Assembly (NCBI GenBank): GCA_946548085.1 | Contig: CAMNPN010000001.1 | Coordinates: forward strand, 5,901 to 69,900 | Direction of reading: 5' to 3' | Length of the DNA: 64,000 nt | Origin: an uncultured Prevotella sp. | Lineage (GTDB): Bacteria > Bacteroidota > Bacteroidia > Bacteroidales > Bacteroidaceae | Shown: positions 1 to 64,000 of the stretch, piece by piece | How positions within the stretch are numbered: position 1 is the first letter of the stretch | How the letters are laid out: every line of letters begins with the position of its first letter | The notes under the pieces: generated by a model | Seen by the model: the letters and a program-made list of their open reading frames with translations, nothing else | Databases searched by the model: none | What the model was told of the DNA's origin: nothing | Translations under genes and position numbers: made by a program

Positions 1-25
1 TGTCTGTTGTCTTCGCCCTCAACGG

Positions 26-838
26 TTATTCTTCGGCAGGGAAGAGTGTCTCGTAGAAGTCTTCACAGGCTTCTGCCACATTTGCCGTATAGTTGAGGAT
101 AGGAATGTTCTTTGCTTTCGAATAGGCAAGCAGCTCTTCGTTGACAAGCTGCTCTGACTGTACGATACCATCGCTGTAGTCAATGGCAAGTTTGCCAAGC
201 TCGATGAAATCGAAGTTGTCGTTATATCCCTTGAGGATCTCAGGGGTGGCATCACGGAATTCAAGGCATTTCTTGAAGTTATCGCCCAGGTTCTTGTCGA
301 GCTTCTGGGTAAAGAGCGATGTCACCACCTTGGCGTCGGCAAAGGATGGCTCATCGTGATAGGCCGTCTTCACATAGAGAGGCACAACGGCACTCATCCA
401 GCCCTGGCAGTGGATGACATCGGGCACCCAGCGGAGCTTCTTCACCGTCTCCAGCACGCCACGGGCAAAGAAGATGGCTCGCTCACCGTTGTCAGGATAG
501 TCTTCACCTTGCTCATCTTTCTCCATCAGGCGCTTGCCGAAGTAGTCATCGTTGTCGATGAAATACACTTGTACCTTTGCTGACTGGATTGATGCCACCT
601 TGATGATCAGGGGATGGTCTGTATCGTTGATGATCAGATTCATGCCCGACAGACGGATCACCTCATGCAGCTGACCGCGGCGCTCGTTGATAGTGCCCCA
701 CTTGGGCATGAACGTGCGAATCTCGTGATTACGCTCCTGAATGGTCTGGGGAAGCACACGCCCCATCACGGATAATTCGTTGTCTGGTACGTACGGAGAT
801 ATCTCCTGATTGATGAATAATACCTTCTTTTTTGCCAT
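26..838 (-). CDS. Glycogen/starch synthase-like glycosyltransferase (short form)
   Basis: 270-aa ORF. The N-terminus MAKKKVLFINQEISPY and the HCQGWMSAVVPLY block resemble the starch-synthase catalytic domain. A TACCTTTG -7 box at 858-865 (minus strand) lies 20 nt upstream of the ATG. Confidence 0.7.
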   Translation of the reverse strand: MAKKKVLFINQEISPYVPDNELSVMGRVLPQTIQERNHEIRTFMPKWGTINERRGQLHEVIRLSGMNLIINDTDHPLIIKVASIQSAKVQVYFIDNDDYFGKRLMEKDEQGEDYPDNGERAIFFARGVLETVKKLRWVPDVIHCQGWMSAVVPLYVKTAYHDEPSFADAKVVTSLFTQKLDKNLGDNFKKCLEFRDATPEILKGYNDNFDFIELGKLAIDYSDGIVQSEQLVNEELLAYSKAKNIPILNYTANVAEACEDFYETLFPAEE

Positions 839-1104
839 TTCTGTTGGTTTTACCCTGCAAAGGTACGAAAAATAAATCGCAAAACTTACTTTCCGGGGCG
901 GTTTTTAGCAAAAAGTGACATTTTAAAGGGCTTTTTTTGATTATTTTTGGCTTTTAGGTATAATTGAAAAGAAAAGTAGAAAAAACTATAAAATGTTAAA
1001 AATGTGTTTATTTATAGAAAAATCATGAAATATTTGCGTAAAATGTTGCGCAGTTCAAAAAGATTTATTATATTTGCACATTAATCAACTAATCCACAAT
1101 TAAA

Positions 1105-1572
1105 ATGGCAAAGTATAACATTATTGAAAAAAAGGAAAAAGTAGCTGCCTACCGTACACTCGTTAGTCCGAAGATGATGGATGACATGCAGGAGAAGATT
1201 ATGGACATTATCGTCATGCAGAAGAAGTACCGTGACAAAGACTACTCAGCAAAGAAATTAGCTGAAGAATTAGGAACAAACACCCGTTATATCTCAGCTG
1301 TCGTCAATGTGCGTTTTCACATGAATTACACTTCATTCGTTAACAAGTATCGTATCGATGAAGCCATGACCATCCTCGTGGACAGGCGCTATCAGGATCT
1401 GCGGATGGAGGAGGTGAGCGACATGGTGGGATTCTCTAATCGGCAGTCGTTCTACGCATCATTCTACAGAGTGATGGGCATCACCCCGAGAGAGTATCGC
1501 CTGCAGCACCTCAAACAGCACCCCACCATGAGGGCATCGAGGCAGAAGCCGAAAGCTAAGACGGAAGAATGA
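1105..1572 (+). CDS. AraC/XylS-family HTH transcriptional regulator
   Basis: 155-aa ORF with two helix-turn-helix units (KKLAEELGTNTRYISAVV and VSDMVGFSNRQSFYASFYRVMGITPREYR). TATATTTG box at 1069-1076. Confidence 0.8.
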   Translation: MAKYNIIEKKEKVAAYRTLVSPKMMDDMQEKIMDIIVMQKKYRDKDYSAKKLAEELGTNTRYISAVVNVRFHMNYTSFVNKYRIDEAMTILVDRRYQDLRMEEVSDMVGFSNRQSFYASFYRVMGITPREYRLQHLKQHPTMRASRQKPKAKTEE

Positions 1573-3539
1573 AGCATGTTGCAGCAAACCCCGATTTCTG
1601 TTATCGGGACGAGCGGTTTGCCGACCTGCAGCTGCTTAGGTATCAACTGACGGGCTTTGATAAACTTGCCCCAAAGCAAAAAGAACTGATTTATTATCTA
1701 TCGAAAGCAACACTGTTCGGCAGGGATATTACATTCGATCAGTTTGGAAAGTTCAACCTCAGGATTCGCAAGATGATGGAGGTTGTTTTTACAGACCAGA
1801 ATGTAAGCCGCGATACAGAGGATTTTCAGGCTCTGGAGGTTTATCTGAAGCGCATCTGGTTCTCTAACGGTATTTATCATCATTATGGCTGCGAGAAGAT
1901 GATGCCGGGGTTCTCGCCCGACTATCTACGCCAGCAGCTTCATAAGGTCGACGCCTGTCGGCTGCCGTTAAGGGCAGGGGAGACACTCGAGGAAATGTGT
2001 GAGGAGCTCTTCCCTGTCATCTTCGACCCCCAGGTACTCCCCAAGCGTGTGAACAAGGCCGATGGCGAAGACCTGATACAGTCTTCTGCCTGTCATTTCT
2101 ATGAGGGTGTCACCCAGGCTGAAGCCGAAGCATTCTATGATCAGTTGAAGAAGCGTGAGGCGGCAAAGACCAACCCGCCGTCATTCGGACTGAACTCAAC
2201 GCTTGTAAAGGACAACGGCGTGGTGAAGGAGATCGTATGGTCGGCCAATGGGAGATATTCCAATGCTATCCGGCATATCGTTTTTTGGCTCAGAAAAGCA
2301 GCCGAGGTCGCTGAAAACGCACAGCAGAAGAAGGTTATAGAGCTGCTTATAAGTTACTATGAATCAGGCGATTTGCAGACATTCAATCAATATTGTATTG
2401 AATGGTTGAAAGAGCACGATTCTGCCATCGATTTCATTAACGGCTTTATTGAGGTATATGGCGATCCGCTGGGACTGAAAGGTTCATGGGAGGGATTGGT
2501 AGAGTTTATTGATGAAACGGCGACTCAGCGCACACGGACCATCAGCAGCAACGCCCAGTGGTTTGAGGATCACTCTCCCGTTGACCCGAGGTTCAGGAAA
2601 CCGGTGGTCAAAGGTGTCTCTGCCAATGTGATTTGTGCGGCCATGCTCGGTGGCGATGAATATCCCTCTACGGCCATCGGCATCAACCTGCCTAATGCCG
2701 ACTGGATACGTGCTGAATACGGCTCAAAGAGCATCACGATCAGTAATATAACGGATGCCTACAATAAGGCTGCACATGGTAGTGGATTCAGAGAGGAGTT
2801 TGTCATTGACCAGGAAACATTAGAACTCATCGACAAATACGGGGATGTGTGCGATGACCTGCATACCGATTTGCATGAGTGCCTCGGCCACGGCAGTGGC
2901 AGATTGCTGCCAGGGGTTGATCCCGATGCACTGAAAGCCTACGGCAACACCATCGAAGAAGCAAGGGCCGACCTGTTCGGACTCTATTATATCGCCGACC
3001 CGAAGCTGGTGGAACTGGGACTGACACCAGATATGGAGGCGTTCAAGTCGCAATACTATACCTATATGATGAACGGGCTGATGACTCAGCTCATCCGTAT
3101 CACACCCGGCAATCAGATCGAAGAAGCCCACATGCGTAATCGGGCTCTGATAGCCCATTGGTGCCTGGAGCATGGCGATGCCGTCAGAATGGTGCAACGC
3201 AACGGGAAAACGTTCGTTGAAATCACCGATTACGAGCAGCTCCGTCAGCTCTTCGCACGTCTGCTGGCCGAGGTGCAGCGCATCAAGAGCGAAGGTGACT
3301 TCGAGGCAGCACGCCTGTTGGTAGAGCGCTATGCTGTAAAGGTCGATGCGATGCTCCATCAGGAGGTGCTGGAACGTTATAGCCGACTGAATCTGGCGCC
3401 CTACAAGGGATTTATCAACCCCATGATGCTGCCTGTTTACGATCAGAACGGGCAGATGACGGATGTACATCTCTATTATGGTGAGAGCTATGCCCACCAG
3501 ATGCTGCGCTATAGTGCCGAGTATGGAACTTTGATTTGA
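1569..3539 (+). CDS. M49-family metallopeptidase (dipeptidyl-peptidase III-like)
   Basis: 656-aa ORF whose ATG overlaps the upstream stop (ATGA). Zinc motifs HECLGHGSG (HExxGH) and EEARADL match the two DPP-III signatures. Confidence 0.8.
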   Translation: MKHVAANPDFCYRDERFADLQLLRYQLTGFDKLAPKQKELIYYLSKATLFGRDITFDQFGKFNLRIRKMMEVVFTDQNVSRDTEDFQALEVYLKRIWFSNGIYHHYGCEKMMPGFSPDYLRQQLHKVDACRLPLRAGETLEEMCEELFPVIFDPQVLPKRVNKADGEDLIQSSACHFYEGVTQAEAEAFYDQLKKREAAKTNPPSFGLNSTLVKDNGVVKEIVWSANGRYSNAIRHIVFWLRKAAEVAENAQQKKVIELLISYYESGDLQTFNQYCIEWLKEHDSAIDFINGFIEVYGDPLGLKGSWEGLVEFIDETATQRTRTISSNAQWFEDHSPVDPRFRKPVVKGVSANVICAAMLGGDEYPSTAIGINLPNADWIRAEYGSKSITISNITDAYNKAAHGSGFREEFVIDQETLELIDKYGDVCDDLHTDLHECLGHGSGRLLPGVDPDALKAYGNTIEEARADLFGLYYIADPKLVELGLTPDMEAFKSQYYTYMMNGLMTQLIRITPGNQIEEAHMRNRALIAHWCLEHGDAVRMVQRNGKTFVEITDYEQLRQLFARLLAEVQRIKSEGDFEAARLLVERYAVKVDAMLHQEVLERYSRLNLAPYKGFINPMMLPVYDQNGQMTDVHLYYGESYAHQMLRYSAEYGTLI

Positions 3540-3546
3540 AGCGGAA

Positions 3547-4167
3547 ATGAATCAGGATGTCAACAGCCAGGTGAAGGCCATCAAGCAGGCATTCCGCCTG
3601 ATGATGGATGGCGCCGTGGCTCAATCGATGCGGCAGAAAGGACTCGACTATCATCTGAACTGGGGTGCCACGCTGCCTCGATTGCGCGAAATGGCCGATG
3701 AATACGGCAAAAACTACGAGCTCGCCATCGCCCTTTGGAAGGAGAACGTGCGCGAATGTAAGATCCTGGCCACGATGATAATGCCTGCCGAGAAGGTGCT
3801 GCCCGAGGTCATCGACATCTGGATGGAACAGACGCCCACCACGGAGATCGCGGAGCAGGCGGCCTTCAATCTGTATCAGTATCTGCCGTATGCACCTGAG
3901 AAAGCCTATACCTGGATAGCCTCAGACAGGGAGCTCTATCAGCTCTGCGGCTTCCATATCCTCTCACGTCTTTTTATGAACGGTCAGGAGCCTAACGAGC
4001 GCGGCATCAACGAGTTCGTAGATCAGGCTCTGGCCGCACTGCAGGGTGAGAGCATGATCGTCAGAAAGGCTGCCATGATGGCTATGCAACGCTTTGCGAA
4101 CCTCGGTCTGGTCTACCAGCGACTGGCCAAAAACGCAATAAAAACGATTAATTTAGATTTTTTATAA
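3547..4167 (+). CDS. DNA alkylation repair protein-like (AlkD-type HEAT repeat)
   Basis: 206-aa ORF 8 nt after the previous stop. The pattern NGAVAQSMRQKGLDYHLNWGATLPRLREMADEYGKNYELAIALW recalls the AlkD-like family. Assignment is from memory. Confidence 0.55.
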   Translation: MNQDVNSQVKAIKQAFRLMMDGAVAQSMRQKGLDYHLNWGATLPRLREMADEYGKNYELAIALWKENVRECKILATMIMPAEKVLPEVIDIWMEQTPTTEIAEQAAFNLYQYLPYAPEKAYTWIASDRELYQLCGFHILSRLFMNGQEPNERGINEFVDQALAALQGESMIVRKAAMMAMQRFANLGLVYQRLAKNAIKTINLDFL

Positions 4168-4198
4168 ATAAACTATCTTCTGTCTCTCTGAAAATGTG

Positions 4199-4206
4199 TA
4201 CCTTTG
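4199..4206 (+). promoter_or_regulatory. Bacteroidota -7 promoter box TACCTTTG
   Basis: Exact TAnnTTTG match 31 nt upstream of the ATG at 4238. It lies inside the longer track ORF that starts at 4196, which argues for the downstream start. Confidence 0.6.
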
Positions 4207-4237
4207 TGCGGTTTTCAAGGAAACGACAGTATTTAAG

Positions 4238-4738
4238 ATGGACATTGCAAGCAAGGAGAATGTGATCAGCGCCGTGGAGCGCATCCTGGACAACTATCTT
4301 GAGATGAACAATCATCGCAAGACCTTGGAACGCTATACCATCCTCAGGGCTATCTACAGCATCAACGGTCATTTCACGCTGGAAGAGCTCAACGCAAAGC
4401 TATTGAAGGAAATGAATTTCCACGTGAGCAGGGCCACGATGTATAACACCCTAAACTTGTTCTTAGAGCTCCGACTGGTAGTCCGGCATCGCTTTCAGGG
4501 GGCTACGAAGTACGAGGCCTGTTACGATAATACCAGCCATTGCCACCAGATATGTACCATCTGTGGAAAGGTGAACGAGATCAGGTCGCAAGAGATCAGT
4601 GAGGCCGTGGAGAATATGCCTACAAGGCGGTTCCGCAAGGATGGCTACACGCTCTATGTCTATGGCGTGTGCAGCACCTGTCAGGCTAAGATTACAAAGC
4701 GGAAAAATCGGAAAGAAAACAATAAAAATAAACGATAG
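4238..4738 (+). CDS. Fur-family metalloregulator
   Basis: Winged-helix N-terminal part plus two CxxC pairs (CHQICTICGK and VCSTCQ), typical of Fur/Zur/PerR. The start was moved to the ATG at 4238 because of the promoter box. Confidence 0.85.
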   Translation: MDIASKENVISAVERILDNYLEMNNHRKTLERYTILRAIYSINGHFTLEELNAKLLKEMNFHVSRATMYNTLNLFLELRLVVRHRFQGATKYEACYDNTSHCHQICTICGKVNEIRSQEISEAVENMPTRRFRKDGYTLYVYGVCSTCQAKITKRKNRKENNKNKR

Positions 4739-4741
4739 ATT

Positions 4742-6013
4742 ATGAATAAAGGAAAAGTTGATGTCCTGTTAGGTTTACAATGGGGCGATGAGGGTAAGGG
4801 AAAAGTCGTTGATGTGCTGACCCCGAAGTATGATGTGGTGGCTCGTTTCCAGGGTGGTCCCAATGCTGGTCATACCTTGGAGTTCGAAGGCCAGAAGTAT
4901 GTGTTGCGCTCGATTCCATCGGGCATCTTCCAGGGGGGTAAGGTGAACATCATCGGCAACGGTGTGGTGCTCGCTCCGGACCTCTTCATGGACGAGGCAA
5001 AGGCACTCGAGGCCAGTGGCCACGACCTGCACTCGCGGCTACATATCTCTAAGAAGGCTCATCTGATTATGCCCACCCATCGGGTGCTCGATGCTGCCTA
5101 CGAGGCTCAGAAGGGAAAGAACAAGGTGGGTACCACCGGTAAGGGCATCGGCCCGACCTATACCGATAAAATCAGCCGTAATGGTCTGCGCGTAGGCGAT
5201 ATCCTCGAGAACTTCCCTGAGAAGTACGCCAAGGCCAAGGCTCGTCATGAGGCTATCCTGAAGTCGCTCAACTTCGAGTATGATATCACGGAGGTGGAGA
5301 AGAAGTGGATGGAGGGTATCGAGTATCTCCGTCAGTTCCCCATCGTGGACTCAGAGCATGAGATCAACAATATCCTTAAGAGCGGCAAGAGTGTGCTCTG
5401 TGAGGGTGCCCAGGGTACAATGCTCGACATCGACTTCGGCAGCTACCCCTTCGTCACCTCGTCAAACACTATTTGTGCAGGTGCCTGCACAGGTCTGGGT
5501 ATCGGCCCCAATAAGATCGGCGATGTGTATGGCATCATGAAGGCTTATTGCACACGTGTCGGAGCAGGACCCTTCCCCACGGAGTTGTTCGATGAAACGG
5601 GCAAGAAGATTCGTGATCTCGGTCATGAATACGGTGCCGTAACGGGTCGTGAGCGCCGTTGTGGATGGATCGACCTCGTGGCCCTGAAATACTCTATCAT
5701 GGTCAACGGCGTCACCCAACTCATCATGATGAAGAGCGACGTGCTCGACGGCTTCGATACCATCAAGGCTTGTGTGGCCTATAAGCAGAATGGTGTGGAA
5801 ATCGATTATTTCCCCTATAATATAGAAGAGGGCATCGAGCCTGTCTATCAGGAGTTGCCTGGCTGGAAGACCGACATGACCAAGTTCACCAGCGAGGATC
5901 AGTTCCCGCAGGCCTTTAAGGATTATATCTCGTTCTTAGAGAAGCAGTTAGAGACGCCTATTAAAATCATTTCTATAGGTCCGGACCGTGATCAGACAAT
6001 CGTTAGGCAATAA
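4742..6013 (+). CDS. purA: Adenylosuccinate synthase
   Basis: 423 aa. Contains the [15 protein letters not shown]-loop, [11 protein letters not shown] and [11 protein letters not shown]-type blocks. Full length. Confidence 0.95.
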
Positions 6014-6032
6014 GTTCAAAACTCGAAGAAAC

Positions 6033-7409
6033 ATGAAACCTAGCATACCCAAAGGAACGCGCGACTTCTCTCCGATGGAGATGGCTAAGCGCAACTATAT
6101 CTTCGACACCATCAAACAGGTGTATCAACTCTATGGCTTCCAGCAGATAGAGACGCCGGCAATGGAAACACTCCAGACGCTGATGGGCAAGTACGGCGAG
6201 GAGGGCGATAAACTGCTCTTCAAAGTGCTTAACTCGGGCGATTTCATCTCAGAGGTCTCTGATGAGGAACTCCAGGAGCGCAATGCCCTCCACCTCGCTG
6301 CCAAACTCTGCGAGAAGGGTCTGCGTTACGATCTGACGGTGCCCTTTGCCCGTTACGTGGTGATGCACCGCGACGAACTGCAGTTACCTTTCAAACGCTA
6401 TCAGATGCAGCCCGTATGGCGGGCCGACCGTCCGCAGAAGGGGCGCTATCGTGAGTTCTGGCAGTTCGACGGCGACATCGTGGGCTCCGACTCATTGTTA
6501 AACGAGGTGGAGTTGATGCAGATTGTCGACACCGTCTTCACCCGTTTCGGCGTCCGTGTGCAGATCAAGATCAACAATCGCAAGATTCTCACAGGAATAG
6601 CCGAAGTCATCGGGGCTGCAGATAAGATTGTGGATATCACCGTCGCCATCGATAAGCTCGATAAAATCGGCCTTGACAACGTGAACCAGGAACTTCGTGA
6701 GGATGGCCTCTCCGAGGAACAGATCGCCAAACTTCAGCCTATCATCACCCTCGAAGGCACCAACGACGAGAAACTCGATACCATCGCCGACGTGCTCAAA
6801 GACAGTGAGATTGGCCTCAAAGGTGTCGATGAAATCCGCTATATCCTTTCCGCCTTATGTCCAGTAGACTGCGGTACTTCCGCAGTCCTCCACAACGAGA
6901 TCCAGCTCGACCTCACCCTCGCCCGTGGCCTGAACTACTATACAGGTGCCATCTTCGAGGTGAAGGCTCTCGACGTGCAGATCGGCTCTATCACTGGCGG
7001 TGGCCGCTACGACAACCTCACGGGCATCTTCGGCATGCCGGGCATCTCGGGTGTTGGCATCTCCTTCGGCGTAGACCGTATCTTCGATGTCCTCAACGCC
7101 CTCGACTGCTATCCCAAGGATGCGGTGGTAGGCACACAACTGCTCTTCATCAACTTCGGTGAGAAGGAAACGGCCTATTGCCTGCCCGCCGTAGCGAAGG
7201 CCCGACAGGCTGGCATCCGCACGGAGATCTATCCCGACAGTGCGAAGATGAAGAAACAGATGTCGTATGCCAATGCCAAGCAGATTCCGTTCGTCGCCCT
7301 GGCTGGCGAGAACGAGATGGCGGAAGGTAAACTGACCCTGAAGAATATGTTGACAGGAGAGCAGCAACTCGTTACAATTCAAGAACTTATCACATCGATA
7401 CAATCCTAA
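6033..7409 (+). CDS. hisS: Histidine--tRNA ligase
   Basis: [12 protein letters not shown] start, class II motifs ([17 protein letters not shown]) and a C-terminal anticodon-binding domain. I chose the ATG at 6033 rather than 5988, which overlaps purA. Confidence 0.95.
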
Positions 7410-7420
7410 ATTCATATCGA

Positions 7421-8428
7421 ATGAACAAGCTCTCTAAGATGCTTCTGTCGCTCGTTGCAGTCTTCCTGCTCACAGCGGCAACACCAGACAAGACCACGAC
7501 CATCTTTATCATCGGCGATTCCACCGCTGCCAATAAGGATCTCTCCAAGGGTAAACTGGAGCGTGGATGGGGGATGGCCCTGCAGTGCTATTTCGACGAC
7601 GACATCATTGTCGACAATCATGCCGTTAACGGGCGCTCCTCCAAGAGTTTCATGGATGAAGGCCGCTGGGACAAGGTCTTGGAGAAGATCAAGCCCGGCG
7701 ACTACGTCATCATCCAGTTCGGACACAACGATGAAAAGGCCCAGCCCAACCGTCACACCGATCCGGGTTCTACCTTCGATTACAATCTGGCAAAGTATGT
7801 TAGGGAGACGCGCGAGCATGGTGGCATCCCTGTGCTGATGAATGCGGTGGTGCGACGCAATTTCCTGCGCCTGCCACCAGAAATTGCCGATGATGAACAG
7901 TTGCGTAACATGTCTTTCAATGATATGAAGAACCTCGTGGAGGGCGATTCGCTCAATGATACGCATGGACTCTATCGTGTGGCTCCGCGTGACGTGGCCC
8001 GTCGCATGAACTGCCATTTCATCGATGCTAACCAGATTACCCACGACCTCGAACAGGGCCTGGGCACCGAGGGCTCGAAGAAACTCCACATGTGGTTCCT
8101 GCCTGATACGGAGCCTACGGAGCCGAAGGGCAAGCAGGACAATACACATTATAATATCTATGGTGCCCACGTCGTCGCCAGGTTGTTGGCTGATGCCCTC
8201 TGTGAGGAGATCCCTCTGCTCAAAGCCCATCGCACGGAGGCCGATTTCACCGTCGACAAACTGGGACGTGGCCAGTACTTCGATCTGAAAGAGGCCGTTG
8301 CTGCCGCACAGGCTTCATCGAAGGCCGAGACCACCATCCAGATTCTCGGAGGCGAGTGGGAGAGACCCCAACTGCCTAAGAAGTCCCGCATCCGTTTCAT
8401 CCTCCGCCAGGGTGCAACCATGAGATAA
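7421..8428 (+). CDS. SGNH/GDSL hydrolase (rhamnogalacturonan acetylesterase-like) with extra C-terminal tail
   Basis: Signal peptide, block I IFIIGDSTAAN, block III QFGHND and block V DNTHYN. About 68 extra residues follow the catalytic domain (see findings). Confidence 0.8.
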   Translation: MNKLSKMLLSLVAVFLLTAATPDKTTTIFIIGDSTAANKDLSKGKLERGWGMALQCYFDDDIIVDNHAVNGRSSKSFMDEGRWDKVLEKIKPGDYVIIQFGHNDEKAQPNRHTDPGSTFDYNLAKYVRETREHGGIPVLMNAVVRRNFLRLPPEIADDEQLRNMSFNDMKNLVEGDSLNDTHGLYRVAPRDVARRMNCHFIDANQITHDLEQGLGTEGSKKLHMWFLPDTEPTEPKGKQDNTHYNIYGAHVVARLLADALCEEIPLLKAHRTEADFTVDKLGRGQYFDLKEAVAAAQASSKAETTIQILGGEWERPQLPKKSRIRFILRQGATMR

Positions 8429-8437
8429 CGTTCATTC

Positions 8438-8576
8438 CGATGCCTTCTAACACTGTTGGAGATGGCTTGCATGACAGTAAGGGATGCCTGTTATACCCCT
8501 ATAACAGGCATCCCTTACTCCGTTAGAAGGCATCTCTTACCATCGTGCAAGGCATCTCCAACAACATAAGATGGCA
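8438..8576. repeat. Palindromic GATGCCT-rich intergenic repeat (two inverted copies)
   Basis: Perfect 20-bp stem at 8476-8495 / 8500-8519 (agtaagggatgcctgttata cccc tataacaggcatcccttact) with imperfect outer arms. A related single copy lies at 40718-40796. Confidence 0.8.
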
Positions 8577-8615
8577 CCCCCGTGATTTTTTGCGGCCAGA
8601 AGTGCATAATATCAG

Positions 8616-8745
8616 GCCAACACCTACCTGAATCTCCCAAAATCCCTTTGTACAAAGGGAAAGAAGAGAGGTAGGTGTTAGGGAAACACCTACCTCAACA
8701 TCTACCTCAACACCTACCTCAACACCTATCTGAACACCTACCTCG
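8616..8745. repeat. Left inverted arm with 12-bp tandem iteron-like repeats (cacctacctcaa x5)
   Basis: Units at 8687-8698, 8699-8710, 8711-8722, 8723-8734 and 8735-8745, plus an isolated unit at 8621-8632. There is a 12-bp-stem hairpin at 8668-8696 and a small palindrome tccctttgtacaaaggga. The reverse complement of 10232-10350 aligns to this arm. Confidence 0.85.
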
Positions 8746-8749
8746 CTGC

Positions 8750-9997
8750 TCATGCTGCTCTCATAGGAATCGCCTTGTAGTAGGCTACGCAGCCTCGTTT
8801 GGTGTGCTCGAAACCCAGTTCCTTCATCGCCAGTCCGATATGCACCTTCGTACTGTGGTCGCTCTTCACGGACGGGTACTCACGCTGTATCACCTTCAGC
8901 ATCTCAGCACTGTTCAGGGCCTTCACACTCTCACCCTCTGCCGGCTTACGGAAACAGACTGCGATGATATCAGCCATATCCAACTGCGTCACATAGTTCT
9001 GATTCAGTTGCTGGATACGTTCCACCTCGTTGTTGTCAAACCAATAAGGTGTCTCTGCCACCTTCAGTTCATGTACCACCTGAGCATAGAGTTGTCCGTA
9101 GTCGATCTCGCCAGTATTGTCGATATACTGCCCCTGCGGGATGGTCAGACAGATGTATCGCCTGCTGCCCGTCGCATCCGTCAGCGGATGGAGATTGTTC
9201 GTCGTAGCCACAAACGAGGCATAGCGGGGGCGGTCTTCCTGCGAGGCACCATAGATGGGGCGACCATTTACCTTACTCTTCGAGAGTGTCTGCTTCAGTG
9301 CTGCATGCTGGCTGGGACGGATGGCCTCGAGTTCGTCGAGGTTCACGATTAGGTTGTTCGTCAGCGCCATCTCCTTGTCAAATTTGTTCGACAGGTTCAG
9401 ATGGTCGAGGAAATACTCTCGCAGTTCTGGCGGCAGCAGTCGCTTGAAGAAGGTGGTCTTGCCACAGCCCTGTGCCCCGATGAGCGTCGGCACGCACTCG
9501 TTACCGTGCAGCAGATCCATCTGCATCCAGTGGGCCACTGCCGACAGCAGCCATGTGGCTAAAAAGCCCTGCTGTTCTGTCGTGATGCCAGGCAGACGGC
9601 TGAAGAGACGAGCGATGTGATTCTGACCGTCCCACTTTGGCAGATTGCTGAGATAGTCGCCGATGGGATCGAAGGTTGGTACATCCTCGGAGTGTGCAAA
9701 CTCCGTGATCTCCGTCTTCGGGTTACCCTTCTCCAGCACCTGTTCCTTCTTGGCTCTGCGGATGATGGTGTTGAGGGCCTCCACAGTCAGAGTACGGAAT
9801 TTCAGATCAACTTCATTGAAGCCATCCGAGAGGCCTTCGGCAGCATCAGCCGACGAAGGCAAAGTTGCAAATTCTACCTTTCCGTTCAGGATGTTGCGGC
9901 GGAAGCGATAGTTCTCATTGAGGAACTGCTCGATGACGAGCGTTGCCTTCTGGCAGACTCCTGGAGTCTCGCCAGTAAAAGTCATTTTACTGTCCAT
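8750..9997 (-). CDS. VirE/VapE-family P-loop NTPase (primase-helicase-associated type)
   Basis: 415 aa with Walker A GAQGCGKTTFFKRLLP. Overall layout recalls Bacteroidales virulence-associated protein E proteins (from memory). The stop codon abuts the left repeat array. Confidence 0.75.
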   Translation of the reverse strand: MDSKMTFTGETPGVCQKATLVIEQFLNENYRFRRNILNGKVEFATLPSSADAAEGLSDGFNEVDLKFRTLTVEALNTIIRRAKKEQVLEKGNPKTEITEFAHSEDVPTFDPIGDYLSNLPKWDGQNHIARLFSRLPGITTEQQGFLATWLLSAVAHWMQMDLLHGNECVPTLIGAQGCGKTTFFKRLLPPELREYFLDHLNLSNKFDKEMALTNNLIVNLDELEAIRPSQHAALKQTLSKSKVNGRPIYGASQEDRPRYASFVATTNNLHPLTDATGSRRYICLTIPQGQYIDNTGEIDYGQLYAQVVHELKVAETPYWFDNNEVERIQQLNQNYVTQLDMADIIAVCFRKPAEGESVKALNSAEMLKVIQREYPSVKSDHSTKVHIGLAMKELGFEHTKRGCVAYYKAIPMRAA

Positions 9998-10102
9998 AAT
10001 ACTAAATTAAAAATGTTTGAATAATAGGTTTTTAGGTCGCGCTTTTGACAGCGTGTTTTTCAGCCTACGAGTCGCTTCCTGCAACTTCGTTCTTGCAATC
10101 TG

Positions 10103-10110
10103 CAAAGATA
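10103..10110 (-). promoter_or_regulatory. -7 promoter box TATCTTTG for the VirE-type gene
   Basis: Plus-strand caaagata is the reverse complement of TATCTTTG. It sits about 105 nt upstream of the ATG at 9997. Confidence 0.45.
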
Positions 10111-10231
10111 CAAAATTTTCAGGCGATTTGCAAGAAAAAGACCAATTATTTTCATCAGAATTATCAGATTAAACATTTGCCCTCAAAATGAGGTCAAGAC
10201 ATGGTCTTGAGTATAGCCTAAGGTTAGGTCT

Positions 10232-10350
10232 TGAATGAGGTGTCCAGGTAGGTGTTAAGGTAGGTGTTGAGGTAGGTGTCCAGTTAGGTGTTTGAACGTC
10301 AAAGTCCCTTTAAATAAAGGATTTCCGAGGAATCTGAGGTAGGTGTTTGG
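10232..10350. repeat. Right inverted arm with 12-bp tandem iteron-like repeats
   Basis: ggtaggtgtt-containing units run tandemly across 10238-10292, with an isolated unit at 10336-10348. The reverse complement (gccaaacacctacctcagattcc...tttaaaggga...cacctacctcaacacctaccttaacacctacctgg) aligns with 8616-8745. Confidence 0.85.
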
Positions 10351-10379
10351 CAAAAACAGAGAACATGATTTCGAAATGA

Positions 10380-10410
10380 GAGAAAAAAACTGTCAAGGAA
10401 TCCTCGACAG
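10380..10410 (-). terminator. Rho-independent terminator of the 10440-10976 gene
   Basis: On the minus strand, the hairpin ctgtcgagg-att-ccttgacag (9-bp stem, one mismatch) is followed by TTTTTTT. Confidence 0.7.
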
Positions 10411-10439
10411 TTCAAATTATAGTTGGTACTGCTATTCTT

Positions 10440-10976
10440 TTACCAACTCCAGATGCTGGTATTCGTATTGTTGCTGCGCTGCTCGGTGGTAGTATTTCCA
10501 AATGAATCTGTATAACTTGACGATGAACCTATAATCTGGCCATTGTTATTGCTATAGGTGGTCGTTGTATTTCCAAAACTATCTGTGTAGCTGTTTGATG
10601 ATCCTGTAAATCCACCATTGCCATTGGAATACGTTGTATGGGTATTCCCAAAACTGTCAGTATAGCTGTTTGAAGATCCGATGTAACCACCATTGGCATT
10701 TTGGTGTCTCGTTGTCGTGTTACCAAAGCAGTCCGTTGAGGTAGTAGAGGTACCAATAACACGACCATTTCGATCTCTGTGAGTGGTCGTCGTGTTACCA
10801 AAACTATCCGTATATGACGATGATGTACCCGTGATGCCCCCATTTGCATTCCGATGGGTGCTTGTGCTGTTTCCGAAACTGTCGGTATATCTTGAAGACG
10901 AACCAACGTTATAACCCTGTGCGTTTGCTGCGATGGCGAATGTGACAGCCATCAATGTCATCATTAACTTTTTCAT
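10440..10976 (-). CDS. Secreted repeat protein (6 x 25-aa G-S-S-S-Y-T-D-S-F-G-N-T-T-T repeats)
   Basis: 178 aa with signal peptide MKKLMMTLMAVTFAIAANAQ, followed by six tandem 25-residue units (75-bp DNA period). I recognise no family. Confidence 0.7.
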   Translation of the reverse strand: MKKLMMTLMAVTFAIAANAQGYNVGSSSRYTDSFGNSTSTHRNANGGITGTSSSYTDSFGNTTTTHRDRNGRVIGTSTTSTDCFGNTTTRHQNANGGYIGSSNSYTDSFGNTHTTYSNGNGGFTGSSNSYTDSFGNTTTTYSNNNGQIIGSSSSYTDSFGNTTTEQRSNNTNTSIWSW

Positions 10977-11065
10977 AATTCTAATGTTTAAATTGTTACT
11001 AATTTGTTGTTCTTTTGCCTCTTTATACCCAAAAAGTTCAAAAGGTAACCACTAAAACAAAAAAA

Positions 11066-11524
11066 TTATTTCTTTTTTTTCATTTCTTTCATTTTTGCCT
11101 TAAGGGCGTTGTAAGCAGTTGCTGCCTCTGGGCAATTGTCTTTCTTGCCTGTTTTATAATCATTTAAGGCCTCCTTGTAATAGCCTAAAGCCTCATAGGC
11201 TTCCCCTCGCGTAACAAATATGAGACCTATTGGCTCAATACTGATTGCTTGAGTGGCGTTTTCAATCACATCATACCAACGCTGAGCCTTATGGGCTTCC
11301 AATGCCCGAGAAGCATAAAACCTAAACATCTCTTGTCGCCTCGCGGCCATTTCCTGCTGTCTTGCTGCCGCTTCAGCCTGGGCCCTTATGGCCATGTTCA
11401 TTATGCCTGGGTCATAGAGATCCATCGTCGGCATTCTCACATAGTCATCGTAACCATAGATCTGTGCCTGTGCCGACATCATCACAAAACACATCATTGC
11501 TGTTGCCAAAAGTTCCTTCTTCAT
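11066..11524 (-). CDS. Small secreted TPR-like protein
   Basis: 152 aa with a signal peptide ending SAQAQ and one TPR-like motif (GEAYEALGYYKEALNDY). A TAACTTTG box at 11550-11557 (minus strand) lies 25 nt upstream of the ATG. Confidence 0.65.
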   Translation of the reverse strand: MKKELLATAMMCFVMMSAQAQIYGYDDYVRMPTMDLYDPGIMNMAIRAQAEAAARQQEMAARRQEMFRFYASRALEAHKAQRWYDVIENATQAISIEPIGLIFVTRGEAYEALGYYKEALNDYKTGKKDNCPEAATAYNALKAKMKEMKKKK

Positions 11525-11653
11525 AATCTACAAATTTTAAATAACTCCGCAAAGTTACGTCGATTTGGGCCTCAATCCAAGAAAAAACACAATAACAACC
11601 TTGTGAAATATATAATATGTGGTAAAAACATTCTCGCATTCAATATTTTTTTG

Positions 11654-11661
11654 TATCTTTG
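11654..11661 (+). promoter_or_regulatory. -7 promoter box TATCTTTG of the CHAT-AbiH-CHAT operon
   Basis: Exact TAnnTTTG match 27 nt upstream of the ATG at 11689. It overlaps the TTG start used by the ORF track at 11659. Confidence 0.6.
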
Positions 11662-11688
11662 CCCCAAGTGGAACTAAAAATTGAATAT

Positions 11689-14600
11689 ATGAGAAGACTT
11701 ATTTCTGTCCTATTGTGTGCTGTTTGCCATATAGTCGCTATGGCTCATGTTATTGAGAACCCCATTTTTGACATGACACATTCTCCGAACTTTCGAGTTA
11801 ACAAGATTATCATATCACCTGATACCACCTACTTGTTTTGTACATGCTTTATTAGTGGCACATGGGTAAATATTTCAAAATCAACATATATTGAAGATAT
11901 TGAGTCTATGAACAGATACAATATTATAAAATCCGAAGGTTTGCCTTTTGGTCCTGACAAGATTGAGGTTATAGGTGACTCTTTGATTAATGCGGTATTG
12001 TATTTCCCTCGAATTACAGGAAGCAAAGTTAATTTTATAGAGGATGAGAATTCATATGCATTCAATATCTATGGTATAAACATTAATGAATCATACAAGT
12101 CAACATATACCGATAGAGACATTGATGAATTCAGGGAGTTGGCAGTTAAAGAAGATACTTCTGGTAATTGGGATGCGTCAATAGATTATTCTTTAAAGCA
12201 ACTAGAAGCTTCTGACTATGTTTATGGAAAACGTTCTTTTCCAAGCGCATGGTCTATGTACAATTTAACAATGGAGTATGCTCAATTAGAAAATCAAGAA
12301 TTTGCTGCACGTAAAATGATAGAATGGGGAGAAAAAGCAATTGATATCCTAAACAATGTATCTGCCTACAATTTAAGATTAGATAGTATTAATTTAGACG
12401 TGTTAGCGAGAGCGTATGGAAATACAAGTACTGCATTTACACAACTTGGGCAAAGTGACTCAGCGTCATATTATATGGATAAATCTTTAGATATCAGGAG
12501 AAATTTAGGCAAAGTTAATGGCCTAGATTATGAAGAATATTTGATGCATATGGCAAGAAATTCGTTTTTTGAAGAGAAATACCCTCAAGCATATCTATAT
12601 GCAAAAGAAAGTTCAGATATTTATGAAAAGAAATATAACGAAAATCAGTTGTTTTATGGTTGCTTGTATCTTAATACTTTATCTTACTTGTGCAACTTTG
12701 CTGAAAAGATTGGTAAATATGAAGAGTCCATTAATTATGGGAATAAGGTGCTAGCTCTCTTAAATAGTAATGTATGTCCGGATAAAAAGAGCCAAGAAAT
12801 TTTATACGCATCTACTTGTACGGGGTTGGCTTGTGCATATTCTCAAATTGCCCAAAATGATAAATCTATCGAAATATTAGAAAGTTTTCTAGACACAAAA
12901 CAGGAGTATGGACGTATGTCTATTAGAATGCTATTAGCGGAACAATTGTTGAATTGTAGAAAAGACACGACAAAAGTTATTCAAGAATACAAATCAATAC
13001 TTAAAACTTTGGAAGATAGTATCAGTGTCGGAAAATATAATTATCCAGATTACTCAGAAATCCTCCATAAACTGGCTATTGTTTATATGAAGAAAGATAT
13101 AGATTCTACTATTCACTATTTTGATAAGTATATTGAAGTTCAGAAAAAGTGGAATGGCGAAGAGTCTATTGCATATGGCAATTCTCTTTTTGAGTATATT
13201 CAGTGGTTATCTCCTATTATTATATTAAAGAAGAGTCAAGAAATAGAAAAGGTACAATCATATTTATATCAATCAGCCAATATTATTAAACGCCATTTCA
13301 ATAATTCAATTCCTTTCCTTTCTAAAAGAGACAGAAAGAATTATTGGCAACACTATAAGTTCCTATTTACTGAGTGGATACCCATTATTAATAGAATACT
13401 GAAAACAGACATTTCTTATTCTATGGCTTATGATGCCGCTCTTTTTTATAAAGGAATGTTATTGTCTTCAGAATTGGAATTTAAGAATGTACTTTTATCA
13501 AGTGAAGATAAAACTTTAAAAGAATTGTATGAATCCTATTCACATAATCTTGCTTTAATTGAAAATCTGTATTCTACAAATAGCAATACATCTTTAGTGG
13601 ACTCTTTGAAGTCTGTAATAAGTAGTCAAGAATATCTTCTTTCTCAAAAGGTGTCTAGGTCCTACAGAGAATTCAAAGGTACTAATTTTTCATGGCAAGA
13701 TGTTAGAGGGAAGTTAAGCGATAAAGATGTTGCTATTGAAATAGTATCATATAAAACATTAGTTGATACTATTACTTATTATGATGCATATATCTTAAAA
13801 AAAGGTATATCTGCACCAATACTTATACCACTGTTTGAAGAGAATCAATTAAAAAATTACGTTTCTAATGGCAAAGTTGATTATATGGGCATATCCTCAT
13901 TATTATGGGCTAATGAGGATATGAAGGAAGTTTTAAAGGGAAAAAAGAATATCTATTTCTCAACTTCAGGATTACTAAATCAAATAGGGATAGAATATTT
14001 ACCAATATCTGATGAAAAATATATCTATGATATTTATAACTTGTATAGACTTTCATCTACAAGAGAGTTATGCATGATGGACGATATTCATAATATAGTG
14101 TGTGCATATATTTATGGTGGTCTAGATTATAATGCTTCTGTCGAGAATGATGGGAATGGAAATATCATTAATGATAGTAAAGTGGGTGTGTCTGTTATTA
14201 GGTCGTTAAAGCAAAGAGGGGGATTTGATTATCTTGCAGGTTCAAAAGATGAAATACTTAAGGTTTCTCAAGAATTACAGAATAACAATATAGATTGTAC
14301 TGTTTACACAGCAGAAAAGGGTACTGAGGAATCCATAAAGAAGTTATCAGGTAGTATTGTTAATGCACTTCATATATCAACTCATGGTATCTGCATTTCT
14401 ATAGATAATGATAGCGTATTTCAAAAAAACAATTTGCCGGTTCTGACGCCAGATGAAAATAAAGATATAGATGAAGAAGAAATGTCATTGTCAAGATCAT
14501 TCTTGGTAATGTCCGGAGGCAATTTGCTGATTCGTCGAGATAGTATACCTGAAGGTAAAGATGACGGGTTATTGACTGCGCTTGAGATCTCACATCTTGA

Positions 14601-14913
14601 TTTCCTTAATCTTGATCTTGTTGTGTTATCTGCATGTCAAACAGCCTTAGGCGATGTTGATTCAGAAGGGGTATATGGCCTTCAAAGAGGTTTTAAGAAA
14701 GCTGGCGCAAAAAGCATTCTGATGAGTTTGGATAACGTTGATGATGAAGCAACTCGAATACTTATGGTGGAGTTTTATCGCAATCTTATGAGTGGAAAGA
14801 CAAAGCATCAATCCCTCAAAGATGCCCAGAAGTATCTTCGTCAGGTTGAGAATGGGAAATATGACAAGCCTGAGTACTGGGCCTCGTTTATTATGTTGGA
14901 TGGTCTAAATTGA
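11689..14913 (+). CDS. Exported TPR-repeat CHAT-domain (caspase-fold) protease, long form
   Basis: 1074 aa from the ATG. Has signal peptide MRRLISVLLCAVCHIVAMA and long TPR-like helical repeats. The C-terminal CHAT domain carries His (NALHISTHG) and Cys (LVVLSACQTALG), and the conserved tail ends YWASFIMLDGLN. Confidence 0.85.
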   Translation: MRRLISVLLCAVCHIVAMAHVIENPIFDMTHSPNFRVNKIIISPDTTYLFCTCFISGTWVNISKSTYIEDIESMNRYNIIKSEGLPFGPDKIEVIGDSLINAVLYFPRITGSKVNFIEDENSYAFNIYGININESYKSTYTDRDIDEFRELAVKEDTSGNWDASIDYSLKQLEASDYVYGKRSFPSAWSMYNLTMEYAQLENQEFAARKMIEWGEKAIDILNNVSAYNLRLDSINLDVLARAYGNTSTAFTQLGQSDSASYYMDKSLDIRRNLGKVNGLDYEEYLMHMARNSFFEEKYPQAYLYAKESSDIYEKKYNENQLFYGCLYLNTLSYLCNFAEKIGKYEESINYGNKVLALLNSNVCPDKKSQEILYASTCTGLACAYSQIAQNDKSIEILESFLDTKQEYGRMSIRMLLAEQLLNCRKDTTKVIQEYKSILKTLEDSISVGKYNYPDYSEILHKLAIVYMKKDIDSTIHYFDKYIEVQKKWNGEESIAYGNSLFEYIQWLSPIIILKKSQEIEKVQSYLYQSANIIKRHFNNSIPFLSKRDRKNYWQHYKFLFTEWIPIINRILKTDISYSMAYDAALFYKGMLLSSELEFKNVLLSSEDKTLKELYESYSHNLALIENLYSTNSNTSLVDSLKSVISSQEYLLSQKVSRSYREFKGTNFSWQDVRGKLSDKDVAIEIVSYKTLVDTITYYDAYILKKGISAPILIPLFEENQLKNYVSNGKVDYMGISSLLWANEDMKEVLKGKKNIYFSTSGLLNQIGIEYLPISDEKYIYDIYNLYRLSSTRELCMMDDIHNIVCAYIYGGLDYNASVENDGNGNIINDSKVGVSVIRSLKQRGGFDYLAGSKDEILKVSQELQNNNIDCTVYTAEKGTEESIKKLSGSIVNALHISTHGICISIDNDSVFQKNNLPVLTPDENKDIDEEEMSLSRSFLVMSGGNLLIRRDSIPEGKDDGLLTALEISHLDFLNLDLVVLSACQTALGDVDSEGVYGLQRGFKKAGAKSILMSLDNVDDEATRILMVEFYRNLMSGKTKHQSLKDAQKYLRQVENGKYDKPEYWASFIMLDGLN

Positions 14914-14921
14914 AAGAGGCA

Positions 14922-15887
14922 ATGGCAAAGAATATATATTATATAGGGAATGGCTTCGACCTACATCACCTCATACAGAGCAGCTATAAGAACTACGCAG
15001 ATTGGTTAATGTGCTTTGACTATGGTTTATATTTAAAGGTCAATATGGTATATGGTGCTTTGGGCAGAGAAGATGAATGGTGGGGGGATTTTGAGAACCA
15101 TATTGGAGATTTGGATGTTGAAGCCTATTCTGCTTGGGTATATAGAAACTATGGCCCTGATTTTGGAAGTGATAGTTTTCGCGAGGCCGATCGTTATACT
15201 GCAGAAATGAAAGCAGAGGAGGAACTGAATGATCTGTATTATAAAATTAAACACTCGTTTTACAAATGGGTTCAGCAACTCCATTTAGCAAATGTATTAA
15301 GAAAGGTAGTATTAGATATAAGTGATTCTTATTTCATTTGCTTTAATTATACAGATACCCTGAGGAGACTTTATAAAATCCCCCAGGATAAGATTTGTTA
15401 TATACATGGTAATGCAAGGAAGGGAGATGAATTAGTTCTAGGCCATGGTAAAACAAAGGATCAGTTAATCGAACCTACGTTGATGCCACCTAACTTAACA
15501 GAAGAGCAGCAGCAAGAATGGATTGATGAGAATATAACGGATGACTCATTTCATAGGACTGTAGACGCTACTATAGATGCTGTTAGTAATCAAAGGAAGG
15601 AAGTGGAAAGAATAATATTTCATAATGATGAGGCATGGAATCAAATGACTCATGCACAAAATTTTTACATATACGGTCTTTCCTTCTCCTCAATAGATAC
15701 ACCTTATATAACCAAGGCTCTTTCTATGATGGATAAGAAAAACCTCTCCATTGTAGTAAATTATTATAATCAGAAAGACATAGAGAAAATAAAGGAATAC
15801 TTTCATCAGTTAGAGTTTCCTGAAGAGAAAATAACTATAGTACAATTGAAGGATCTTTTGGTGTACAAACACTTGTATAATCATTAA
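14922..15887 (+). CDS. AbiH-like (abortive infection AbiH family) protein
   Basis: 321 aa. N-terminal IYYIGNGFDLHHLIQSSYKNYADWL and the internal FNYTDTLRRLY...YIHG...LVLGHG blocks match my memory of the AbiH family. No signal peptide. The ATG is 8 nt after the upstream stop. Confidence 0.75.
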   Translation: MAKNIYYIGNGFDLHHLIQSSYKNYADWLMCFDYGLYLKVNMVYGALGREDEWWGDFENHIGDLDVEAYSAWVYRNYGPDFGSDSFREADRYTAEMKAEEELNDLYYKIKHSFYKWVQQLHLANVLRKVVLDISDSYFICFNYTDTLRRLYKIPQDKICYIHGNARKGDELVLGHGKTKDQLIEPTLMPPNLTEEQQQEWIDENITDDSFHRTVDATIDAVSNQRKEVERIIFHNDEAWNQMTHAQNFYIYGLSFSSIDTPYITKALSMMDKKNLSIVVNYYNQKDIEKIKEYFHQLEFPEEKITIVQLKDLLVYKHLYNH

Positions 15888-15894
15888 TAATGAT

Positions 15895-17559
15895 ATGAAA
15901 CGGCTGCTGTGGATATTATTAACTATAGGATTATTTGTTCATAAGGCAAATGGTCAGAAAAGTGAAGTTAGTATTGACAGAGCCATGTCTCTTTCAAGGA
16001 TGGCGGATTTCTATTATACTGCCCATAATTATGAGAAGGCAATAGAGCAAGAAAAGAAAGCACTTGACATGAAGAGTGTACTCTATGGTATACATAGTTT
16101 GGAATATGCAACGTCGGCATTCAATCTCGCCAAGTATTATTATGATCGAGGGATGGAGGGTGAAATTGAATGCAATCCATCAGACTTTATCTACGCAACA
16201 GAGTATGCGAAGAAGTCTATGGCCATTATAAAGGATACGGTCCTTTTTGAAATGAAAGGTTTGGATTATAATTCAAGGTATCAGTTGTGGCAGAACGTAA
16301 ATACTATTTTTGACAGCACCTTTCCGAGCTATGTGGCGAAGAATCCCAATGATTCTATTCTCTCTGATCTTTACAATATCATACTATTTTCAAAAGGAAT
16401 AACCTGGAGAAGAGACGGAGGCATAAATACAATGTGCTGGAAAGAAATACAGAACGCACTTGGTGAGAATGATATCGCTATCGAATTTATATCACCAGTA
16501 GTGCCATCTAATGATAATATGGTGTTCTATGCGTTGACGCTAAAAAAGGGATATAGATGTCCTAAGATGACAAGGCTTTTTGATATCTTTCAGTTTAAAG
16601 ATTCATTAAAATCTTGTAGTTCAAAAGTCGAAAAAGGCCAAAAGATCGGAAATATGGTTTGGAATCCTCTTAATAATGAACTCATTGGAATAGAGAATGT
16701 CTATTTCTCTGCAACGCATGTGCTGAATAATATGCCTATTGAGTATATGCCAATAACTGACACGGAAACCTACAGTGACAGATATTGCATGATAAGGGTT
16801 TCGTCTACTCAAGAAATTGCAAATAATAAAAAACGTAATCATTTTAACAAAGCTATCCTATTCGGAGGTTTGCAATATGAGGCTATAGAGGCGAAAGGTG
16901 AAGATAGAATGGAAAGAAGTGGATTTGAACCTTTACCAAATACAGGAGAAGAGGTCGCTGAGATTGCGAATGTATTTGAGAAAAGACATATCGACTACAA
17001 AGTTTATTCTGGTGATGAAGGGACGGAAGAATTATTTAAGTCTCTTTCCGGCAGTTCCGTTGATATCCTTCATTTAGCAACTCATGGTAAGTATATAGTC
17101 AATAACGACGTTGGGGTGTATCATAATGGTGATGAAGCTTTGACGAATTCGATACTTGTTTTTTCTGGGGTAAATAAACGATCTACATCTAGTTTTGAAC
17201 AAGATGATGGTATAGTAACAGCTCTCGATATATCGCAGATGGTCTTTGGTAATCTTGATCTCATTTCATTATCAGCCTGTGAGTCTGCTTTGGGTGAATA
17301 TGGGATAGATGACAGTATCATGGGTTTACAGCGTGGCTTTAAAATTGCTGGAGCTAATACCATTTTGATGAGTATAGACAAAGTTGATGATGAAGCAACA
17401 AGAATACTGATGGTAGAGTTCTATCGCAATCTTATGAGTGGAAAGACAAAGCATCAATCCCTCAAGGATGCCCAGAAGCATCTTCGCAAGGTTGAGAATG
17501 GGAAATATGACAAGCCCGAGTATTGGGCATCTTTTATTATGTTGGATGGGTTGAATTAA
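15895..17559 (+). CDS. Exported TPR-repeat CHAT-domain protease, short form
   Basis: 554 aa with signal peptide MKRLLWILLTIGLFVHKANG and N-terminal TPR-like repeats. CHAT His (DILHLATHG) and Cys (LISLSACESALG) are present. The last ~60 aa are nearly identical to the 11689-14913 product. Confidence 0.85.
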   Translation: MKRLLWILLTIGLFVHKANGQKSEVSIDRAMSLSRMADFYYTAHNYEKAIEQEKKALDMKSVLYGIHSLEYATSAFNLAKYYYDRGMEGEIECNPSDFIYATEYAKKSMAIIKDTVLFEMKGLDYNSRYQLWQNVNTIFDSTFPSYVAKNPNDSILSDLYNIILFSKGITWRRDGGINTMCWKEIQNALGENDIAIEFISPVVPSNDNMVFYALTLKKGYRCPKMTRLFDIFQFKDSLKSCSSKVEKGQKIGNMVWNPLNNELIGIENVYFSATHVLNNMPIEYMPITDTETYSDRYCMIRVSSTQEIANNKKRNHFNKAILFGGLQYEAIEAKGEDRMERSGFEPLPNTGEEVAEIANVFEKRHIDYKVYSGDEGTEELFKSLSGSSVDILHLATHGKYIVNNDVGVYHNGDEALTNSILVFSGVNKRSTSSFEQDDGIVTALDISQMVFGNLDLISLSACESALGEYGIDDSIMGLQRGFKIAGANTILMSIDKVDDEATRILMVEFYRNLMSGKTKHQSLKDAQKHLRKVENGKYDKPEYWASFIMLDGLN

Positions 17560-17560
17560 T

Positions 17561-17586
17561 ATTGGAGAGGGAATTCCCTCTCCAAT
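17561..17586. terminator. Perfect 26-nt palindrome, bidirectional terminator candidate
   Basis: attggagagggaattccctctccaat starts 2 nt after the CHAT stop. It lies between convergent ORFs and has no long T run. Confidence 0.55.
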
Positions 17587-17590
17587 AACG

Positions 17591-17737
17591 CTACCACACA
17601 TAAGGTCTATCAAGGATTTTTGTGTTTCCGCACTTGGGGCACTTAAACTCTGTTAGTTGACGAACTACACCATTTCGGATTTCTGTTCTTGTCCTCATCT
17701 CGACCATCTGGCTTTTACAAAAGAAACAATTTTCCAT
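17591..17737 (-). CDS. Small zinc-ribbon protein (YgiT/MqsA-N-terminal-like CxxC...CxxC), candidate
   Basis: 48-aa ORF below the track cutoff: MENCFFCKSQMVEMRTRTEIRNGVVRQLTEFKCPKCGNTKILDRPYVW. A TACCTTTG box lies at 17851-17858 (minus strand) upstream. Convergent with the CHAT gene. Confidence 0.4.
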   Translation of the reverse strand: MENCFFCKSQMVEMRTRTEIRNGVVRQLTEFKCPKCGNTKILDRPYVW

Positions 17738-18145
17738 AATTGAATCAATTATTTGTTAATATTATGCGGTTCTCCATGCACCGCGTTATCAAGCTACTAA
17801 CATTGGTTCAAGACTCGAGTATGGAGCAGAAACTGGAGTTTTTCCATGTGCAAAGGTATAAACAATAATTGAGAACGCCAAACAATCTCACCATTTTTTT
17901 TGATAAACTCTCAGAATAGACGCCATTTACGTGTTATTGAACGAATACGGTCATTTGATGAAAATATCACTTTGAAGGCTCTTTCTTCTTGCTGGTTCAT
18001 CTGCTCTTAAGGAACTTCTCTATCTGATTGGTATGTCCTTCCATGTTGTTGCCTTTTCCTCTTGATACTGGGCATTATTTCAAGATAATTGAGTAGAAAG
18101 AGTGCAAACTTGCGTGATAGTTGAGTTTCGTGCTTATTTTTCACA

Positions 18146-18346
18146 GGTGACAAAGGAGCAGAATCTTCATTCTTATCATTATCAGGAGGACCAATAGATA
18201 TACTTCATTTAGCTACTCATGCAAGTATATCAGCAGTAGTATGGGGTTGCAAAGATGCCCAAAAGTATCTTCGTCAGATTGAAGATGGGAAATATGACAA
18301 ACCAGAGTATTGGGCCTCATTTATCATGTTGGATGGATTGAACTAA
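18146..18346 (+). pseudogene. Internally deleted remnant of a third CHAT protease gene
   Basis: The frame reads GDKGAESSFLSLSGGPIDILHLATHAS...KDAQKYLRQIEDGKYDKPEYWASFIMLDGLN*. It retains the His box and the C-terminal tail but lacks the roughly 110-aa segment with the catalytic Cys. It has no start codon; an in-frame TGA lies at 18122-18124. Confidence 0.75.
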
Positions 18347-18348
18347 AA

Positions 18349-18370
18349 GAGGGCGCATTAATGCGCCCTC
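18349..18370. terminator. Perfect 22-nt palindrome after the CHAT remnant
   Basis: gagggcgcattaatgcgccctc sits 3 nt after the remnant stop, in the same position as the 17561-17586 palindrome relative to the LDGLN stop. Confidence 0.5.
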
Positions 18371-18376
18371 GACATG

Positions 18377-18520
18377 TTAGTGGCATAGTATACCGAGCAA
18401 TGACGCTATGATACTCAAAAATGCAGCTATCTGTGTGAGAACATCTGATCTCCTTTTTGAATTGCTGACATTATAGTTATGCCACTCCACGTGTACCTTC
18501 TGAATTAACATTATTATCAT
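18377..18520 (-). CDS. Small tail-anchored hydrophobic peptide, candidate
   Basis: 47-aa ORF MIIMLIQKVHVEWHNYNVSNSKRRSDVLTQIAAFLSIIASLLGILCH with one C-terminal TM helix. A TATCTTTG box lies at 18633-18640 (minus strand) upstream. Confidence 0.3.
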   Translation of the reverse strand: MIIMLIQKVHVEWHNYNVSNSKRRSDVLTQIAAFLSIIASLLGILCH

Positions 18521-18678
18521 AACAATAATTCTTTTTGATACTCCGTGGCTCCGAGGCTCCTGGAGTTGTGGTGAATAAATACTTCACGGCTCTGTGGCTC
18601 TCCAGAAGATGAGCGAGTTTCGTTCACGGCAGCAAAGATACAACAAGATTACTAAACTTCCAAATTTTTTATGGAAAA

Positions 18679-19200
18679 TTATGTAGATTTCTCTGGAGGG
18701 TCAAACAGGAATGAAATGGTCTCGTTGAATTCCTCTATGACCTGAGGCAGATTCGGGTTATCCCTTTTTGATATAATGGCGATGAAATTCATGATTCCGT
18801 CCATCTTGCCCTCAGCAGTTTTCATGATAAATAATTCACGTCTTTCGTAGATGTTAAACCAACGCACGAAGAGTCTGTTTCGGAATGCTTGCTTGCGGTC
18901 GCCTGTCTCTGCCAAATAAAGCATGGTATCGTCACCGTTTACATCAAAGAACTCTTCGATGATGGCAAAAATGGTAAGTCGTAATTTGCTGTCATGAGGT
19001 GAACGCTCATGGTGTCTGTTGGTAATACCAAACTCGTAGGCTCCACTGGGGATAATGGCCTCATTTATTGTGAAGTCGATGTCGAACCTGACACCACTAT
19101 CACTGACAAAGTAGAAATTGTTATGTCTCACAGGATCCTGCATCACCTTATAAGGAGCATGCAGATTGATGTTCTCCAATCTGAGTGTGTTCATAGTCAA
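18679..19200 (-). CDS. Hypothetical protein (173 aa)
   Basis: Clean ORF on the same strand, 26 nt downstream of the 45-aa ORF. I recognise no motif. Confidence 0.6.
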   Translation of the reverse strand: MTMNTLRLENINLHAPYKVMQDPVRHNNFYFVSDSGVRFDIDFTINEAIIPSGAYEFGITNRHHERSPHDSKLRLTIFAIIEEFFDVNGDDTMLYLAETGDRKQAFRNRLFVRWFNIYERRELFIMKTAEGKMDGIMNFIAIISKRDNPNLPQVIEEFNETISFLFDPPEKST

Positions 19201-19226
19201 TAAAGGTTTAAAAGGCTTCTCTGTTT

Positions 19227-19364
19227 TTATGCAAAAAAGCCTTGAAGTTCTAACTCGTCCATTCTCTTCAGATTTTCTTCCATGCGCTCCTTCTTCCTGC
19301 GCATCGTCTCCCTGAATGCGGCTCTCACCTCTTCACGGGTTCTTTTTGTTTTTCTTGTTTCCAT
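19227..19364 (-). CDS. Small basic protein (45 aa), candidate first gene of a two-gene cassette
   Basis: METRKTKRTREEVRAAFRETMRRKKERMEENLKRMDELELQGFFA. A TAACTTTG box at 19400-19407 (minus strand) lies 35 nt upstream of the ATG, which is canonical spacing. Confidence 0.45.
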   Translation of the reverse strand: METRKTKRTREEVRAAFRETMRRKKERMEENLKRMDELELQGFFA

Positions 19365-19458
19365 ATCGATAAAAAGTTAAGATGTTATTAATACGCTGGC
19401 AAAGTTACGGATAAATCCTGAAACTCCCAAATAATTTGAGTAAAAAGTGAGATAGAGT

Positions 19459-20121
19459 TCATTTCCTCAACTTATTAAGTATTTCCAGAGCCTTGACAGC
19501 AATGGGTGTATCAGGATTATCTTCTGCCAATTTCTTTAGAACAGGAATAGCCTTATTTGTCTGATCGTTCTTAATATAGGCAAGGGCCAGATTAATGGCA
19601 ATGTCGTTGGCATAAGCGGAATAGGTGAAGTCTGAGTCCATATTGGAATAAATGGTTTCCAATTCTGCTATGATGGTACTGACGTTGCGCTGTTCCTTTA
19701 TATTATTAAATAAGGTGTAGAGGTGGGCGACGGTAACAGAATCTAAATCACCGCGTGAATAATCATCCATGCTATACTCAGAATAATAGGGTGATACAAG
19801 TGCGGAGAGTTCATTAAATCGCTTGTCTTTCTGATAGCCGAAGAAGATGGCAATGACGGCAGCGATAGAGCAGGCCCATGCAACAAGCGTGCGTAGTCTT
19901 TCTTTGGTGTTGTTGCTGATAAGTGTCTTTTCCTTAGCAGCCTCCTGTGAGCGTATGCTTTTAATCAGAGATACGGTAGCCAACACTTGGGCACGCAGTT
20001 CTGGGTCTGCCTTGATCTCTTGCTTAAAGGCTTGTTCTTCAACCTCTGTCATGGCACCACGTATGAAAGCATCGATTCTTTCTTCGATGGCCTGCTGTTG
20101 TATATCGTTGTACTTATCCAT
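19459..20121 (-). CDS. Membrane anti-sigma-like protein with extracytoplasmic TPR-like domain
   Basis: 220 aa. N-terminal FIRGAMTEVEEQAFKQEIKADPEL is an anti-sigma-type helix, followed by a single TM helix (LVAWACSIAAVIAIFFGY) and a C-terminal TPR-like tail. The ATG overlaps the sigma gene stop by 8 nt. Confidence 0.6.
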   Translation of the reverse strand: MDKYNDIQQQAIEERIDAFIRGAMTEVEEQAFKQEIKADPELRAQVLATVSLIKSIRSQEAAKEKTLISNNTKERLRTLVAWACSIAAVIAIFFGYQKDKRFNELSALVSPYYSEYSMDDYSRGDLDSVTVAHLYTLFNNIKEQRNVSTIIAELETIYSNMDSDFTYSAYANDIAINLALAYIKNDQTNKAIPVLKKLAEDNPDTPIAVKALEILNKLRK

Positions 20122-20698
20122 AGATCTTATTCTTTAGTTCGTTATACTTGTCGCGGAACTTCTTCACGCACTTATATTTCTGGGCCTTAACGGAGTTGGC
20201 ATCAGAGAAGTTGAACATATCTGCAATGGTTGATGTCGAGAAGTCATCCCAGTAGTAACTATGAAGAATATTCTTGCAGGTGTCTGTCATCGAGGCGATG
20301 ATATTGTTCACCAGCAGTTCCATACGGGTTTTCCTTTCTTCTTCCTCCGCATCTATACAAGCGCCATAGAGTTCTGCTATCTTGTCATCACGTACAAAGT
20401 CGGAGTTGGTGAGTCTTCTATCGTCAAAGAAAGGTTTCGTCTTGCTGTCCTTTCCCAGGAACTTTAGGGTCTGGTTAATGCAGACTCTCATGAAATAGGT
20501 TCCTAACGAACTTGTCAGAGTAGACAACTTCCCGTCACGGACATTCAGGAAAAGAGCCATTGATGACTCCTGGAAGATATCATCAAGGTCATCATCTGAG
20601 ACATAGAACTGTTTCCGTAGATATGACAATACCCTTCCTCTCTCATCAGAAAGGAAGCGGTTCAAATCCTGGTTCTGCAATGATATCTCCTTTGCCAT
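20114..20698 (-). CDS. ECF-type sigma-70 family RNA polymerase sigma factor
   Basis: 194 aa. Region 2-like DDLDDIFQESSMALFLNV...YFMRVCINQ and region 4-like CKNILHSYYWDDFSTSTIADMFNFSDANSVKAQKYKCVKKFR. Confidence 0.8.
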   Translation of the reverse strand: MAKEISLQNQDLNRFLSDERGRVLSYLRKQFYVSDDDLDDIFQESSMALFLNVRDGKLSTLTSSLGTYFMRVCINQTLKFLGKDSKTKPFFDDRRLTNSDFVRDDKIAELYGACIDAEEEERKTRMELLVNNIIASMTDTCKNILHSYYWDDFSTSTIADMFNFSDANSVKAQKYKCVKKFRDKYNELKNKIYG

Positions 20699-20699
20699 A

Positions 20700-21569
20700 T
20701 TAGAAACTCGTTTCTGTTACCATGTTCTGATTATTGGGCCAATGGCCATTCTTCATAATGGAAGCCTTGACTCCATTCAAGAATTCCTCGGCATTGGTGG
20801 ATAAGGGTCTTGTTTGCAATGCCTGAGCGATGTTGTAAGACAGCGGGCCATAGCGCTTATCTGCCACCATTATCTCCATATTCACCTGATCCGGGCGACA
20901 GGCTTCAAGATACAGGACATGAGACTGTTTGGCTGATGGCTCAATCTTGTAATGGGACTTCTTGTCAGCAGAAGGCTTGAACACCTTGTTATGATAGGTA
21001 AAGCCGACCTTGGTACCTCTGACTGTTTCGTCATTGGCGCGTGAGGATGTGCCGGCATGGCAGGCATCAATCACCACATAGAGGAATCCCGTAGGACCTA
21101 TCTTGTCGCGTAACTTTTTGACGTATGTGTTCAGCTGATCATCCAGAAGATGCTTTTTCCCTTCATAGACGCCTTTCTTATAGAGTTTATAGGCATCGAT
21201 GGGGATGATGGCTTCATCCCAGCCATCTTCTTCATCACCATTCAAGTCTTCTACAGGCTGGCCGTGTGCTGAGAAGTGGAGATAGACGATATCACCTTTT
21301 TTCGTCTTGTCTGCGAACTGAGATAGTTGGGTGATAATATTTTCGAAAGTGGCCTGTTCATCCAAGAGAGAGGTGATAGCAAATCCTTGCTTTTTCAGGA
21401 TGGGAGTTAAAAGATTCACGTCTTCAGTACCATTGATATTATTCCACTGGTAGCCAGTCAATGCCGTGTCATAATGAGAGATGCCCACCATGAAAGCCCT
21501 TTTCCGTTGTGGAAATGCAACAGACGAAATACAGCATAACAGACTTAATATCAGCAGTTTCCAATTCAT
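20700..21569 (-). CDS. Exported caspase-family (peptidase C14) protease
   Basis: 289 aa from the ATG at 21569, with signal peptide MNWKLLILSLLCCISSVAF. The catalytic dyad blocks are YLHFSAHGQ and VVIDACHAGTS. Its stop codon is 1 nt from the sigma ATG. Confidence 0.85.
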   Translation of the reverse strand: MNWKLLILSLLCCISSVAFPQRKRAFMVGISHYDTALTGYQWNNINGTEDVNLLTPILKKQGFAITSLLDEQATFENIITQLSQFADKTKKGDIVYLHFSAHGQPVEDLNGDEEDGWDEAIIPIDAYKLYKKGVYEGKKHLLDDQLNTYVKKLRDKIGPTGFLYVVIDACHAGTSSRANDETVRGTKVGFTYHNKVFKPSADKKSHYKIEPSAKQSHVLYLEACRPDQVNMEIMVADKRYGPLSYNIAQALQTRPLSTNAEEFLNGVKASIMKNGHWPNNQNMVTETSF

Positions 21570-21587
21570 TGCCCAAAATATTTTCGG

Positions 21588-21595
21588 CAAATATA
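21588..21595 (-). promoter_or_regulatory. -7 promoter box TATATTTG of the caspase-sigma-anti-sigma operon
   Basis: Plus-strand caaatata is the reverse complement of TATATTTG, 18 nt upstream of the ATG at 21569. The track start at 21590 is the TTG inside this box. Confidence 0.6.
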
Positions 21596-21690
21596 CAAAA
21601 ATATTTCGAAATAGCGGTTACCTTTTTGTTTTTTTCAGTATAAAGAGGCAAATAAACAACAAATTAGTAACAATTTAAACATCAAACAAA

Positions 21691-22230
21691 ATGAAAAAAG
21701 TATTTTATCACATCACGAGAGTGTTTTCTAAGTGCTGGTTTATCATCCTCCTTGCTTGCACGATTTCGCCAATCGTAGCCTTAGGTGTCCTCATCCTCTT
21801 TACCATTATCTCAATGGTATTTTTCAAGGATCCTGATGATGCCAAGAACCCTGATGATTATTTCACAGATGAGGAAATGAAGAGATTGGAGTCCGGCGAG
21901 GACATGAATGACGAGGAGTTTCTGACGCTGGTGGCTAAATGTCAGACCTTCAACTGCCCGAAGAAAGTCGATCCTGTAACGACCTGGACGAGTTCTGAAT
22001 TGACCAAGGACGCATACATCTATAACTATGAGATTAACGACAAAAAACACATGTATCGTCTCTTGGATATGAATGACCTGAAGAATCAGATCCTGTCAAG
22101 GATTGACAAACAAAACGATAAGATTCAGCGCATTATTGCTACTAATAGAAATCTTGTGTTCCGTTACAGGAATTATCAGAAGAACACCATAGAAGATGTT
22201 GTTCTGACAACAAACGAGCTTAGGAGTTAA
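21691..22230 (+). CDS. Hypothetical membrane-anchored protein (179 aa)
   Basis: N-terminal hydrophobic stretch WFIILLACTISPIVALGVLILFTIISMVFF followed by a soluble domain. It is divergent from the caspase operon. Confidence 0.6.
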   Translation: MKKVFYHITRVFSKCWFIILLACTISPIVALGVLILFTIISMVFFKDPDDAKNPDDYFTDEEMKRLESGEDMNDEEFLTLVAKCQTFNCPKKVDPVTTWTSSELTKDAYIYNYEINDKKHMYRLLDMNDLKNQILSRIDKQNDKIQRIIATNRNLVFRYRNYQKNTIEDVVLTTNELRS

Positions 22231-22269
22231 GATTAGAAACATGTATAACCCTATAAAAACAGAAATAAT

Positions 22270-22836
22270 ATGGCACTATTAAGTTTGTTCGGCGCAAAGC
22301 CAAAGGAAAAGGTAGAGATGGTTCCTGTCATTCCAGAGAATTCTACCGAGCAAGATGCTGAGGACGTAAAGAACTCAGAGGAAGACAACGAAGAAGAGAA
22401 AAAGCATCTGATCACCATCACCTGGGGAACGGGAATGCCCATAGACGTCATTTTCAACTACATTCATAAGAACTTCGAGGAAGAAGGATTCCAGGATGCG
22501 TTGGTTAATTCAGACATTACTTATCGCGATGCCAAAGAGAAAATTATCCGTAACGACCTGGAGATGCTTTTCAAACGTATTATCCTCTGCTACAAGAAGA
22601 ATATCCGTGAGATAGATGTCCAGATTAACAATGCCCGTCAGGCATACGCCCTTTCTGCTGCATCAAGCCTGGAAGCCCGGCGTACCACCTATGAAGAGCA
22701 TCTTACAGAGATTGATGAGATGCGTGAACAGTTTGAGTCAGACGATCCTAAAATGATGACCATGATAGAGTCATATCGCAGGGGATTTCTCAAAGGAATC
22801 ACAGCAGTATCACTTAAGTTTATTAATCACGAATAA
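22270..22836 (+). CDS. Hypothetical protein (188 aa), acidic N-terminus plus helical C-terminus
   Basis: Clean ORF 39 nt after the previous gene. No recognised motif. Confidence 0.6.
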   Translation: MALLSLFGAKPKEKVEMVPVIPENSTEQDAEDVKNSEEDNEEEKKHLITITWGTGMPIDVIFNYIHKNFEEEGFQDALVNSDITYRDAKEKIIRNDLEMLFKRIILCYKKNIREIDVQINNARQAYALSAASSLEARRTTYEEHLTEIDEMREQFESDDPKMMTMIESYRRGFLKGITAVSLKFINHE

Positions 22837-22848
22837 GAATTATCAGTT

Positions 22849-23838
22849 ATGAAAACTTTAAATAATATTGGATGTGCCCTGATTGGATGGGACAAGAATA
22901 TCTTGAAAGAATGTGGTGAGGCAAGTCACCGCCAGTTTAGAAAACTGATCTCTGCCATTTGTATCATGATGATACTCTGGGGAACCATCGGCTACTGTTT
23001 TGCCGACAGATACATAAATATTGAATCATTAGTATTGAAGATTTGTATTGCCTTGATGTTCATGCTCATTGTCTTATGCGTAGAACGAGTGATCATTCTA
23101 ACGGTTGGCAAAGCGCGCCTTATGACTGTGATGAGAGTTATGCTTGCTTTATGTATGGCTTTTCTGGGAGCTTGTATCTTTGACCAAATTATCTTCCAAA
23201 ATGATATTCAGCAGACAATACACGATCGCCGTGAGGACGTAATTCAGGAAACTACAGCAAAACGTCTGATGGTCTTTAATAGTGATATACAAAGGATTAC
23301 TCATGATTTGGATTCGTTGAGCAAATCTACAATTACTTTGGGTGAAGAATTGGCGAAACATCCTACTATAAAGAGCGTTAACGTATCAACAATAGAACAG
23401 GCCATAGGAGTTGATGAGAATGGTAATCCAAAGAAAGTGAGAAATCGTTCTACAGAGATTGTGAATATTCCTAATCCTCTGACTGGACAGCTAAATGCAA
23501 ATAACGAACAGATTCAGTTATATCAAAATCAGTTAGAGCAGCTTCGTCAGGACAAAAAAGAGATTGCTGGAAAGGTGACAGATGAAATACACTCTCGTCC
23601 TGTTGGATTTATTGAGGAATTGGAAGCGACTCTGAAGGTTGTGTCGAACAGCTGGATATCATTGGTATTTTATATAGTTCTCTTCTGCTTCCTGACATTT
23701 CTGGAACTGTTCGTTCTAACAATCAAAATGGGCGAAAGTAAGTGTGACTATGATTTGATAGTGGAGAACCAGTTGAAACTGAAAAAGAACCTCATGGATC
23801 AGACTGCACAGAGTATGATGGTGAATATAGCAGTTTAG
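22849..23838 (+). CDS. Membrane protein with long central coiled coil (DUF4407-like architecture)
   Basis: 329 aa with three N-terminal TM helices, a heptad-rich segment of about 140 aa (LNANNEQIQLYQNQLEQLRQDKKEIAGK) and a C-terminal TM helix (WISLVFYIVLFCFLTFLELFVLTI). The family name is from memory and uncertain. Confidence 0.6.
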   Translation: MKTLNNIGCALIGWDKNILKECGEASHRQFRKLISAICIMMILWGTIGYCFADRYINIESLVLKICIALMFMLIVLCVERVIILTVGKARLMTVMRVMLALCMAFLGACIFDQIIFQNDIQQTIHDRREDVIQETTAKRLMVFNSDIQRITHDLDSLSKSTITLGEELAKHPTIKSVNVSTIEQAIGVDENGNPKKVRNRSTEIVNIPNPLTGQLNANNEQIQLYQNQLEQLRQDKKEIAGKVTDEIHSRPVGFIEELEATLKVVSNSWISLVFYIVLFCFLTFLELFVLTIKMGESKCDYDLIVENQLKLKKNLMDQTAQSMMVNIAV

Positions 23839-23864
23839 TATTAACACTTTAAATATAAACGTTT

Positions 23865-24131
23865 ATGGAAACAAGAGACGACTTATTTAGTGATGTCATC
23901 GAAGAGATGTTTGAAGAACTACCCATTGAAGTTAAAATGGATATGGATGAGGAAGATTTGGAAGATCTAGTCGATGAAGATAATGATTGGGAAGAATCTG
24001 ATAATTACGAGTGTGGTGGTTATCTGTGGACAGAGGAAGATTCCTGGGATGCACTTACGGATGGAATGTATGGTGAAATGCCCAATAGCCCTTGGGAATA
24101 TGATGCGATGATGGATGCTATGGGATTCTAA
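23865..24131 (+). CDS. Extremely acidic small protein (88 aa)
   Basis: By my count 33 Asp/Glu against 2 Lys/Arg. It has aromatic-acidic motifs (DNDWEESDNYE, SPWEYDAMMD). Confidence 0.6.
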   Translation: METRDDLFSDVIEEMFEELPIEVKMDMDEEDLEDLVDEDNDWEESDNYECGGYLWTEEDSWDALTDGMYGEMPNSPWEYDAMMDAMGF

Positions 24132-24144
24132 TAAAGTTTAGACT

Positions 24145-24717
24145 ATGGATAAGGAATTAAAAGTAATGATCTCAAAAGAAATGGAGCAGTTCCATTGCTC
24201 CATTCTTTTAGACGAAGTGAAAGAAAAAGTACGTAAGTTGAAAGCGTATGGTGTGGAGGAAGCAGATATTGTAGCTGCCATGAATGAGGAAGAACTATTC
24301 CCTCAGTTGGTGGTGACAGAAGATTACAAGGTTGTTTTGGCAGGAGAAAAGTCCATAGAGGTAGAGATGGAGCCCCTGATAAAGGCTATATATTTGTTGT
24401 TCTTGTCCCATCCAGAGGGGATTGTGCTCAAATGTCTTCCAGATTATCGTAAAGAACTAACTAGTATCTATCTGCTTCTACGTCCATATGGACTTACTGA
24501 CAGAGTAGAAAATAGTATTGAAAGCGTGACCAATCCTATGCAGAACTCAATCAATGAGAAGTGTGCCAGGATTCGGAAACTGTTCTCATCGCTGCTCCCC
24601 AAGAGTGTTGCCAAATATTATGCCATTTCTGGTAAGCGTGGCGAAGCCAAGAAGATAGATCTTGTTCGGGCCAATGTCGTCTGGAAATGCAAATTGCCTA
24701 ATTCGCAAGGCTTGTGA
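24145..24717 (+). CDS. Uncharacterised protein, paralog of the FtsZ-coupled gene at 28117-28701
   Basis: 190 aa. Shares the blocks VVTEDYKVVL, IYLLFLSHPEGI, NSINEKCARIRKLF and VVWK with the 28117-28701 product. Confidence 0.65.
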   Translation: MDKELKVMISKEMEQFHCSILLDEVKEKVRKLKAYGVEEADIVAAMNEEELFPQLVVTEDYKVVLAGEKSIEVEMEPLIKAIYLLFLSHPEGIVLKCLPDYRKELTSIYLLLRPYGLTDRVENSIESVTNPMQNSINEKCARIRKLFSSLLPKSVAKYYAISGKRGEAKKIDLVRANVVWKCKLPNSQGL

Positions 24718-24751
24718 TGCAAAATAGTTTGGCGGCAGAGATATTAGTTAG

Positions 24752-24759
24752 TATCTTTG
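24752..24759 (+). promoter_or_regulatory. -7 promoter box TATCTTTG ahead of the 142-aa gene and dnaB
   Basis: Exact TAnnTTTG match 23 nt upstream of the ATG at 24783. It lies inside the longer track ORF that starts at 24714. Confidence 0.55.
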
Positions 24760-24782
24760 CCACCTATTTAATTTTATTTCTT

Positions 24783-25211
24783 ATGACAGACTACGAGTAC
24801 ATTATTACACAATTGAAGAAGTGTCATTTCTCTGGATGGGATGACAAAGTGATGAGGGATTGTATTGACAGGTTGCCTAACTTGTCGCGTCAGGAATTGA
24901 CAGCGCTCTATTTAGGTAAATGGGTGAAGGAGTATGCTGTGTTTAAGGAGGCTATCTTCAACATTATGTTTGCTGATAAGATAGGACTGCGAGAAGAGCG
25001 TATCAGGAATCTTGATACGGAGGCGCTGATTGCGGAGTTTAAGGATAAGAAAGGTGGAAATGTGTCACTTTGCAGGGAAGAACTGAAGGCTCGCTATGAG
25101 GCTGGGCGTGATGTGGATCTGATAGCTGAGGCTTTTACTGCTTCGAACAAGAAAGACCAGCAGTGGATTATCAAACAGGAGAAGAAATCAAAGGATGGGG
25201 ACAAGAAGTGA
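24783..25211 (+). CDS. Hypothetical protein (142 aa) overlapping the dnaB start
   Basis: MTDYEYIITQLKK... start chosen because of the promoter box. The 3' end overlaps the dnaB ATG by 17 nt. Confidence 0.55.
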   Translation: MTDYEYIITQLKKCHFSGWDDKVMRDCIDRLPNLSRQELTALYLGKWVKEYAVFKEAIFNIMFADKIGLREERIRNLDTEALIAEFKDKKGGNVSLCREELKARYEAGRDVDLIAEAFTASNKKDQQWIIKQEKKSKDGDKK

Positions 25212-26706
25212 TAGGAGACAGTCGTCGCAGCAGTCATTGGAACTTGCTTACGGTCATGTGATGCCTCAGGCTCCTGAGGTGGAGAAGGCTGTGCTGGGAG
25301 CGCTGATGATAGACAAGGATGCCTATCTGGAGGTGTGCGACCTGTTGAGGCCAGAGAGTTTCTATGAGCCAAGAAACCAGATGGTGTATGAGGCTATTAT
25401 GAAACTCAGCATAGAGGAGAGTCCCGTGGATGTGCTGACGGTGACTGACAAGTTGGGCAAGATGGGGAAACTCGAGGATGTCGGAGGGCCTGGATATATA
25501 GCAGAACTCAGTTCAAGGGTCGCTTCTTCGGCCAATATCGAGTATCATGCCAATGTGGTGGCGGAGAAATATCTGTCGCGCCAGATGATTCATTATGTGG
25601 GAGAGGTAGGAAAGAAGACTTTTGACGAGACATATCCCATCAAGGATGTGGTTAATGATGCACAGGCCAAACTCTTTGAACTGTCTCAGAAGAATATGAA
25701 GAAGGACTATTCCGTGCTTGCTCCTATTCTGGAGAGGGCTGTCAAGTCTGTTCAGGATGCCCACTCTAATACAGGAGGTGTGACGGGTATTCCCACCGGT
25801 TTTTACAAACTGGACGACATCACTTGCGGATGGCAAAAGTCTGATCTTGTGATTATTGCCGGAAGACCTGCTATGGGAAAGACTGCCTTTGCCCTTTCAT
25901 TGGCGAAGAACATCGCTGCGGATCAGAAGATTCCGATGGCATTCTTCTCGTTGGAGATGTCAAGCGAACAACTGGCAAACCGTCTGATGGCTAATGCCTT
26001 TGAGATAGACGGTAAGAAACTCATGAGCGGACAGTTGGATCGTGAAGATTGGAACAGGCTTGATAAGGGTATGAATAATCTCGTAGACGCACCTTTGTAT
26101 ATTGACGATACGGAAGGACTTTCGGTGATGGAACTGAGGACTAAGGCTCGTCGATTGGTAAATGAACACCATGTGCAGTTGATCATGGTGGATTACCTTC
26201 AACTGATGACTGCCAGTGGCATGAGATATAACAGTCGCCAAGAGGAGGTGTCGCTGATTTCCCGATCACTGAAAGGTCTCGCTAAGGAATTGGATATCCC
26301 TGTTCTGGCATTAAGTCAGTTGAACAGAGGGGTAGAGGGAAGAGATGGGGCAGAGGGGAAACGCCCCATGCTTTCTGACCTTCGAGAGTCTGGTGCCATT
26401 GAGCAGGATGCGGATATGGTGGTGTTCTTGCATCGCCCAGAGTATTATGGTATTATGATGAGTGATGACGGCACGAAAGACTATCGAGGGATGGCGGAAG
26501 TGATAATAGCCAAGCATCGTAAAGGTGCAGTTGGTATCAAGTTGTTGAAGTTCAGAGGGGAATACACGCGGTTTGAGAATCCAGAGGATAATATGATTGG
26601 CAATGGTGTTCCCAGCGATGGTGGTGAAATCGTTGGCTCGAAGATCAATGGTGAGAATAGCATGCCCTTCCCGCCACCAGACTCATTCAACTCGTTCAAT
26701 ATTTAA
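25195..26706 (+). CDS. dnaB: Replicative DNA helicase
   Basis: 503 aa. Has the N-terminal domain EVEKAVLGALMIDKDAY, Walker A GRPAMGKTAF, and the SLEMS, DYLQLM and RESGAIEQDAD blocks. Confidence 0.9.
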   Translation: MGTRSDRRQSSQQSLELAYGHVMPQAPEVEKAVLGALMIDKDAYLEVCDLLRPESFYEPRNQMVYEAIMKLSIEESPVDVLTVTDKLGKMGKLEDVGGPGYIAELSSRVASSANIEYHANVVAEKYLSRQMIHYVGEVGKKTFDETYPIKDVVNDAQAKLFELSQKNMKKDYSVLAPILERAVKSVQDAHSNTGGVTGIPTGFYKLDDITCGWQKSDLVIIAGRPAMGKTAFALSLAKNIAADQKIPMAFFSLEMSSEQLANRLMANAFEIDGKKLMSGQLDREDWNRLDKGMNNLVDAPLYIDDTEGLSVMELRTKARRLVNEHHVQLIMVDYLQLMTASGMRYNSRQEEVSLISRSLKGLAKELDIPVLALSQLNRGVEGRDGAEGKRPMLSDLRESGAIEQDADMVVFLHRPEYYGIMMSDDGTKDYRGMAEVIIAKHRKGAVGIKLLKFRGEYTRFENPEDNMIGNGVPSDGGEIVGSKINGENSMPFPPPDSFNSFNI

Positions 26707-26768
26707 AAATAGAAGTGGGAATTTCACCGCAAGCCTTGTGAAGATTTGGGTATGTGGGAAAAGTTTAC

Positions 26769-26776
26769 TAACTTTG
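26769..26776 (+). promoter_or_regulatory. -7 promoter box TAACTTTG ahead of the ftsZ homolog
   Basis: Exact TAnnTTTG match 24 nt upstream of the ATG at 26801. Confidence 0.55.
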
Positions 26777-26800
26777 CAAACGATTTAATGCAAAGTGAAT

Positions 26801-28120
26801 ATGGGCGAGGAAATAATAGAGTTTGACGGCATCAGAGATACGATGCAAGGCATCATCAAGGTGATCGGCGTTGGTGGTGGTGGCTGTAATGCCGTGCGGA
26901 ATATGTATAATGAACAAGTGACGGGCGTCACCTTTGCAGCCTGCAATACGGACAGCCAGTCGCTGAAGGGATCGCCAGTGCCAGTGAAAGTGCTGATGGG
27001 CGAGGGCCTTGGTGCTGGCGGTGACCCTGAGATTGGCAGGTCGGAGGCAGAGAAAAGCATTGACACGCTGAGGGAGATACTGAGCGATGGCACGAAGATG
27101 GTGTTTATCACCGCCAGCATGGGGGGCGGCACGGGTACTGGCTCTGCGCCCGTGGTGGCGCAGGTGGCTCAGGAACTGGGGCTGCTGACGGTGGGGGTGG
27201 TGACCATACCGTTCTATTTCGAACGTAAGCCCAAAATTATCCAGGCTTTGAAGGGTGTTGACGAGATGAGGAAGTATGTGGATGCGATGCTGATCATCAA
27301 TAACGAACGGCTCTGTGACGTGTATTCTGACTCGGAGATCTCGCTGAAAGAGGCGTTCGGACGTGCAGACAATATCCTGAAGGATGCCGTGAAGGGCATC
27401 TCCGAACTGATCACCGTGCATAGCGAAGGCAGTATCAACCTCGACTTCCGTGATGTCGAGGCTACGATGAAAGACGGTGGTGGGGCCATCATGGCGATGG
27501 GACGTGCCAGCGGCGAGCATCGTGTGGAGAAGGCGATCATCGATGCCCTGAACTCACCCTTGCTCTATGGCAACGATATCGGCAAGGCGAAGCGAATCCT
27601 GTTTAATATCTATGCCAGCGATGAGCATCCCATCTTCGTCAGGGAGATGCAGGAGATAGACGATTTCTTCGATCAGTTGGATCCCAATATCAGCGTCATC
27701 TGGGGTACGTCTACTGACGACTCCTTGGGCGAAGATGCCAAGGTGACAATCCTGGCAACAGGCTTGGAGGACGATATGTGCAAAGAAACAGGCCAGGATG
27801 TGCATCGCAATGCTGATGACTATTATGAGGATCTGATACCTAAACTCTATAAGCCTGCCAAGAAGAAGGTGGCAGAGGTCATCACCCAGGAACTGCCATT
27901 CGTTGTGGAACCTGCTGCAGAGCCAGAACCTGCCGTAGTCAGCGAGCCTGTTGACAGTCATGAGGCTACTGTTGAACCTGTGTCTGCGCCGTCTGTAACT
28001 CCTGTGCCCGAGGGGACAAAGGAGCGTGATGAGGATGAACAGGAGGAGCCTGAAGAGTCTACGATGGTGAGCAAGTGGAAGGGCTGGTTGAACAACTTGG
28101 TGAAAGACGTGACAGAATGA
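26801..28120 (+). CDS. ftsZ: FtsZ-family tubulin-like GTPase
   Basis: Contains IKVIGVGGGGCNAV, GLGAGGDPEIG, the tubulin signature SMGGGTGTGSAP and the T7-like NLDFRDV. It has an acidic Pro-rich linker and an amphipathic C-terminal peptide KWKGWLNNLVKDV. There is no ftsA or ftsQ next to it. Confidence 0.9.
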   Translation: MGEEIIEFDGIRDTMQGIIKVIGVGGGGCNAVRNMYNEQVTGVTFAACNTDSQSLKGSPVPVKVLMGEGLGAGGDPEIGRSEAEKSIDTLREILSDGTKMVFITASMGGGTGTGSAPVVAQVAQELGLLTVGVVTIPFYFERKPKIIQALKGVDEMRKYVDAMLIINNERLCDVYSDSEISLKEAFGRADNILKDAVKGISELITVHSEGSINLDFRDVEATMKDGGGAIMAMGRASGEHRVEKAIIDALNSPLLYGNDIGKAKRILFNIYASDEHPIFVREMQEIDDFFDQLDPNISVIWGTSTDDSLGEDAKVTILATGLEDDMCKETGQDVHRNADDYYEDLIPKLYKPAKKKVAEVITQELPFVVEPAAEPEPAVVSEPVDSHEATVEPVSAPSVTPVPEGTKERDEDEQEEPEESTMVSKWKGWLNNLVKDVTE

Positions 28121-28701
28121 GCGAGTTGATCCTTTCACCAGAAGAGGCGGCCCAGGAAGTGAAGCGGCTGACGATGCAACTGCAACAGTCGGGTAGGCAG
28201 GACCTGTTGTTGCATGCACTTGGTGTACCTCTTTTGGAGGAACTCAGAATAGAGGCTGCCAAGGGACGGTTGAGCCGACTGGTGATAACTGAAGACTACC
28301 GATTCGTATTGGAAGACTATCACAAGGAGGTGGAACTGCAGCCTGTGCATAAGGCCGTCTATCTGCTGTTCCTGGCCCATCCGGAGGGTATCGAGTTCAA
28401 GCGCCTGGCGGAGTATCGTGATGAATTGTTGGGCTATTACATGTCTACTGCAAAGATGATGGACAAGGAGAAGGTGATAGAGAGTGTAGACCATCTGACA
28501 GACCCGCTCGACAATGCCATCAACGAGAAATGTTCACGTATCAAGAAGGTGTTTCTTGAACTGATGGATGAGTACTCGGCAAGTTACTATATCATCAGCA
28601 GTCATACGCAGAAACATGTCGTTGGCTCCAGTCGTATCTGGTACGAACGGCTGAAGGTGGTAAGGCTGCCAAGGGAACTGGTGGTGTGGAAAAGAGGGTA
28701 G
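28117..28701 (+). CDS. Uncharacterised protein translationally coupled to the ftsZ homolog (paralog of 24145-24717)
   Basis: 194 aa. Its ATG overlaps the ftsZ TGA (ATGA at 28117-28120). Blocks: VITEDYRFVL, VYLLFLAHPEGI, NAINEKCSRIKKVF, VVWK. Confidence 0.7.
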   Translation: MSELILSPEEAAQEVKRLTMQLQQSGRQDLLLHALGVPLLEELRIEAAKGRLSRLVITEDYRFVLEDYHKEVELQPVHKAVYLLFLAHPEGIEFKRLAEYRDELLGYYMSTAKMMDKEKVIESVDHLTDPLDNAINEKCSRIKKVFLELMDEYSASYYIISSHTQKHVVGSSRIWYERLKVVRLPRELVVWKRG

Positions 28702-28852
28702 GCGGGTGGCCTGTGGGAGTTTAGACGTCGTATAAATTAGATTCTAAACATCGAAATTGTTTGTGGGTATCGGAAATTTGTCGTATATTTGCAAACGAAA
28801 GTTTTTGACGAACTATTCACTCACATTATTAATATTATAAACAAGTACATTT

Positions 28853-29410
28853 ATGAAGAAAAAATTTATTTGCGCCGTTTGTGGATATATCTATGAAGGC
28901 GATGCTGCTCCCGAGAAGTGCCCCATCTGTAAGGCTCCTGCTTCAAAGTTCTCTGAGTTGAAGGATGATGCCGACATGACCTATGCCACTGTTCATAAGA
29001 TTGGTGACGGTAAGCCCGAAGGTGTCAGCGAGGAGATGATTCAGGACCTGCGTAACCACTTCAATGGTGAGTGCGGCGAGGTCGGTATGTATCTGGCCAT
29101 GGCCCGTCAGGCTGACCGTGAGGGCTATCCCGAGATTGCCGAGGCCTTCAAGCGCTATGCTTTCGAGGAGGCTGACCACGCCAGTCGTTTCGCTGAACTG
29201 CTGGGTGAGTGTGTCTGGGATACGAAGACGAACCTGGAGAAGCGTGCCGCTGCTGAGGCTGGTGCCTGCGAGGATAAGTTCCGTATCGCCAAGAACGCCA
29301 AGGCCGCCGGCTTTGACGCTATCCACGACACTGTTCACGAGATGGCCAAGGACGAGGCCCGTCACGGTGCCGGCTTCGCTGGACTGCTGAAGCGTTATTT
29401 CGGTAAGTAA
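28853..29410 (+). CDS. rbr: Rubrerythrin with N-terminal rubredoxin-like domain (reverse domain order)
   Basis: CAVCGY...CPICKA zinc/iron ribbon at the N-terminus, then a ferritin-like di-iron domain ([20 protein letters not shown]). TATATTTG box at 28784-28791. Confidence 0.9.
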
Positions 29411-29449
29411 AACACAATAAACCGACGATTAATCCGTTTTATCATTACG

Positions 29450-30790
29450 ATGAAACGGATTTTTTATTTTCTCGCTATAGCATGGTGCCTGGTGGCTTGT
29501 CAGGATGATGACAAGTTCTCGGCAAGCACCGGCCTGCAACTGACATTCCCCTCTGACACGCTGAAGATGGATACCGTGTTCAGTCGTACCCCTTCCTCTA
29601 CCTACAGCTTCTGGGTACATAATCAGAATGATACGGGCATCCGTATGGAGCGGATACGCCTCAAGAGAGGTAACCAGACGGGCTTCCGGGTGAACGTAGA
29701 CGGCATCTATCTCGACAATGCCAATGGTTCTCAGACGGCTGATGTGGAGATACGGCGCAACGATAGTATCCTTGTATTTGTTGAACTGACACCAGGAGAG
29801 ACTGGTCAGCAGCAACCTGTGTTACTGGAGGATGATCTTGTATTCACCTTTGAAAGCGGCAATGAGCAGAAAGTCTGTCTGCAGGCTTGGGTGTGGGATG
29901 CCAGAAAGCTCTATTCTCCCGTCATTTCCGAAGATACAGTCATCGAGTCGTCTGTGCCACTGGTTGTCTTTGGTGACATGCGTGTTGAGGAGGGAGCCAC
30001 GCTGACGGTAAGAAACACCACGCTGTTCTTCCACGATGGTGCCGGCATAGATGTCTATGGTACCTTACGGGCTGAGGACTGTGTCATGCGTGGTGATCGC
30101 TTGGATGATATGTTCGACTACCTGCCCTACGATCGTATCAGTGGCCAGTGGAACGGCATCCATATCCGTCCTACATCGAAAGACAATGTATTGCTGAGGA
30201 CGGAGATACGGAATCCTCTCTATGGCGTACGCTGTGATTCGGCTGCCTTGGATGTCGATCACTATCGCTTGGAGATGGAGCACTGCGTGATTCATAATTG
30301 CGAAGGTGCAGGTCTTGTTGGAGTCAATGCGTATGTGCGACTGGATCACTGCCAGCTGACCAATACGGGTGGTGACTGCTTTGCATTATACGGTGGAGTG
30401 GCGGAGATAGAGCACTGCACATTTGCACAGTTCTATCCTTTCATTGCCGACCGTGGTGCTGCCTTCCGTTTCACTAACTATCATGGCAATGATACTATAC
30501 CTCTTTATCTATATTGCAGCGGTTCTATTCTTACGGGTTATGCCGACGATGTGGTGATGGGTGAGATGCTTGGCGAAGACGCGGCTACCTTCGACTATAC
30601 ATTTAAGAATTGTCTGATGCGAACACCTGAGGTTGCCGATGAAACCAACCGTTTTGAGGATATCATTTGGGAAACGCCCAAAGACTCCATCCAGGGTACA
30701 AAACATTTTGTTACCATCGACGAGGATAACCTCATCTATGATTTCCACCTCGATTCCTTGTCGACGGCTCAGGGCAAGGGCTGTTATTAG
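29450..30790 (+). CDS. Lipoprotein, possibly right-handed beta-helix fold
   Basis: 446 aa with lipobox LVAC at the end of the signal peptide. Repetitive Gly/Asn-rich beta-type segments. The fold assignment is a guess. Confidence 0.6.
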   Translation: MKRIFYFLAIAWCLVACQDDDKFSASTGLQLTFPSDTLKMDTVFSRTPSSTYSFWVHNQNDTGIRMERIRLKRGNQTGFRVNVDGIYLDNANGSQTADVEIRRNDSILVFVELTPGETGQQQPVLLEDDLVFTFESGNEQKVCLQAWVWDARKLYSPVISEDTVIESSVPLVVFGDMRVEEGATLTVRNTTLFFHDGAGIDVYGTLRAEDCVMRGDRLDDMFDYLPYDRISGQWNGIHIRPTSKDNVLLRTEIRNPLYGVRCDSAALDVDHYRLEMEHCVIHNCEGAGLVGVNAYVRLDHCQLTNTGGDCFALYGGVAEIEHCTFAQFYPFIADRGAAFRFTNYHGNDTIPLYLYCSGSILTGYADDVVMGEMLGEDAATFDYTFKNCLMRTPEVADETNRFEDIIWETPKDSIQGTKHFVTIDEDNLIYDFHLDSLSTAQGKGCY

Positions 30791-31281
30791 AACTCTGAGA
30801 AGGTGAGCGGCATCAGTTGCCTGATTCCATCGATGATATAAACACATCTGCGTCCGTAAAGCAAGATTCGGATGGGATGTTTAGCACGTGTCTCAGACTC
30901 GATGATCACCTGACGGCAACTGCCGCAGGGCCCCGTTGGCTCTTCTGTCATCTCTCCGTCAGTGCCTCTGGCTGCGACGGCAAGCACCTTTACTGGCACG
31001 TCAGGATACAGGGCACCGGCAGCAAACAGTGCCGTCCGCTCTGCACAGAGGCCCGATGGATAGGCGGCATTCTCCTGATTACAGCCTATCACGATCTCAC
31101 CATTTCCCAGCCTGACTGCGGCTCCTACACGAAAGTGGGAGTAGGGGGCATAGCTGCGACGGGTGGCTTCGATGGCCTGCTCTACCAACTGGCGGTCTTC
31201 GGCGCTGAGTTCATCCATCTGGCATTCCTGGATGACGGTTTTAAGTTCTATTTCTTTCATAGATTGAATATTTTTCTGCAA
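30787..31281 (-). CDS. cdd: Cytidine deaminase
   Basis: 164 aa with zinc motifs CAERTALF and PCGSCRQ. TATATTTG box just upstream on the minus strand. Confidence 0.9.
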   Translation of the reverse strand: MQKNIQSMKEIELKTVIQECQMDELSAEDRQLVEQAIEATRRSYAPYSHFRVGAAVRLGNGEIVIGCNQENAAYPSGLCAERTALFAAGALYPDVPVKVLAVAARGTDGEMTEEPTGPCGSCRQVIIESETRAKHPIRILLYGRRCVYIIDGIRQLMPLTFSEF

Positions 31282-31339
31282 ATATACGAATTATTCGAGA
31301 TAATTCATTACTTTTGCACAAAAATTTGAAGAAAACAGC

Positions 31340-32254
31340 ATGAAGAGAGTCTTAACGATACTTTTTGTATTCCAACTGTCGTTTATTGCAGCTCATTCAC
31401 AGTCATCGTGGAACCAGACTTATCAGCAGTATATCAACCAATATAAGGATATCGCCATTGAGCAGATGAAGCGATACCGTATTCCTGCTTCTATCACTCT
31501 GGCTCAGGGACTCTTCGAGAGTGGGGCCGGCAGGAGCGAGTTGGCACTCAAGGGCAATAATCATTTTGGAATCAAGTGTGGTGGTCAGTGGAATGGCTCC
31601 CGAGTCTATCATGACGATGACGCAAATAATGAGTGTTTCAGGGCTTATCGCAATGCGTATGAATCGTTTGAAGACCATTCCAAGTTCCTGTCAGGCGGTC
31701 AGCGATACCGTTCCTTGTTCCAGCTGAAGGTCACCGACTATAAGGGCTGGGCTCGCGGTCTGAAGGCAGCAGGCTATGCCACAAACCCGCAATATGCGCA
31801 GCGGCTGATAGATATCATACAGCTCTACAAACTCTATCGCTATGATAATGCCGACGGTTATGACAAGTTCATGGCCGACCACTTGAAGAATGCGGCTAAT
31901 GGTGTGTCGCTGCACATCATCAAGATCTTCAACAAGAACTATTATGTCATTGTCCGGCGAGGAGATACCTTCAGCTCGATTGCCGATGAAATCGGTATCA
32001 GTGCCCGTAAGTTGGCTAAATACAACGAACGCGACAGGCGTGATGCTCTTGAAGAGGGAGAAATCATCTGGTTGAAGAAGAAACAGAAGAAGGCGCCAAA
32101 GGACTACAAGGGACGGTTGCACTATGTGCGTAACGGAGAGTCTATGTATAGCATTGCGCAGAAGTACGGCATTCGTCTGAAGAACCTGTATAAGATGAAT
32201 AAGCTGGCTCCCGACTATCAGATCAGAGTGGGAGATGCTTTAAGACTGCGATAA
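31340..32254 (+). CDS. Glucosaminidase-domain peptidoglycan hydrolase with two LysM domains
   Basis: Signal peptide, the block ITLAQGLFESGAGRSELALKGNNHFGIKC, and two C-terminal LysM repeats (VRRGDTFSSIADEIG and VRNGESMYSIAQKYG). TACTTTTG box at 31308-31315. Confidence 0.8.
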   Translation: MKRVLTILFVFQLSFIAAHSQSSWNQTYQQYINQYKDIAIEQMKRYRIPASITLAQGLFESGAGRSELALKGNNHFGIKCGGQWNGSRVYHDDDANNECFRAYRNAYESFEDHSKFLSGGQRYRSLFQLKVTDYKGWARGLKAAGYATNPQYAQRLIDIIQLYKLYRYDNADGYDKFMADHLKNAANGVSLHIIKIFNKNYYVIVRRGDTFSSIADEIGISARKLAKYNERDRRDALEEGEIIWLKKKQKKAPKDYKGRLHYVRNGESMYSIAQKYGIRLKNLYKMNKLAPDYQIRVGDALRLR

Positions 32255-32290
32255 AGTATAGGTGAGATTCGTGTAACCGTGTTCTTCCTC

Positions 32291-32364
32291 TGGAGCGGAA
32301 TACGGGAATCGAACCCGCCTCCCAGGCTTGGGAAGCCCGTGCACTACCGATGTGCTAATTCCGC
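32291..32364 (-). tRNA. tRNA-Gly (anticodon CCC)
   Basis: Hand-folded cloverleaf: acceptor gcggaat/attccgc, anticodon loop ttCCCaa, T-loop ttcgatt, encoded CCA. Confidence 0.85.
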
Positions 32365-32392
32365 ATGAAAATAAGTTTTCTGATTACTTTTG

Positions 32393-32465
<73 letters not shown>

Positions 32466-32478
32466 AACCTTTTATTTG

Positions 32479-32551
32479 TACACCCGCAGGGGTTCGAACC
32501 CTGGACACCCTGATTAAGAGTCAGGTGCTCTACCAACTGAGCTACGGGTGC
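32479..32551 (-). tRNA. tRNA-Lys (anticodon CTT), copy 1
   Basis: Acceptor gcacccg/cgggtgt (G1-U72 wobble in my fold), anticodon stem cctga/tcagg with loop ctCTTaa, T-loop ttcgaac. Confidence 0.85.
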
Positions 32552-32594
32552 ATCCGATTTTTCAAAAAGAAAGGAGGGTCGCTTGCCTCCTCTG

Positions 32595-32667
32595 TACACC
32601 CGCAGGGGTTCGAACCCTGGACACCCTGATTAAGAGTCAGGTGCTCTACCAACTGAGCTACGGGTGC
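32595..32667 (-). tRNA. tRNA-Lys (anticodon CTT), copy 2
   Basis: Identical in sequence to 32479-32551. Tandem duplicate with a 43-nt spacer. Confidence 0.85.
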
Positions 32668-32687
32668 ATCTTTTTGTTTTGCGGGTG

Positions 32688-32695
32688 CAAAGGTA
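32688..32695 (-). promoter_or_regulatory. -7 promoter box TACCTTTG of the tRNA cluster
   Basis: Plus-strand caaaggta lies 20 nt upstream of the first tRNA-Lys 5' end. Confidence 0.55.
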
Positions 32696-32754
32696 CATAC
32701 TTTTTTCCATACCACCAAACTTTTTGGTGATTTTCTTCCAAAAAAGTTGTTGCC

Positions 32755-34236
32755 TTATTGCCTGGTGGCGTGAAATCCATCAATATTCTCGTAACGACGC
32801 TTCATCATGCGGTTATAGATGTTGCGGATCCATATCGGATGAGTGCTGATGAAAAGCAGTCCTATCGCAGACATGGCTATAAAAGTGTAGGTGGGGCCCA
32901 CCAGCATAAACCCGAGAGCCGCAATGGCACCGGGGGCAAACAGCGACAGGAGTTCTATCACCAGTTGCATGCCGTTCTCGAAGTTTCCTTTTGCCGTTAT
33001 TTTCTGCTGTAGTGGCAGGGTTTGCTTGTTATACACAGCCAGCTGGAAGATGACGAAATGAAGCAGTCCGGCCGTCAGCAGCATATAGGCCACAAGCATC
33101 AGCAGCGTAAACTTCCCGGTGAACACGGCTGGCAGCATCACCAGGAAGGGAATGAACAGGACGGCACTGTAGAACCAGAACTTTGCTTCCAGCAGGGCGA
33201 TGATATTCTCGCGGTGCATCATCAGCAGGTCGATGTAATTGCCTTCCTGACCCATGATCTTGATAAGTGTCGTCACACTGTAGATGGCAAAGCAGTACAG
33301 GCACCAGAAGTTCTGCATGAACAGGTTGTCGTATATGGGTGTGTATGCCACGAGCATCGAGAACATGACGATGAGGGCTATGCTCATGATGCAGCGTGAG
33401 CGCATGGTCTTGTTCCGGAGATTTGACTTCAGCTCGATCTTCAGATATTCACCCACAAGTCCGAAACGATTCAGGAAGGTGAACTGTGACACATGTCGCA
33501 GCGCGCGCTCCTTCTTTTTTGAGATTTCCTCGTACACATATTTGAACTGGAAGTGCCGGTTTACGAAGAAGAGCAGGGTGATGGCGATGATGACGGCCAG
33601 AAGGAACCACCATGCACGTCCGGCCTCGGCATACATATCGATCATCCGCTCGAATCCCTTTCGATCAAGCCGCAGTATCCAGGGGAGGAAAGGAATGGTA
33701 TATACTGCGACGGCAGCCAGGAACCACACAACCTTCCTGTTGATGAGTGTACGGAAGAACAGGTAGACCTGGCTATTCAGTATGATGAGCAATACGCAGC
33801 AGATGAGTTCCAGCACTATAGGCCAGAAGCCTGCCCCGGCAAAGATGAGGATGATAGAGTAGGGCACGAACATGCAGAGCCAGAGGAAGTTGTACCCGCT
33901 GAGATGTGATGACAGCAAGAAACACTCAATGGCAGAATACCGTGAGATAGGTAGCAGGATATAGGGCTTCACCATCATGCCGGGCGTGGTCTGTATGACA
34001 AATCGGAACAAGAAGTCGATGGCGAGGATGATTGGTATCAACGAGATCATCCGTCCTGCCTCACCCTCGGCGGTCATGGCGATAAGACAGCCATACATGA
34101 TCATATAGAGTGCCAACAGACCAGCGCCGAAATAGGTGAGACCCTTTGCCCACTTGTTCTGCTCGAATACCGGACTGCGCTTGTAACTCAGTGTCGTATT
34201 CTTCCGCAGTAGTCGATACAGTTTGAATCTATTCAT
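32755..34236 (-). CDS. Polytopic inner-membrane protein of unknown function
   Basis: 493 aa, about ten or more hydrophobic helices by eye. No catalytic motif recognised. Confidence 0.7.
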   Translation of the reverse strand: MNRFKLYRLLRKNTTLSYKRSPVFEQNKWAKGLTYFGAGLLALYMIMYGCLIAMTAEGEAGRMISLIPIILAIDFLFRFVIQTTPGMMVKPYILLPISRYSAIECFLLSSHLSGYNFLWLCMFVPYSIILIFAGAGFWPIVLELICCVLLIILNSQVYLFFRTLINRKVVWFLAAVAVYTIPFLPWILRLDRKGFERMIDMYAEAGRAWWFLLAVIIAITLLFFVNRHFQFKYVYEEISKKKERALRHVSQFTFLNRFGLVGEYLKIELKSNLRNKTMRSRCIMSIALIVMFSMLVAYTPIYDNLFMQNFWCLYCFAIYSVTTLIKIMGQEGNYIDLLMMHRENIIALLEAKFWFYSAVLFIPFLVMLPAVFTGKFTLLMLVAYMLLTAGLLHFVIFQLAVYNKQTLPLQQKITAKGNFENGMQLVIELLSLFAPGAIAALGFMLVGPTYTFIAMSAIGLLFISTHPIWIRNIYNRMMKRRYENIDGFHATRQ

Positions 34237-34250
34237 CTGTAAACCGTAAA

Positions 34251-34871
34251 CTATCTCAGGTCGATGATCTCAGCGTGGGGGAAGTCCTTGGCATTGAAGC
34301 GGAACTGACTGTCGCTGGCTGTCTGCTTCTTTAGGTTGGAGATGTCGAAGATGGTCCATTTCTTACCCTGAAGCAGTTTCACCTGTGTGGGGTGATACGT
34401 TTTCTTGTTGACGGTGATGAAAAGTTCTTTGATCTTCTGGTTGGCAGAGGTGGCGGTCAGGTGCACTACGTGACTGCTGCTGCCGCTGTTCATGGTTGCC
34501 TTATAGCCCTTCTTGTAGAGGTTGATGAAGTTGTAGGGATTGATAGCCTGCAACTGCGACTCATTGGGAGTGCTGATATTCACCTCGTCATTGTTCTTCA
34601 TATAAGTCCACTGGGTCTTGCCGTCAAACCAGACGCTGGCCTGCGGTGTGGTGGCATGAAACTTTTTACCTTTGATCACGATGCTGCCGCTGGTACTCCC
34701 CATGCTGCCGGTCATTTTGAAGTCGGCCTTAACGCCTTCCTTCATGGTGACGGTGGCAGCTGCTTTGTCGAGTATGCTTGTAGCCGTTTGGGCATTTAAA
34801 GGTAAAAAGGTAAAAAGGTGAAAGAATAAAATCCCTGCCACCTTTATCCATCTGTTTTTAATTGTAATCAT
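34251..34871 (-). CDS. LolA-like outer-membrane lipoprotein carrier protein
   Basis: 206 aa with a signal peptide. It sits immediately downstream of ftsK, the common ftsK-lolA arrangement, and its size and beta-rich sequence are consistent with the fold. Confidence 0.65.
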   Translation of the reverse strand: MITIKNRWIKVAGILFFHLFTFLPLNAQTATSILDKAAATVTMKEGVKADFKMTGSMGSTSGSIVIKGKKFHATTPQASVWFDGKTQWTYMKNNDEVNISTPNESQLQAINPYNFINLYKKGYKATMNSGSSSHVVHLTATSANQKIKELFITVNKKTYHPTQVKLLQGKKWTIFDISNLKKQTASDSQFRFNAKDFPHAEIIDLR

Positions 34872-34914
34872 CGCTAAACTCTAAACTATGAATTATGAAC
34901 TCTAAATAATGAAC

Positions 34915-37395
34915 TTACTTCAGGTTTGCCAACAGGTTGTTCAGGCTGTTCTCGTCCTGTATCATGACCTCACGTGGCTTCGATCCCATCGCTGCACCTA
35001 CGACTCCGGCTTTCTCCAACTGATCCATCAAACGGCCTGCGCGATTGTAGCCGATGGCAAACTTACGCTGAATGAGTGAGGTAGAGCCACTCTGGTTGAT
35101 AACGATCAGACGTGCAGCATCCTCAAACAGCGGGTCGAGGTGCTGCATATCCACATCCTTGTCGCCACCGTCGCTGAAGTCTGCGTCGGGGGTGTCGGGC
35201 TCAGGCAGCTCGAACGGTGTGACATAACCCTGTTGCGAGGCGATGAAGTCGTTGATACGCTCCACCTCGGGCGTGTCGACAAAGGCACACTGCACACGTA
35301 CGGGCTCTGCGCCTCCCACGAGTGCGAGCAGGTCGCCTCGGCCTATGAGCTGCTGGGCGCCGGTGCGGTCGAGAATGGTCTTCGAGTCGATGCCTGCCGA
35401 CACCTTGAAAGCGATACGTGCGGGGAAGTTTGCCTTGATGTTACCCGTGATGATGGTGGTGGTGGGTCGCTGGGTGGCGATGACCATGTGTATACCAACG
35501 GCGCGTGCCAGCTGGGCGATACGGGCAATGGGCAGCTCGATCTCTTTGCCTGCGGTCATGATAAGGTCGCCGAACTCATCGATGATGACGACGATGTAAG
35601 GCATGAACCCGTGACCTCCGCGTGGTGGTATGCGACGCTCGATGAATTTCTTGTTGTATTCCTTGATATTGCGTGCTCCCACCTCTTTGAGCAGGTCGTA
35701 ACGTGTATCCATCAACTTGCAGAGCGAGTTGAGCGTGCGCACTACCTTGGTCACGTCGGTGATGATGGGGTCGGCATCCTCGTCGGGCACCTTCGCAAGG
35801 AAGTGGTTGATGAGTGAGTTGTAAATGGAGAACTCTACCTTCTTGGGGTCGACGAGCACAATCTTCAACTCTGCGGGATGCTTCTTATATAATAAAGAGG
35901 TGACAATCGCATTCAGTCCTACCGACTTTCCTTGACCTGTCGCACCAGCTACGAGCAGGTGGGGCGCCTTGGCCAGGTCAAACATATAGACCTCGTTGGT
36001 GATGGTCTTACCGATGGCGCAGGGCAGTTCCATCGTGGTCTCCTGGAATTTCTTGGAGTTAAGGATCGATTCCATCGATACGATTGAGGGCTTGGCGTTA
36101 GGCACTTCGATACCTACGGTACCCTTGCCTGGGATCGGGGCGATGATACGGATGCCGAGGGCCGCAAGCGAGAGGGCGATGTCGTCTTCCAGGTTCTTCA
36201 CCTTTGAAATGCGCACGCCTGGAGCCAGCGTGATCTCATACAGCGTGATTGTCGGACCGACGGTAGCCTTGATGCTCGAGATCTCAACGCCGAAAGTGCG
36301 TAGCACCTCTACAATCCTGTTCTTGTTGGCTGTCTGCTCAGCCATGTCTATATAGGGCTTACCGTCATTATCATATTTCTTCAACAGGTCGAGGGTGGGA
36401 TAGTGGTAGTTCTCCAGATCGCGCTTGGGATCATAGGGCTCGAGATCCTCCAGCGACGGGGCGACGGTCTTCTTGTCTGCTGCCTCATCGCCTTGGGTCG
36501 TCTCTATGTTAAAGTCAACGTCTGAAATTTCTGCCGACTTGCTTTTTTCAACAGAACTGTTACCGTCCTTATAACCGTTGTCAATCACCTCGGCTTCGCC
36601 GTCTTCCTTGAAATTGACGATCTGCACGTCGGGATCATCAAATACTGTCGGCTCGTCGTGCTCGTCCGTGTCATCATCATCCGATGCGGCAATCATATCT
36701 TCGTACGATTCTGTCTGCTCGTCAGGGTCGTTGTTTGTGATCTTGAATTTCACCTTGTCGAGGAACTTGCTCGGATTCAGCAGCTTACGGATGATAATGA
36801 TGGTCTCTGCACTCAGATAGGTGAGGAAGATGATGGCTGTCAGCCCGAGGATGGCCGTCAGTCCGGGGGTACCTACGAGGTTGCCCAGATAGTTGCAGAT
36901 ATACAAGCCGTGGTCGCCGCCGGGACTATAGCAGGTGTCGGTAAAGAAGGGTGCCAACAGGAGTGAGAATGCCACAGATGCCCAGATCATCATGATCATC
37001 AGTGAGAGGAACCACTTCAGCAGGTTCACCCTATAGGCTCTGGTCATGTGTATGCCTACCAGCAGCAGGAAAAGGGGGATGAGAAAAGCAGGCAGTCCGA
37101 AGCAGCGCTTGATGAAATACCAGGAACTCCAGGCACCAATGCTGCCGCAGGTGTTCATAAACTCATGGTGCTCGTTGAGGATCTCACCCTCACGCGGGTC
37201 TTCTATCAGGCTCTGGTCGGCGGCCCCTGTCGACAGGAACGACACGAATGCCAGTATCAGCACTATTGATACGAGCGCCAATGCTATGCCTATGGTGAAG
37301 TTCAGTGTCTCGTTGTAGAATATCTTGTCTAAGCTTAGCACGTTCAGCAGACTGGAACGTTTTTCTGCCTTTTTTTCTTTCTTCTTCTTTGCCAT
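34915..37395 (-). CDS. ftsK: DNA translocase FtsK
   Basis: 826 aa with N-terminal TM helices, an acidic linker, a motor domain with Walker A GATGQGKS, and a gamma-domain (SLIQRKFAIGYNRAGRLMDQLE). Confidence 0.95.
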   Translation of the reverse strand: MAKKKKEKKAEKRSSLLNVLSLDKIFYNETLNFTIGIALALVSIVLILAFVSFLSTGAADQSLIEDPREGEILNEHHEFMNTCGSIGAWSSWYFIKRCFGLPAFLIPLFLLLVGIHMTRAYRVNLLKWFLSLMIMMIWASVAFSLLLAPFFTDTCYSPGGDHGLYICNYLGNLVGTPGLTAILGLTAIIFLTYLSAETIIIIRKLLNPSKFLDKVKFKITNNDPDEQTESYEDMIAASDDDDTDEHDEPTVFDDPDVQIVNFKEDGEAEVIDNGYKDGNSSVEKSKSAEISDVDFNIETTQGDEAADKKTVAPSLEDLEPYDPKRDLENYHYPTLDLLKKYDNDGKPYIDMAEQTANKNRIVEVLRTFGVEISSIKATVGPTITLYEITLAPGVRISKVKNLEDDIALSLAALGIRIIAPIPGKGTVGIEVPNAKPSIVSMESILNSKKFQETTMELPCAIGKTITNEVYMFDLAKAPHLLVAGATGQGKSVGLNAIVTSLLYKKHPAELKIVLVDPKKVEFSIYNSLINHFLAKVPDEDADPIITDVTKVVRTLNSLCKLMDTRYDLLKEVGARNIKEYNKKFIERRIPPRGGHGFMPYIVVIIDEFGDLIMTAGKEIELPIARIAQLARAVGIHMVIATQRPTTTIITGNIKANFPARIAFKVSAGIDSKTILDRTGAQQLIGRGDLLALVGGAEPVRVQCAFVDTPEVERINDFIASQQGYVTPFELPEPDTPDADFSDGGDKDVDMQHLDPLFEDAARLIVINQSGSTSLIQRKFAIGYNRAGRLMDQLEKAGVVGAAMGSKPREVMIQDENSLNNLLANLK

Positions 37396-37490
37396 ATACT
37401 ATCTCTTTTCGCTATTTTGATGCAAAATTAGTTGAAAAAACTTAGATTTCATCATAAAATAATGTTTTTTTTGTAATTTTGCACCAAGAA

Positions 37491-38150
37491 ATGAAAAAGT
37501 TGATTTATAACAAGGTCGATAAGACCATGATTACGCATCTCAAGCGGGTGGAGTTCTATGGCAAGATTCATGTCGTGACTTCTGCCGACGAGGCGGAACG
37601 GGCAGTCGATTTCCTCCTGTCGCAGCCCTTGCTTGGTTTCGACACCGAGACGCGTCCGGCTTTCGTGAAGGGCGTGAATTACAAGTGTTCATTGCTGCAA
37701 GTCTCGACACGCACAGACTGCTTCCTCTTCCGGCTGAATACCATCGGTCTTTGTCCTGCCGTCGTGCGACTCCTTGGCGACGTTGAGGTGACCAAGGTGG
37801 GACTTGCCTGGAATAATGACATACTCTCGCTGAAACGACTTGGCAGCTTTAATCCTGGCCGTTTCATCGACCTGCAGGACATGGTGCGCGAGTTAGGTAT
37901 CGAGGACCAGAGTCTGGTGAAAATCTATGCCAACCTCTTCGGTGAGCGCATCAGTAAGGCTGAACGGCTCTCCAACTGGGAGCGCGGTGAGCTGAAGGAG
38001 AGTCAGCAGCTCTATGCCGCCATAGATGCCTGGGCCTGTGTTCGTATTTACAATGAGGTGCAACGACTGCTGGCGACTGGAGATTATGAACTGGTAGTCA
38101 GGTCTGATGAAGATAATTTGAATAGTCATAATGAAACAAGTCTATCTTAA
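37491..38150 (+). CDS. 3'-5' exonuclease domain protein (DEDDy, RNase D-like)
   Basis: Motifs LGFDTETRP, AWNNDILSL and YAAIDAWAC. A TAATTTTG box at 37474-37481 argues for the ATG at 37491 rather than the TTG at 37479. Confidence 0.8.
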   Translation: MKKLIYNKVDKTMITHLKRVEFYGKIHVVTSADEAERAVDFLLSQPLLGFDTETRPAFVKGVNYKCSLLQVSTRTDCFLFRLNTIGLCPAVVRLLGDVEVTKVGLAWNNDILSLKRLGSFNPGRFIDLQDMVRELGIEDQSLVKIYANLFGERISKAERLSNWERGELKESQQLYAAIDAWACVRIYNEVQRLLATGDYELVVRSDEDNLNSHNETSLS

Positions 38151-39333
38151 ACGCGGTAAGGAGGAGAGTCTGCTCCGATTCCATCCCTGGGTATTTTCAG
38201 GAGCTATCCAGCATGCCGACGAAGGTATTAGTGAGGGCGATGTGGTGCGTGTCGTCAACAATCAGGGCGATTTCATCGCTGTAGGGCATTATCAGATGGG
38301 GTCTATCGCCGTGCGCGTGCTCTCCTTTCATGACGAAAACATCGACGAGCCGTTTTGGGGCAGGCGATTGGCATCAGCCTTACAAGTGAGGCAGGCCATC
38401 GGCCTGGCCGACAGTCCGAGCAACAATACCTATCGCCTTGTGCATGGTGAAGGCGACCTGTTGCCGGGGCTGGTCATCGACGTCTATGGCCAGACGGCCG
38501 TGATGCAGGCTCACAGCGTGGGGATGCACGTCAGCCGCGAAGCCATCGCACGGCAGTTGGTTGAGGTGATGGACGGGCGGATTGCCCATGTCTATTATAA
38601 GAGTGAGACCACGCTGCCCGGTAAGTTGCGGGCCGACGAGCCGGGACTGGCTGCCGACGGTTCCCTGAGTTATTTCATCTACGGCGGAAGCGACGACAAT
38701 ACCGCGATGGAGAATGGCCTGCTGTTCTATGTCGACTGGCTGCGCGGACAGAAGACGGGCTTCTTCGTCGACCAGCGCGACAACCGTCTGCTGCTTGAGC
38801 GATTCGCCAAGGGTAAGCGGGTGCTGAATATGTTCTGCTATACCGGTGGATTCTCGTTTTATGCCATGCGGGGTGGGGCCGAACTGGTACATTCCGTCGA
38901 CAGCAGTGCGAAGGCCATCGAGCTCACCAACCGTAACGTCGAACTGAACTTCCCCGGCGATGCCCGCCATCAGGCTTTCTGCGAGGATGCCTTCTGCTAT
39001 CTTGAACAGGCTGGCAGTCAGTACGACCTGATTATCCTCGACCCACCGGCCTTTGCCAAGCATCGCGGTGCTCTGCACAATGCCTTAAAGGGGTACACCC
39101 GACTCAACTATAAAGCGTTCCAGAAGATTCAGCCAGGTGGCATACTCTTCACGTTCAGTTGTTCTCAGGTGGTCACGAAAGACCATTTCCGTAATGCGGT
39201 CTTTACGGCTGCAGCTCAGGCTGGCCGACAGGTGCGCATCCTGCATCAGTTGCACCAGCCTGCCGACCATCCCATTAACATCTACCATCCTGAGGGGGAA
39301 TATCTCAAGGGACTTGTCTTGTATGTGGAATGA
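38131..39333 (+). CDS. rlmI: Class I SAM-dependent rRNA methyltransferase (RlmI-like, PUA plus MTase)
   Basis: 400 aa. N-terminal PUA-like part (HPWVFSGAI), SAM-binding VLNMFCYTGGFS, and DPPAF. Confidence 0.8.
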   Translation: MKQVYLKRGKEESLLRFHPWVFSGAIQHADEGISEGDVVRVVNNQGDFIAVGHYQMGSIAVRVLSFHDENIDEPFWGRRLASALQVRQAIGLADSPSNNTYRLVHGEGDLLPGLVIDVYGQTAVMQAHSVGMHVSREAIARQLVEVMDGRIAHVYYKSETTLPGKLRADEPGLAADGSLSYFIYGGSDDNTAMENGLLFYVDWLRGQKTGFFVDQRDNRLLLERFAKGKRVLNMFCYTGGFSFYAMRGGAELVHSVDSSAKAIELTNRNVELNFPGDARHQAFCEDAFCYLEQAGSQYDLIILDPPAFAKHRGALHNALKGYTRLNYKAFQKIQPGGILFTFSCSQVVTKDHFRNAVFTAAAQAGRQVRILHQLHQPADHPINIYHPEGEYLKGLVLYVE

Positions 39334-40642
39334 GCATTACCTGTTAGGCCAGGTTAAAGATTTCATCGGGAAAAACCGGCTGCTGACGAAGGAGGGGCTG
39401 CACCTGGTGGCACTGAGTGGTGGTGCCGACAGCGTGGCATTGTTACGCGTCATGATGGCTTTAGGCTATCGGGTAGAGGCAGCCCATTGTAATTTCCATC
39501 TGCGTGGCGATGAGAGTGACCGCGATGAACAGTTTGCCAAGAACCTCTGTTATTCTTCAGACGTGCCACTTCACTTAATCCACTTTGATACAGCCGAATA
39601 CGCATCGTTGCATCAAGTAAGCATTGAGATGGCGGCACGCGAACTGCGCTATAGCTATTTCCGTCAGTTGCGCCACGACATCGGAGCTGAGACGGTCTGT
39701 GTGGCTCACCATCGTGACGATGCCGTAGAGACGCTGCTCATGAACCTCCTCCGTGGTGCCGGCATCCATGGACTGACGGGCATCCGTCCCCGAAACGGTG
39801 ACATCGTCCGTCCACTGCTTTGTGTCAGTCGTCAGGAGATCCTGCAGTATCTCGATTCCATCGGACAGGACTACGTCATCGACTCCACTAACCTGCAGCC
39901 CGACGTGCTGCGTAATAAGGTTCGTCTCAATCTCCTGCCGTTGCTCGAACAAATGTATCCCGGTGCTTCAGAGAATATCGCGCGTTCTGCCTATTATCTC
40001 TCCGAGGCCGAGAAGGTCTACAACGCGGAGATGGCCAATCTAACTCCTCGGGAAAAGAGATCAATTCTCTCGGCTCCATCGCCCCTTTGCCTGCTCCACG
40101 AGTGGCTCTCGCCGCTTGGCTTCAACCGCTCACAGATAGACCAGATACTTACCAGTCTTAACGGCGAGTCGGGCCGGGAATTTGTTTCTCCGACACATAT
40201 TCTTGTCATCGACCGTGAAAGCGTGGTGGTAGAGCCCGTCTGTGCCCCGTTGAAACCGCTCGTTATCCCAGAGTCTGGTACTTACCGCATCGATGAAACC
40301 GCCAAAATCCGCATCGAGGAGGTTGGGGTAGAGGCTGGCATCAGCCGCGACCCTGCCATCGCCACCCTCGACGCTGCCACCGTCCGTTTTCCACTCACCC
40401 TGCGCACCGTGGAGTCCGGCGACAGCTTCCAGCCTTTCGGCATGGAGGGACGGAAACTTGTGAGCGACTTCCTCACCGACCGTAAGATCAATCTCCTGGC
40501 CAAGCGACGTCAGCGTGTCGTCGTCGATGCTTCGGGTGCCATCGTCTGGCTCGTCGGCCTTCGTACCGACCACCGCTTCCGCGTCACCCCCCAGACTTCT
40601 TCCATTCTGAGGCTTTGCTTGCTACTAGCTGGACGCGAGTAA
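39323..40642 (+). CDS. tilS: tRNA(Ile)-lysidine synthase
   Basis: PP-loop LVALSGGADSVAL, then AHHRDD. The start at ATG 39323 overlaps the rlmI stop by 11 nt. The longer track ORF from 39137 lies inside rlmI. Confidence 0.9.
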   Translation: MWNEHYLLGQVKDFIGKNRLLTKEGLHLVALSGGADSVALLRVMMALGYRVEAAHCNFHLRGDESDRDEQFAKNLCYSSDVPLHLIHFDTAEYASLHQVSIEMAARELRYSYFRQLRHDIGAETVCVAHHRDDAVETLLMNLLRGAGIHGLTGIRPRNGDIVRPLLCVSRQEILQYLDSIGQDYVIDSTNLQPDVLRNKVRLNLLPLLEQMYPGASENIARSAYYLSEAEKVYNAEMANLTPREKRSILSAPSPLCLLHEWLSPLGFNRSQIDQILTSLNGESGREFVSPTHILVIDRESVVVEPVCAPLKPLVIPESGTYRIDETAKIRIEEVGVEAGISRDPAIATLDAATVRFPLTLRTVESGDSFQPFGMEGRKLVSDFLTDRKINLLAKRRQRVVVDASGAIVWLVGLRTDHRFRVTPQTSSILRLCLLLAGRE

Positions 40643-40717
40643 TCACCTTGGTGCTTCGTTTGTCTATGAGCGCATAATTGCCATCTCGGGATGGCAAAAT
40701 AAGGGGCGTGTTTATAA

Positions 40718-40796
40718 CGATGCCTGTTAAGGGTGTTGGAGATGCCTTGCACGACAGTAAAGGATGCCTTGTAACAGAGTAAGAGATGCGTATGGC
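40718..40796. repeat. Single copy of the GATGCCT-rich intergenic repeat
   Basis: cgatgcctgttaagggtgttggagatgccttgcacgacagtaaaggatgccttgtaacagagtaagagatgc aligns by eye at roughly 80 percent identity with both arms of 8438-8576. Confidence 0.75.
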
Positions 40797-41169
40797 AAAT
40801 ATCATCTACCGATGCTTCACAGGCAGTTGGCCATGAGCGAGGGGCTGACATATAAATAAGGGACCAGCACAAATGGGCAGGTCCCTTGACTTATCACTCT
40901 TTTAACTTCGGCTTGCGGGAGCTGAGAAGTTAATCATTCTGCTCTCTCCTCATGTCGGCCTTGGCCTCGAAATCGTAGACCTCATCACAATTATGAATAC
41001 CCCTGATGTCGCCACGGCCACAGGATGGAGCACAAGACCTCATGAGTCTGACGACTTCAACGGTTTCGTCAATCTTGGAGTGACGGCGGGACTGAGGTTT
41101 TACTTTCCCTGATTGGCTTATGCGCAGCGATATGTCAGAGTCCGCAGACCTGTCCGGCATCGACGGGCA

Positions 41170-43146
41170 TCAGCTGCGCTTCTCCTTGAGGATGCCGTGA
41201 CGGTAAGCGTAGAGCAACTTCTTGAGGTCGGCTACCTGGGTGCGCAGTTCCTCGCCCTTGTCGGTATCAGCGACAAGCATGCGGTGGGCTGACATCTCGA
41301 CGATCTGGGTGGTAGACTTGATGTCGGTTTCGCGGACGATGGCATCGCGGGCAGAGGTGAACGGCTCGTGCTGTACGAGCTGGAAACCGCGAGAGTGGTA
41401 GACGAGGGTGTATCCAGCGATGCCAGTCTCACTGTGATAGGCTTCTGAGAATCCGCCGTCGATGACCATCAGCCTGCCACCGGCCTTGATGGGATTCTCG
41501 CCCTTGGAGGCATGAACGGGTACATGGCCATTGATGATATGGCGCACGTTGCCCTTCACCTCGAAGGCATCGAGGATGCGGTCGCAGATCTCGGCAGAGT
41601 CGCGCAACTTGAAATAGTTTCCCTTCTCCTCCTTATACGTCTCCTTGTCCTTGAGGAAATACCGCTCGAAGGTGGCCATCTTCGACTTGTCGAAGAGGGG
41701 TGAGTCTTTGCCGCACCACAGATAGAGGAAAAAGTCGCGGGCATAGTCACGCGGGAACACCTGCAGCTCCTTGTCTACGCCCGACTCGAAGGCAGCGCGT
41801 ATCATCATGCCGATATTGTGCATGAGTGCCTTGCCGCTATAGCGCTGGCCTGGGTATATCTCTACTTCCTTGAGCGATCCATCGTCACAAAGGGGGATGG
41901 AGGCATGGAAAAGGAGGTTGGAGTTGGTGACGGTGTACATGCAGCCGTGGGAGAGCAGTGTACGGATATGCTTGTGAAGTTTCTCGGAGATACGGAACGA
42001 GTGGTGGAGCTTGTCCATGAGGTCTTTCTCTTCGGCCGTGAGGGTATTGGGTGATGCCGGGTCGATAGTGGGGAAGTGACAGCTCTTCATCTCGTAGTCC
42101 TTGCCATTGATGCGGCAGATGCCGCGTTCGTAGTCGATAGAGTCGAACAGGCAGCGGTCGTCCATCTTCCACTCGGGATGACGGTGGAACACCGTAGCCT
42201 CTTCCTTCAGCTGTATGACGGTGATAGCCTTATGCATACGGGCAGTGAGCAGGCTGGTCTTCTCGTCGAGCTGCTGGTTGTCGGCCAGTACCTTTGGCAT
42301 GAACTCCTCGCAAGGATCGTCGCCATAGGTGTCGAGGGCGAAGGTGGCCAGTGGCACGAGGTTGATGCCGTACTCCTCGATAGTGGCGAGGTTGGCATAG
42401 CGCAGGCAGAGGCGGAGAACGTTGCAGATACAGGCATTGTTGCCTGCCGAGGCTCCCATCCAGAGAATGTCGTGATTGCCCCATTGGATATCCCACGAAT
42501 GGTACTGCCGCAGCGTGTCCATAATTTTATGGGCGCCGGGGCCACGGTCGTAGATGTCGCCGAGGATATGCAGCTGGTCGATGGCCAGGCGCTGGATGAC
42601 GTTACAGATGGCAACGATAAAGTCGTCGGCACGGCCTGTGGAGATGATCGTATTGACGATGACGCTGACATAGGCGGCCTTGTCGCTATCGCTGAGGCTC
42701 TCGTGGAGCAGTTCCTCGATGATATAGGAGAAGTCTTCGGGCAATGACTTGCGCACTTTTGAGCGGGTGTACTTCGACGAGACATCACGACATACTTTCA
42801 CCAGCTGGTGGATGGTGATGCGGTACCAGTCGTCGAGATCGGTCTCCTGTGCCTTGATGAGCTCGAGTTTCTGTTCTGGATAGTAGATGAGTGTGCAGAG
42901 CTCTTTCTTCTCCGACTCACGTATGTCGTTGCCGAAAAGCTCATTCACCTTGCGCTTGATGTTTCCCGAGGCATTTTTCAGTACATGCTGGAAGGCCTCG
43001 CTCTCTCCGTGCAGGTCGGCGAGGAAGTGCTCGGTGCCTTTAGGCAGGTTCATGATAGCCTCAAGGTTGATGATCTCTGTTGAGGCCTCAGCGATGTTGG
43101 GAAACGACTGCGAGAGCAGCTGCAGGTAGTGCATATCGGTATCCAT
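41170..43146 (-). CDS. fbp: Fructose-1,6-bisphosphatase class 3
   Basis: 658 aa with metallophosphoesterase motifs LADLHGE, GDIYDRG and GNHD. Length and N-terminus are typical of class-3 FBPase. Confidence 0.9.
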   Translation of the reverse strand: MDTDMHYLQLLSQSFPNIAEASTEIINLEAIMNLPKGTEHFLADLHGESEAFQHVLKNASGNIKRKVNELFGNDIRESEKKELCTLIYYPEQKLELIKAQETDLDDWYRITIHQLVKVCRDVSSKYTRSKVRKSLPEDFSYIIEELLHESLSDSDKAAYVSVIVNTIISTGRADDFIVAICNVIQRLAIDQLHILGDIYDRGPGAHKIMDTLRQYHSWDIQWGNHDILWMGASAGNNACICNVLRLCLRYANLATIEEYGINLVPLATFALDTYGDDPCEEFMPKVLADNQQLDEKTSLLTARMHKAITVIQLKEEATVFHRHPEWKMDDRCLFDSIDYERGICRINGKDYEMKSCHFPTIDPASPNTLTAEEKDLMDKLHHSFRISEKLHKHIRTLLSHGCMYTVTNSNLLFHASIPLCDDGSLKEVEIYPGQRYSGKALMHNIGMMIRAAFESGVDKELQVFPRDYARDFFLYLWCGKDSPLFDKSKMATFERYFLKDKETYKEEKGNYFKLRDSAEICDRILDAFEVKGNVRHIINGHVPVHASKGENPIKAGGRLMVIDGGFSEAYHSETGIAGYTLVYHSRGFQLVQHEPFTSARDAIVRETDIKSTTQIVEMSAHRMLVADTDKGEELRTQVADLKKLLYAYRHGILKEKRS

Positions 43147-43150
43147 ATAT

Positions 43151-44215
43151 CTAATCTTTTATATTCAGGTGGTTTTCAAGTTGTTGCCGTATCTGTCGTG
43201 TCTGTCGGTTGTCGACAGGCGCCAGGGGCATGTATCCCTCGTCGAGAGCTGTCTGCTCTTCGAGTACTTGCATGAGTGACCGTGTGAAAGCGGTGAGCTT
43301 CTTCTCTTCGAGGCGTTCGGCGAGCTGGTCGTCATCGACGGTGTCGCGATAGAGCTCGCGAGTCAGTTCTATCAGATGCAGCAGCAGCGGCTGATGGCGT
43401 ATCTGACTGATGAAGCGCACGAGGTAATCGGTCTGCTTGCCCTTGTATTCGCCCACCTTCTCACGGATGGTGTGGGGAACCTCATAGTCGTCGGGGAAGT
43501 AGGCAGCGATATGGGTCGTGTCTATTGGTGGTACGCTCAACCCGAGGATGCTGATGCCATAGTCGACATAGTTGCGAATATTCTCATGTTCGGCGTAGAG
43601 TAGGAGGGCGCGCCAGTCGATATCCTCCGAAGGCAGGGCTACGGTCCAGCGGCGGTCGCCCATGATGCCAACCTTGATGATAGCCCGCAGCATGCGAGCT
43701 GTCGGCTCGTCCATTCGCTCGAGGGTATTAGAGTCGAGCACTTTCTGATAGAGGGCAAAGGTTGCCGTACACATCTCCTGACGGCTGATGGTGTTGGTGG
43801 TGACGGCATTATGTATCTCCACCGTTCGGCGATTCCAGCCTAACGCCTGGAAGTTGGTCTGTTCGAGCCTTCCTAACAGGATGACGGCGTATGCGCGACG
43901 GACGAGCTTCTTCTGCCAGATGATGGCCGACATTTTTCTATTGGCGTCCGTAGCCCACGGCTCCAACTGTCCGTGTAAAGTGAGCACCAGACGTGCCCCT
44001 TTGTTTACGACATTTATGATCGTGCGAACGGTCGAGGCGGAAGGGCATCCGTGACAATGGATGATATCTGGGACTTGCTCCTTCACTGCCTTCCGCAAAG
44101 CACTCAAACTGTCGGCTGTGTCTATCGTCACACTCTGTCTCAGCCCTTCGGTCAGCATGCTGACATGTTGGCTTATGAGAGATTCAGATTTCGGATAGAC
44201 AAACAGGACTTTCAT
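43151..44215 (-). CDS. Glycosyltransferase-like protein (GT4-type N-terminal domain only)
   Basis: 354 aa. MKVLFVYPK...IIHCHG resembles a GT4 N-terminal Rossmann half. I do not recognise the C-terminal half. Confidence 0.45.
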   Translation of the reverse strand: MKVLFVYPKSESLISQHVSMLTEGLRQSVTIDTADSLSALRKAVKEQVPDIIHCHGCPSASTVRTIINVVNKGARLVLTLHGQLEPWATDANRKMSAIIWQKKLVRRAYAVILLGRLEQTNFQALGWNRRTVEIHNAVTTNTISRQEMCTATFALYQKVLDSNTLERMDEPTARMLRAIIKVGIMGDRRWTVALPSEDIDWRALLLYAEHENIRNYVDYGISILGLSVPPIDTTHIAAYFPDDYEVPHTIREKVGEYKGKQTDYLVRFISQIRHQPLLLHLIELTRELYRDTVDDDQLAERLEEKKLTAFTRSLMQVLEEQTALDEGYMPLAPVDNRQTRQIRQQLENHLNIKD

Positions 44216-44243
44216 GATCAGTTTACAGTTGCGATGCTACAAA

Positions 44244-44909
44244 CTACTCAGTGTATAGAACGGTTGTGGATGACCGTCGCAAGATGTTTTCCCATAGAAT
44301 ACCGATTCGGATGCCTATCAGTTTCATAGTGGAGATTTTCTGTTCGAAGAGTCTCAGCAGGTCAAGGGTACGCTCCTTTCTTACGATGATAAAGTCATAT
44401 CGGCCCCAGGCGTAGTTGCCATACTTTCGTTCGCATACTTTGCTGATGCGACGCTCCATTCTCGTGATATGCCCTTCAGCCTGTTCGATGGTGTCAAAAG
44501 GCTGTAGGCGTATTCGCTTCTTCGACACATATCCCAACGTGAGTTCAGCCCTGGTGTCGAGCACCTCTGCCAATGCCTTGAAAACGTCGGTATCGGTTGG
44601 TGCAATGCTCAGCTTTGTCATGATAACATACTCATACTTAGCAGCTTTGATGCCGATGTTAAAGGCAAGCTTTCGACGGAATGTCTGTGCGTTTGGCTTT
44701 GGCAGGAAGGTGGTATAGAGTTGCTTGTATTTCTCTTTCAGCAGTTTCAGTACGTCGGGTGTTTCGTCGGTAGACGATTCGTCAACGACGATGACCTCAT
44801 AGCCTGGCTCGTACTCCTGTGTGAGGAAGGCAGGTAGCCGTTCCTCCAGCTCACGAGCTTGGTCAAAGACGGTCATGACGACTGAAAATGGATGCTGTTT
44901 GTTGTTCAT
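44244..44909 (-). CDS. Family 2 glycosyltransferase
   Basis: 221 aa. FSVVMTVFDQ...YEVIVVDESSTDETPDVL is a typical GT-A N-terminus. Confidence 0.75.
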   Translation of the reverse strand: MNNKQHPFSVVMTVFDQARELEERLPAFLTQEYEPGYEVIVVDESSTDETPDVLKLLKEKYKQLYTTFLPKPNAQTFRRKLAFNIGIKAAKYEYVIMTKLSIAPTDTDVFKALAEVLDTRAELTLGYVSKKRIRLQPFDTIEQAEGHITRMERRISKVCERKYGNYAWGRYDFIIVRKERTLDLLRLFEQKISTMKLIGIRIGILWENILRRSSTTVLYTE

Positions 44910-44924
44910 ATTTCAACTGTTTTC

Positions 44925-46085
44925 TTAGATTTCATCGCTCATATAGCCTTGTGGAAGGCGGCGTAGGTTGTACTGCGATGCCATGATTTCCCCATAAGCC
45001 CCCGCCGATCGTATGGCGAGCAGATCGCCTCGCCTGCAGCCGTTGATATCGGTCTGTTTGGCAAACACGTCGGTAGACTCACAGATAGGTCCTACTACGT
45101 CGTATGCCTCGATAGGCTCTTCGCTGGTGATATTTTCTATCTTGTGATAGGCCTGATAGAGGGCAGGGCGGATGAGGTCTGTGAATCCGGCGTCGACGAT
45201 GGCGAACTTCTTCTGGGTGCCTTCTTTTATATATAAGGTTCGCGTGATGAGCGAGCCGCACTGTGCAACGACGGCACGACCGAGTTCAAAGTGCAGCGTC
45301 TGTCCGGGACGGAGCTTCAGCTTCCGGGCATAGGTATCGAAGTAGGCCTTGAAGTCGGGTATAGGCACACGGTTGGGGTGACCATAGTCGATACCGAGTC
45401 CGCCGCCAACGTTGATATGTTCCACGCGGATACGGTGACGGTCGAGCTGATCCTGCAACTCGTTTACCCTGTTGCAGAGGGCTTCGAAGTCGCCCATGTC
45501 GAGAATCTGTGAGCCGATGTGGAAGTGGAGACCTACGAACTTTACGTTCGGCAGCTTCTCAGCCTCGGCAATGACCGTCTCCATGTCTTTCATGGCGATG
45601 CCGAACTTGTTCTCTGCCAGTCCTGTGGTGATGTTTGCGTGAGTGTGTGCTCCGACATTCGGATTCAGACGGAATGCCACCCGGGCCACCTTTCCTTTCT
45701 GTCCGGCCAAATCGTTGATGACCTCCAATTCTGGAATGCTCTCAACGTTGAAGCAGAAGATGTCGTTATCGAGGCCGAGGTTTATCTCCCAGTCAGCCTT
45801 CCCCACACCGGCATAGACAATCTTTGCCGCAGGGAAGCCAGCCTTGACAGAAGCCTCTATCTCACCACCACTGACACAGTCGGCACCAAATCCAGCCTCG
45901 CGGATGATACGGAGGATGCGCGGGTTGGCATTTGCCTTGACAGCATAGTGAACCACGAAGCCCTCATGCTTTTGTGCCTCTGCGTTGATGCAACGGAGTG
46001 TCTGTCGTAATAGCTCCGTGTCGTAGTAGTAGAAAGGCGTCTGAATCTGTTGGAGCCTGTCTACAGGAAATTGTCCTTTAGCCAT
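44925..46085 (-). CDS. lysA: Diaminopimelate decarboxylase
   Basis: 386 aa. PLP-lysine block HYAVKANANP, then GGGLGIDY and CESTD. Adjacent to lysC. Confidence 0.9.
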   Translation of the reverse strand: MAKGQFPVDRLQQIQTPFYYYDTELLRQTLRCINAEAQKHEGFVVHYAVKANANPRILRIIREAGFGADCVSGGEIEASVKAGFPAAKIVYAGVGKADWEINLGLDNDIFCFNVESIPELEVINDLAGQKGKVARVAFRLNPNVGAHTHANITTGLAENKFGIAMKDMETVIAEAEKLPNVKFVGLHFHIGSQILDMGDFEALCNRVNELQDQLDRHRIRVEHINVGGGLGIDYGHPNRVPIPDFKAYFDTYARKLKLRPGQTLHFELGRAVVAQCGSLITRTLYIKEGTQKKFAIVDAGFTDLIRPALYQAYHKIENITSEEPIEAYDVVGPICESTDVFAKQTDINGCRRGDLLAIRSAGAYGEIMASQYNLRRLPQGYMSDEI

Positions 46086-46140
46086 AGTTGTGTTGTATCT
46101 CTTATCTTCTACTTCTTTATTATTTTCCTCTGTTTACGAC

Positions 46141-47463
46141 TTACTTCTTATAGAAGATTGTGTTGCTGAGATTCTGCAATGCACGCTTCTTATCCTCCTC
46201 GCGTATGAGGAAGGAGATGTTGTAGTTGGAGCCTCCGTAACTGACCATGCGTACAGGGATATCCTTGAGTGCGTCGAGCGCGAGGGTCTCGAAGCCGATG
46301 TTCGACCAGTCGAGATCGCCTACAACACATACGATACACATGTTCGTGTCTACTGTCACCGTACCGTATTTCTTCAGCTCGTCGACGATTTCTCCCAGGT
46401 GGGCAGAGTTGTCGATACTCATCGACACGCCGACCTCCGAAGTGCAAATCATGTCGATACTCGTCTGATAGCTCTCGAATATCTCGAACACCTTGCGCAG
46501 GAATCCGGTAGCGAGGAGCATGCGGCTCGACTTGATCTTGATGGCCGTGATGTTGTCTTTGGCGGCGATGGCCTTGATCTTGCCATACTCAGTCTTGTTG
46601 GAGATGGTTGTGCCTTCAGCGTCGGGATCCATCGTGTTGAGCAGACGTACGGGGATGCCTGCATACTTGGCGGGCTGGATGCAGGTGGGGTGGAGGATCT
46701 TTGCACCGAAGTATGCCAGCTCGGCAGCTTCTTCGAAGTGTAGCTGGTGTACGGGATCGGTCTTCTCCACCACGCGGGGATCGTTGTTGTGCATACCGTC
46801 AATGTCTGTCCATATCTGTATCTCCTCGGCATTAATGGCCTCTCCGATGAGTGAGGCTGTGTAGTCTGATCCGCCGCGCTGCAGGTTGTCGATCTCTCCG
46901 TAGGCATTACGGCAGATGAATCCCTGCGTGAGGTACACCTGTGCTCCTTCATTGTCAGCGAGGATAGGCTTCAGCTTCTCGCGGATATACATGGGGTCGG
47001 GCTCTGCGTTCTTGTCGGTACGCATGAAGTCGAGGGCGTTGAGCAACACGGCATTGATGCCCTGTTCCTTCATGTAGTTCACCATCATGTTGGTAGAGAT
47101 GATCTCTCCCTGAGCCACGATGCTCTTCTCCTCGAAGCTGGTGAACAGCTCCTTGGTGAATGAGCGAAGGAAGTCGAACTCGCTGCGCAGGAACTCACGG
47201 GTGGCGGCTTTCGTCTCCTCTGCGCTATAGAGCTCCTCTACGTGCTGGGCGTACTTCTGCTCCAGACGGTTTATCACCTCGTTGGCGCCATCGGGGTTTT
47301 TCTTGTACAGATAGTCAGAGATCTCCACCAGCGAGTTGGTGGTACCCGACATAGCTGAGAGGACGACGAACACAGGCTCGCCAGACTTCGTGACCAGCTT
47401 GGCCACTTCTTTCATTCTCTTTGGGGTGCCGACGGAAGTACCGCCGAATTTCATCACTTTCAT
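46141..47463 (-). CDS. lysC: Aspartate kinase
   Basis: 440 aa. MKFGGTSVG N-terminus, kinase core and C-terminal ACT repeats. Confidence 0.9.
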   Translation of the reverse strand: MKVMKFGGTSVGTPKRMKEVAKLVTKSGEPVFVVLSAMSGTTNSLVEISDYLYKKNPDGANEVINRLEQKYAQHVEELYSAEETKAATREFLRSEFDFLRSFTKELFTSFEEKSIVAQGEIISTNMMVNYMKEQGINAVLLNALDFMRTDKNAEPDPMYIREKLKPILADNEGAQVYLTQGFICRNAYGEIDNLQRGGSDYTASLIGEAINAEEIQIWTDIDGMHNNDPRVVEKTDPVHQLHFEEAAELAYFGAKILHPTCIQPAKYAGIPVRLLNTMDPDAEGTTISNKTEYGKIKAIAAKDNITAIKIKSSRMLLATGFLRKVFEIFESYQTSIDMICTSEVGVSMSIDNSAHLGEIVDELKKYGTVTVDTNMCIVCVVGDLDWSNIGFETLALDALKDIPVRMVSYGGSNYNISFLIREEDKKRALQNLSNTIFYKK

Positions 47464-47501
47464 AAGTCTATATGTTTTTATTATCTACTTTTTTTCCTTT
47501 C

Positions 47502-48257
47502 CTATATCTCCATCCTCTCCGAGTAGCGTACGGTGATCTCGTCTGTATCAGGCGTGTCGTCGACGATTACCAGCTGGTGGAAGTCGGAGGTGATCTCTTC
47601 CATCCGTTCGTCCTGACACCGGTAGATGATGCTTGGATTCTCCTTGATCATCGGCAGGTTGTGGGTCGACATCACCACAGCCGTTCCCTGAGCGGAGATA
47701 GAGAAGAGCAGCTTGATGATCGTGTCTGACGTCTCTGGGTCGAGGTTCCCTGTGGGCTCGTCGGCCAGGATGAGCTTCGGATGGTTGAGGATAGCCCTTG
47801 CGATAGCCACGCGCTGCTGCTCGCCGCCGGAGAGTTCAAAGGGCATGCGATCACCCTTGTCGGCCATGTCGACAGCTTCCAGCACCTCGGTGATACGTTC
47901 GCTGATGCCGTCGTTCTTCTTCCAGCCGGTTGCCTTCAGCACAAACTCCAGATTCTTGTATACCGTGCGGTCTGCAAGCAGTTGGAAGTCCTGGAACACG
48001 ACGCCCATCTCCCTCCTCAGGGCAGGTATCTCTTTCTGGCGGATGGTCAGCAGGTCGCGCCCGAGCACCATCGCCTCGTCGGCCTCGTCCATCTCCAGCT
48101 CGCAGTAAAGTGTTCGCATCAGGGTGGTCTTACCAGAGCCAACTCTACCGATGAGGTAGATGAACTGTCCCTCGTCAACCTTGAAGTTCACGTTCTTCAA
48201 CACACAGATACCGTGTCGCTGATAAATGTTTGCGTTCTTGTAACTAATCAGGGCCAT
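47502..48257 (-). CDS. ftsE: FtsE-like ABC transporter ATP-binding protein
   Basis: Walker [10 protein letters not shown], signature [14 protein letters not shown], Walker [13 protein letters not shown]. No ftsX is adjacent. Confidence 0.7.
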
Positions 48258-48287
48258 ATCCTTCTTATGTTTATGGTTTACAGGTGA

Positions 48288-48971
48288 TTACTTCATTGTT
48301 CCGGCGGCTTTTGCCTCGCGGCGTTTCTTGTCCCATTCAGGATCATGCCGGCGATGCAACTCTTCGGCGAGTTGCTCGATGCGCATGCCCTTGGCAGAAA
48401 GCAGCACCACAAGGTGATAGAGCATGTCGGAGGCCTCGTAGGTCAGCTGCTCGTTGGTGCCTGTGCAGCTCTCGATGACCGTCTCCAGCGCCTCTTCGCC
48501 AACCTTTTGTGCAATGCGCTTCACACCGTCCTTGAAGAGTTTGGTGGTATAGCTGCCCTCGGGCATTTCCTCATGACGGCGGTCGATGAAGTCCTGCAGT
48601 TCCTTTAGGAACATCAGCGGCGAAGTCTCCTCGTCGGGAGCCTGCTGTCCGTTGACGATCGGGCGGTTCTCCTCGCCCCAGCAGGTGTCGGTACCCGTGT
48701 GGCAAGTAGGTCCGTCAGGATGCACCTTCACGAGCAGGGTGTCGTTGTCACAGTCTACCTTGATATCCACCAGGTGGAGGAAGTGGCCAGAGGTCTCTCC
48801 CTTCGTCCACAGACATTTACGCGTGCGGCTCCAGAAAGTCACCTTCTTCGTGTCGAGAGTTTTCTGTAGTGCCGTCTCGTTCATGTATCCGAGCATGAGC
48901 ACGCTTCTCGTCTCTGCGTCTTGTATGATGGCCGGCACCAACCCGCCGCATTTCTCAAAATCTATTTTCAT
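48288..48971 (-). CDS. hisIE: Bifunctional phosphoribosyl-AMP cyclohydrolase / phosphoribosyl-ATP pyrophosphatase
   Basis: 227 aa. HisI block WSRTRKCLWTKGETSGHF...DCDNDTLL and a HisE-type helical C-terminus. Confidence 0.9.
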   Translation of the reverse strand: MKIDFEKCGGLVPAIIQDAETRSVLMLGYMNETALQKTLDTKKVTFWSRTRKCLWTKGETSGHFLHLVDIKVDCDNDTLLVKVHPDGPTCHTGTDTCWGEENRPIVNGQQAPDEETSPLMFLKELQDFIDRRHEEMPEGSYTTKLFKDGVKRIAQKVGEEALETVIESCTGTNEQLTYEASDMLYHLVVLLSAKGMRIEQLAEELHRRHDPEWDKKRREAKAAGTMK

Positions 48972-48999
48972 CTTCTATAATTGTGATAGTGTCGCTTTA

Positions 49000-49758
49000 T
49001 TACAGTCTTACGTTTATCCCTTCCTGGCGCAGATACTGCTTGAGTTCGGGGATGGGGATCTCGCCGAAGTGGAACACGCTGGCAGCGAGGGCTGCATCGG
49101 CATGACCTTCGGTGAAGGCGTCGCGAAAGTGCTCCTTCCTGCCTGCTCCGCCGCTGGCGATGATGGGTATGGAGAGCGTGTCGGCCAGATGACGCAATGC
49201 CTCGTTGGCGTAGCCCTCCTTCACGCCGTCGTGGTTCATCGACGTGAATAGTATCTCTCCCGCACCGCGCTCCTGAGCCTCATGGGCCCACTCGAAGAGT
49301 CCCCGTTCTGTGCGCTCCCGGCCTCCCTTCAGATAACAGTGCCAGCCGTCGTCGTCGAGCCGGGCATCGATGGCGCAGACGCATACCTGTGATCCGAATC
49401 GGGTGGTGATCTCGTCGATGAGCTGCGGGTTGCGGATAGCGGCACTGTTCACACTCACCTTGTCGGCACCGGCATAGAGCAGCCGTTCTACGTCGGCCAG
49501 CTCGTTGACACCGCCGCCTACCGTGAAGGGGATGTTGATCTCACGGGCCACACGGGTTACCATCTCGGTAAAGGTCTTTCGTCCCTCGAACGAGGCCGTG
49601 ATGTCGAGGAAGCACAACTCGTCAGCTCCCTGCTCGGAGTAGGCCTTTCCCAGTTCCACGGGGTCGCCGGCCGAGCGCAGGTTCACGAAGTTTGTCCCTT
49701 TCACGGTCTCACCGTCCTTTACATCCAGGCAGGGGATTATTCTTTTTGCTAAACTCAT
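49000..49758 (-). CDS. hisF: Imidazole glycerol phosphate synthase cyclase subunit
   Basis: 252 aa. [11 protein letters not shown] start and a (beta/alpha)8 pattern with two phosphate-binding GG motifs. Confidence 0.95.
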
Positions 49759-50489
49759 ATCTCCTCAATTTCTTTATTCAGCAACCTCTTCAAGTCAATT
49801 CTTCCCTCGTAGATGGCCTTTCCGAACACGACGGCGGGGATGCCGGCAGCGTCGAGGGCCTCGATATCCGCATTCGACGACACGCCTCCGCTGGCGATGA
49901 GATGCAGCTCGGGGTAGGTGTCCATCACCTGCTTGTAGAGGTCGATGGCCGGTCCGGCGAGGGTGCCGTCTTTAGAGATTTCTGTACAGAGCACGTTCTT
50001 CACTCCCGCATCCACATATTTCTTCAGGAAGGGAAGGAGTCCTTCGCTGGAATCTTCTTTCCAGCCATTGATGCTGATCATTCCCTGTCGCACGTCGGCA
50101 CCCAGTATCATGCGGTCGGCACCGTATTTGTCCAGCCAGCCCATGAACAGCTCGGGCTGTGTAACCGCCACCGAGCCTACAGTCACCATCGCTGCTCCGG
50201 CGGCAAAGGCGGTCTCGATATCCTCGTTGGTCTTGATGCCGCCGCCGAAGTCTACTGTCAGTGCCGTCTCTGCCGTAATGCTGCTGAGCACACCGCTGTT
50301 GACGATATGCTTCGACTTCGCACCGTCGAGATCCACCACATGGAGGCGCCTGAAGCCGATGGCCTCAAACTCGCGTGCCACCTCTGCGGGCGCATCGCGG
50401 TAGACTGTCTTCTGGTCGTAATCACCCTTGGTCAGTCTCACGCACTGTCCGTCGATGATGTCTATGGCAGGTATCAGTTCTATCTTCAT
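49755..50489 (-). CDS. hisA: ProFAR isomerase
   Basis: 244 aa. [15 protein letters not shown] start. 4-nt overlap with hisF. Confidence 0.92.
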
Positions 50490-50504
50490 TTCAATCTTCT
50501 ATTT

Positions 50505-51164
50505 TCAACCTTCAATCTCCAAGAAGTTCTTGAGGATGCGCTCGCCAACCTTCCCGCTCTTTTCCGGATGGAACTGGCAGGCATAGAAATTGTCACGATG
50601 CATCGAGGCGGAGTAGGGAAGTATGTAGTCGGCTGTGGCGATAGTCTCCTGGCACACAGGCACATAGTAGCTATGCACGAAGTAAACGTATGGCTTGTCG
50701 CCCAAGCCCTCCATCAGTGCATTTGGCTGGTAGTCGTCTACAGCTCTCTCCATTCCCGAGCTCAGTTCACCAGCCCGTAGCCATTCACCGTTCACCTCTA
50801 ACTGATTCCACCCCATGCAAGGCACCTTGTCCTCGTGGCGCACAGGCTGGAAGCGCTTCACCTCTGCATCAAACACGCCGATGCAGTCTACGTCACCCTC
50901 CTCAGAGTGGCGGCACAGCAGTTGCTGCCCCACGCAGATGCCGAGCACGGGCTGTCTCAGGTCGCGTATCACCTCGTCGAGCCTACGTGCCCTGAGGTAG
51001 TCCATCGCCTTGGCTGCATGTCCCTGTCCTGGAAACAGCACGCGGTCTGCTCTCTTTAGCGCCTCGGCATCGTCAGTCAGCTCCGGCTCTATGCCCATCC
51101 TTCTCAGTGCGTTTACCACCGAGTAGATGTTTCCGGCATTATATTTTACGATAGCTACGTTCAT
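50505..51164 (-). CDS. hisH: Imidazole glycerol phosphate synthase glutaminase subunit
   Basis: 219 aa. Class I glutamine amidotransferase with GICVGQQ (catalytic Cys) and QFHPEKS. Confidence 0.9.
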   Translation of the reverse strand: MNVAIVKYNAGNIYSVVNALRRMGIEPELTDDAEALKRADRVLFPGQGHAAKAMDYLRARRLDEVIRDLRQPVLGICVGQQLLCRHSEEGDVDCIGVFDAEVKRFQPVRHEDKVPCMGWNQLEVNGEWLRAGELSSGMERAVDDYQPNALMEGLGDKPYVYFVHSYYVPVCQETIATADYILPYSASMHRDNFYACQFHPEKSGKVGERILKNFLEIEG

Positions 51165-51179
51165 CTTTCAATATTCTAT

Positions 51180-52043
51180 CTAACTAAAGATGATCGTTTT
51201 GTTCTTATAAGTCAGAATCTTGCGCTGGATGTGCTTCGACACAGCGTGTGACAGCACGATCTTCTCCAGGTCCTTGCCTTTGAGTACCAGACTGTCGGGG
51301 GTGTCCTTATGGGTGATGCGCGTCACGTCTTGTTCGATGATGGGTCCTGCGTCGAGCTCTGCTGTCACGTAGTGACTGGTGGCTCCGATGATCTTCACGC
51401 CGCGCTCGTAAGCCTGGTGGTAGGGCTTGGCCCCGATGAAGGCGGGCAGGAACGAGTGGTGGATATTGATGATGTGGTGGGGGTATTCGGCGATCATCTC
51501 GTCGCTGATGATCTGCATATAGCGTGCGAGCACGATAAACGAGATGTCCTCCTTCTTGAGCAGGTCCATCTCCGCCTTCTCCACCTCGGCCTTGTTAGAG
51601 TGGTCTTTCTTGATGCTCCACACGTAGTATGGTATGCCGAACTGGTCGGCCACATAGCGCAGGTCCTCGTGGTTGCTGATGATGCAGGGAATGTCGCAGT
51701 TGAATTCGCCTGCCTTCCAGCGTGCCAGCAGGTCGTAGAGGCAGTGGCTCATCTTCGACACGAAGATTGCCATCCTCGGGCGCTTGTCGCTGTAGTAGAG
51801 CGAGAACTTCATCTTGTAGCGCTGGGCGTAGAGTGTCGTGATATAGTCGTAGAGCTTGTCACGCGGGATGAGGAACCCCTCCAGCTCCCATTCGATACGC
51901 ATGAAGAACATGCCGTCAACCTTGTCCACATACTGGTCGAGGTACACGATGTTGCCTTTGTTATCCGTTATAAATTTGGTCACTTCCGAAATGATTCCCT
52001 GCTGGTCAGGGCAGTGCAGAAGCAGAATTGCCGTTGTATCCAT
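51180..52043 (-). CDS. purU: Formyltetrahydrofolate deformylase
   Basis: 287 aa. N-terminal ACT domain and a formyltransferase core with IINIHHSFLPAF. TACCTTTG box at 52066-52073 (minus strand). Confidence 0.9.
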   Translation of the reverse strand: MDTTAILLLHCPDQQGIISEVTKFITDNKGNIVYLDQYVDKVDGMFFMRIEWELEGFLIPRDKLYDYITTLYAQRYKMKFSLYYSDKRPRMAIFVSKMSHCLYDLLARWKAGEFNCDIPCIISNHEDLRYVADQFGIPYYVWSIKKDHSNKAEVEKAEMDLLKKEDISFIVLARYMQIISDEMIAEYPHHIINIHHSFLPAFIGAKPYHQAYERGVKIIGATSHYVTAELDAGPIIEQDVTRITHKDTPDSLVLKGKDLEKIVLSHAVSKHIQRKILTYKNKTIIFS

Positions 52044-52200
52044 TGTCTGTAATTACTATTTCAAGGTGCAAAGGTACGAATAAGTGAGCAGAATACCAAA
52101 TAAAATTTGGATTTTCTCGAACGGGAGTGTTTTCGGCGCAGCCAGAGGTGCGGATAAACGAACATCTTGTGTCTTACCCCTTGAAATTTCTGGCGCTATC

Positions 52201-52266
52201 GTTTGCCTATAGGCGATCGATCGTTTGAGTATAGGCAAACGATTGTTTGAGTATAGGCGAATGATA
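52201..52266. repeat. Three tandem 22-bp direct repeats
   Basis: gtttgcctataggcgatcgatc / gtttgagtataggcaaacgatt / gtttgagtataggcgaatgata. Located in the purU-upstream spacer, downstream of the FHA gene. Confidence 0.8.
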
Positions 52267-52307
52267 GTTAAGATAGGGTAAACTCCCTGTGAGGATGGAC
52301 TTTACCC

Positions 52308-52886
52308 CTATACGCTATGTTCGGAATCTTCGCTGTCGTCTGTGCGGAGGATGATGCTGGTGGCCCCGATGGTGAAGAGTGTGCCGCCACAGATGACACG
52401 GCGCTCGCGGGGAGTGAGCTCCACGTTGTCGACAAAGGTGCCGGTGTTGCTGTTGTTGTCCTTCAGGGTGTAGCGCAGCTGGCCTTTCTTGTCGCGTGAG
52501 ACGGTGATGGTGCAGTGGTTCAGGTCGACGCTGGGGTCGACAGTCTCGAAGGGGGTGTTGATGGCGTTGCCCTTCTGGTGGCGGCCGATGACGTTGTCGC
52601 CCATGCGGAGGGGGATGACCTGCTTGTAATGAAACATGTTCTCGATGACGACGATAGCTCCGCAGCTGTTGCCGTCGCCGTCCTGATCGGAGGTCGACTG
52701 TGCTGACGACAGCCTGTCGTCGGGGTTCTCGTCTTTCTGGCGATTATGGAGTTTGCTTACGCCCATGCGTATGGCGAACTGCTTGCCGCAGTCGGGGCAC
52801 TGGAACACGAGCGACTGGCCGTCGGCATAACGGGTCTCGTCGAAGGTGATGTAGTTCTCACATTTGGGACAGCGAACGCGCTTCAT
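52308..52886 (-). CDS. FHA-domain protein with N-terminal zinc ribbon
   Basis: 192 aa. CPKCENY...CPDCGKQF ribbon, a low-complexity linker, and an FHA core (NVIGRH...LKDNNSNTGTFVDN). Confidence 0.8.
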   Translation of the reverse strand: MKRVRCPKCENYITFDETRYADGQSLVFQCPDCGKQFAIRMGVSKLHNRQKDENPDDRLSSAQSTSDQDGDGNSCGAIVVIENMFHYKQVIPLRMGDNVIGRHQKGNAINTPFETVDPSVDLNHCTITVSRDKKGQLRYTLKDNNSNTGTFVDNVELTPRERRVICGGTLFTIGATSIILRTDDSEDSEHSV

Positions 52887-52940
52887 TACTTTATTATAAT
52901 TGCAGTTTGCGGTTTACAGATGATTACTTTGGGAGGGCGG

Positions 52941-54110
52941 TCAGAGGGGCATGACCCAGGCCTCGGCTGTTTCGCTATTGCGATGGAAACGGCGGAGGTC
53001 GTCGTGGGCGGCTTCCTCGGAAGGATAACGGCCGTAGATGACACGGGTGATGTTCTTGCGCACGAAGATTTCTGCCTGGCCGAGCCCTTGCTTCTGAAGG
53101 CGCTCGATAAAGGCATCGGCATTGCGCTTGGATACCTGGGTGGCCAGTACGATGCAGAAGGTCTTTTGTGGAGCGGGGATTGTGGATTGCGGATTGGGAT
53201 TGGTTGTTGACGCAGAATCTGCCAAAGATTTTGCGGCATCGTCTGCTTTTTGAGTGCTCTCATTCTTTGCTCCTCGCTCCTCACTCCTTGAAATAATCTC
53301 CTCACTCTTCGAAATACTATGTCCGTTCCTCGAAATATGTATCTTGCTCATGTTCGTGTCTTCGCTCATCATGCCGAAGAGCAGACCGTTGTTGATGTTG
53401 CTGATGGTGCGCGTCATCATATCCGTCTTGCCCGTGGGCAGGGCGAGGATGAAGACAGCCAGCAGGATGGCGGCCACTGCAACGGCGTTGCGCACCCATG
53501 TATATTTGATGTGGATGACGTCGGCCTCGGCCTCTTCTTCCTCGTAGGCCTCTTCGTAGGTCTCTTCAAGAGGCTGTTCTGCTTCTGCGACGGTCTGCGC
53601 CGGCTCGGCCTTCGCGCTGTCGATGGCCACGCTGCGGGTATCGGCGCTCGTGTTGCCTGTCTCGCTGTCGGCCTGCGGCTGCCGACTGGCAGCCAGTCTC
53701 TTCATCTCTACCGAACTAAGGCCGTAGAGGGTGGGGGTGAGGATGCCCGACTCGCAGGGCGAGAAGACGTAATGGCCATCGTCGTTGAGCGACAGCGTGC
53801 CGATGTCGTTCAGCTCATACGTCCCTTCGTTCTGTAGGTGCTGCTTGAGCTCCTCCACCTCGTCCTCGATACGCTGGAGGGCTTCGGGATAGCTGATGTC
53901 GTAGGCTTCGATGTACGACTGCACGAGCAGCGAGTCGTTGATGAGTAGCTGGGGATTGAACCCGAGGGTGCGCAAGGGTGGCAGGAAGAGCTGGTCGCGG
54001 TCGTCATAGCGCGCCTCGATGGCATGCGCCATGAAGCCTCCCAGACGGGGTACGATGACGCAGTCGTTGCTCAATAAGAGTATCTCTATATGTCTGTCAA
54101 GTTCAATCAC
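52941..54110 (-). CDS. HU-like/SPOR-domain cell-wall-binding protein
   Basis: The N-terminal VIELDRHIEILLLSNDCVIVPRLGGFMAH matches the conserved MIEL... start of Bacteroidales HU-domain/SPOR proteins, so I call the GTG at 54110 as the start. It has a TM segment and a C-terminal SPOR-like domain. The longer track ORF runs across the rfbC promoter. Confidence 0.65.
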   Translation of the reverse strand: MIELDRHIEILLLSNDCVIVPRLGGFMAHAIEARYDDRDQLFLPPLRTLGFNPQLLINDSLLVQSYIEAYDISYPEALQRIEDEVEELKQHLQNEGTYELNDIGTLSLNDDGHYVFSPCESGILTPTLYGLSSVEMKRLAASRQPQADSETGNTSADTRSVAIDSAKAEPAQTVAEAEQPLEETYEEAYEEEEAEADVIHIKYTWVRNAVAVAAILLAVFILALPTGKTDMMTRTISNINNGLLFGMMSEDTNMSKIHISRNGHSISKSEEIISRSEERGAKNESTQKADDAAKSLADSASTTNPNPQSTIPAPQKTFCIVLATQVSKRNADAFIERLQKQGLGQAEIFVRKNITRVIYGRYPSEEAAHDDLRRFHRNSETAEAWVMPL

Positions 54111-54188
54111 GAGTGCAAAATTACGGCATTTTTTTGATATAAACAAATAAAAGAAACTTAAAATGTCGAGGAAATGGATTTTTTGATG

Positions 54189-54196
54189 TAACTTTG
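54189..54196 (+). promoter_or_regulatory. -7 promoter box TAACTTTG of rfbC
   Basis: Exact TAnnTTTG match 17 nt upstream of the ATG at 54214. Confidence 0.55.
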
Positions 54197-54213
54197 CAGC
54201 AAATTTCGAAAAT

Positions 54214-54762
54214 ATGGAATATAAGGAGACAGAAATCAAAGGTGTTTTCATCATAGAGCCCAAGGTGTTTAAGGATGCTCGCGGCTATTTCATGGAGGCC
54301 TGGAAGCAGGCCGAGTTTGATGAGCACGTCGGACGGACGGTGTTCATCCAAGACAACGAGTCGAAGTCGTCGTATGGCGTGCTGCGCGGCCTTCACTATC
54401 AGAAGGGCGACGCCTCGCAGGCGAAGCTCGTGCGCGTGATTAAAGGCAAGGTGCTCGATGTGGCGGTGGATATCCGGCGGTCGAGTCCTACGTTCGGCCG
54501 TCACGTGATGGTGGAGCTGAGCGAGGACAACAAGCGGCAGTTCTTCATCCCGCGCGGCTTTGCCCACGGATTTCTGGTGCTGAGCGACGAGGCCATCTTC
54601 ACGTATAAGGTCGACAACCCCTATGCGCCCCAGTCGGACGCCGGCATCCGCTGGAACGACCCTGCCCTGGGTATTGAGTGGCCCATAGACCCCGCAGTGG
54701 TGCTGACCAGTGAGAAGGACTTGAAGCAGCCCTTGCTGAAAGACGCAGAAGTGTTTGAGTAG
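54214..54762 (+). CDS. rfbC: dTDP-4-dehydrorhamnose 3,5-epimerase
   Basis: 182 aa. RmlC cupin blocks RGLHYQ, KLVRVIKGKVLDVAVDIR and FIPRGFAHGF. Confidence 0.93.
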   Translation: MEYKETEIKGVFIIEPKVFKDARGYFMEAWKQAEFDEHVGRTVFIQDNESKSSYGVLRGLHYQKGDASQAKLVRVIKGKVLDVAVDIRRSSPTFGRHVMVELSEDNKRQFFIPRGFAHGFLVLSDEAIFTYKVDNPYAPQSDAGIRWNDPALGIEWPIDPAVVLTSEKDLKQPLLKDAEVFE

Positions 54763-54767
54763 TAATT

Positions 54768-54906
54768 GTTTACAGTTTACAGTTTACGGTTTACAGATGA
54801 TATGCTTGCATGCCCATCTTCATCCGCAAATGCAAATATGCTTACATGCTCATCTTCTGCCGCAGAATGTAATCAACTGTAAACTGTAAACCGTAAACAG
54901 TAAACA
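54768..54906. repeat. Composite intergenic repeat: inverted GTTTACN heptad arrays enclosing two tandem units of about 33 bp
   Basis: Left arm tgtttacagtttacagtttacggtttacag (54768-54797). Right arm ctgtaaactgtaaaccgtaaacagtaaaca (54877-54906). The interior has atatgcttgcatgcccatcttcatccgca and atatgcttacatgctcatcttctgccgca. Confidence 0.85.
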
Positions 54907-54914
54907 AAAAGAAT

Positions 54915-56234
54915 ATGAATATTGCAATTGTAGGAACAGGCTATGTGGGTCTTGTATCCGGTACATGTTTTGCAGACACAGGTGCCAATGTAACCTGTGT
55001 GGATGTCGATGCACAGAAGATAGAGCGACTGCAGAAGGGTGAGATTCCCATCTACGAGCCCGGCCTCGACGAACTGGTGAAAAAGAATGTGGCCGCTGGC
55101 CGACTGAAGTTCACCACCGACCTCGCCTCGGTGCTCGACGATGTTCAGATAGTGTTCTCCGCGGTAGGTACACCTCCCGATGAGGACGGGTCGGCAGACC
55201 TGAAGTACGTGCTGCAGGTGGCGCGCACCATTGGTCAGAACCTGAACCACTATGTGGTGGTGGTCACCAAGTCGACAGTCCCTGTGGGCACCGCCCGTAA
55301 GGTGCGCCAGGCCATCGAGGAGGAGTTGCAGAAACGCGGCGTAGAGGTGGAGTTTGATGTCGCCTCGAACCCCGAGTTCCTCAAGGAGGGCAACGCTATC
55401 AAGGACTTCATGTCGCCCGACCGTGTGGTTGTCGGTGTGGAGAGCGAACATGCCAAGAAGGTGCTCACGAAGCTGTATAAGCCTTTCCTGATAAACAACT
55501 TCCGTGTGATCTTCATGGACATCCCCTCTGCCGAAATGACGAAATATGCCGCTAACTCGATGCTCGCCACGCGCATCTCGTTTATGAACGATATCGCCAA
55601 CCTGTGTGAGCGCGTGGGCGCGGATGTAAATATGGTTCGCGCGGGAATAGGCTCCGACACCCGTATCGGCCGCAAGTTCCTCTATGCGGGTTGCGGCTAT
55701 GGTGGTTCGTGCTTCCCCAAGGATGTGAAGGCACTCATCAAGACGGCCGACCAGAACGGCTATTCGATGGAGGTGCTCAAGGCTGTGGAGCGCGTGAACG
55801 AGCGTCAGAAGGGTGTACTTTTTGAGAAACTCGTCAAGGCCTTCGGATCAGAAGAGGCTCTAAAGGGCAAGACGATTGCCATGTGGGGCCTGTCGTTCAA
55901 GCCCGAGACTGACGACATGCGTGAGTCAACGGCTCTTGTGATGATTGCCAAGTTGCTGGATGCCGGCTGCGTCGTGCGCGTCTACGACCCCATCGCGATG
56001 GATGAATGCAAGCGCAGAATCGGTGAGACGGTGACCTACTGTCGCGATATGTACGACGCCGTGCTCGATGCCGACGCCCTGCTGCTGCTCACGGAGTGGA
56101 AGGAGTTCCGTCTGCCAGGATGGGGCGTCATCAAGAAAGCGATGAAACGACCGTTGGTCATCGACGGCAGGAACATCTTCGACATCGAGGAGCTGGAAGA
56201 GAACGATTTCGAGTATCATTGCATCGGAAAGTAA
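54915..56234 (+). CDS. ugd: UDP-glucose 6-dehydrogenase
   Basis: 439 aa. Rossmann IAIVGTGYVGLV and the catalytic Cys block GYGGSCFPKD. Confidence 0.93.
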   Translation: MNIAIVGTGYVGLVSGTCFADTGANVTCVDVDAQKIERLQKGEIPIYEPGLDELVKKNVAAGRLKFTTDLASVLDDVQIVFSAVGTPPDEDGSADLKYVLQVARTIGQNLNHYVVVVTKSTVPVGTARKVRQAIEEELQKRGVEVEFDVASNPEFLKEGNAIKDFMSPDRVVVGVESEHAKKVLTKLYKPFLINNFRVIFMDIPSAEMTKYAANSMLATRISFMNDIANLCERVGADVNMVRAGIGSDTRIGRKFLYAGCGYGGSCFPKDVKALIKTADQNGYSMEVLKAVERVNERQKGVLFEKLVKAFGSEEALKGKTIAMWGLSFKPETDDMRESTALVMIAKLLDAGCVVRVYDPIAMDECKRRIGETVTYCRDMYDAVLDADALLLLTEWKEFRLPGWGVIKKAMKRPLVIDGRNIFDIEELEENDFEYHCIGK

Positions 56235-56277
56235 CTCGACAAGTATCCGATATCGGCTTACAGATTACTGTTTCTAT

Positions 56278-57066
56278 ATGATCAGAGAGATTTTTAAAGT
56301 TGTGGCGGTGCTGCTGATGGTAGGTTGTGGAGGCCAGCATGCAAGCAACCAGGAGGCAGCAGAAGACCGTGCTGCCAAAGAGCTTATGCAGGGCATCTGG
56401 ATAGACTCCGAGACGGAGAACGTATCGTTCCGCGTTGTGGGCGACACGATCTTCTATGCCGACACCACGAGCATGCCTGCCTGCTTTAAAATCGTGGGCG
56501 ACTCGCTGATGATGTCAAGCGGTACGACGTATGCTATAGAGAAACAGACAGAGCACCTGTTCTGGTTCCGCAATCAGAACGGCGACCTCATCAAACTGGA
56601 GAAGAGCGTAGAGGCAGAAGACGTGTCGTCGTTCACCGCGAGTAAGCCCACGGTGATGACCTACACACATCAGGTGAAGACCGACTCTATAATAACCTAC
56701 GGCGGAGAGCGCTATCACTGGTATATCGCCATCAATCCGACGCGCTACAAGGTCGTTCGTCGTACTTTCAACGACGACGGTATGGAGGTGGAGAACGTGT
56801 ATTACGATAATATCATGCACATCAGCGTCTATCGCGGCGCACAATGTCTCTACTCCAGCGATATACACAAGAAAGATTTCCAGAAGCTTGTGCCTGCAAA
56901 TTTCCTCAACGAGGCCATCCTTGCGAATATGGAGTACAACAAGGCCGATGCTGCCGGACTCCATTTCAACGCTACACTCTGCATCCCCGACGGTGCCAGT
57001 TGTTATCTCGTCGAGACGCTCGTCTCCTACAAGGGTGCTATGACGATGAAACTGTTAGAATACTAA
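56278..57066 (+). CDS. Lipoprotein of unknown function
   Basis: 262 aa. The signal peptide ends LMVGC (lipobox). Confidence 0.6.
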   Translation: MIREIFKVVAVLLMVGCGGQHASNQEAAEDRAAKELMQGIWIDSETENVSFRVVGDTIFYADTTSMPACFKIVGDSLMMSSGTTYAIEKQTEHLFWFRNQNGDLIKLEKSVEAEDVSSFTASKPTVMTYTHQVKTDSIITYGGERYHWYIAINPTRYKVVRRTFNDDGMEVENVYYDNIMHISVYRGAQCLYSSDIHKKDFQKLVPANFLNEAILANMEYNKADAAGLHFNATLCIPDGASCYLVETLVSYKGAMTMKLLEY

Positions 57067-57072
57067 CTTTTG

Positions 57073-57858
57073 TTACCTCTCACCTCTACTCTTTATCCAA
57101 TCATCAATGAGCATGCGGGCGATGGAGAGCTTTTCAGGGATGTTTGGCAGGTGATCGCTGCTGAACCAGCCGCCTTTAGCAATCTCTGAACGCTGTAGGT
57201 GGATGTCGCCGCTGACATAGTCGGCATTGAAGCCGATCATGAGTCCGCAGGGATAAGGCCAAGGCTGGCTGCCGAAATAGCGAATGTTTGTGATGGTGAC
57301 CCCTGTCTCCTCAAGCGCCTCGCGGGCCACAGCCTCCTCAAGGGTCTCGCCTGTCTCGACGAAGCCTGCCACAAGGCCATAGAAGTCGCGCTTGAAGTTC
57401 TTGGCTTTTACCAGCAGCACCTCGTCGCCCCGATGGATGAGCACAATGATGGCTGTCGCCAACTGTGGCCAGATCTCTTTGCCACACTCCGTACACTTCT
57501 TTGAGATAGCGGTATCCATACGCATCAGACCGCCGCAGACACCACAGTATTTCGTATTCTGATCCCAGTAGAGCAGTTCCTGGCACTTGCCTGCTTTCAG
57601 GTAGAAGGGCTGTTCGAGCTTGTAATAACTCTGTCGCAGGCCGCACATCTCAAAGCGCTCGTCGTCGACGACAGGTGTGTCGATGCGATAGGCTCTCACC
57701 TCGTGGCCGTCTTCCATCGGTGTGATGGTCATCATGTTCGTCCAGGGCTTTACTTCCGTAGGCGGTTCAGGTCCCAAAGGGATGGCGTAGCTGCCGTCGG
57801 CGGTCTTCTCAAGCAGAAGATCGTCCTTGCAGAAAACGAAATAGTATTTGTCTATCAT
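57073..57858 (-). CDS. nudC: NADH pyrophosphatase (Nudix, zinc-ribbon type)
   Basis: CGVCGG...CTECGK ribbon and Nudix box GFVETGETLEEAVAREALEETG. I use the ATG at 57858 (MIDKYYFVF); the upstream extension overlaps the neighbouring gene. Confidence 0.85.
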   Translation of the reverse strand: MIDKYYFVFCKDDLLLEKTADGSYAIPLGPEPPTEVKPWTNMMTITPMEDGHEVRAYRIDTPVVDDERFEMCGLRQSYYKLEQPFYLKAGKCQELLYWDQNTKYCGVCGGLMRMDTAISKKCTECGKEIWPQLATAIIVLIHRGDEVLLVKAKNFKRDFYGLVAGFVETGETLEEAVAREALEETGVTITNIRYFGSQPWPYPCGLMIGFNADYVSGDIHLQRSEIAKGGWFSSDHLPNIPEKLSIARMLIDDWIKSRGER

Positions 57859-57863
57859 TGATT

Positions 57864-59636
57864 TTATTTTGCGGTTGTAATTCCAAACAACATTTTGCGG
57901 TCGCGCTCTATGGCGGGTTTCACCCAAGCCTCAGGCACGAAGCGCCAGTTGCTGTTGGCTTGAGGGTTCAGTCTGCCTTGTCGTTCTATCTCCTCCATCA
58001 GATAGTGGCGCTGGTCGAGCTCGCTGCAGTATATCACGCGACTGGCCAGAGCATCCTTGGGGATACCGGCACCGTGGGTAAGCAGTTCGCCACCACCATT
58101 GGCACGATAGCTGTTCATCGCAACCTTATACCACTTCTTTTCGTCGAACGGTGTGCCGTCAGACATCTGTAGGATGCGCACCTTCTCACCCTCGGGTTTC
58201 GTCACATCAACCTCGTAGTCGATTCCAGCAGCCGAGTCAAAATTGAAGGTGTAGTACTTGAATCCCGCCCGTTGCTGGTCTTCTTTCATCTCGTCGTCAA
58301 GCAGCATGATGTGGTCGTCGGGGGATGTCATCTGGTTGGTCCAGATGTCATAGCTCATCTCAAGGTGCTTGCGTATCTCTTCGCCCGTCATGCGTAACAC
58401 GAGCAGGAGGTTCTCAAAGCGGTACAGCTTGAACATGTCGGCGACGGTGACATCGCCAGCTTTGATGACGGCATTGAACGACAATGGGGCTGTGATGCTG
58501 ATGTCGGCACCCGTGATCTTCAGCTGAAGATTGTGGATGAGGTCTACGAAGGCGGAGTTGCCGAAAAAGCTGTCACGTGTATAGATGGACGAGTCGAACG
58601 TTCCGATCTTCCGTCCTACGTAGTTTTTGACGGCATCAATTTGCGGCTGGAAGTGGTGCACCATCTCCTCGTCGATTGCCTCGTCGTTCACACTGACAAT
58701 CTCGCCCTTGATGTCTTTCTTCACAAGATGGCCCCGTTCGTAGGTAAGTTCGATGGTTGCCTCAGCCACGTTACGTACGTAGCACGACGGGTCGATGATG
58801 AGCACCTGCTGACCTTCGCTGTTGGTGATCCATTCATTGTGTACCTGATGGTCGTGACCAAAGAAGATGATGTCGAAACCAGGCACCTCGCGAGCCACTG
58901 CAGCGGTGGCATTCTCTTCGTAGCTGTCGGTGACGATGCCACCATCCTTGCCTGAATGGAAGAGGCCGAAGATGAGGTCGGGACGCTCCACCTTTTTCAG
59001 ATATTTCACCCATTTGCGGGCACAGGCGGTCATCTCCTCAAACTCCATTCCTTTCCACACGCTCTCTGTCAGCCAGTTTGGGATGGCAGGTGTGAGCATG
59101 CCGATGATGGCAATCTTCACGCCATCGACATAGTGTATGGAGTAGGGGCGAAGTCCGGTGTAGATGTTGTTAGGATGAGCTGTACCATCAGAGCCTGCCT
59201 TAACGATGTTCGCACCAAGCAGTGGACAGCGCACCTCGCGGATCCATTTGTCGTAGACCTTATGTCCAGGCTCCACATCGTGGTTGCCGACGGTCTCGGC
59301 ATCGTATTGCATATAGTTGATAACCGATGCTGCCAGGTTCTCACTCTCTGGCATCACGTAGTTCGACCAGTAAACACACGGCTGGCCCTGCAGGATATCG
59401 CCGTTGTCGATAAGCAGCAGGTTGTCGCCATAGGCTGCACGTTCTTTTTTAATATAGGTATTAGCGCGTGAAAGGGTTCCTTTAATAGGGCGGTTGTTCA
59501 TAAAGTCCCAGGGGAAGAAATGTCCATGAACGTCGCTGGTTTCTATTACTTTCAAGCGGACGGTTTTAGACTGTTGTGCGTGCATGGGCACCATGACATA
59601 GATAAATAAGAGGGTTAAGTGGATGATTTTCTTCAT
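57864..59636 (-). CDS. Bifunctional metallophosphatase / 5'-nucleotidase (UshA-like), exported
   Basis: 590 aa with a signal peptide. Motifs ETSDVHG, DNGDILQG, GNHD and GHDH, plus a C-terminal nucleotidase domain. Confidence 0.85.
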   Translation of the reverse strand: MKKIIHLTLLFIYVMVPMHAQQSKTVRLKVIETSDVHGHFFPWDFMNNRPIKGTLSRANTYIKKERAAYGDNLLLIDNGDILQGQPCVYWSNYVMPESENLAASVINYMQYDAETVGNHDVEPGHKVYDKWIREVRCPLLGANIVKAGSDGTAHPNNIYTGLRPYSIHYVDGVKIAIIGMLTPAIPNWLTESVWKGMEFEEMTACARKWVKYLKKVERPDLIFGLFHSGKDGGIVTDSYEENATAAVAREVPGFDIIFFGHDHQVHNEWITNSEGQQVLIIDPSCYVRNVAEATIELTYERGHLVKKDIKGEIVSVNDEAIDEEMVHHFQPQIDAVKNYVGRKIGTFDSSIYTRDSFFGNSAFVDLIHNLQLKITGADISITAPLSFNAVIKAGDVTVADMFKLYRFENLLLVLRMTGEEIRKHLEMSYDIWTNQMTSPDDHIMLLDDEMKEDQQRAGFKYYTFNFDSAAGIDYEVDVTKPEGEKVRILQMSDGTPFDEKKWYKVAMNSYRANGGGELLTHGAGIPKDALASRVIYCSELDQRHYLMEEIERQGRLNPQANSNWRFVPEAWVKPAIERDRKMLFGITTAK

Positions 59637-59756
59637 ATTTAATTAATTTTTCTGCAAAATTAATTGATTTTTTTTAATATGCCAAGAGTTTTTGGGGATT
59701 TAGGCACACTTTTTGCTGAATTTCTTACGAACGATTAAAAGAAATGGAGGATTATT

Positions 59757-60464
59757 ATGGCATTTATTGATTATTACAAGATTTTAGGCGTCGACAAGAC
59801 GATACCTCAGAAAGATGTGAAGAAGGCCTACCTGAAACGAGCCAAGCAGTTTCATCCAGACCTTCATCCCGACGACCCAAAGGCCCAGGCAAAGTTTCAG
59901 GCGTTGCAAGAAGCGTATGACGTGATTGGTGATCCAGAGAAACGTCAGAAGTATGACCAGTACGGAGAACAATGGAAGCAGGCTGATGCCTTCGGTGCTG
60001 GAGGCTTCGGCGCCAACGGTGGTGGAAACCCGTTTGGCGGTTTCGACTTCTCGCAGTTCTCATCAGGCTCTGGTGGCGGCTTCAGCGATTTCTTTGAGAG
60101 TCTCTTTGGTCGAAAGAGTCGGCAGGGTGGCGGCTTTGGCGGATTCCAGGGATTCTCTTCTGGCAGCACGGGCTTCGGACAACAGGGGCGCACCCACTCT
60201 GGAGAGATGAATGCCAACGTGACTATCGATCTCTATACGGCTCTTTTAGGCGGAGAGGTGATGTTGACACTGTCGAATGGGAACAAGGTGAAGATGAAAA
60301 TCAAGCCTGAGACCCAGCCTGGCACAAAAGTACGTCTCCGCGGCAAGGGATATGACCGCGGAGACGGAACTTTCGGCGACCTGATTATCACTTATCAGGT
60401 GAAGCTGCCCACAAACTTGTCGGAGCGTCAGAAGTCTTTGCTCCAGCAGATGCGTAACGGGTAA
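59757..60464 (+). CDS. J-domain protein (CbpA/DnaJ-like, no zinc finger)
   Basis: 235 aa. DYYKILGV...HPD J domain, a Gly/Phe-rich linker and one C-terminal substrate-binding-type domain. Confidence 0.85.
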   Translation: MAFIDYYKILGVDKTIPQKDVKKAYLKRAKQFHPDLHPDDPKAQAKFQALQEAYDVIGDPEKRQKYDQYGEQWKQADAFGAGGFGANGGGNPFGGFDFSQFSSGSGGGFSDFFESLFGRKSRQGGGFGGFQGFSSGSTGFGQQGRTHSGEMNANVTIDLYTALLGGEVMLTLSNGNKVKMKIKPETQPGTKVRLRGKGYDRGDGTFGDLIITYQVKLPTNLSERQKSLLQQMRNG

Positions 60465-60490
60465 GCGCAAGCTGAGCCTACGAATGTTGC

Positions 60491-61933
60491 TTAGAAGAAT
60501 GTACCTGCCAGCAGGTAGCAGACGATCGTAGAGACAACTACACTTATCAGACCAGGAATCATGAACGAATGGTTGAATACATACTTGCCAATCTTCGTGG
60601 TTCCTGAACGGTCCATGTTTACTGTGGCTATATCCGTGGGATAGTTCGGGATGAAGAAATAGCCGTATGCACAAGGCAGTACGCCGAGCAACACCCATCC
60701 CGGTATACCCAGTGCGTAGGCTACGGGCAAAAGCGAAACGATGACGGCTCCCTGAGAATTGATGAGCACGGAGAACACGAAGAACATCAGGGCTATCGTC
60801 CACTTGTACTCCTCAACCATTGAGCCGAGCAGCATCCTCACATCGTCCATGTGGGCGTTGAAGAAGGTGTTCGACAACCAGGCGATACCGTAGATTGCAA
60901 CGACGGCCACCATTCCCGACTGCCACACGTTGTCGGCAACAGCATTCTTTGGCTTGGCACCGCAGATGATAATCATCAGGGCTGCAGCAGAGATGAGGAT
61001 AATCTGAATGACAAGGTACATCTTGATGGTTACCATCGACTTGACCGTCACGCCCTCCATCACGATGCCTGCAGCTGCCAGATTCTCTGGAGAGACGGTC
61101 TTACCTGTTGGCAGCACGACATCCTTGGCTCCCTCAACGGCAATCACCTGCTCGTAGGCAGGCAGTATCTGCTGGGCGAAGGCCAGAATCACGATGATGG
61201 CGACAGCAGCGAGGAAGATATAGACGGCATACTTCGCCTTCTTGTCGATCTGCTTGTCGAGAACGGTGTTGGTGTTTCCGTAGATGAAATCATACTGAAC
61301 AGGGTCAGCGATGCGTGCCTGGAACTCGGGATCCTTGTCGAGGTCAAGTCCTCGCCGCGTGCTCCATGCTGCGGCGATCATGATACCTATCAGACAGCTG
61401 GGAATCGTGACAGCCACAATCTGCGGGATTGAGATGTTGAAGCCGTTGAGCGCCGAGATCGTGGAGAAGGCTACGACGGCGGCCGAGATCGGTGAGCAGA
61501 TGATGGCAATCATAGAGGCAACGCTTGCGATGGCACAAGGACGTTCAGGACGGATGCCCTTCTTGATGGCTACATCGGTGATGATCGGCATCAGCGTGTA
61601 CATCACGTGGCCCGTTCCTACGAGGATGGTCAGTGTGAAGGTGGACAGAGGAGCCAGGAAGGTGATGTACTGGGGATTCTTGCGGAGTATCTTCTCGGCA
61701 ATCTGTATCATCCAGTCCATACCGCCCGAGGCCTGCAGGATGCCCGCACAGGTGACAGCTGCTACGATGATGTAGATAACATCGGTAGGAGGCGTACCGG
61801 GACGAAGACCGTGATCGAACACCAGAATGGCAAGACCCAGGCCTGCTATCGCACCAAGTGCCAGACTACCGTATTTAGAACCAAGGTATAGTGCCAGCAG
61901 CACTATCAGTAATTCTATAATTGTGATAAGCAT
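60491..61933 (-). CDS. Anaerobic C4-dicarboxylate transporter (DcuA/DcuB family)
   Basis: 480 aa. The N-terminus and the GIRPERPCAIASVASMIAIICSPISAA block parallel E. coli DcuA. Tandem paralog of the next gene. Confidence 0.85.
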   Translation of the reverse strand: MLITIIELLIVLLALYLGSKYGSLALGAIAGLGLAILVFDHGLRPGTPPTDVIYIIVAAVTCAGILQASGGMDWMIQIAEKILRKNPQYITFLAPLSTFTLTILVGTGHVMYTLMPIITDVAIKKGIRPERPCAIASVASMIAIICSPISAAVVAFSTISALNGFNISIPQIVAVTIPSCLIGIMIAAAWSTRRGLDLDKDPEFQARIADPVQYDFIYGNTNTVLDKQIDKKAKYAVYIFLAAVAIIVILAFAQQILPAYEQVIAVEGAKDVVLPTGKTVSPENLAAAGIVMEGVTVKSMVTIKMYLVIQIILISAAALMIIICGAKPKNAVADNVWQSGMVAVVAIYGIAWLSNTFFNAHMDDVRMLLGSMVEEYKWTIALMFFVFSVLINSQGAVIVSLLPVAYALGIPGWVLLGVLPCAYGYFFIPNYPTDIATVNMDRSGTTKIGKYVFNHSFMIPGLISVVVSTIVCYLLAGTFF

Positions 61934-61952
61934 AATCTCTTCTGTTTAGGGG

Positions 61953-63401
61953 TTAGAAAAATATCATTGCCAATGCGTAGGCCACGATGGTCGAGACGAA
62001 AATGTGTACCAGTCCAGGCATCATGAACGAGTGGTTCAGCAGATACTTGCCGATAACGGTAGTACCCGAACGGTCGAAGTTGACGGTAGCGATGTCGGAA
62101 GGATAATTCGGAATGAAGAAGTAGCCATACACAGAGGGTAGGACACCAAGCAGCACTGGTCCGGGAATCCCAAGTGAGTAAGCCAGTGGCAGCATCGAGA
62201 CGACAACGGCTCCCTGTGAATTGATCAGTACAGATACAAGGAAGAATACAAAGGCTATCGACCAGTTGTACTTCGCTACGATATCACCCAGCATCGACTG
62301 CATCTCCTCGGTATAATTCGAGAAATACGTGTCGGCCAGCCAGGCAATACCGAAGATGGCAACTACGGCCACCATTCCCGACTGCCAGACGGCTCCATGA
62401 ACGGCCTTTACGGGTGAGGCTTTACAGAAGAGGATCATGATGGCTGCAGCAGAGATCATCACTATCTGAATCACCACGTTCATCTTCAACTGAACGGTCG
62501 AGGCCTCAGTAATGCCGGGAATGATGACCTTCGCTTTGGCCAGCGCTGCTGCGGAAGCTACGGTACCGTCGTCAAACGTGAAGTCGGGAGCACCCTTGAC
62601 AGCCTTGATGGTAGAGTATGAGGGCAGGATGTCCTGGAAGATGGCAAAGAGCACGATCACCAACAGGGCGCCCAGGAACACATATACGGCATTCTTGGCC
62701 GACTGCGGGATCTCCTTGTCGAGCGTTGTGGCGTTGCTGCCATAGATATATTCGCGCTGGACGGGATCTTTCAGCTTGGCCTGGAACTCGGGGTCTTTGT
62801 CGAGGTCGAGTCCACGATGATAGGAGGCAACAGCCGCCGCCATCAGTCCGCAGACGCATGCGGGGAAGCTGATCATCAGCACCTGCGGGATAGAGATGTC
62901 GAATCCGTTGGCATTAGAAATGGTCACGAAAGCCACCACAGCTGCCGCAATGGGTGAGCAGGTAATACCCACCTGCGAGGCTATCGACGCGACACCGCAA
63001 GGACGCTCCGGACGAATGCCCTGCTTGAGCGAGATGTCGCAGATGATGGGCATCAGCGTGTAGACCACGTGGCCTGTTCCCACCAGAACTGTCAGGATAA
63101 ACGTAGACAGCGGTGCAAGAAACGTGATGCGGTCGGGATGCTTGCGCAGCATCTTCTCTGCAATCTGGATCAGCCAGTCCATACCGCCTGAGGCTTGCAT
63201 GATGCCCGCACAGGTCACTGCTGCGATGATGATGTAAATTACGTCGGTGGGAGGGGATCCGGGCTTCATACCGAAACCAAACACCAACAAAGCCAGACCG
63301 ATTCCGGAAATGGCACCGAGTGCCAATGATCCGTATCGGGAACCAACATACAGCGCCAACAAAACTATCAGCAACTGTAGAATCATTGTAAATGTTACCA
63401 T
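61953..63401 (-). CDS. Anaerobic C4-dicarboxylate transporter (DcuA/DcuB family)
   Basis: 482 aa, colinear with 60491-61933. TACCTTTG box on the minus strand about 40 nt upstream. Confidence 0.85.
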   Translation of the reverse strand: MVTFTMILQLLIVLLALYVGSRYGSLALGAISGIGLALLVFGFGMKPGSPPTDVIYIIIAAVTCAGIMQASGGMDWLIQIAEKMLRKHPDRITFLAPLSTFILTVLVGTGHVVYTLMPIICDISLKQGIRPERPCGVASIASQVGITCSPIAAAVVAFVTISNANGFDISIPQVLMISFPACVCGLMAAAVASYHRGLDLDKDPEFQAKLKDPVQREYIYGSNATTLDKEIPQSAKNAVYVFLGALLVIVLFAIFQDILPSYSTIKAVKGAPDFTFDDGTVASAAALAKAKVIIPGITEASTVQLKMNVVIQIVMISAAAIMILFCKASPVKAVHGAVWQSGMVAVVAIFGIAWLADTYFSNYTEEMQSMLGDIVAKYNWSIAFVFFLVSVLINSQGAVVVSMLPLAYSLGIPGPVLLGVLPSVYGYFFIPNYPSDIATVNFDRSGTTVIGKYLLNHSFMMPGLVHIFVSTIVAYALAMIFF

Positions 63402-63589
63402 GTTAGGATCTTGATATTTATAAATAATTAGGTTATTTTGACTGCAAAGGTAACAAAAATATCTGATTAATCGAACATTTTGGGCAGAAATCTTAAAATT
63501 ATTTATTTATTTTGTCGTGTCGAATATTTTATGTACCTTTGTGCCCCAAATATTAAAGGTAATGTATAAATAGAATATTTAGCATTGAT

Positions 63590-64000
63590 ATGAGTAAGAA
63601 ATTTGCTGAACATAGCGGTCTGAACCTGACAAAGGTAAATGACGACATCCTGGAGATGTGGCGCGAGAAGAATGTGTTCTGGCGTTCTGTCGAAGAGCGT
63701 GAGGGCTGTCCTCAGTTTGTATTCTTCGAGGGACCTCCTTCTGCCAACGGGCATCCTGGCATCCATCACGTGCTGGCACGTACCATCAAGGATACCTTCA
63801 ACCGCTATAAGACGATGAAGGGCTATCAGGTGAAGCGTAAGGCGGGATGGGATACCCACGGACTGCCTGTGGAACTTGGTGTCGAGAAGGAGCTCGGCAT
63901 CACGAAGGCCGATATCGACAATAAGGATTCTGAGAAATACATCTCGACGGAGGACTACAATAAGAAGTGCCGCGAGAATGTGATGATGTTTACGCAGGAG
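63590..64000 (+). CDS. ileS: Isoleucine--tRNA ligase, 5' part (runs off the window)
   Basis: Hand translation gives MSKKFAEHSGLNLTKVNDDILEMWREKNVF...EGPPSANGHPGIHHVLARTIKD...AGWDTHGLPVE (HIGH-type motif). TACCTTTG box at 63533-63540. It is not in the ORF track because it has no stop in the window. Confidence 0.9.
   Translation, partial: MSKKFAEHSGLNLTKVNDDILEMWREKNVFWRSVEEREGCPQFVFFEGPPSANGHPGIHHVLARTIKDTFNRYKTMKGYQVKRKAGWDTHGLPVELGVEKELGITKADIDNKDSEKYISTEDYNKKCRENVMMFTQE

Follow-up and report, generated by a model that had tools for sequence, protein, structure and literature searches.

Within the window, the whole 64-kb stretch of Prevotella DNA analysed here, a gene at the edge of a defence-type island, Y1 (24145..24717, plus strand), encodes a protein that resembles the product of Y2 (28117..28701, plus strand), a gene whose start codon overlaps the stop codon of an ftsZ homolog. 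The locus raises the question of what these two proteins act on, FtsZ itself or DNA, and whether the island copy could have any effect on the division ring.

Results

Y1 and Y2 are true paralogs, with a likeness well above chance. Pairwise BLASTP aligned them with 67 identities in 165 positions (41%, E = 1e-32), in agreement with the roughly 40% over about 110 residues estimated by eye in the first-pass annotation, and all four of the shared blocks picked out there were present in the alignment. Both ORFs had also been placed correctly, with products of 190 aa for Y1 and 194 aa for Y2; the longest ORF of Y2 opens at a GTG at 28075, and ortholog support favours the ATG at 28117. Neither protein, nor that of the neighbouring orf142, has a family in the Pfam, NCBIfam and PADLOC libraries, so the earlier description of the family as uncharacterised was apt. 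Clustering at 90% identity divides it into at least 7992 clusters, and at 50% identity it has 2495 representatives; its best-conserved block is N-x-I-N-E-K-C-x-R-I, the predicted recognition-helix motif.

The branch to which Y1 belongs is separate from the Y2 branch, much larger and not itself adjoining ftsZ. Y1 is a short member, predicted to consist of a helical N-terminal region and an OmpR/PhoB-like winged helix, and shares 50-63% identity with the domain at the C-terminus of longer proteins, most of them 330-500 aa. In the Y1-like branch the domain is usually C-terminal, with N-terminal hydrophobic segments or fusions to DUF1810, DUF6804 or TPR. In the window, Y1 is the final gene of a low-GC island module, orf188-DUF4407-orf88-Y1, and the low-GC island around it has genes of defence type, AbiH, CHAT and a caspase-like protein among them. 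Downstream lies orf142 (24783..25211, plus strand), for which the ORF list gave 165 aa from a GTG at 24714 and whose orthologs begin MTDYEY. It is tightly coupled to the gene for a DnaB-family replicative helicase (25195..26706, plus strand, 503 aa), which is at this position in some strains and missing in others. No phage structural genes were seen around Y1, and the flanks of the Y2/FtsZ loci are chromosomal. The family was found in just 3 of 2.9 million viral contigs, a near absence for which a phage origin was rejected.

Y2 orthologs adjoin an FtsZ paralog in all informative loci (approximately 85), in three gene layouts. This adjacency was present in 79 of 80 genome loci, the sole exception lying at a contig end; it was also seen in more distant lineages, and look-ups starting from FtsZ instead found Y2 adjacent in 4/4. 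Protein searches starting from FtsZ returned close relatives only, and paralogs were not separable by them. FtsZ precedes Y2 in 66 loci, mostly with 4-nt overlaps, and Y2 precedes FtsZ in 15 (gaps of -17 to 44 nt); the three divergent entries come from one lineage, and additional divergent loci were found besides these. In the window, the ATGA overlap noted previously reads ...GTG ACA GAA TGA, with the Y2 ATG at 28117. The conserved start/stop overlap, together with the very short gaps in the reversed order, suggests stoichiometric co-production, and the coupling of translation, seen whichever gene comes first, is explained by two partner proteins no less readily than by a mere regulator and its target. 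The association with ftsZ supposed for the family as a whole was borne out for the Y2 branch, in both gene orders, and not for the Y1 branch, which is not adjacent to ftsZ.

The FtsZ of the window (26801..28120, plus strand) is 439 aa long from its true start, the ATG at 26801 and not the GTG at 26795. Its GTP-binding motif (SMGGGTGTG) and T7 loop (NLDFRDV) are intact, and it is 40% identical to E. coli FtsZ. It scores 328.1 bits against TIGR00065 (cut-off 295.2), also matches Tubulin and FtsZ_C, and reaches 15 bits against Tubulin_2, for which the cut-off is 27. The tail, T-I-L-x-K-W-K-x-W-L-N-N-L-M-K-x-V-T-E, is a conserved C-terminal amphipathic peptide (STMVSKWKGWLNNLVKDVTE; coding region 28058..28117, plus strand) and not the E. 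coli type, D-I-P-x-F-L-R. With TIGR00065 passed and the tail conserved, this protein was first assumed to be the housekeeping FtsZ, which was rejected in view of its flanks and of published Prevotella proteome tables. By tblastn, E. coli ftsA, ftsQ, murC, murG and ftsW had no relative in the window, nor in flanks totalling 1.0 Mb from about 90 loci, and the proteome tables contain a separate FtsZ adjoining FtsA, as well as a second FtsZ in P. bryantii. All this makes a paralog outside the dcw cluster the most likely identity of the window's FtsZ, and we infer that the second P. bryantii FtsZ (D8DTR9) is its ortholog. A literature search found no dedicated paper on a Prevotella or Bacteroidetes FtsZ paralog, or on a Bacteroidales FtsZ partner.

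A 13-bp palindrome, C[G/A]CAAG-S-CTTG[C/T]G, lies, with fixed spacing, immediately ahead of the -33/-7 elements of Bacteroidetes-type promoters, and the 64-kb window contains two such sites only (at most one mismatch). Copy 1, CGCAAGGCTTGTG (24704..24716, no strand), overlaps the Y1 stop (TGA 24715-24717) and the codons just before it. It is followed by the promoter elements of orf142-dnaB (24728..24759, plus strand), namely TTTG at 24728-24731 and TATCTTTG at 24752-24759, with the -7 box 35 nt past the palindrome. Copy 2, CGCAAGCCTTGTG (26728..26740, no strand), lies 73 nt upstream of the ftsZ ATG, ahead of the promoter elements of the ftsZ-Y2 operon (26745..26776, plus strand), which are TTTG at 26745-26748 and TAACTTTG at 26769-26776, with the -7 box 28 nt past the palindrome.

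Across loci, the palindrome stands ahead of whichever gene of the FtsZ/Y2 pair comes first. Where this is ftsZ, it is mostly at -66 to -84 from the ATG, with a few at -95 to -111; where Y2 comes first it is upstream of Y2, and in divergent loci it is intergenic. TAnnTTTG lies downstream in 115 of 122 unique palindrome sites, with a spacing of 28 or 35-36 nt. The half-sites are branch-specific: upstream of FtsZ/Y2, CGCAAG was counted 125 times and CACAAG 30 times, and after Y1-like genes CACAAG was counted 42 times and CGCAAG 4 times, counts that are not phylogenetically independent because most loci were chosen for their Y2 content. Y1-like genes have the CACAAG variant 13-17 nt past the gene, with a promoter. 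When metagenomes were scanned, with no selection for Y genes, for TTCACAAGSCTTGTG (a 15-mer that represents the CACAAG variant alone), 14 of 80 loci had a Y-domain gene; in 11 of these 14 the site was no more than 17 nt from the 3' end of the gene. An RNA element or terminator was rejected, as Rfam gave nothing relevant in 23.8-29 kb and the palindrome folds weakly (-2.7 and -3.7 kcal/mol).

Two independent AlphaFold models cover the shared domain, one of Y2 at full length (pLDDT 90) and one of the domain of Y1 (pLDDT 95). The predicted fold has an N-terminal beta-sheet, a three-helix core with a recognition helix and a C-terminal beta-hairpin wing, and in both models an extra helix is inserted ahead of the recognition helix. 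For both, the best PDB matches were DNA-binding domains of the OmpR/PhoB family (ArlR, OmpR, RstA, KdpE, AdeR, ToxR and CovR). Foldseek gave target-normalised TM-scores of 0.62-0.67 and probabilities up to 0.97, with E-values of only 0.14-1 that are not significant by themselves. The same holds for hhalign against ten E. coli OmpR-family domains (P = 0.0099, score 20, probability 4%), a weak match in which helix 1 and the recognition helix are in line (NAINEKCSRIKKVF against RTVDTHIKTLRAKL). Trans_reg_C (PF00486) gave no match to Y1 or Y2 at E<=0.1, nor was it listed for 70 family members at E<=5. The PDB profile search by sequence gave nothing beyond low-complexity matches, which fell on the acidic linker of the longer proteins, and PADLOC gave a weak match to the C-terminal third of a CARF-family profile. 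The prediction for the shared domain, with weak statistical support, is thus a winged helix of a divergent OmpR/PhoB type, and Y1 and Y2 look like DNA-binding regulators.

Discussion

The explanation we favour, with confidence that is about evenly balanced, is that the Y proteins bind the 13-bp palindrome, Y2 regulating the ftsZ-paralog operon and Y1 the promoter just downstream of its own gene. Y1 and Y2 would represent two branches of one Bacteroidales family of putative sequence-specific DNA binders, in both of which a short helical stretch at the N-terminus comes ahead of the predicted winged helix, and the palindrome, from its co-location with their genes only, would be their cognate site. 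Y2 would be the dedicated regulator, probably an autoregulator, of the two-gene operon that it forms with the second FtsZ outside dcw, and it may additionally tether FtsZ as TubR tethers TubZ. Y1 would control the promoter directly past its own stop codon, which in the window would drive orf142-dnaB. Here we infer the binding of the palindrome as well as the direction of regulation; another factor, for instance orf142 or a global regulator, could be the binder instead. Because half-sites are shared between the branches, Y1 could possibly act at the ftsZ-paralog promoter too, which is a conjecture.

A further, and doubtful, possibility is that Y2 is a TubR-like adaptor that binds the palindrome and captures the C-terminal peptide of the FtsZ paralog, coupling filaments to DNA sites in addition to autoregulation. 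Such coupling could serve DNA positioning or segregation, or a nucleoid-linked division check. The layout resembles that of the TubZ-TubR-tubC type III partition systems of Bacillus plasmids and Clostridium phages (PMC6009700, PMC5322520, PMC7762940), in that a GTPase of the tubulin/FtsZ superfamily adjoins a small winged-helix DNA-binding protein (predicted, in the case of Y2) and the site is upstream of the operon. The co-production suggested by the conserved overlap and the very short gaps of the reversed order also points this way. So does the conserved amphipathic peptide, unlike the E. coli type, that the FtsZ paralog retains, the C-terminal tail being functionally important in TubZ, where TubR is both centromere binder and regulator (PMC6009700, PMC5322520). 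However, there is a single palindrome per promoter instead of an iteron array, TubR was absent from the fold matches and Y2 has no detectable kinship with it. The GTPase is a genuine FtsZ by its identity to the E. coli protein and its TIGR00065 score (328 bits), and not a TubZ (Tubulin_2, 15 bits against a cut-off of 27), and the contexts are chromosomal, with viral contigs nearly nil, rather than plasmid or phage.

The strict, translationally coupled linkage could also be explained if Y2 were a protein-only partner, modulating how the FtsZ paralog assembles, bundles or attaches to the membrane without binding DNA, and the palindrome were the site of an unrelated regulator. The statistical weakness of the winged-helix assignment speaks for this. 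We nevertheless consider it unlikely, as it leaves unexplained the palindrome 13-17 nt past Y1-like genes with no FtsZ nearby and the half-site variants that track the Y branch, and as the most conserved block of the family is the predicted recognition-helix motif. The first-pass annotation had considered the family likely to act with FtsZ, and had speculated that the island copy could mimic, redirect or inhibit the division ring in the manner of phage FtsZ inhibitors, read here as mimicry of the Y2 protein by Y1. The first part finds support, for the Y2 branch, in its tight linkage to an ftsZ-like gene. The second fits the paralogy of Y1 and Y2 and the position of Y1 in a low-GC island among defence-type genes such as AbiH, CHAT and the one for the caspase-like protein, but it now appears very improbable: Y1 is nearer to the FtsZ-unlinked branch than to Y2, the family is essentially missing from viral contigs, and the domain is predicted to be a winged helix that binds DNA. 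Furthermore, in many genomes a Y1-like gene is found at the same position, with a putative downstream operator of its own, and no known inhibitor family in Pfam, NCBIfam or PADLOC resembles Y1. If Y1 affects FtsZ at all, the evidence favours a route through the common putative DNA operator over mimicry of the ring.

Regulation of ftsZ by winged-helix proteins of the OmpR/PhoB family is known from CtrA in Caulobacter and WalR/YycF in Bacillus subtilis. The Y proteins share with these the predicted fold and the proposed role, which is ftsZ transcription from a promoter-proximal site. They differ in having no receiver domain, no match to Pfam Trans_reg_C and an extra helix before the recognition helix, and Y2 is in one operon with a paralogous FtsZ. 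The Y site is a palindrome and not a direct repeat; OmpR-family proteins usually bind direct repeats rather than palindromes, which counts against the explanation favoured here. Sequence-specific DNA binders that act on FtsZ are also known as the nucleoid-occlusion factors SlmA, which binds the FtsZ C-terminal peptide, and Noc. Their folds (TetR and ParB, respectively) are different from that predicted for the Y proteins, and they are not encoded with ftsZ.

A few bacteria have an extra ftsZ outside dcw (PMC9871819), with paralogs in Hyphomicrobiales as an example (bioRxiv 10.1101/2025.09.29.679267). Like these copies, the second ftsZ described here is away from ftsA and ftsQ at its own conserved locus; unlike them, the Prevotella paralog is a full-length protein in which linker and conserved tail are present, and it comes with a dedicated partner gene and a putative operator that is conserved. 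The FtsZ of the window should not be taken as the housekeeping division gene, and for its Y partner DNA binding is a likelier role than inhibition of the ring.

There is apparently no earlier description of a second FtsZ that is widespread, keeps a constant partner of its own and has a conserved putative operator. The same applies to the large family of predicted winged-helix proteins, about 2,500 clusters at 50% identity, for which neither Pfam nor NCBIfam has a model, and to a putative regulatory palindrome common to a cytoskeletal gene, a helicase operon and the cargo genes of variable islands. Very little work has been done on the cell biology of Prevotella, a dominant genus in the rumen and human gut. 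In a wider and rather speculative reading, which we think improbable on present evidence, the FtsZ paralog, its winged-helix partner and the palindrome would form a Prevotella chromosomal module acting on DNA or division. Its operator would be common to the sensor-fused Y1-like regulators of defence islands, such that island signals (phage attack or membrane stress) could reprogramme the expression of the FtsZ paralog and of orf142-dnaB. If true, this would link defence islands to the replication and division machinery.

Paralogy of Y1 and Y2 and linkage to ftsZ

The island protein Y1 (24145-24717, plus strand, 190 aa) and the ftsZ-linked protein Y2 (28117-28701, plus strand, 194 aa) were proposed as paralogs in the first-pass annotation, and formal pairwise alignment by BLASTP showed this to be real, with 41% identity over 165 residues (E=1e-32), compared with roughly 40% estimated by eye. 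All four motif blocks listed at that stage lie inside the alignment, and the overlap between the ftsZ stop codon and the Y2 start codon is ATGA, as described.

The linkage of Y2 to ftsZ is also real. A scan for Y2 over species-representative genomes gave 80 loci, nearly all from rumen Prevotella, and in 79 of them the Y2 ortholog had an FtsZ ortholog as its same-strand neighbour, the only exception being a contig end. The association of Y2 orthologs with ftsZ-like genes was borne out as adjacency, but not as a fixed downstream position. Among loci with both ORFs complete, the order FtsZ>Y2 was found in 66, mostly with a 4-nt overlap, and Y2>FtsZ in 15, where the two ORFs are spaced by -17 to 44 nt. 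In distant lineages (51-56% identity for Y2, about 60% for FtsZ) both co-directional and divergent arrangements of the pair occur, and searches starting from FtsZ led in 4 out of 4 cases to an adjacent, divergently oriented Y2 homolog.

In the Y2>FtsZ comparison loci L020, L031, L037, L043, L048, L051 and L072, the short spacer that separates the two genes consists of purine-rich tandem repeats that vary by species, such as GAGTTTAGAGTTTAG, GGAGATAAAGGGAGATAAAG and AGTAAGGAGTAAGTAGTAAG. Tandem CAAGCTTATAAAA / CAGGCTTATAAGA repeats, differing in copy number between contigs, separate the promoter from the ftsZ start in L104 (9850-10000), L105 and L226, from a lineage with FtsZ paralogs of 540-600 aa. 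In one lineage (L227:345-3753), the Y2/FtsZ pair adjoins a cluster of the RNA-repair type, made up of a WYL-WCX regulator, RtcB and RlaP.

The Y domain

No family for the Y domain was found in Pfam, NCBIfam or PADLOC, so the earlier description of an uncharacterised family holds in that respect, and its members are best read, from predicted structures, as DNA-binding proteins. The family is nevertheless large and has two branches. Members of the Y2 branch are mostly short (about 110-250 aa among representatives, some of them fragments) with at least 50% identity to Y2. Members of the Y1-like branch are mostly 330-500 aa, with the Y domain at the C-terminus and an N-terminal part carrying hydrophobic segments (by eye) or DUF1810, DUF6804 or TPR domains. 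Y1 shares 50-63% identity with the C-terminal domain of Y1-like members versus 41% with Y2, which places it in the large branch as a short member.

AlphaFold models were confident (pLDDT 90 for Y2 and 95 for the Y1 domain), and the best PDB matches of both were OmpR/PhoB-family DNA-binding domains with weak E-values (0.14-1): ArlR, OmpR, RstA and KdpE for Y2, and AdeR (probability 0.97, TM 0.67), OmpR, ToxR and CovR for Y1. When the family was compared by hhalign with ten OmpR-family domains of E. coli, taken from the annotated K-12 genome, P was 0.0099, and helix 1 and the recognition helix were in the expected register. By the HMM criterion, the family did not fall within Trans_reg_C. The evidence agrees in direction, without being conclusive, that the Y domain may be an OmpR/PhoB-type winged helix.

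A palindrome common to both paralogs

The main new result is a palindrome common to both paralogs, which we read as a shared operator. Alignment of ftsZ upstream regions, which are otherwise diverged, revealed the 13-bp palindrome CGCAAG-S-CTTGCG. Most FtsZ>Y2 loci have it 66-84 nt ahead of the ftsZ start codon (a few at -95 to -111); it is before Y2 in Y2>FtsZ loci, and in the intergenic region of divergent loci. A Bacteroidetes -7 box, TAnnTTTG, is found downstream on the gene strand at 115 of 122 unique palindrome sites, with two sharp spacing classes. A spacing of 28 nt is seen at the FtsZ-paralog promoters of the window (26728-26740) and L227, and one of 35-36 nt at the site before orf142 and at the majority of sites from the metagenome scan with the CACAAG variant. 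About 35 or 42 nt separate the centre of the palindrome from the -7 box downstream, a position that would allow either activation or repression. As an RNA element, the palindrome matched no known RNA and formed a poor hairpin.

Only two palindromes with up to one mismatch were present in the 64-kb window: the one before ftsZ (26728-26740), and another at 24704-24716 that overlaps the Y1 stop. Downstream of the latter come TTTG, TATCTTTG and then the orf142 start codon (ATG), and orf142 in turn runs into dnaB. In 23 unique cases, a Y1-like gene had a CACAAG-type palindrome at -10 to +21 nt relative to its end. Half-sites after Y1-like genes were CACAAG in 42 and CGCAAG in 4, while those upstream of FtsZ/Y2 were CGCAAG in 125 and CACAAG in 30; the half-site variant tracks the Y branch. 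A metagenome scan for TTCACAAGSCTTGTG, made without selection for Y genes, gave 80 readable loci from many environments. A Y-domain gene was present in 14 of these, with the site no more than 17 nt from its 3' end in 11. The genes 3' of such sites were varied, encoding orf142-like, TerB-like and Sel1 proteins, a DnaB/KaiC-like ATPase, membrane proteins and a 2881-aa protein.

Identity of the probable FtsZ paralog

The gene upstream of Y2, starting with the ATG at 26801, encodes a genuine FtsZ. The product matched Tubulin and FtsZ_C in Pfam, scored 328 bits on TIGR00065 in NCBIfam (cut-off 295), and has 40% identity to the E. coli protein, with the GGGTGTG motif and T7 loop intact. When E. coli queries were used in tblastn, no ftsA, ftsQ, murC, murG or ftsW was found near FtsZ-Y2 loci in 1.0 Mb of flanks and the 64-kb window.

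Prevotella also has a separate FtsZ next to FtsA. In P. brevis, FtsZ, FtsA and FtsQ have consecutive locus tags (_00019, _00020 and _00021; PMC10542786 supplement), and in P. intermedia the accessions of FtsQ, FtsZ and FtsA are adjacent (PMC10897501 supplement). In P. bryantii B14 the name FtsZ is given to two proteins: D8DUA3, which adjoins the FtsA D8DUA2 and was quantified in most conditions, and D8DTR9, which was detected in very few samples and lies next to the uncharacterised protein D8DTR8 (PMC8508442 supplement). Few bacteria have two ftsZ genes, the extra copy being kept outside the division/cell-wall (dcw) cluster (reviewed in PMC9871819). Because of this pattern, the absence of dcw neighbours and the separate FtsA-adjacent FtsZ, the window ftsZ is most likely a second copy and not the housekeeping one.

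The FtsZ paralog retains an amphipathic peptide at its C-terminus that is conserved (T-I-L-x-K-W-K-x-W-L-N-N-L-M-K-x-V-T-E) and unlike the tail of E. coli FtsZ. Two FtsZ-Y2 loci (L041 and L044) were present on two contigs of the Xylanibacter ruminicola KHT3 isolate assembly, through a true duplication or because the assembly is mixed. The two FtsZ proteins share 84% identity, with a nearly identical GTPase core and a different linker.

The island and neighbouring genes

Y1 closes a low-GC region of about 8.7-24.1 kb (8750-24131; GC 0.30-0.43 vs about 0.5-0.55 elsewhere), which resembles a defence island or a mobile one. It carries genes for a VapE-like protein, two CHAT-TPR proteins flanking AbiH, DUF6169, a sigma-like/TPR pair, a caspase-like Peptidase_C14 protein, DUF4407 and an 88-aa acidic protein. 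At this position, upstream of DnaB/FtsZ, the gene content differs considerably among strains whose Y2 is the same (L081-L084): DarT with a Schlafen-like ATPase (SLFN/AlbA_2) and DUF6939, HSP70 with Pkinase-AAA, or RhuM with a 1601-aa UvrD/DEAD helicase and Fic. DnaB is absent from this position in L082, and the downstream core (rubrerythrin, beta-helix, cdd, glucosaminidase, LolA and FtsK) is constant. The orf188-DUF4407-orf88-Y1-orf142 block (22270-25211) is 98-99% identical to L001:178-3080, compared with 89-91% for DnaB, FtsZ and Y2, and this mosaic identity suggests recent horizontal exchange of the block between the two genomes.

No family match was found for orf142 (24783-25211, plus strand), except for a faint HTH/sigma-region-4-like PADLOC match; it could be a helicase-associated factor. 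It overlaps or abuts dnaB (25195-26706, plus strand), also in other loci, with a gap of 3 nt in L025. About 3.6 kb downstream of Y2 there is a row of four tRNA genes on the minus strand (32291-32667; Gly-CCC, Thr-CGT and two Lys-CTT).

Possible roles of the Y proteins

The simplest reading is that Y proteins would bind the palindrome as dimers. Y2 would control the operon of itself and the FtsZ paralog, and Y1-like proteins would control the gene 3' of their own, which in the window is orf142-dnaB. As the recognition-helix motif is common to Y1 and Y2, and both window sites are CGCAAG/CACAAG hybrids, cross-talk of Y1 at the ftsZ-paralog promoter is conceivable. The earlier suggestion that Y1 is an analogue of phage FtsZ inhibitors was not supported.

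Another possibility is that Y2 could act as a TubR-like adaptor in addition to, and not instead of, its proposed regulatory role. Its pairing with the FtsZ paralog is strict and translationally coupled, the tail of the FtsZ paralog is conserved, and the layout of FtsZ paralog, Y2 and palindrome resembles that of TubZ-TubR-tubC (PMC6009700, PMC5322520). Paired palindromes are present in some loci, 23 bp apart in L025 (93-128) and 289 bp apart in L139 (3627-3930), and such close pairing would matter for a centromere-like reading of the site.
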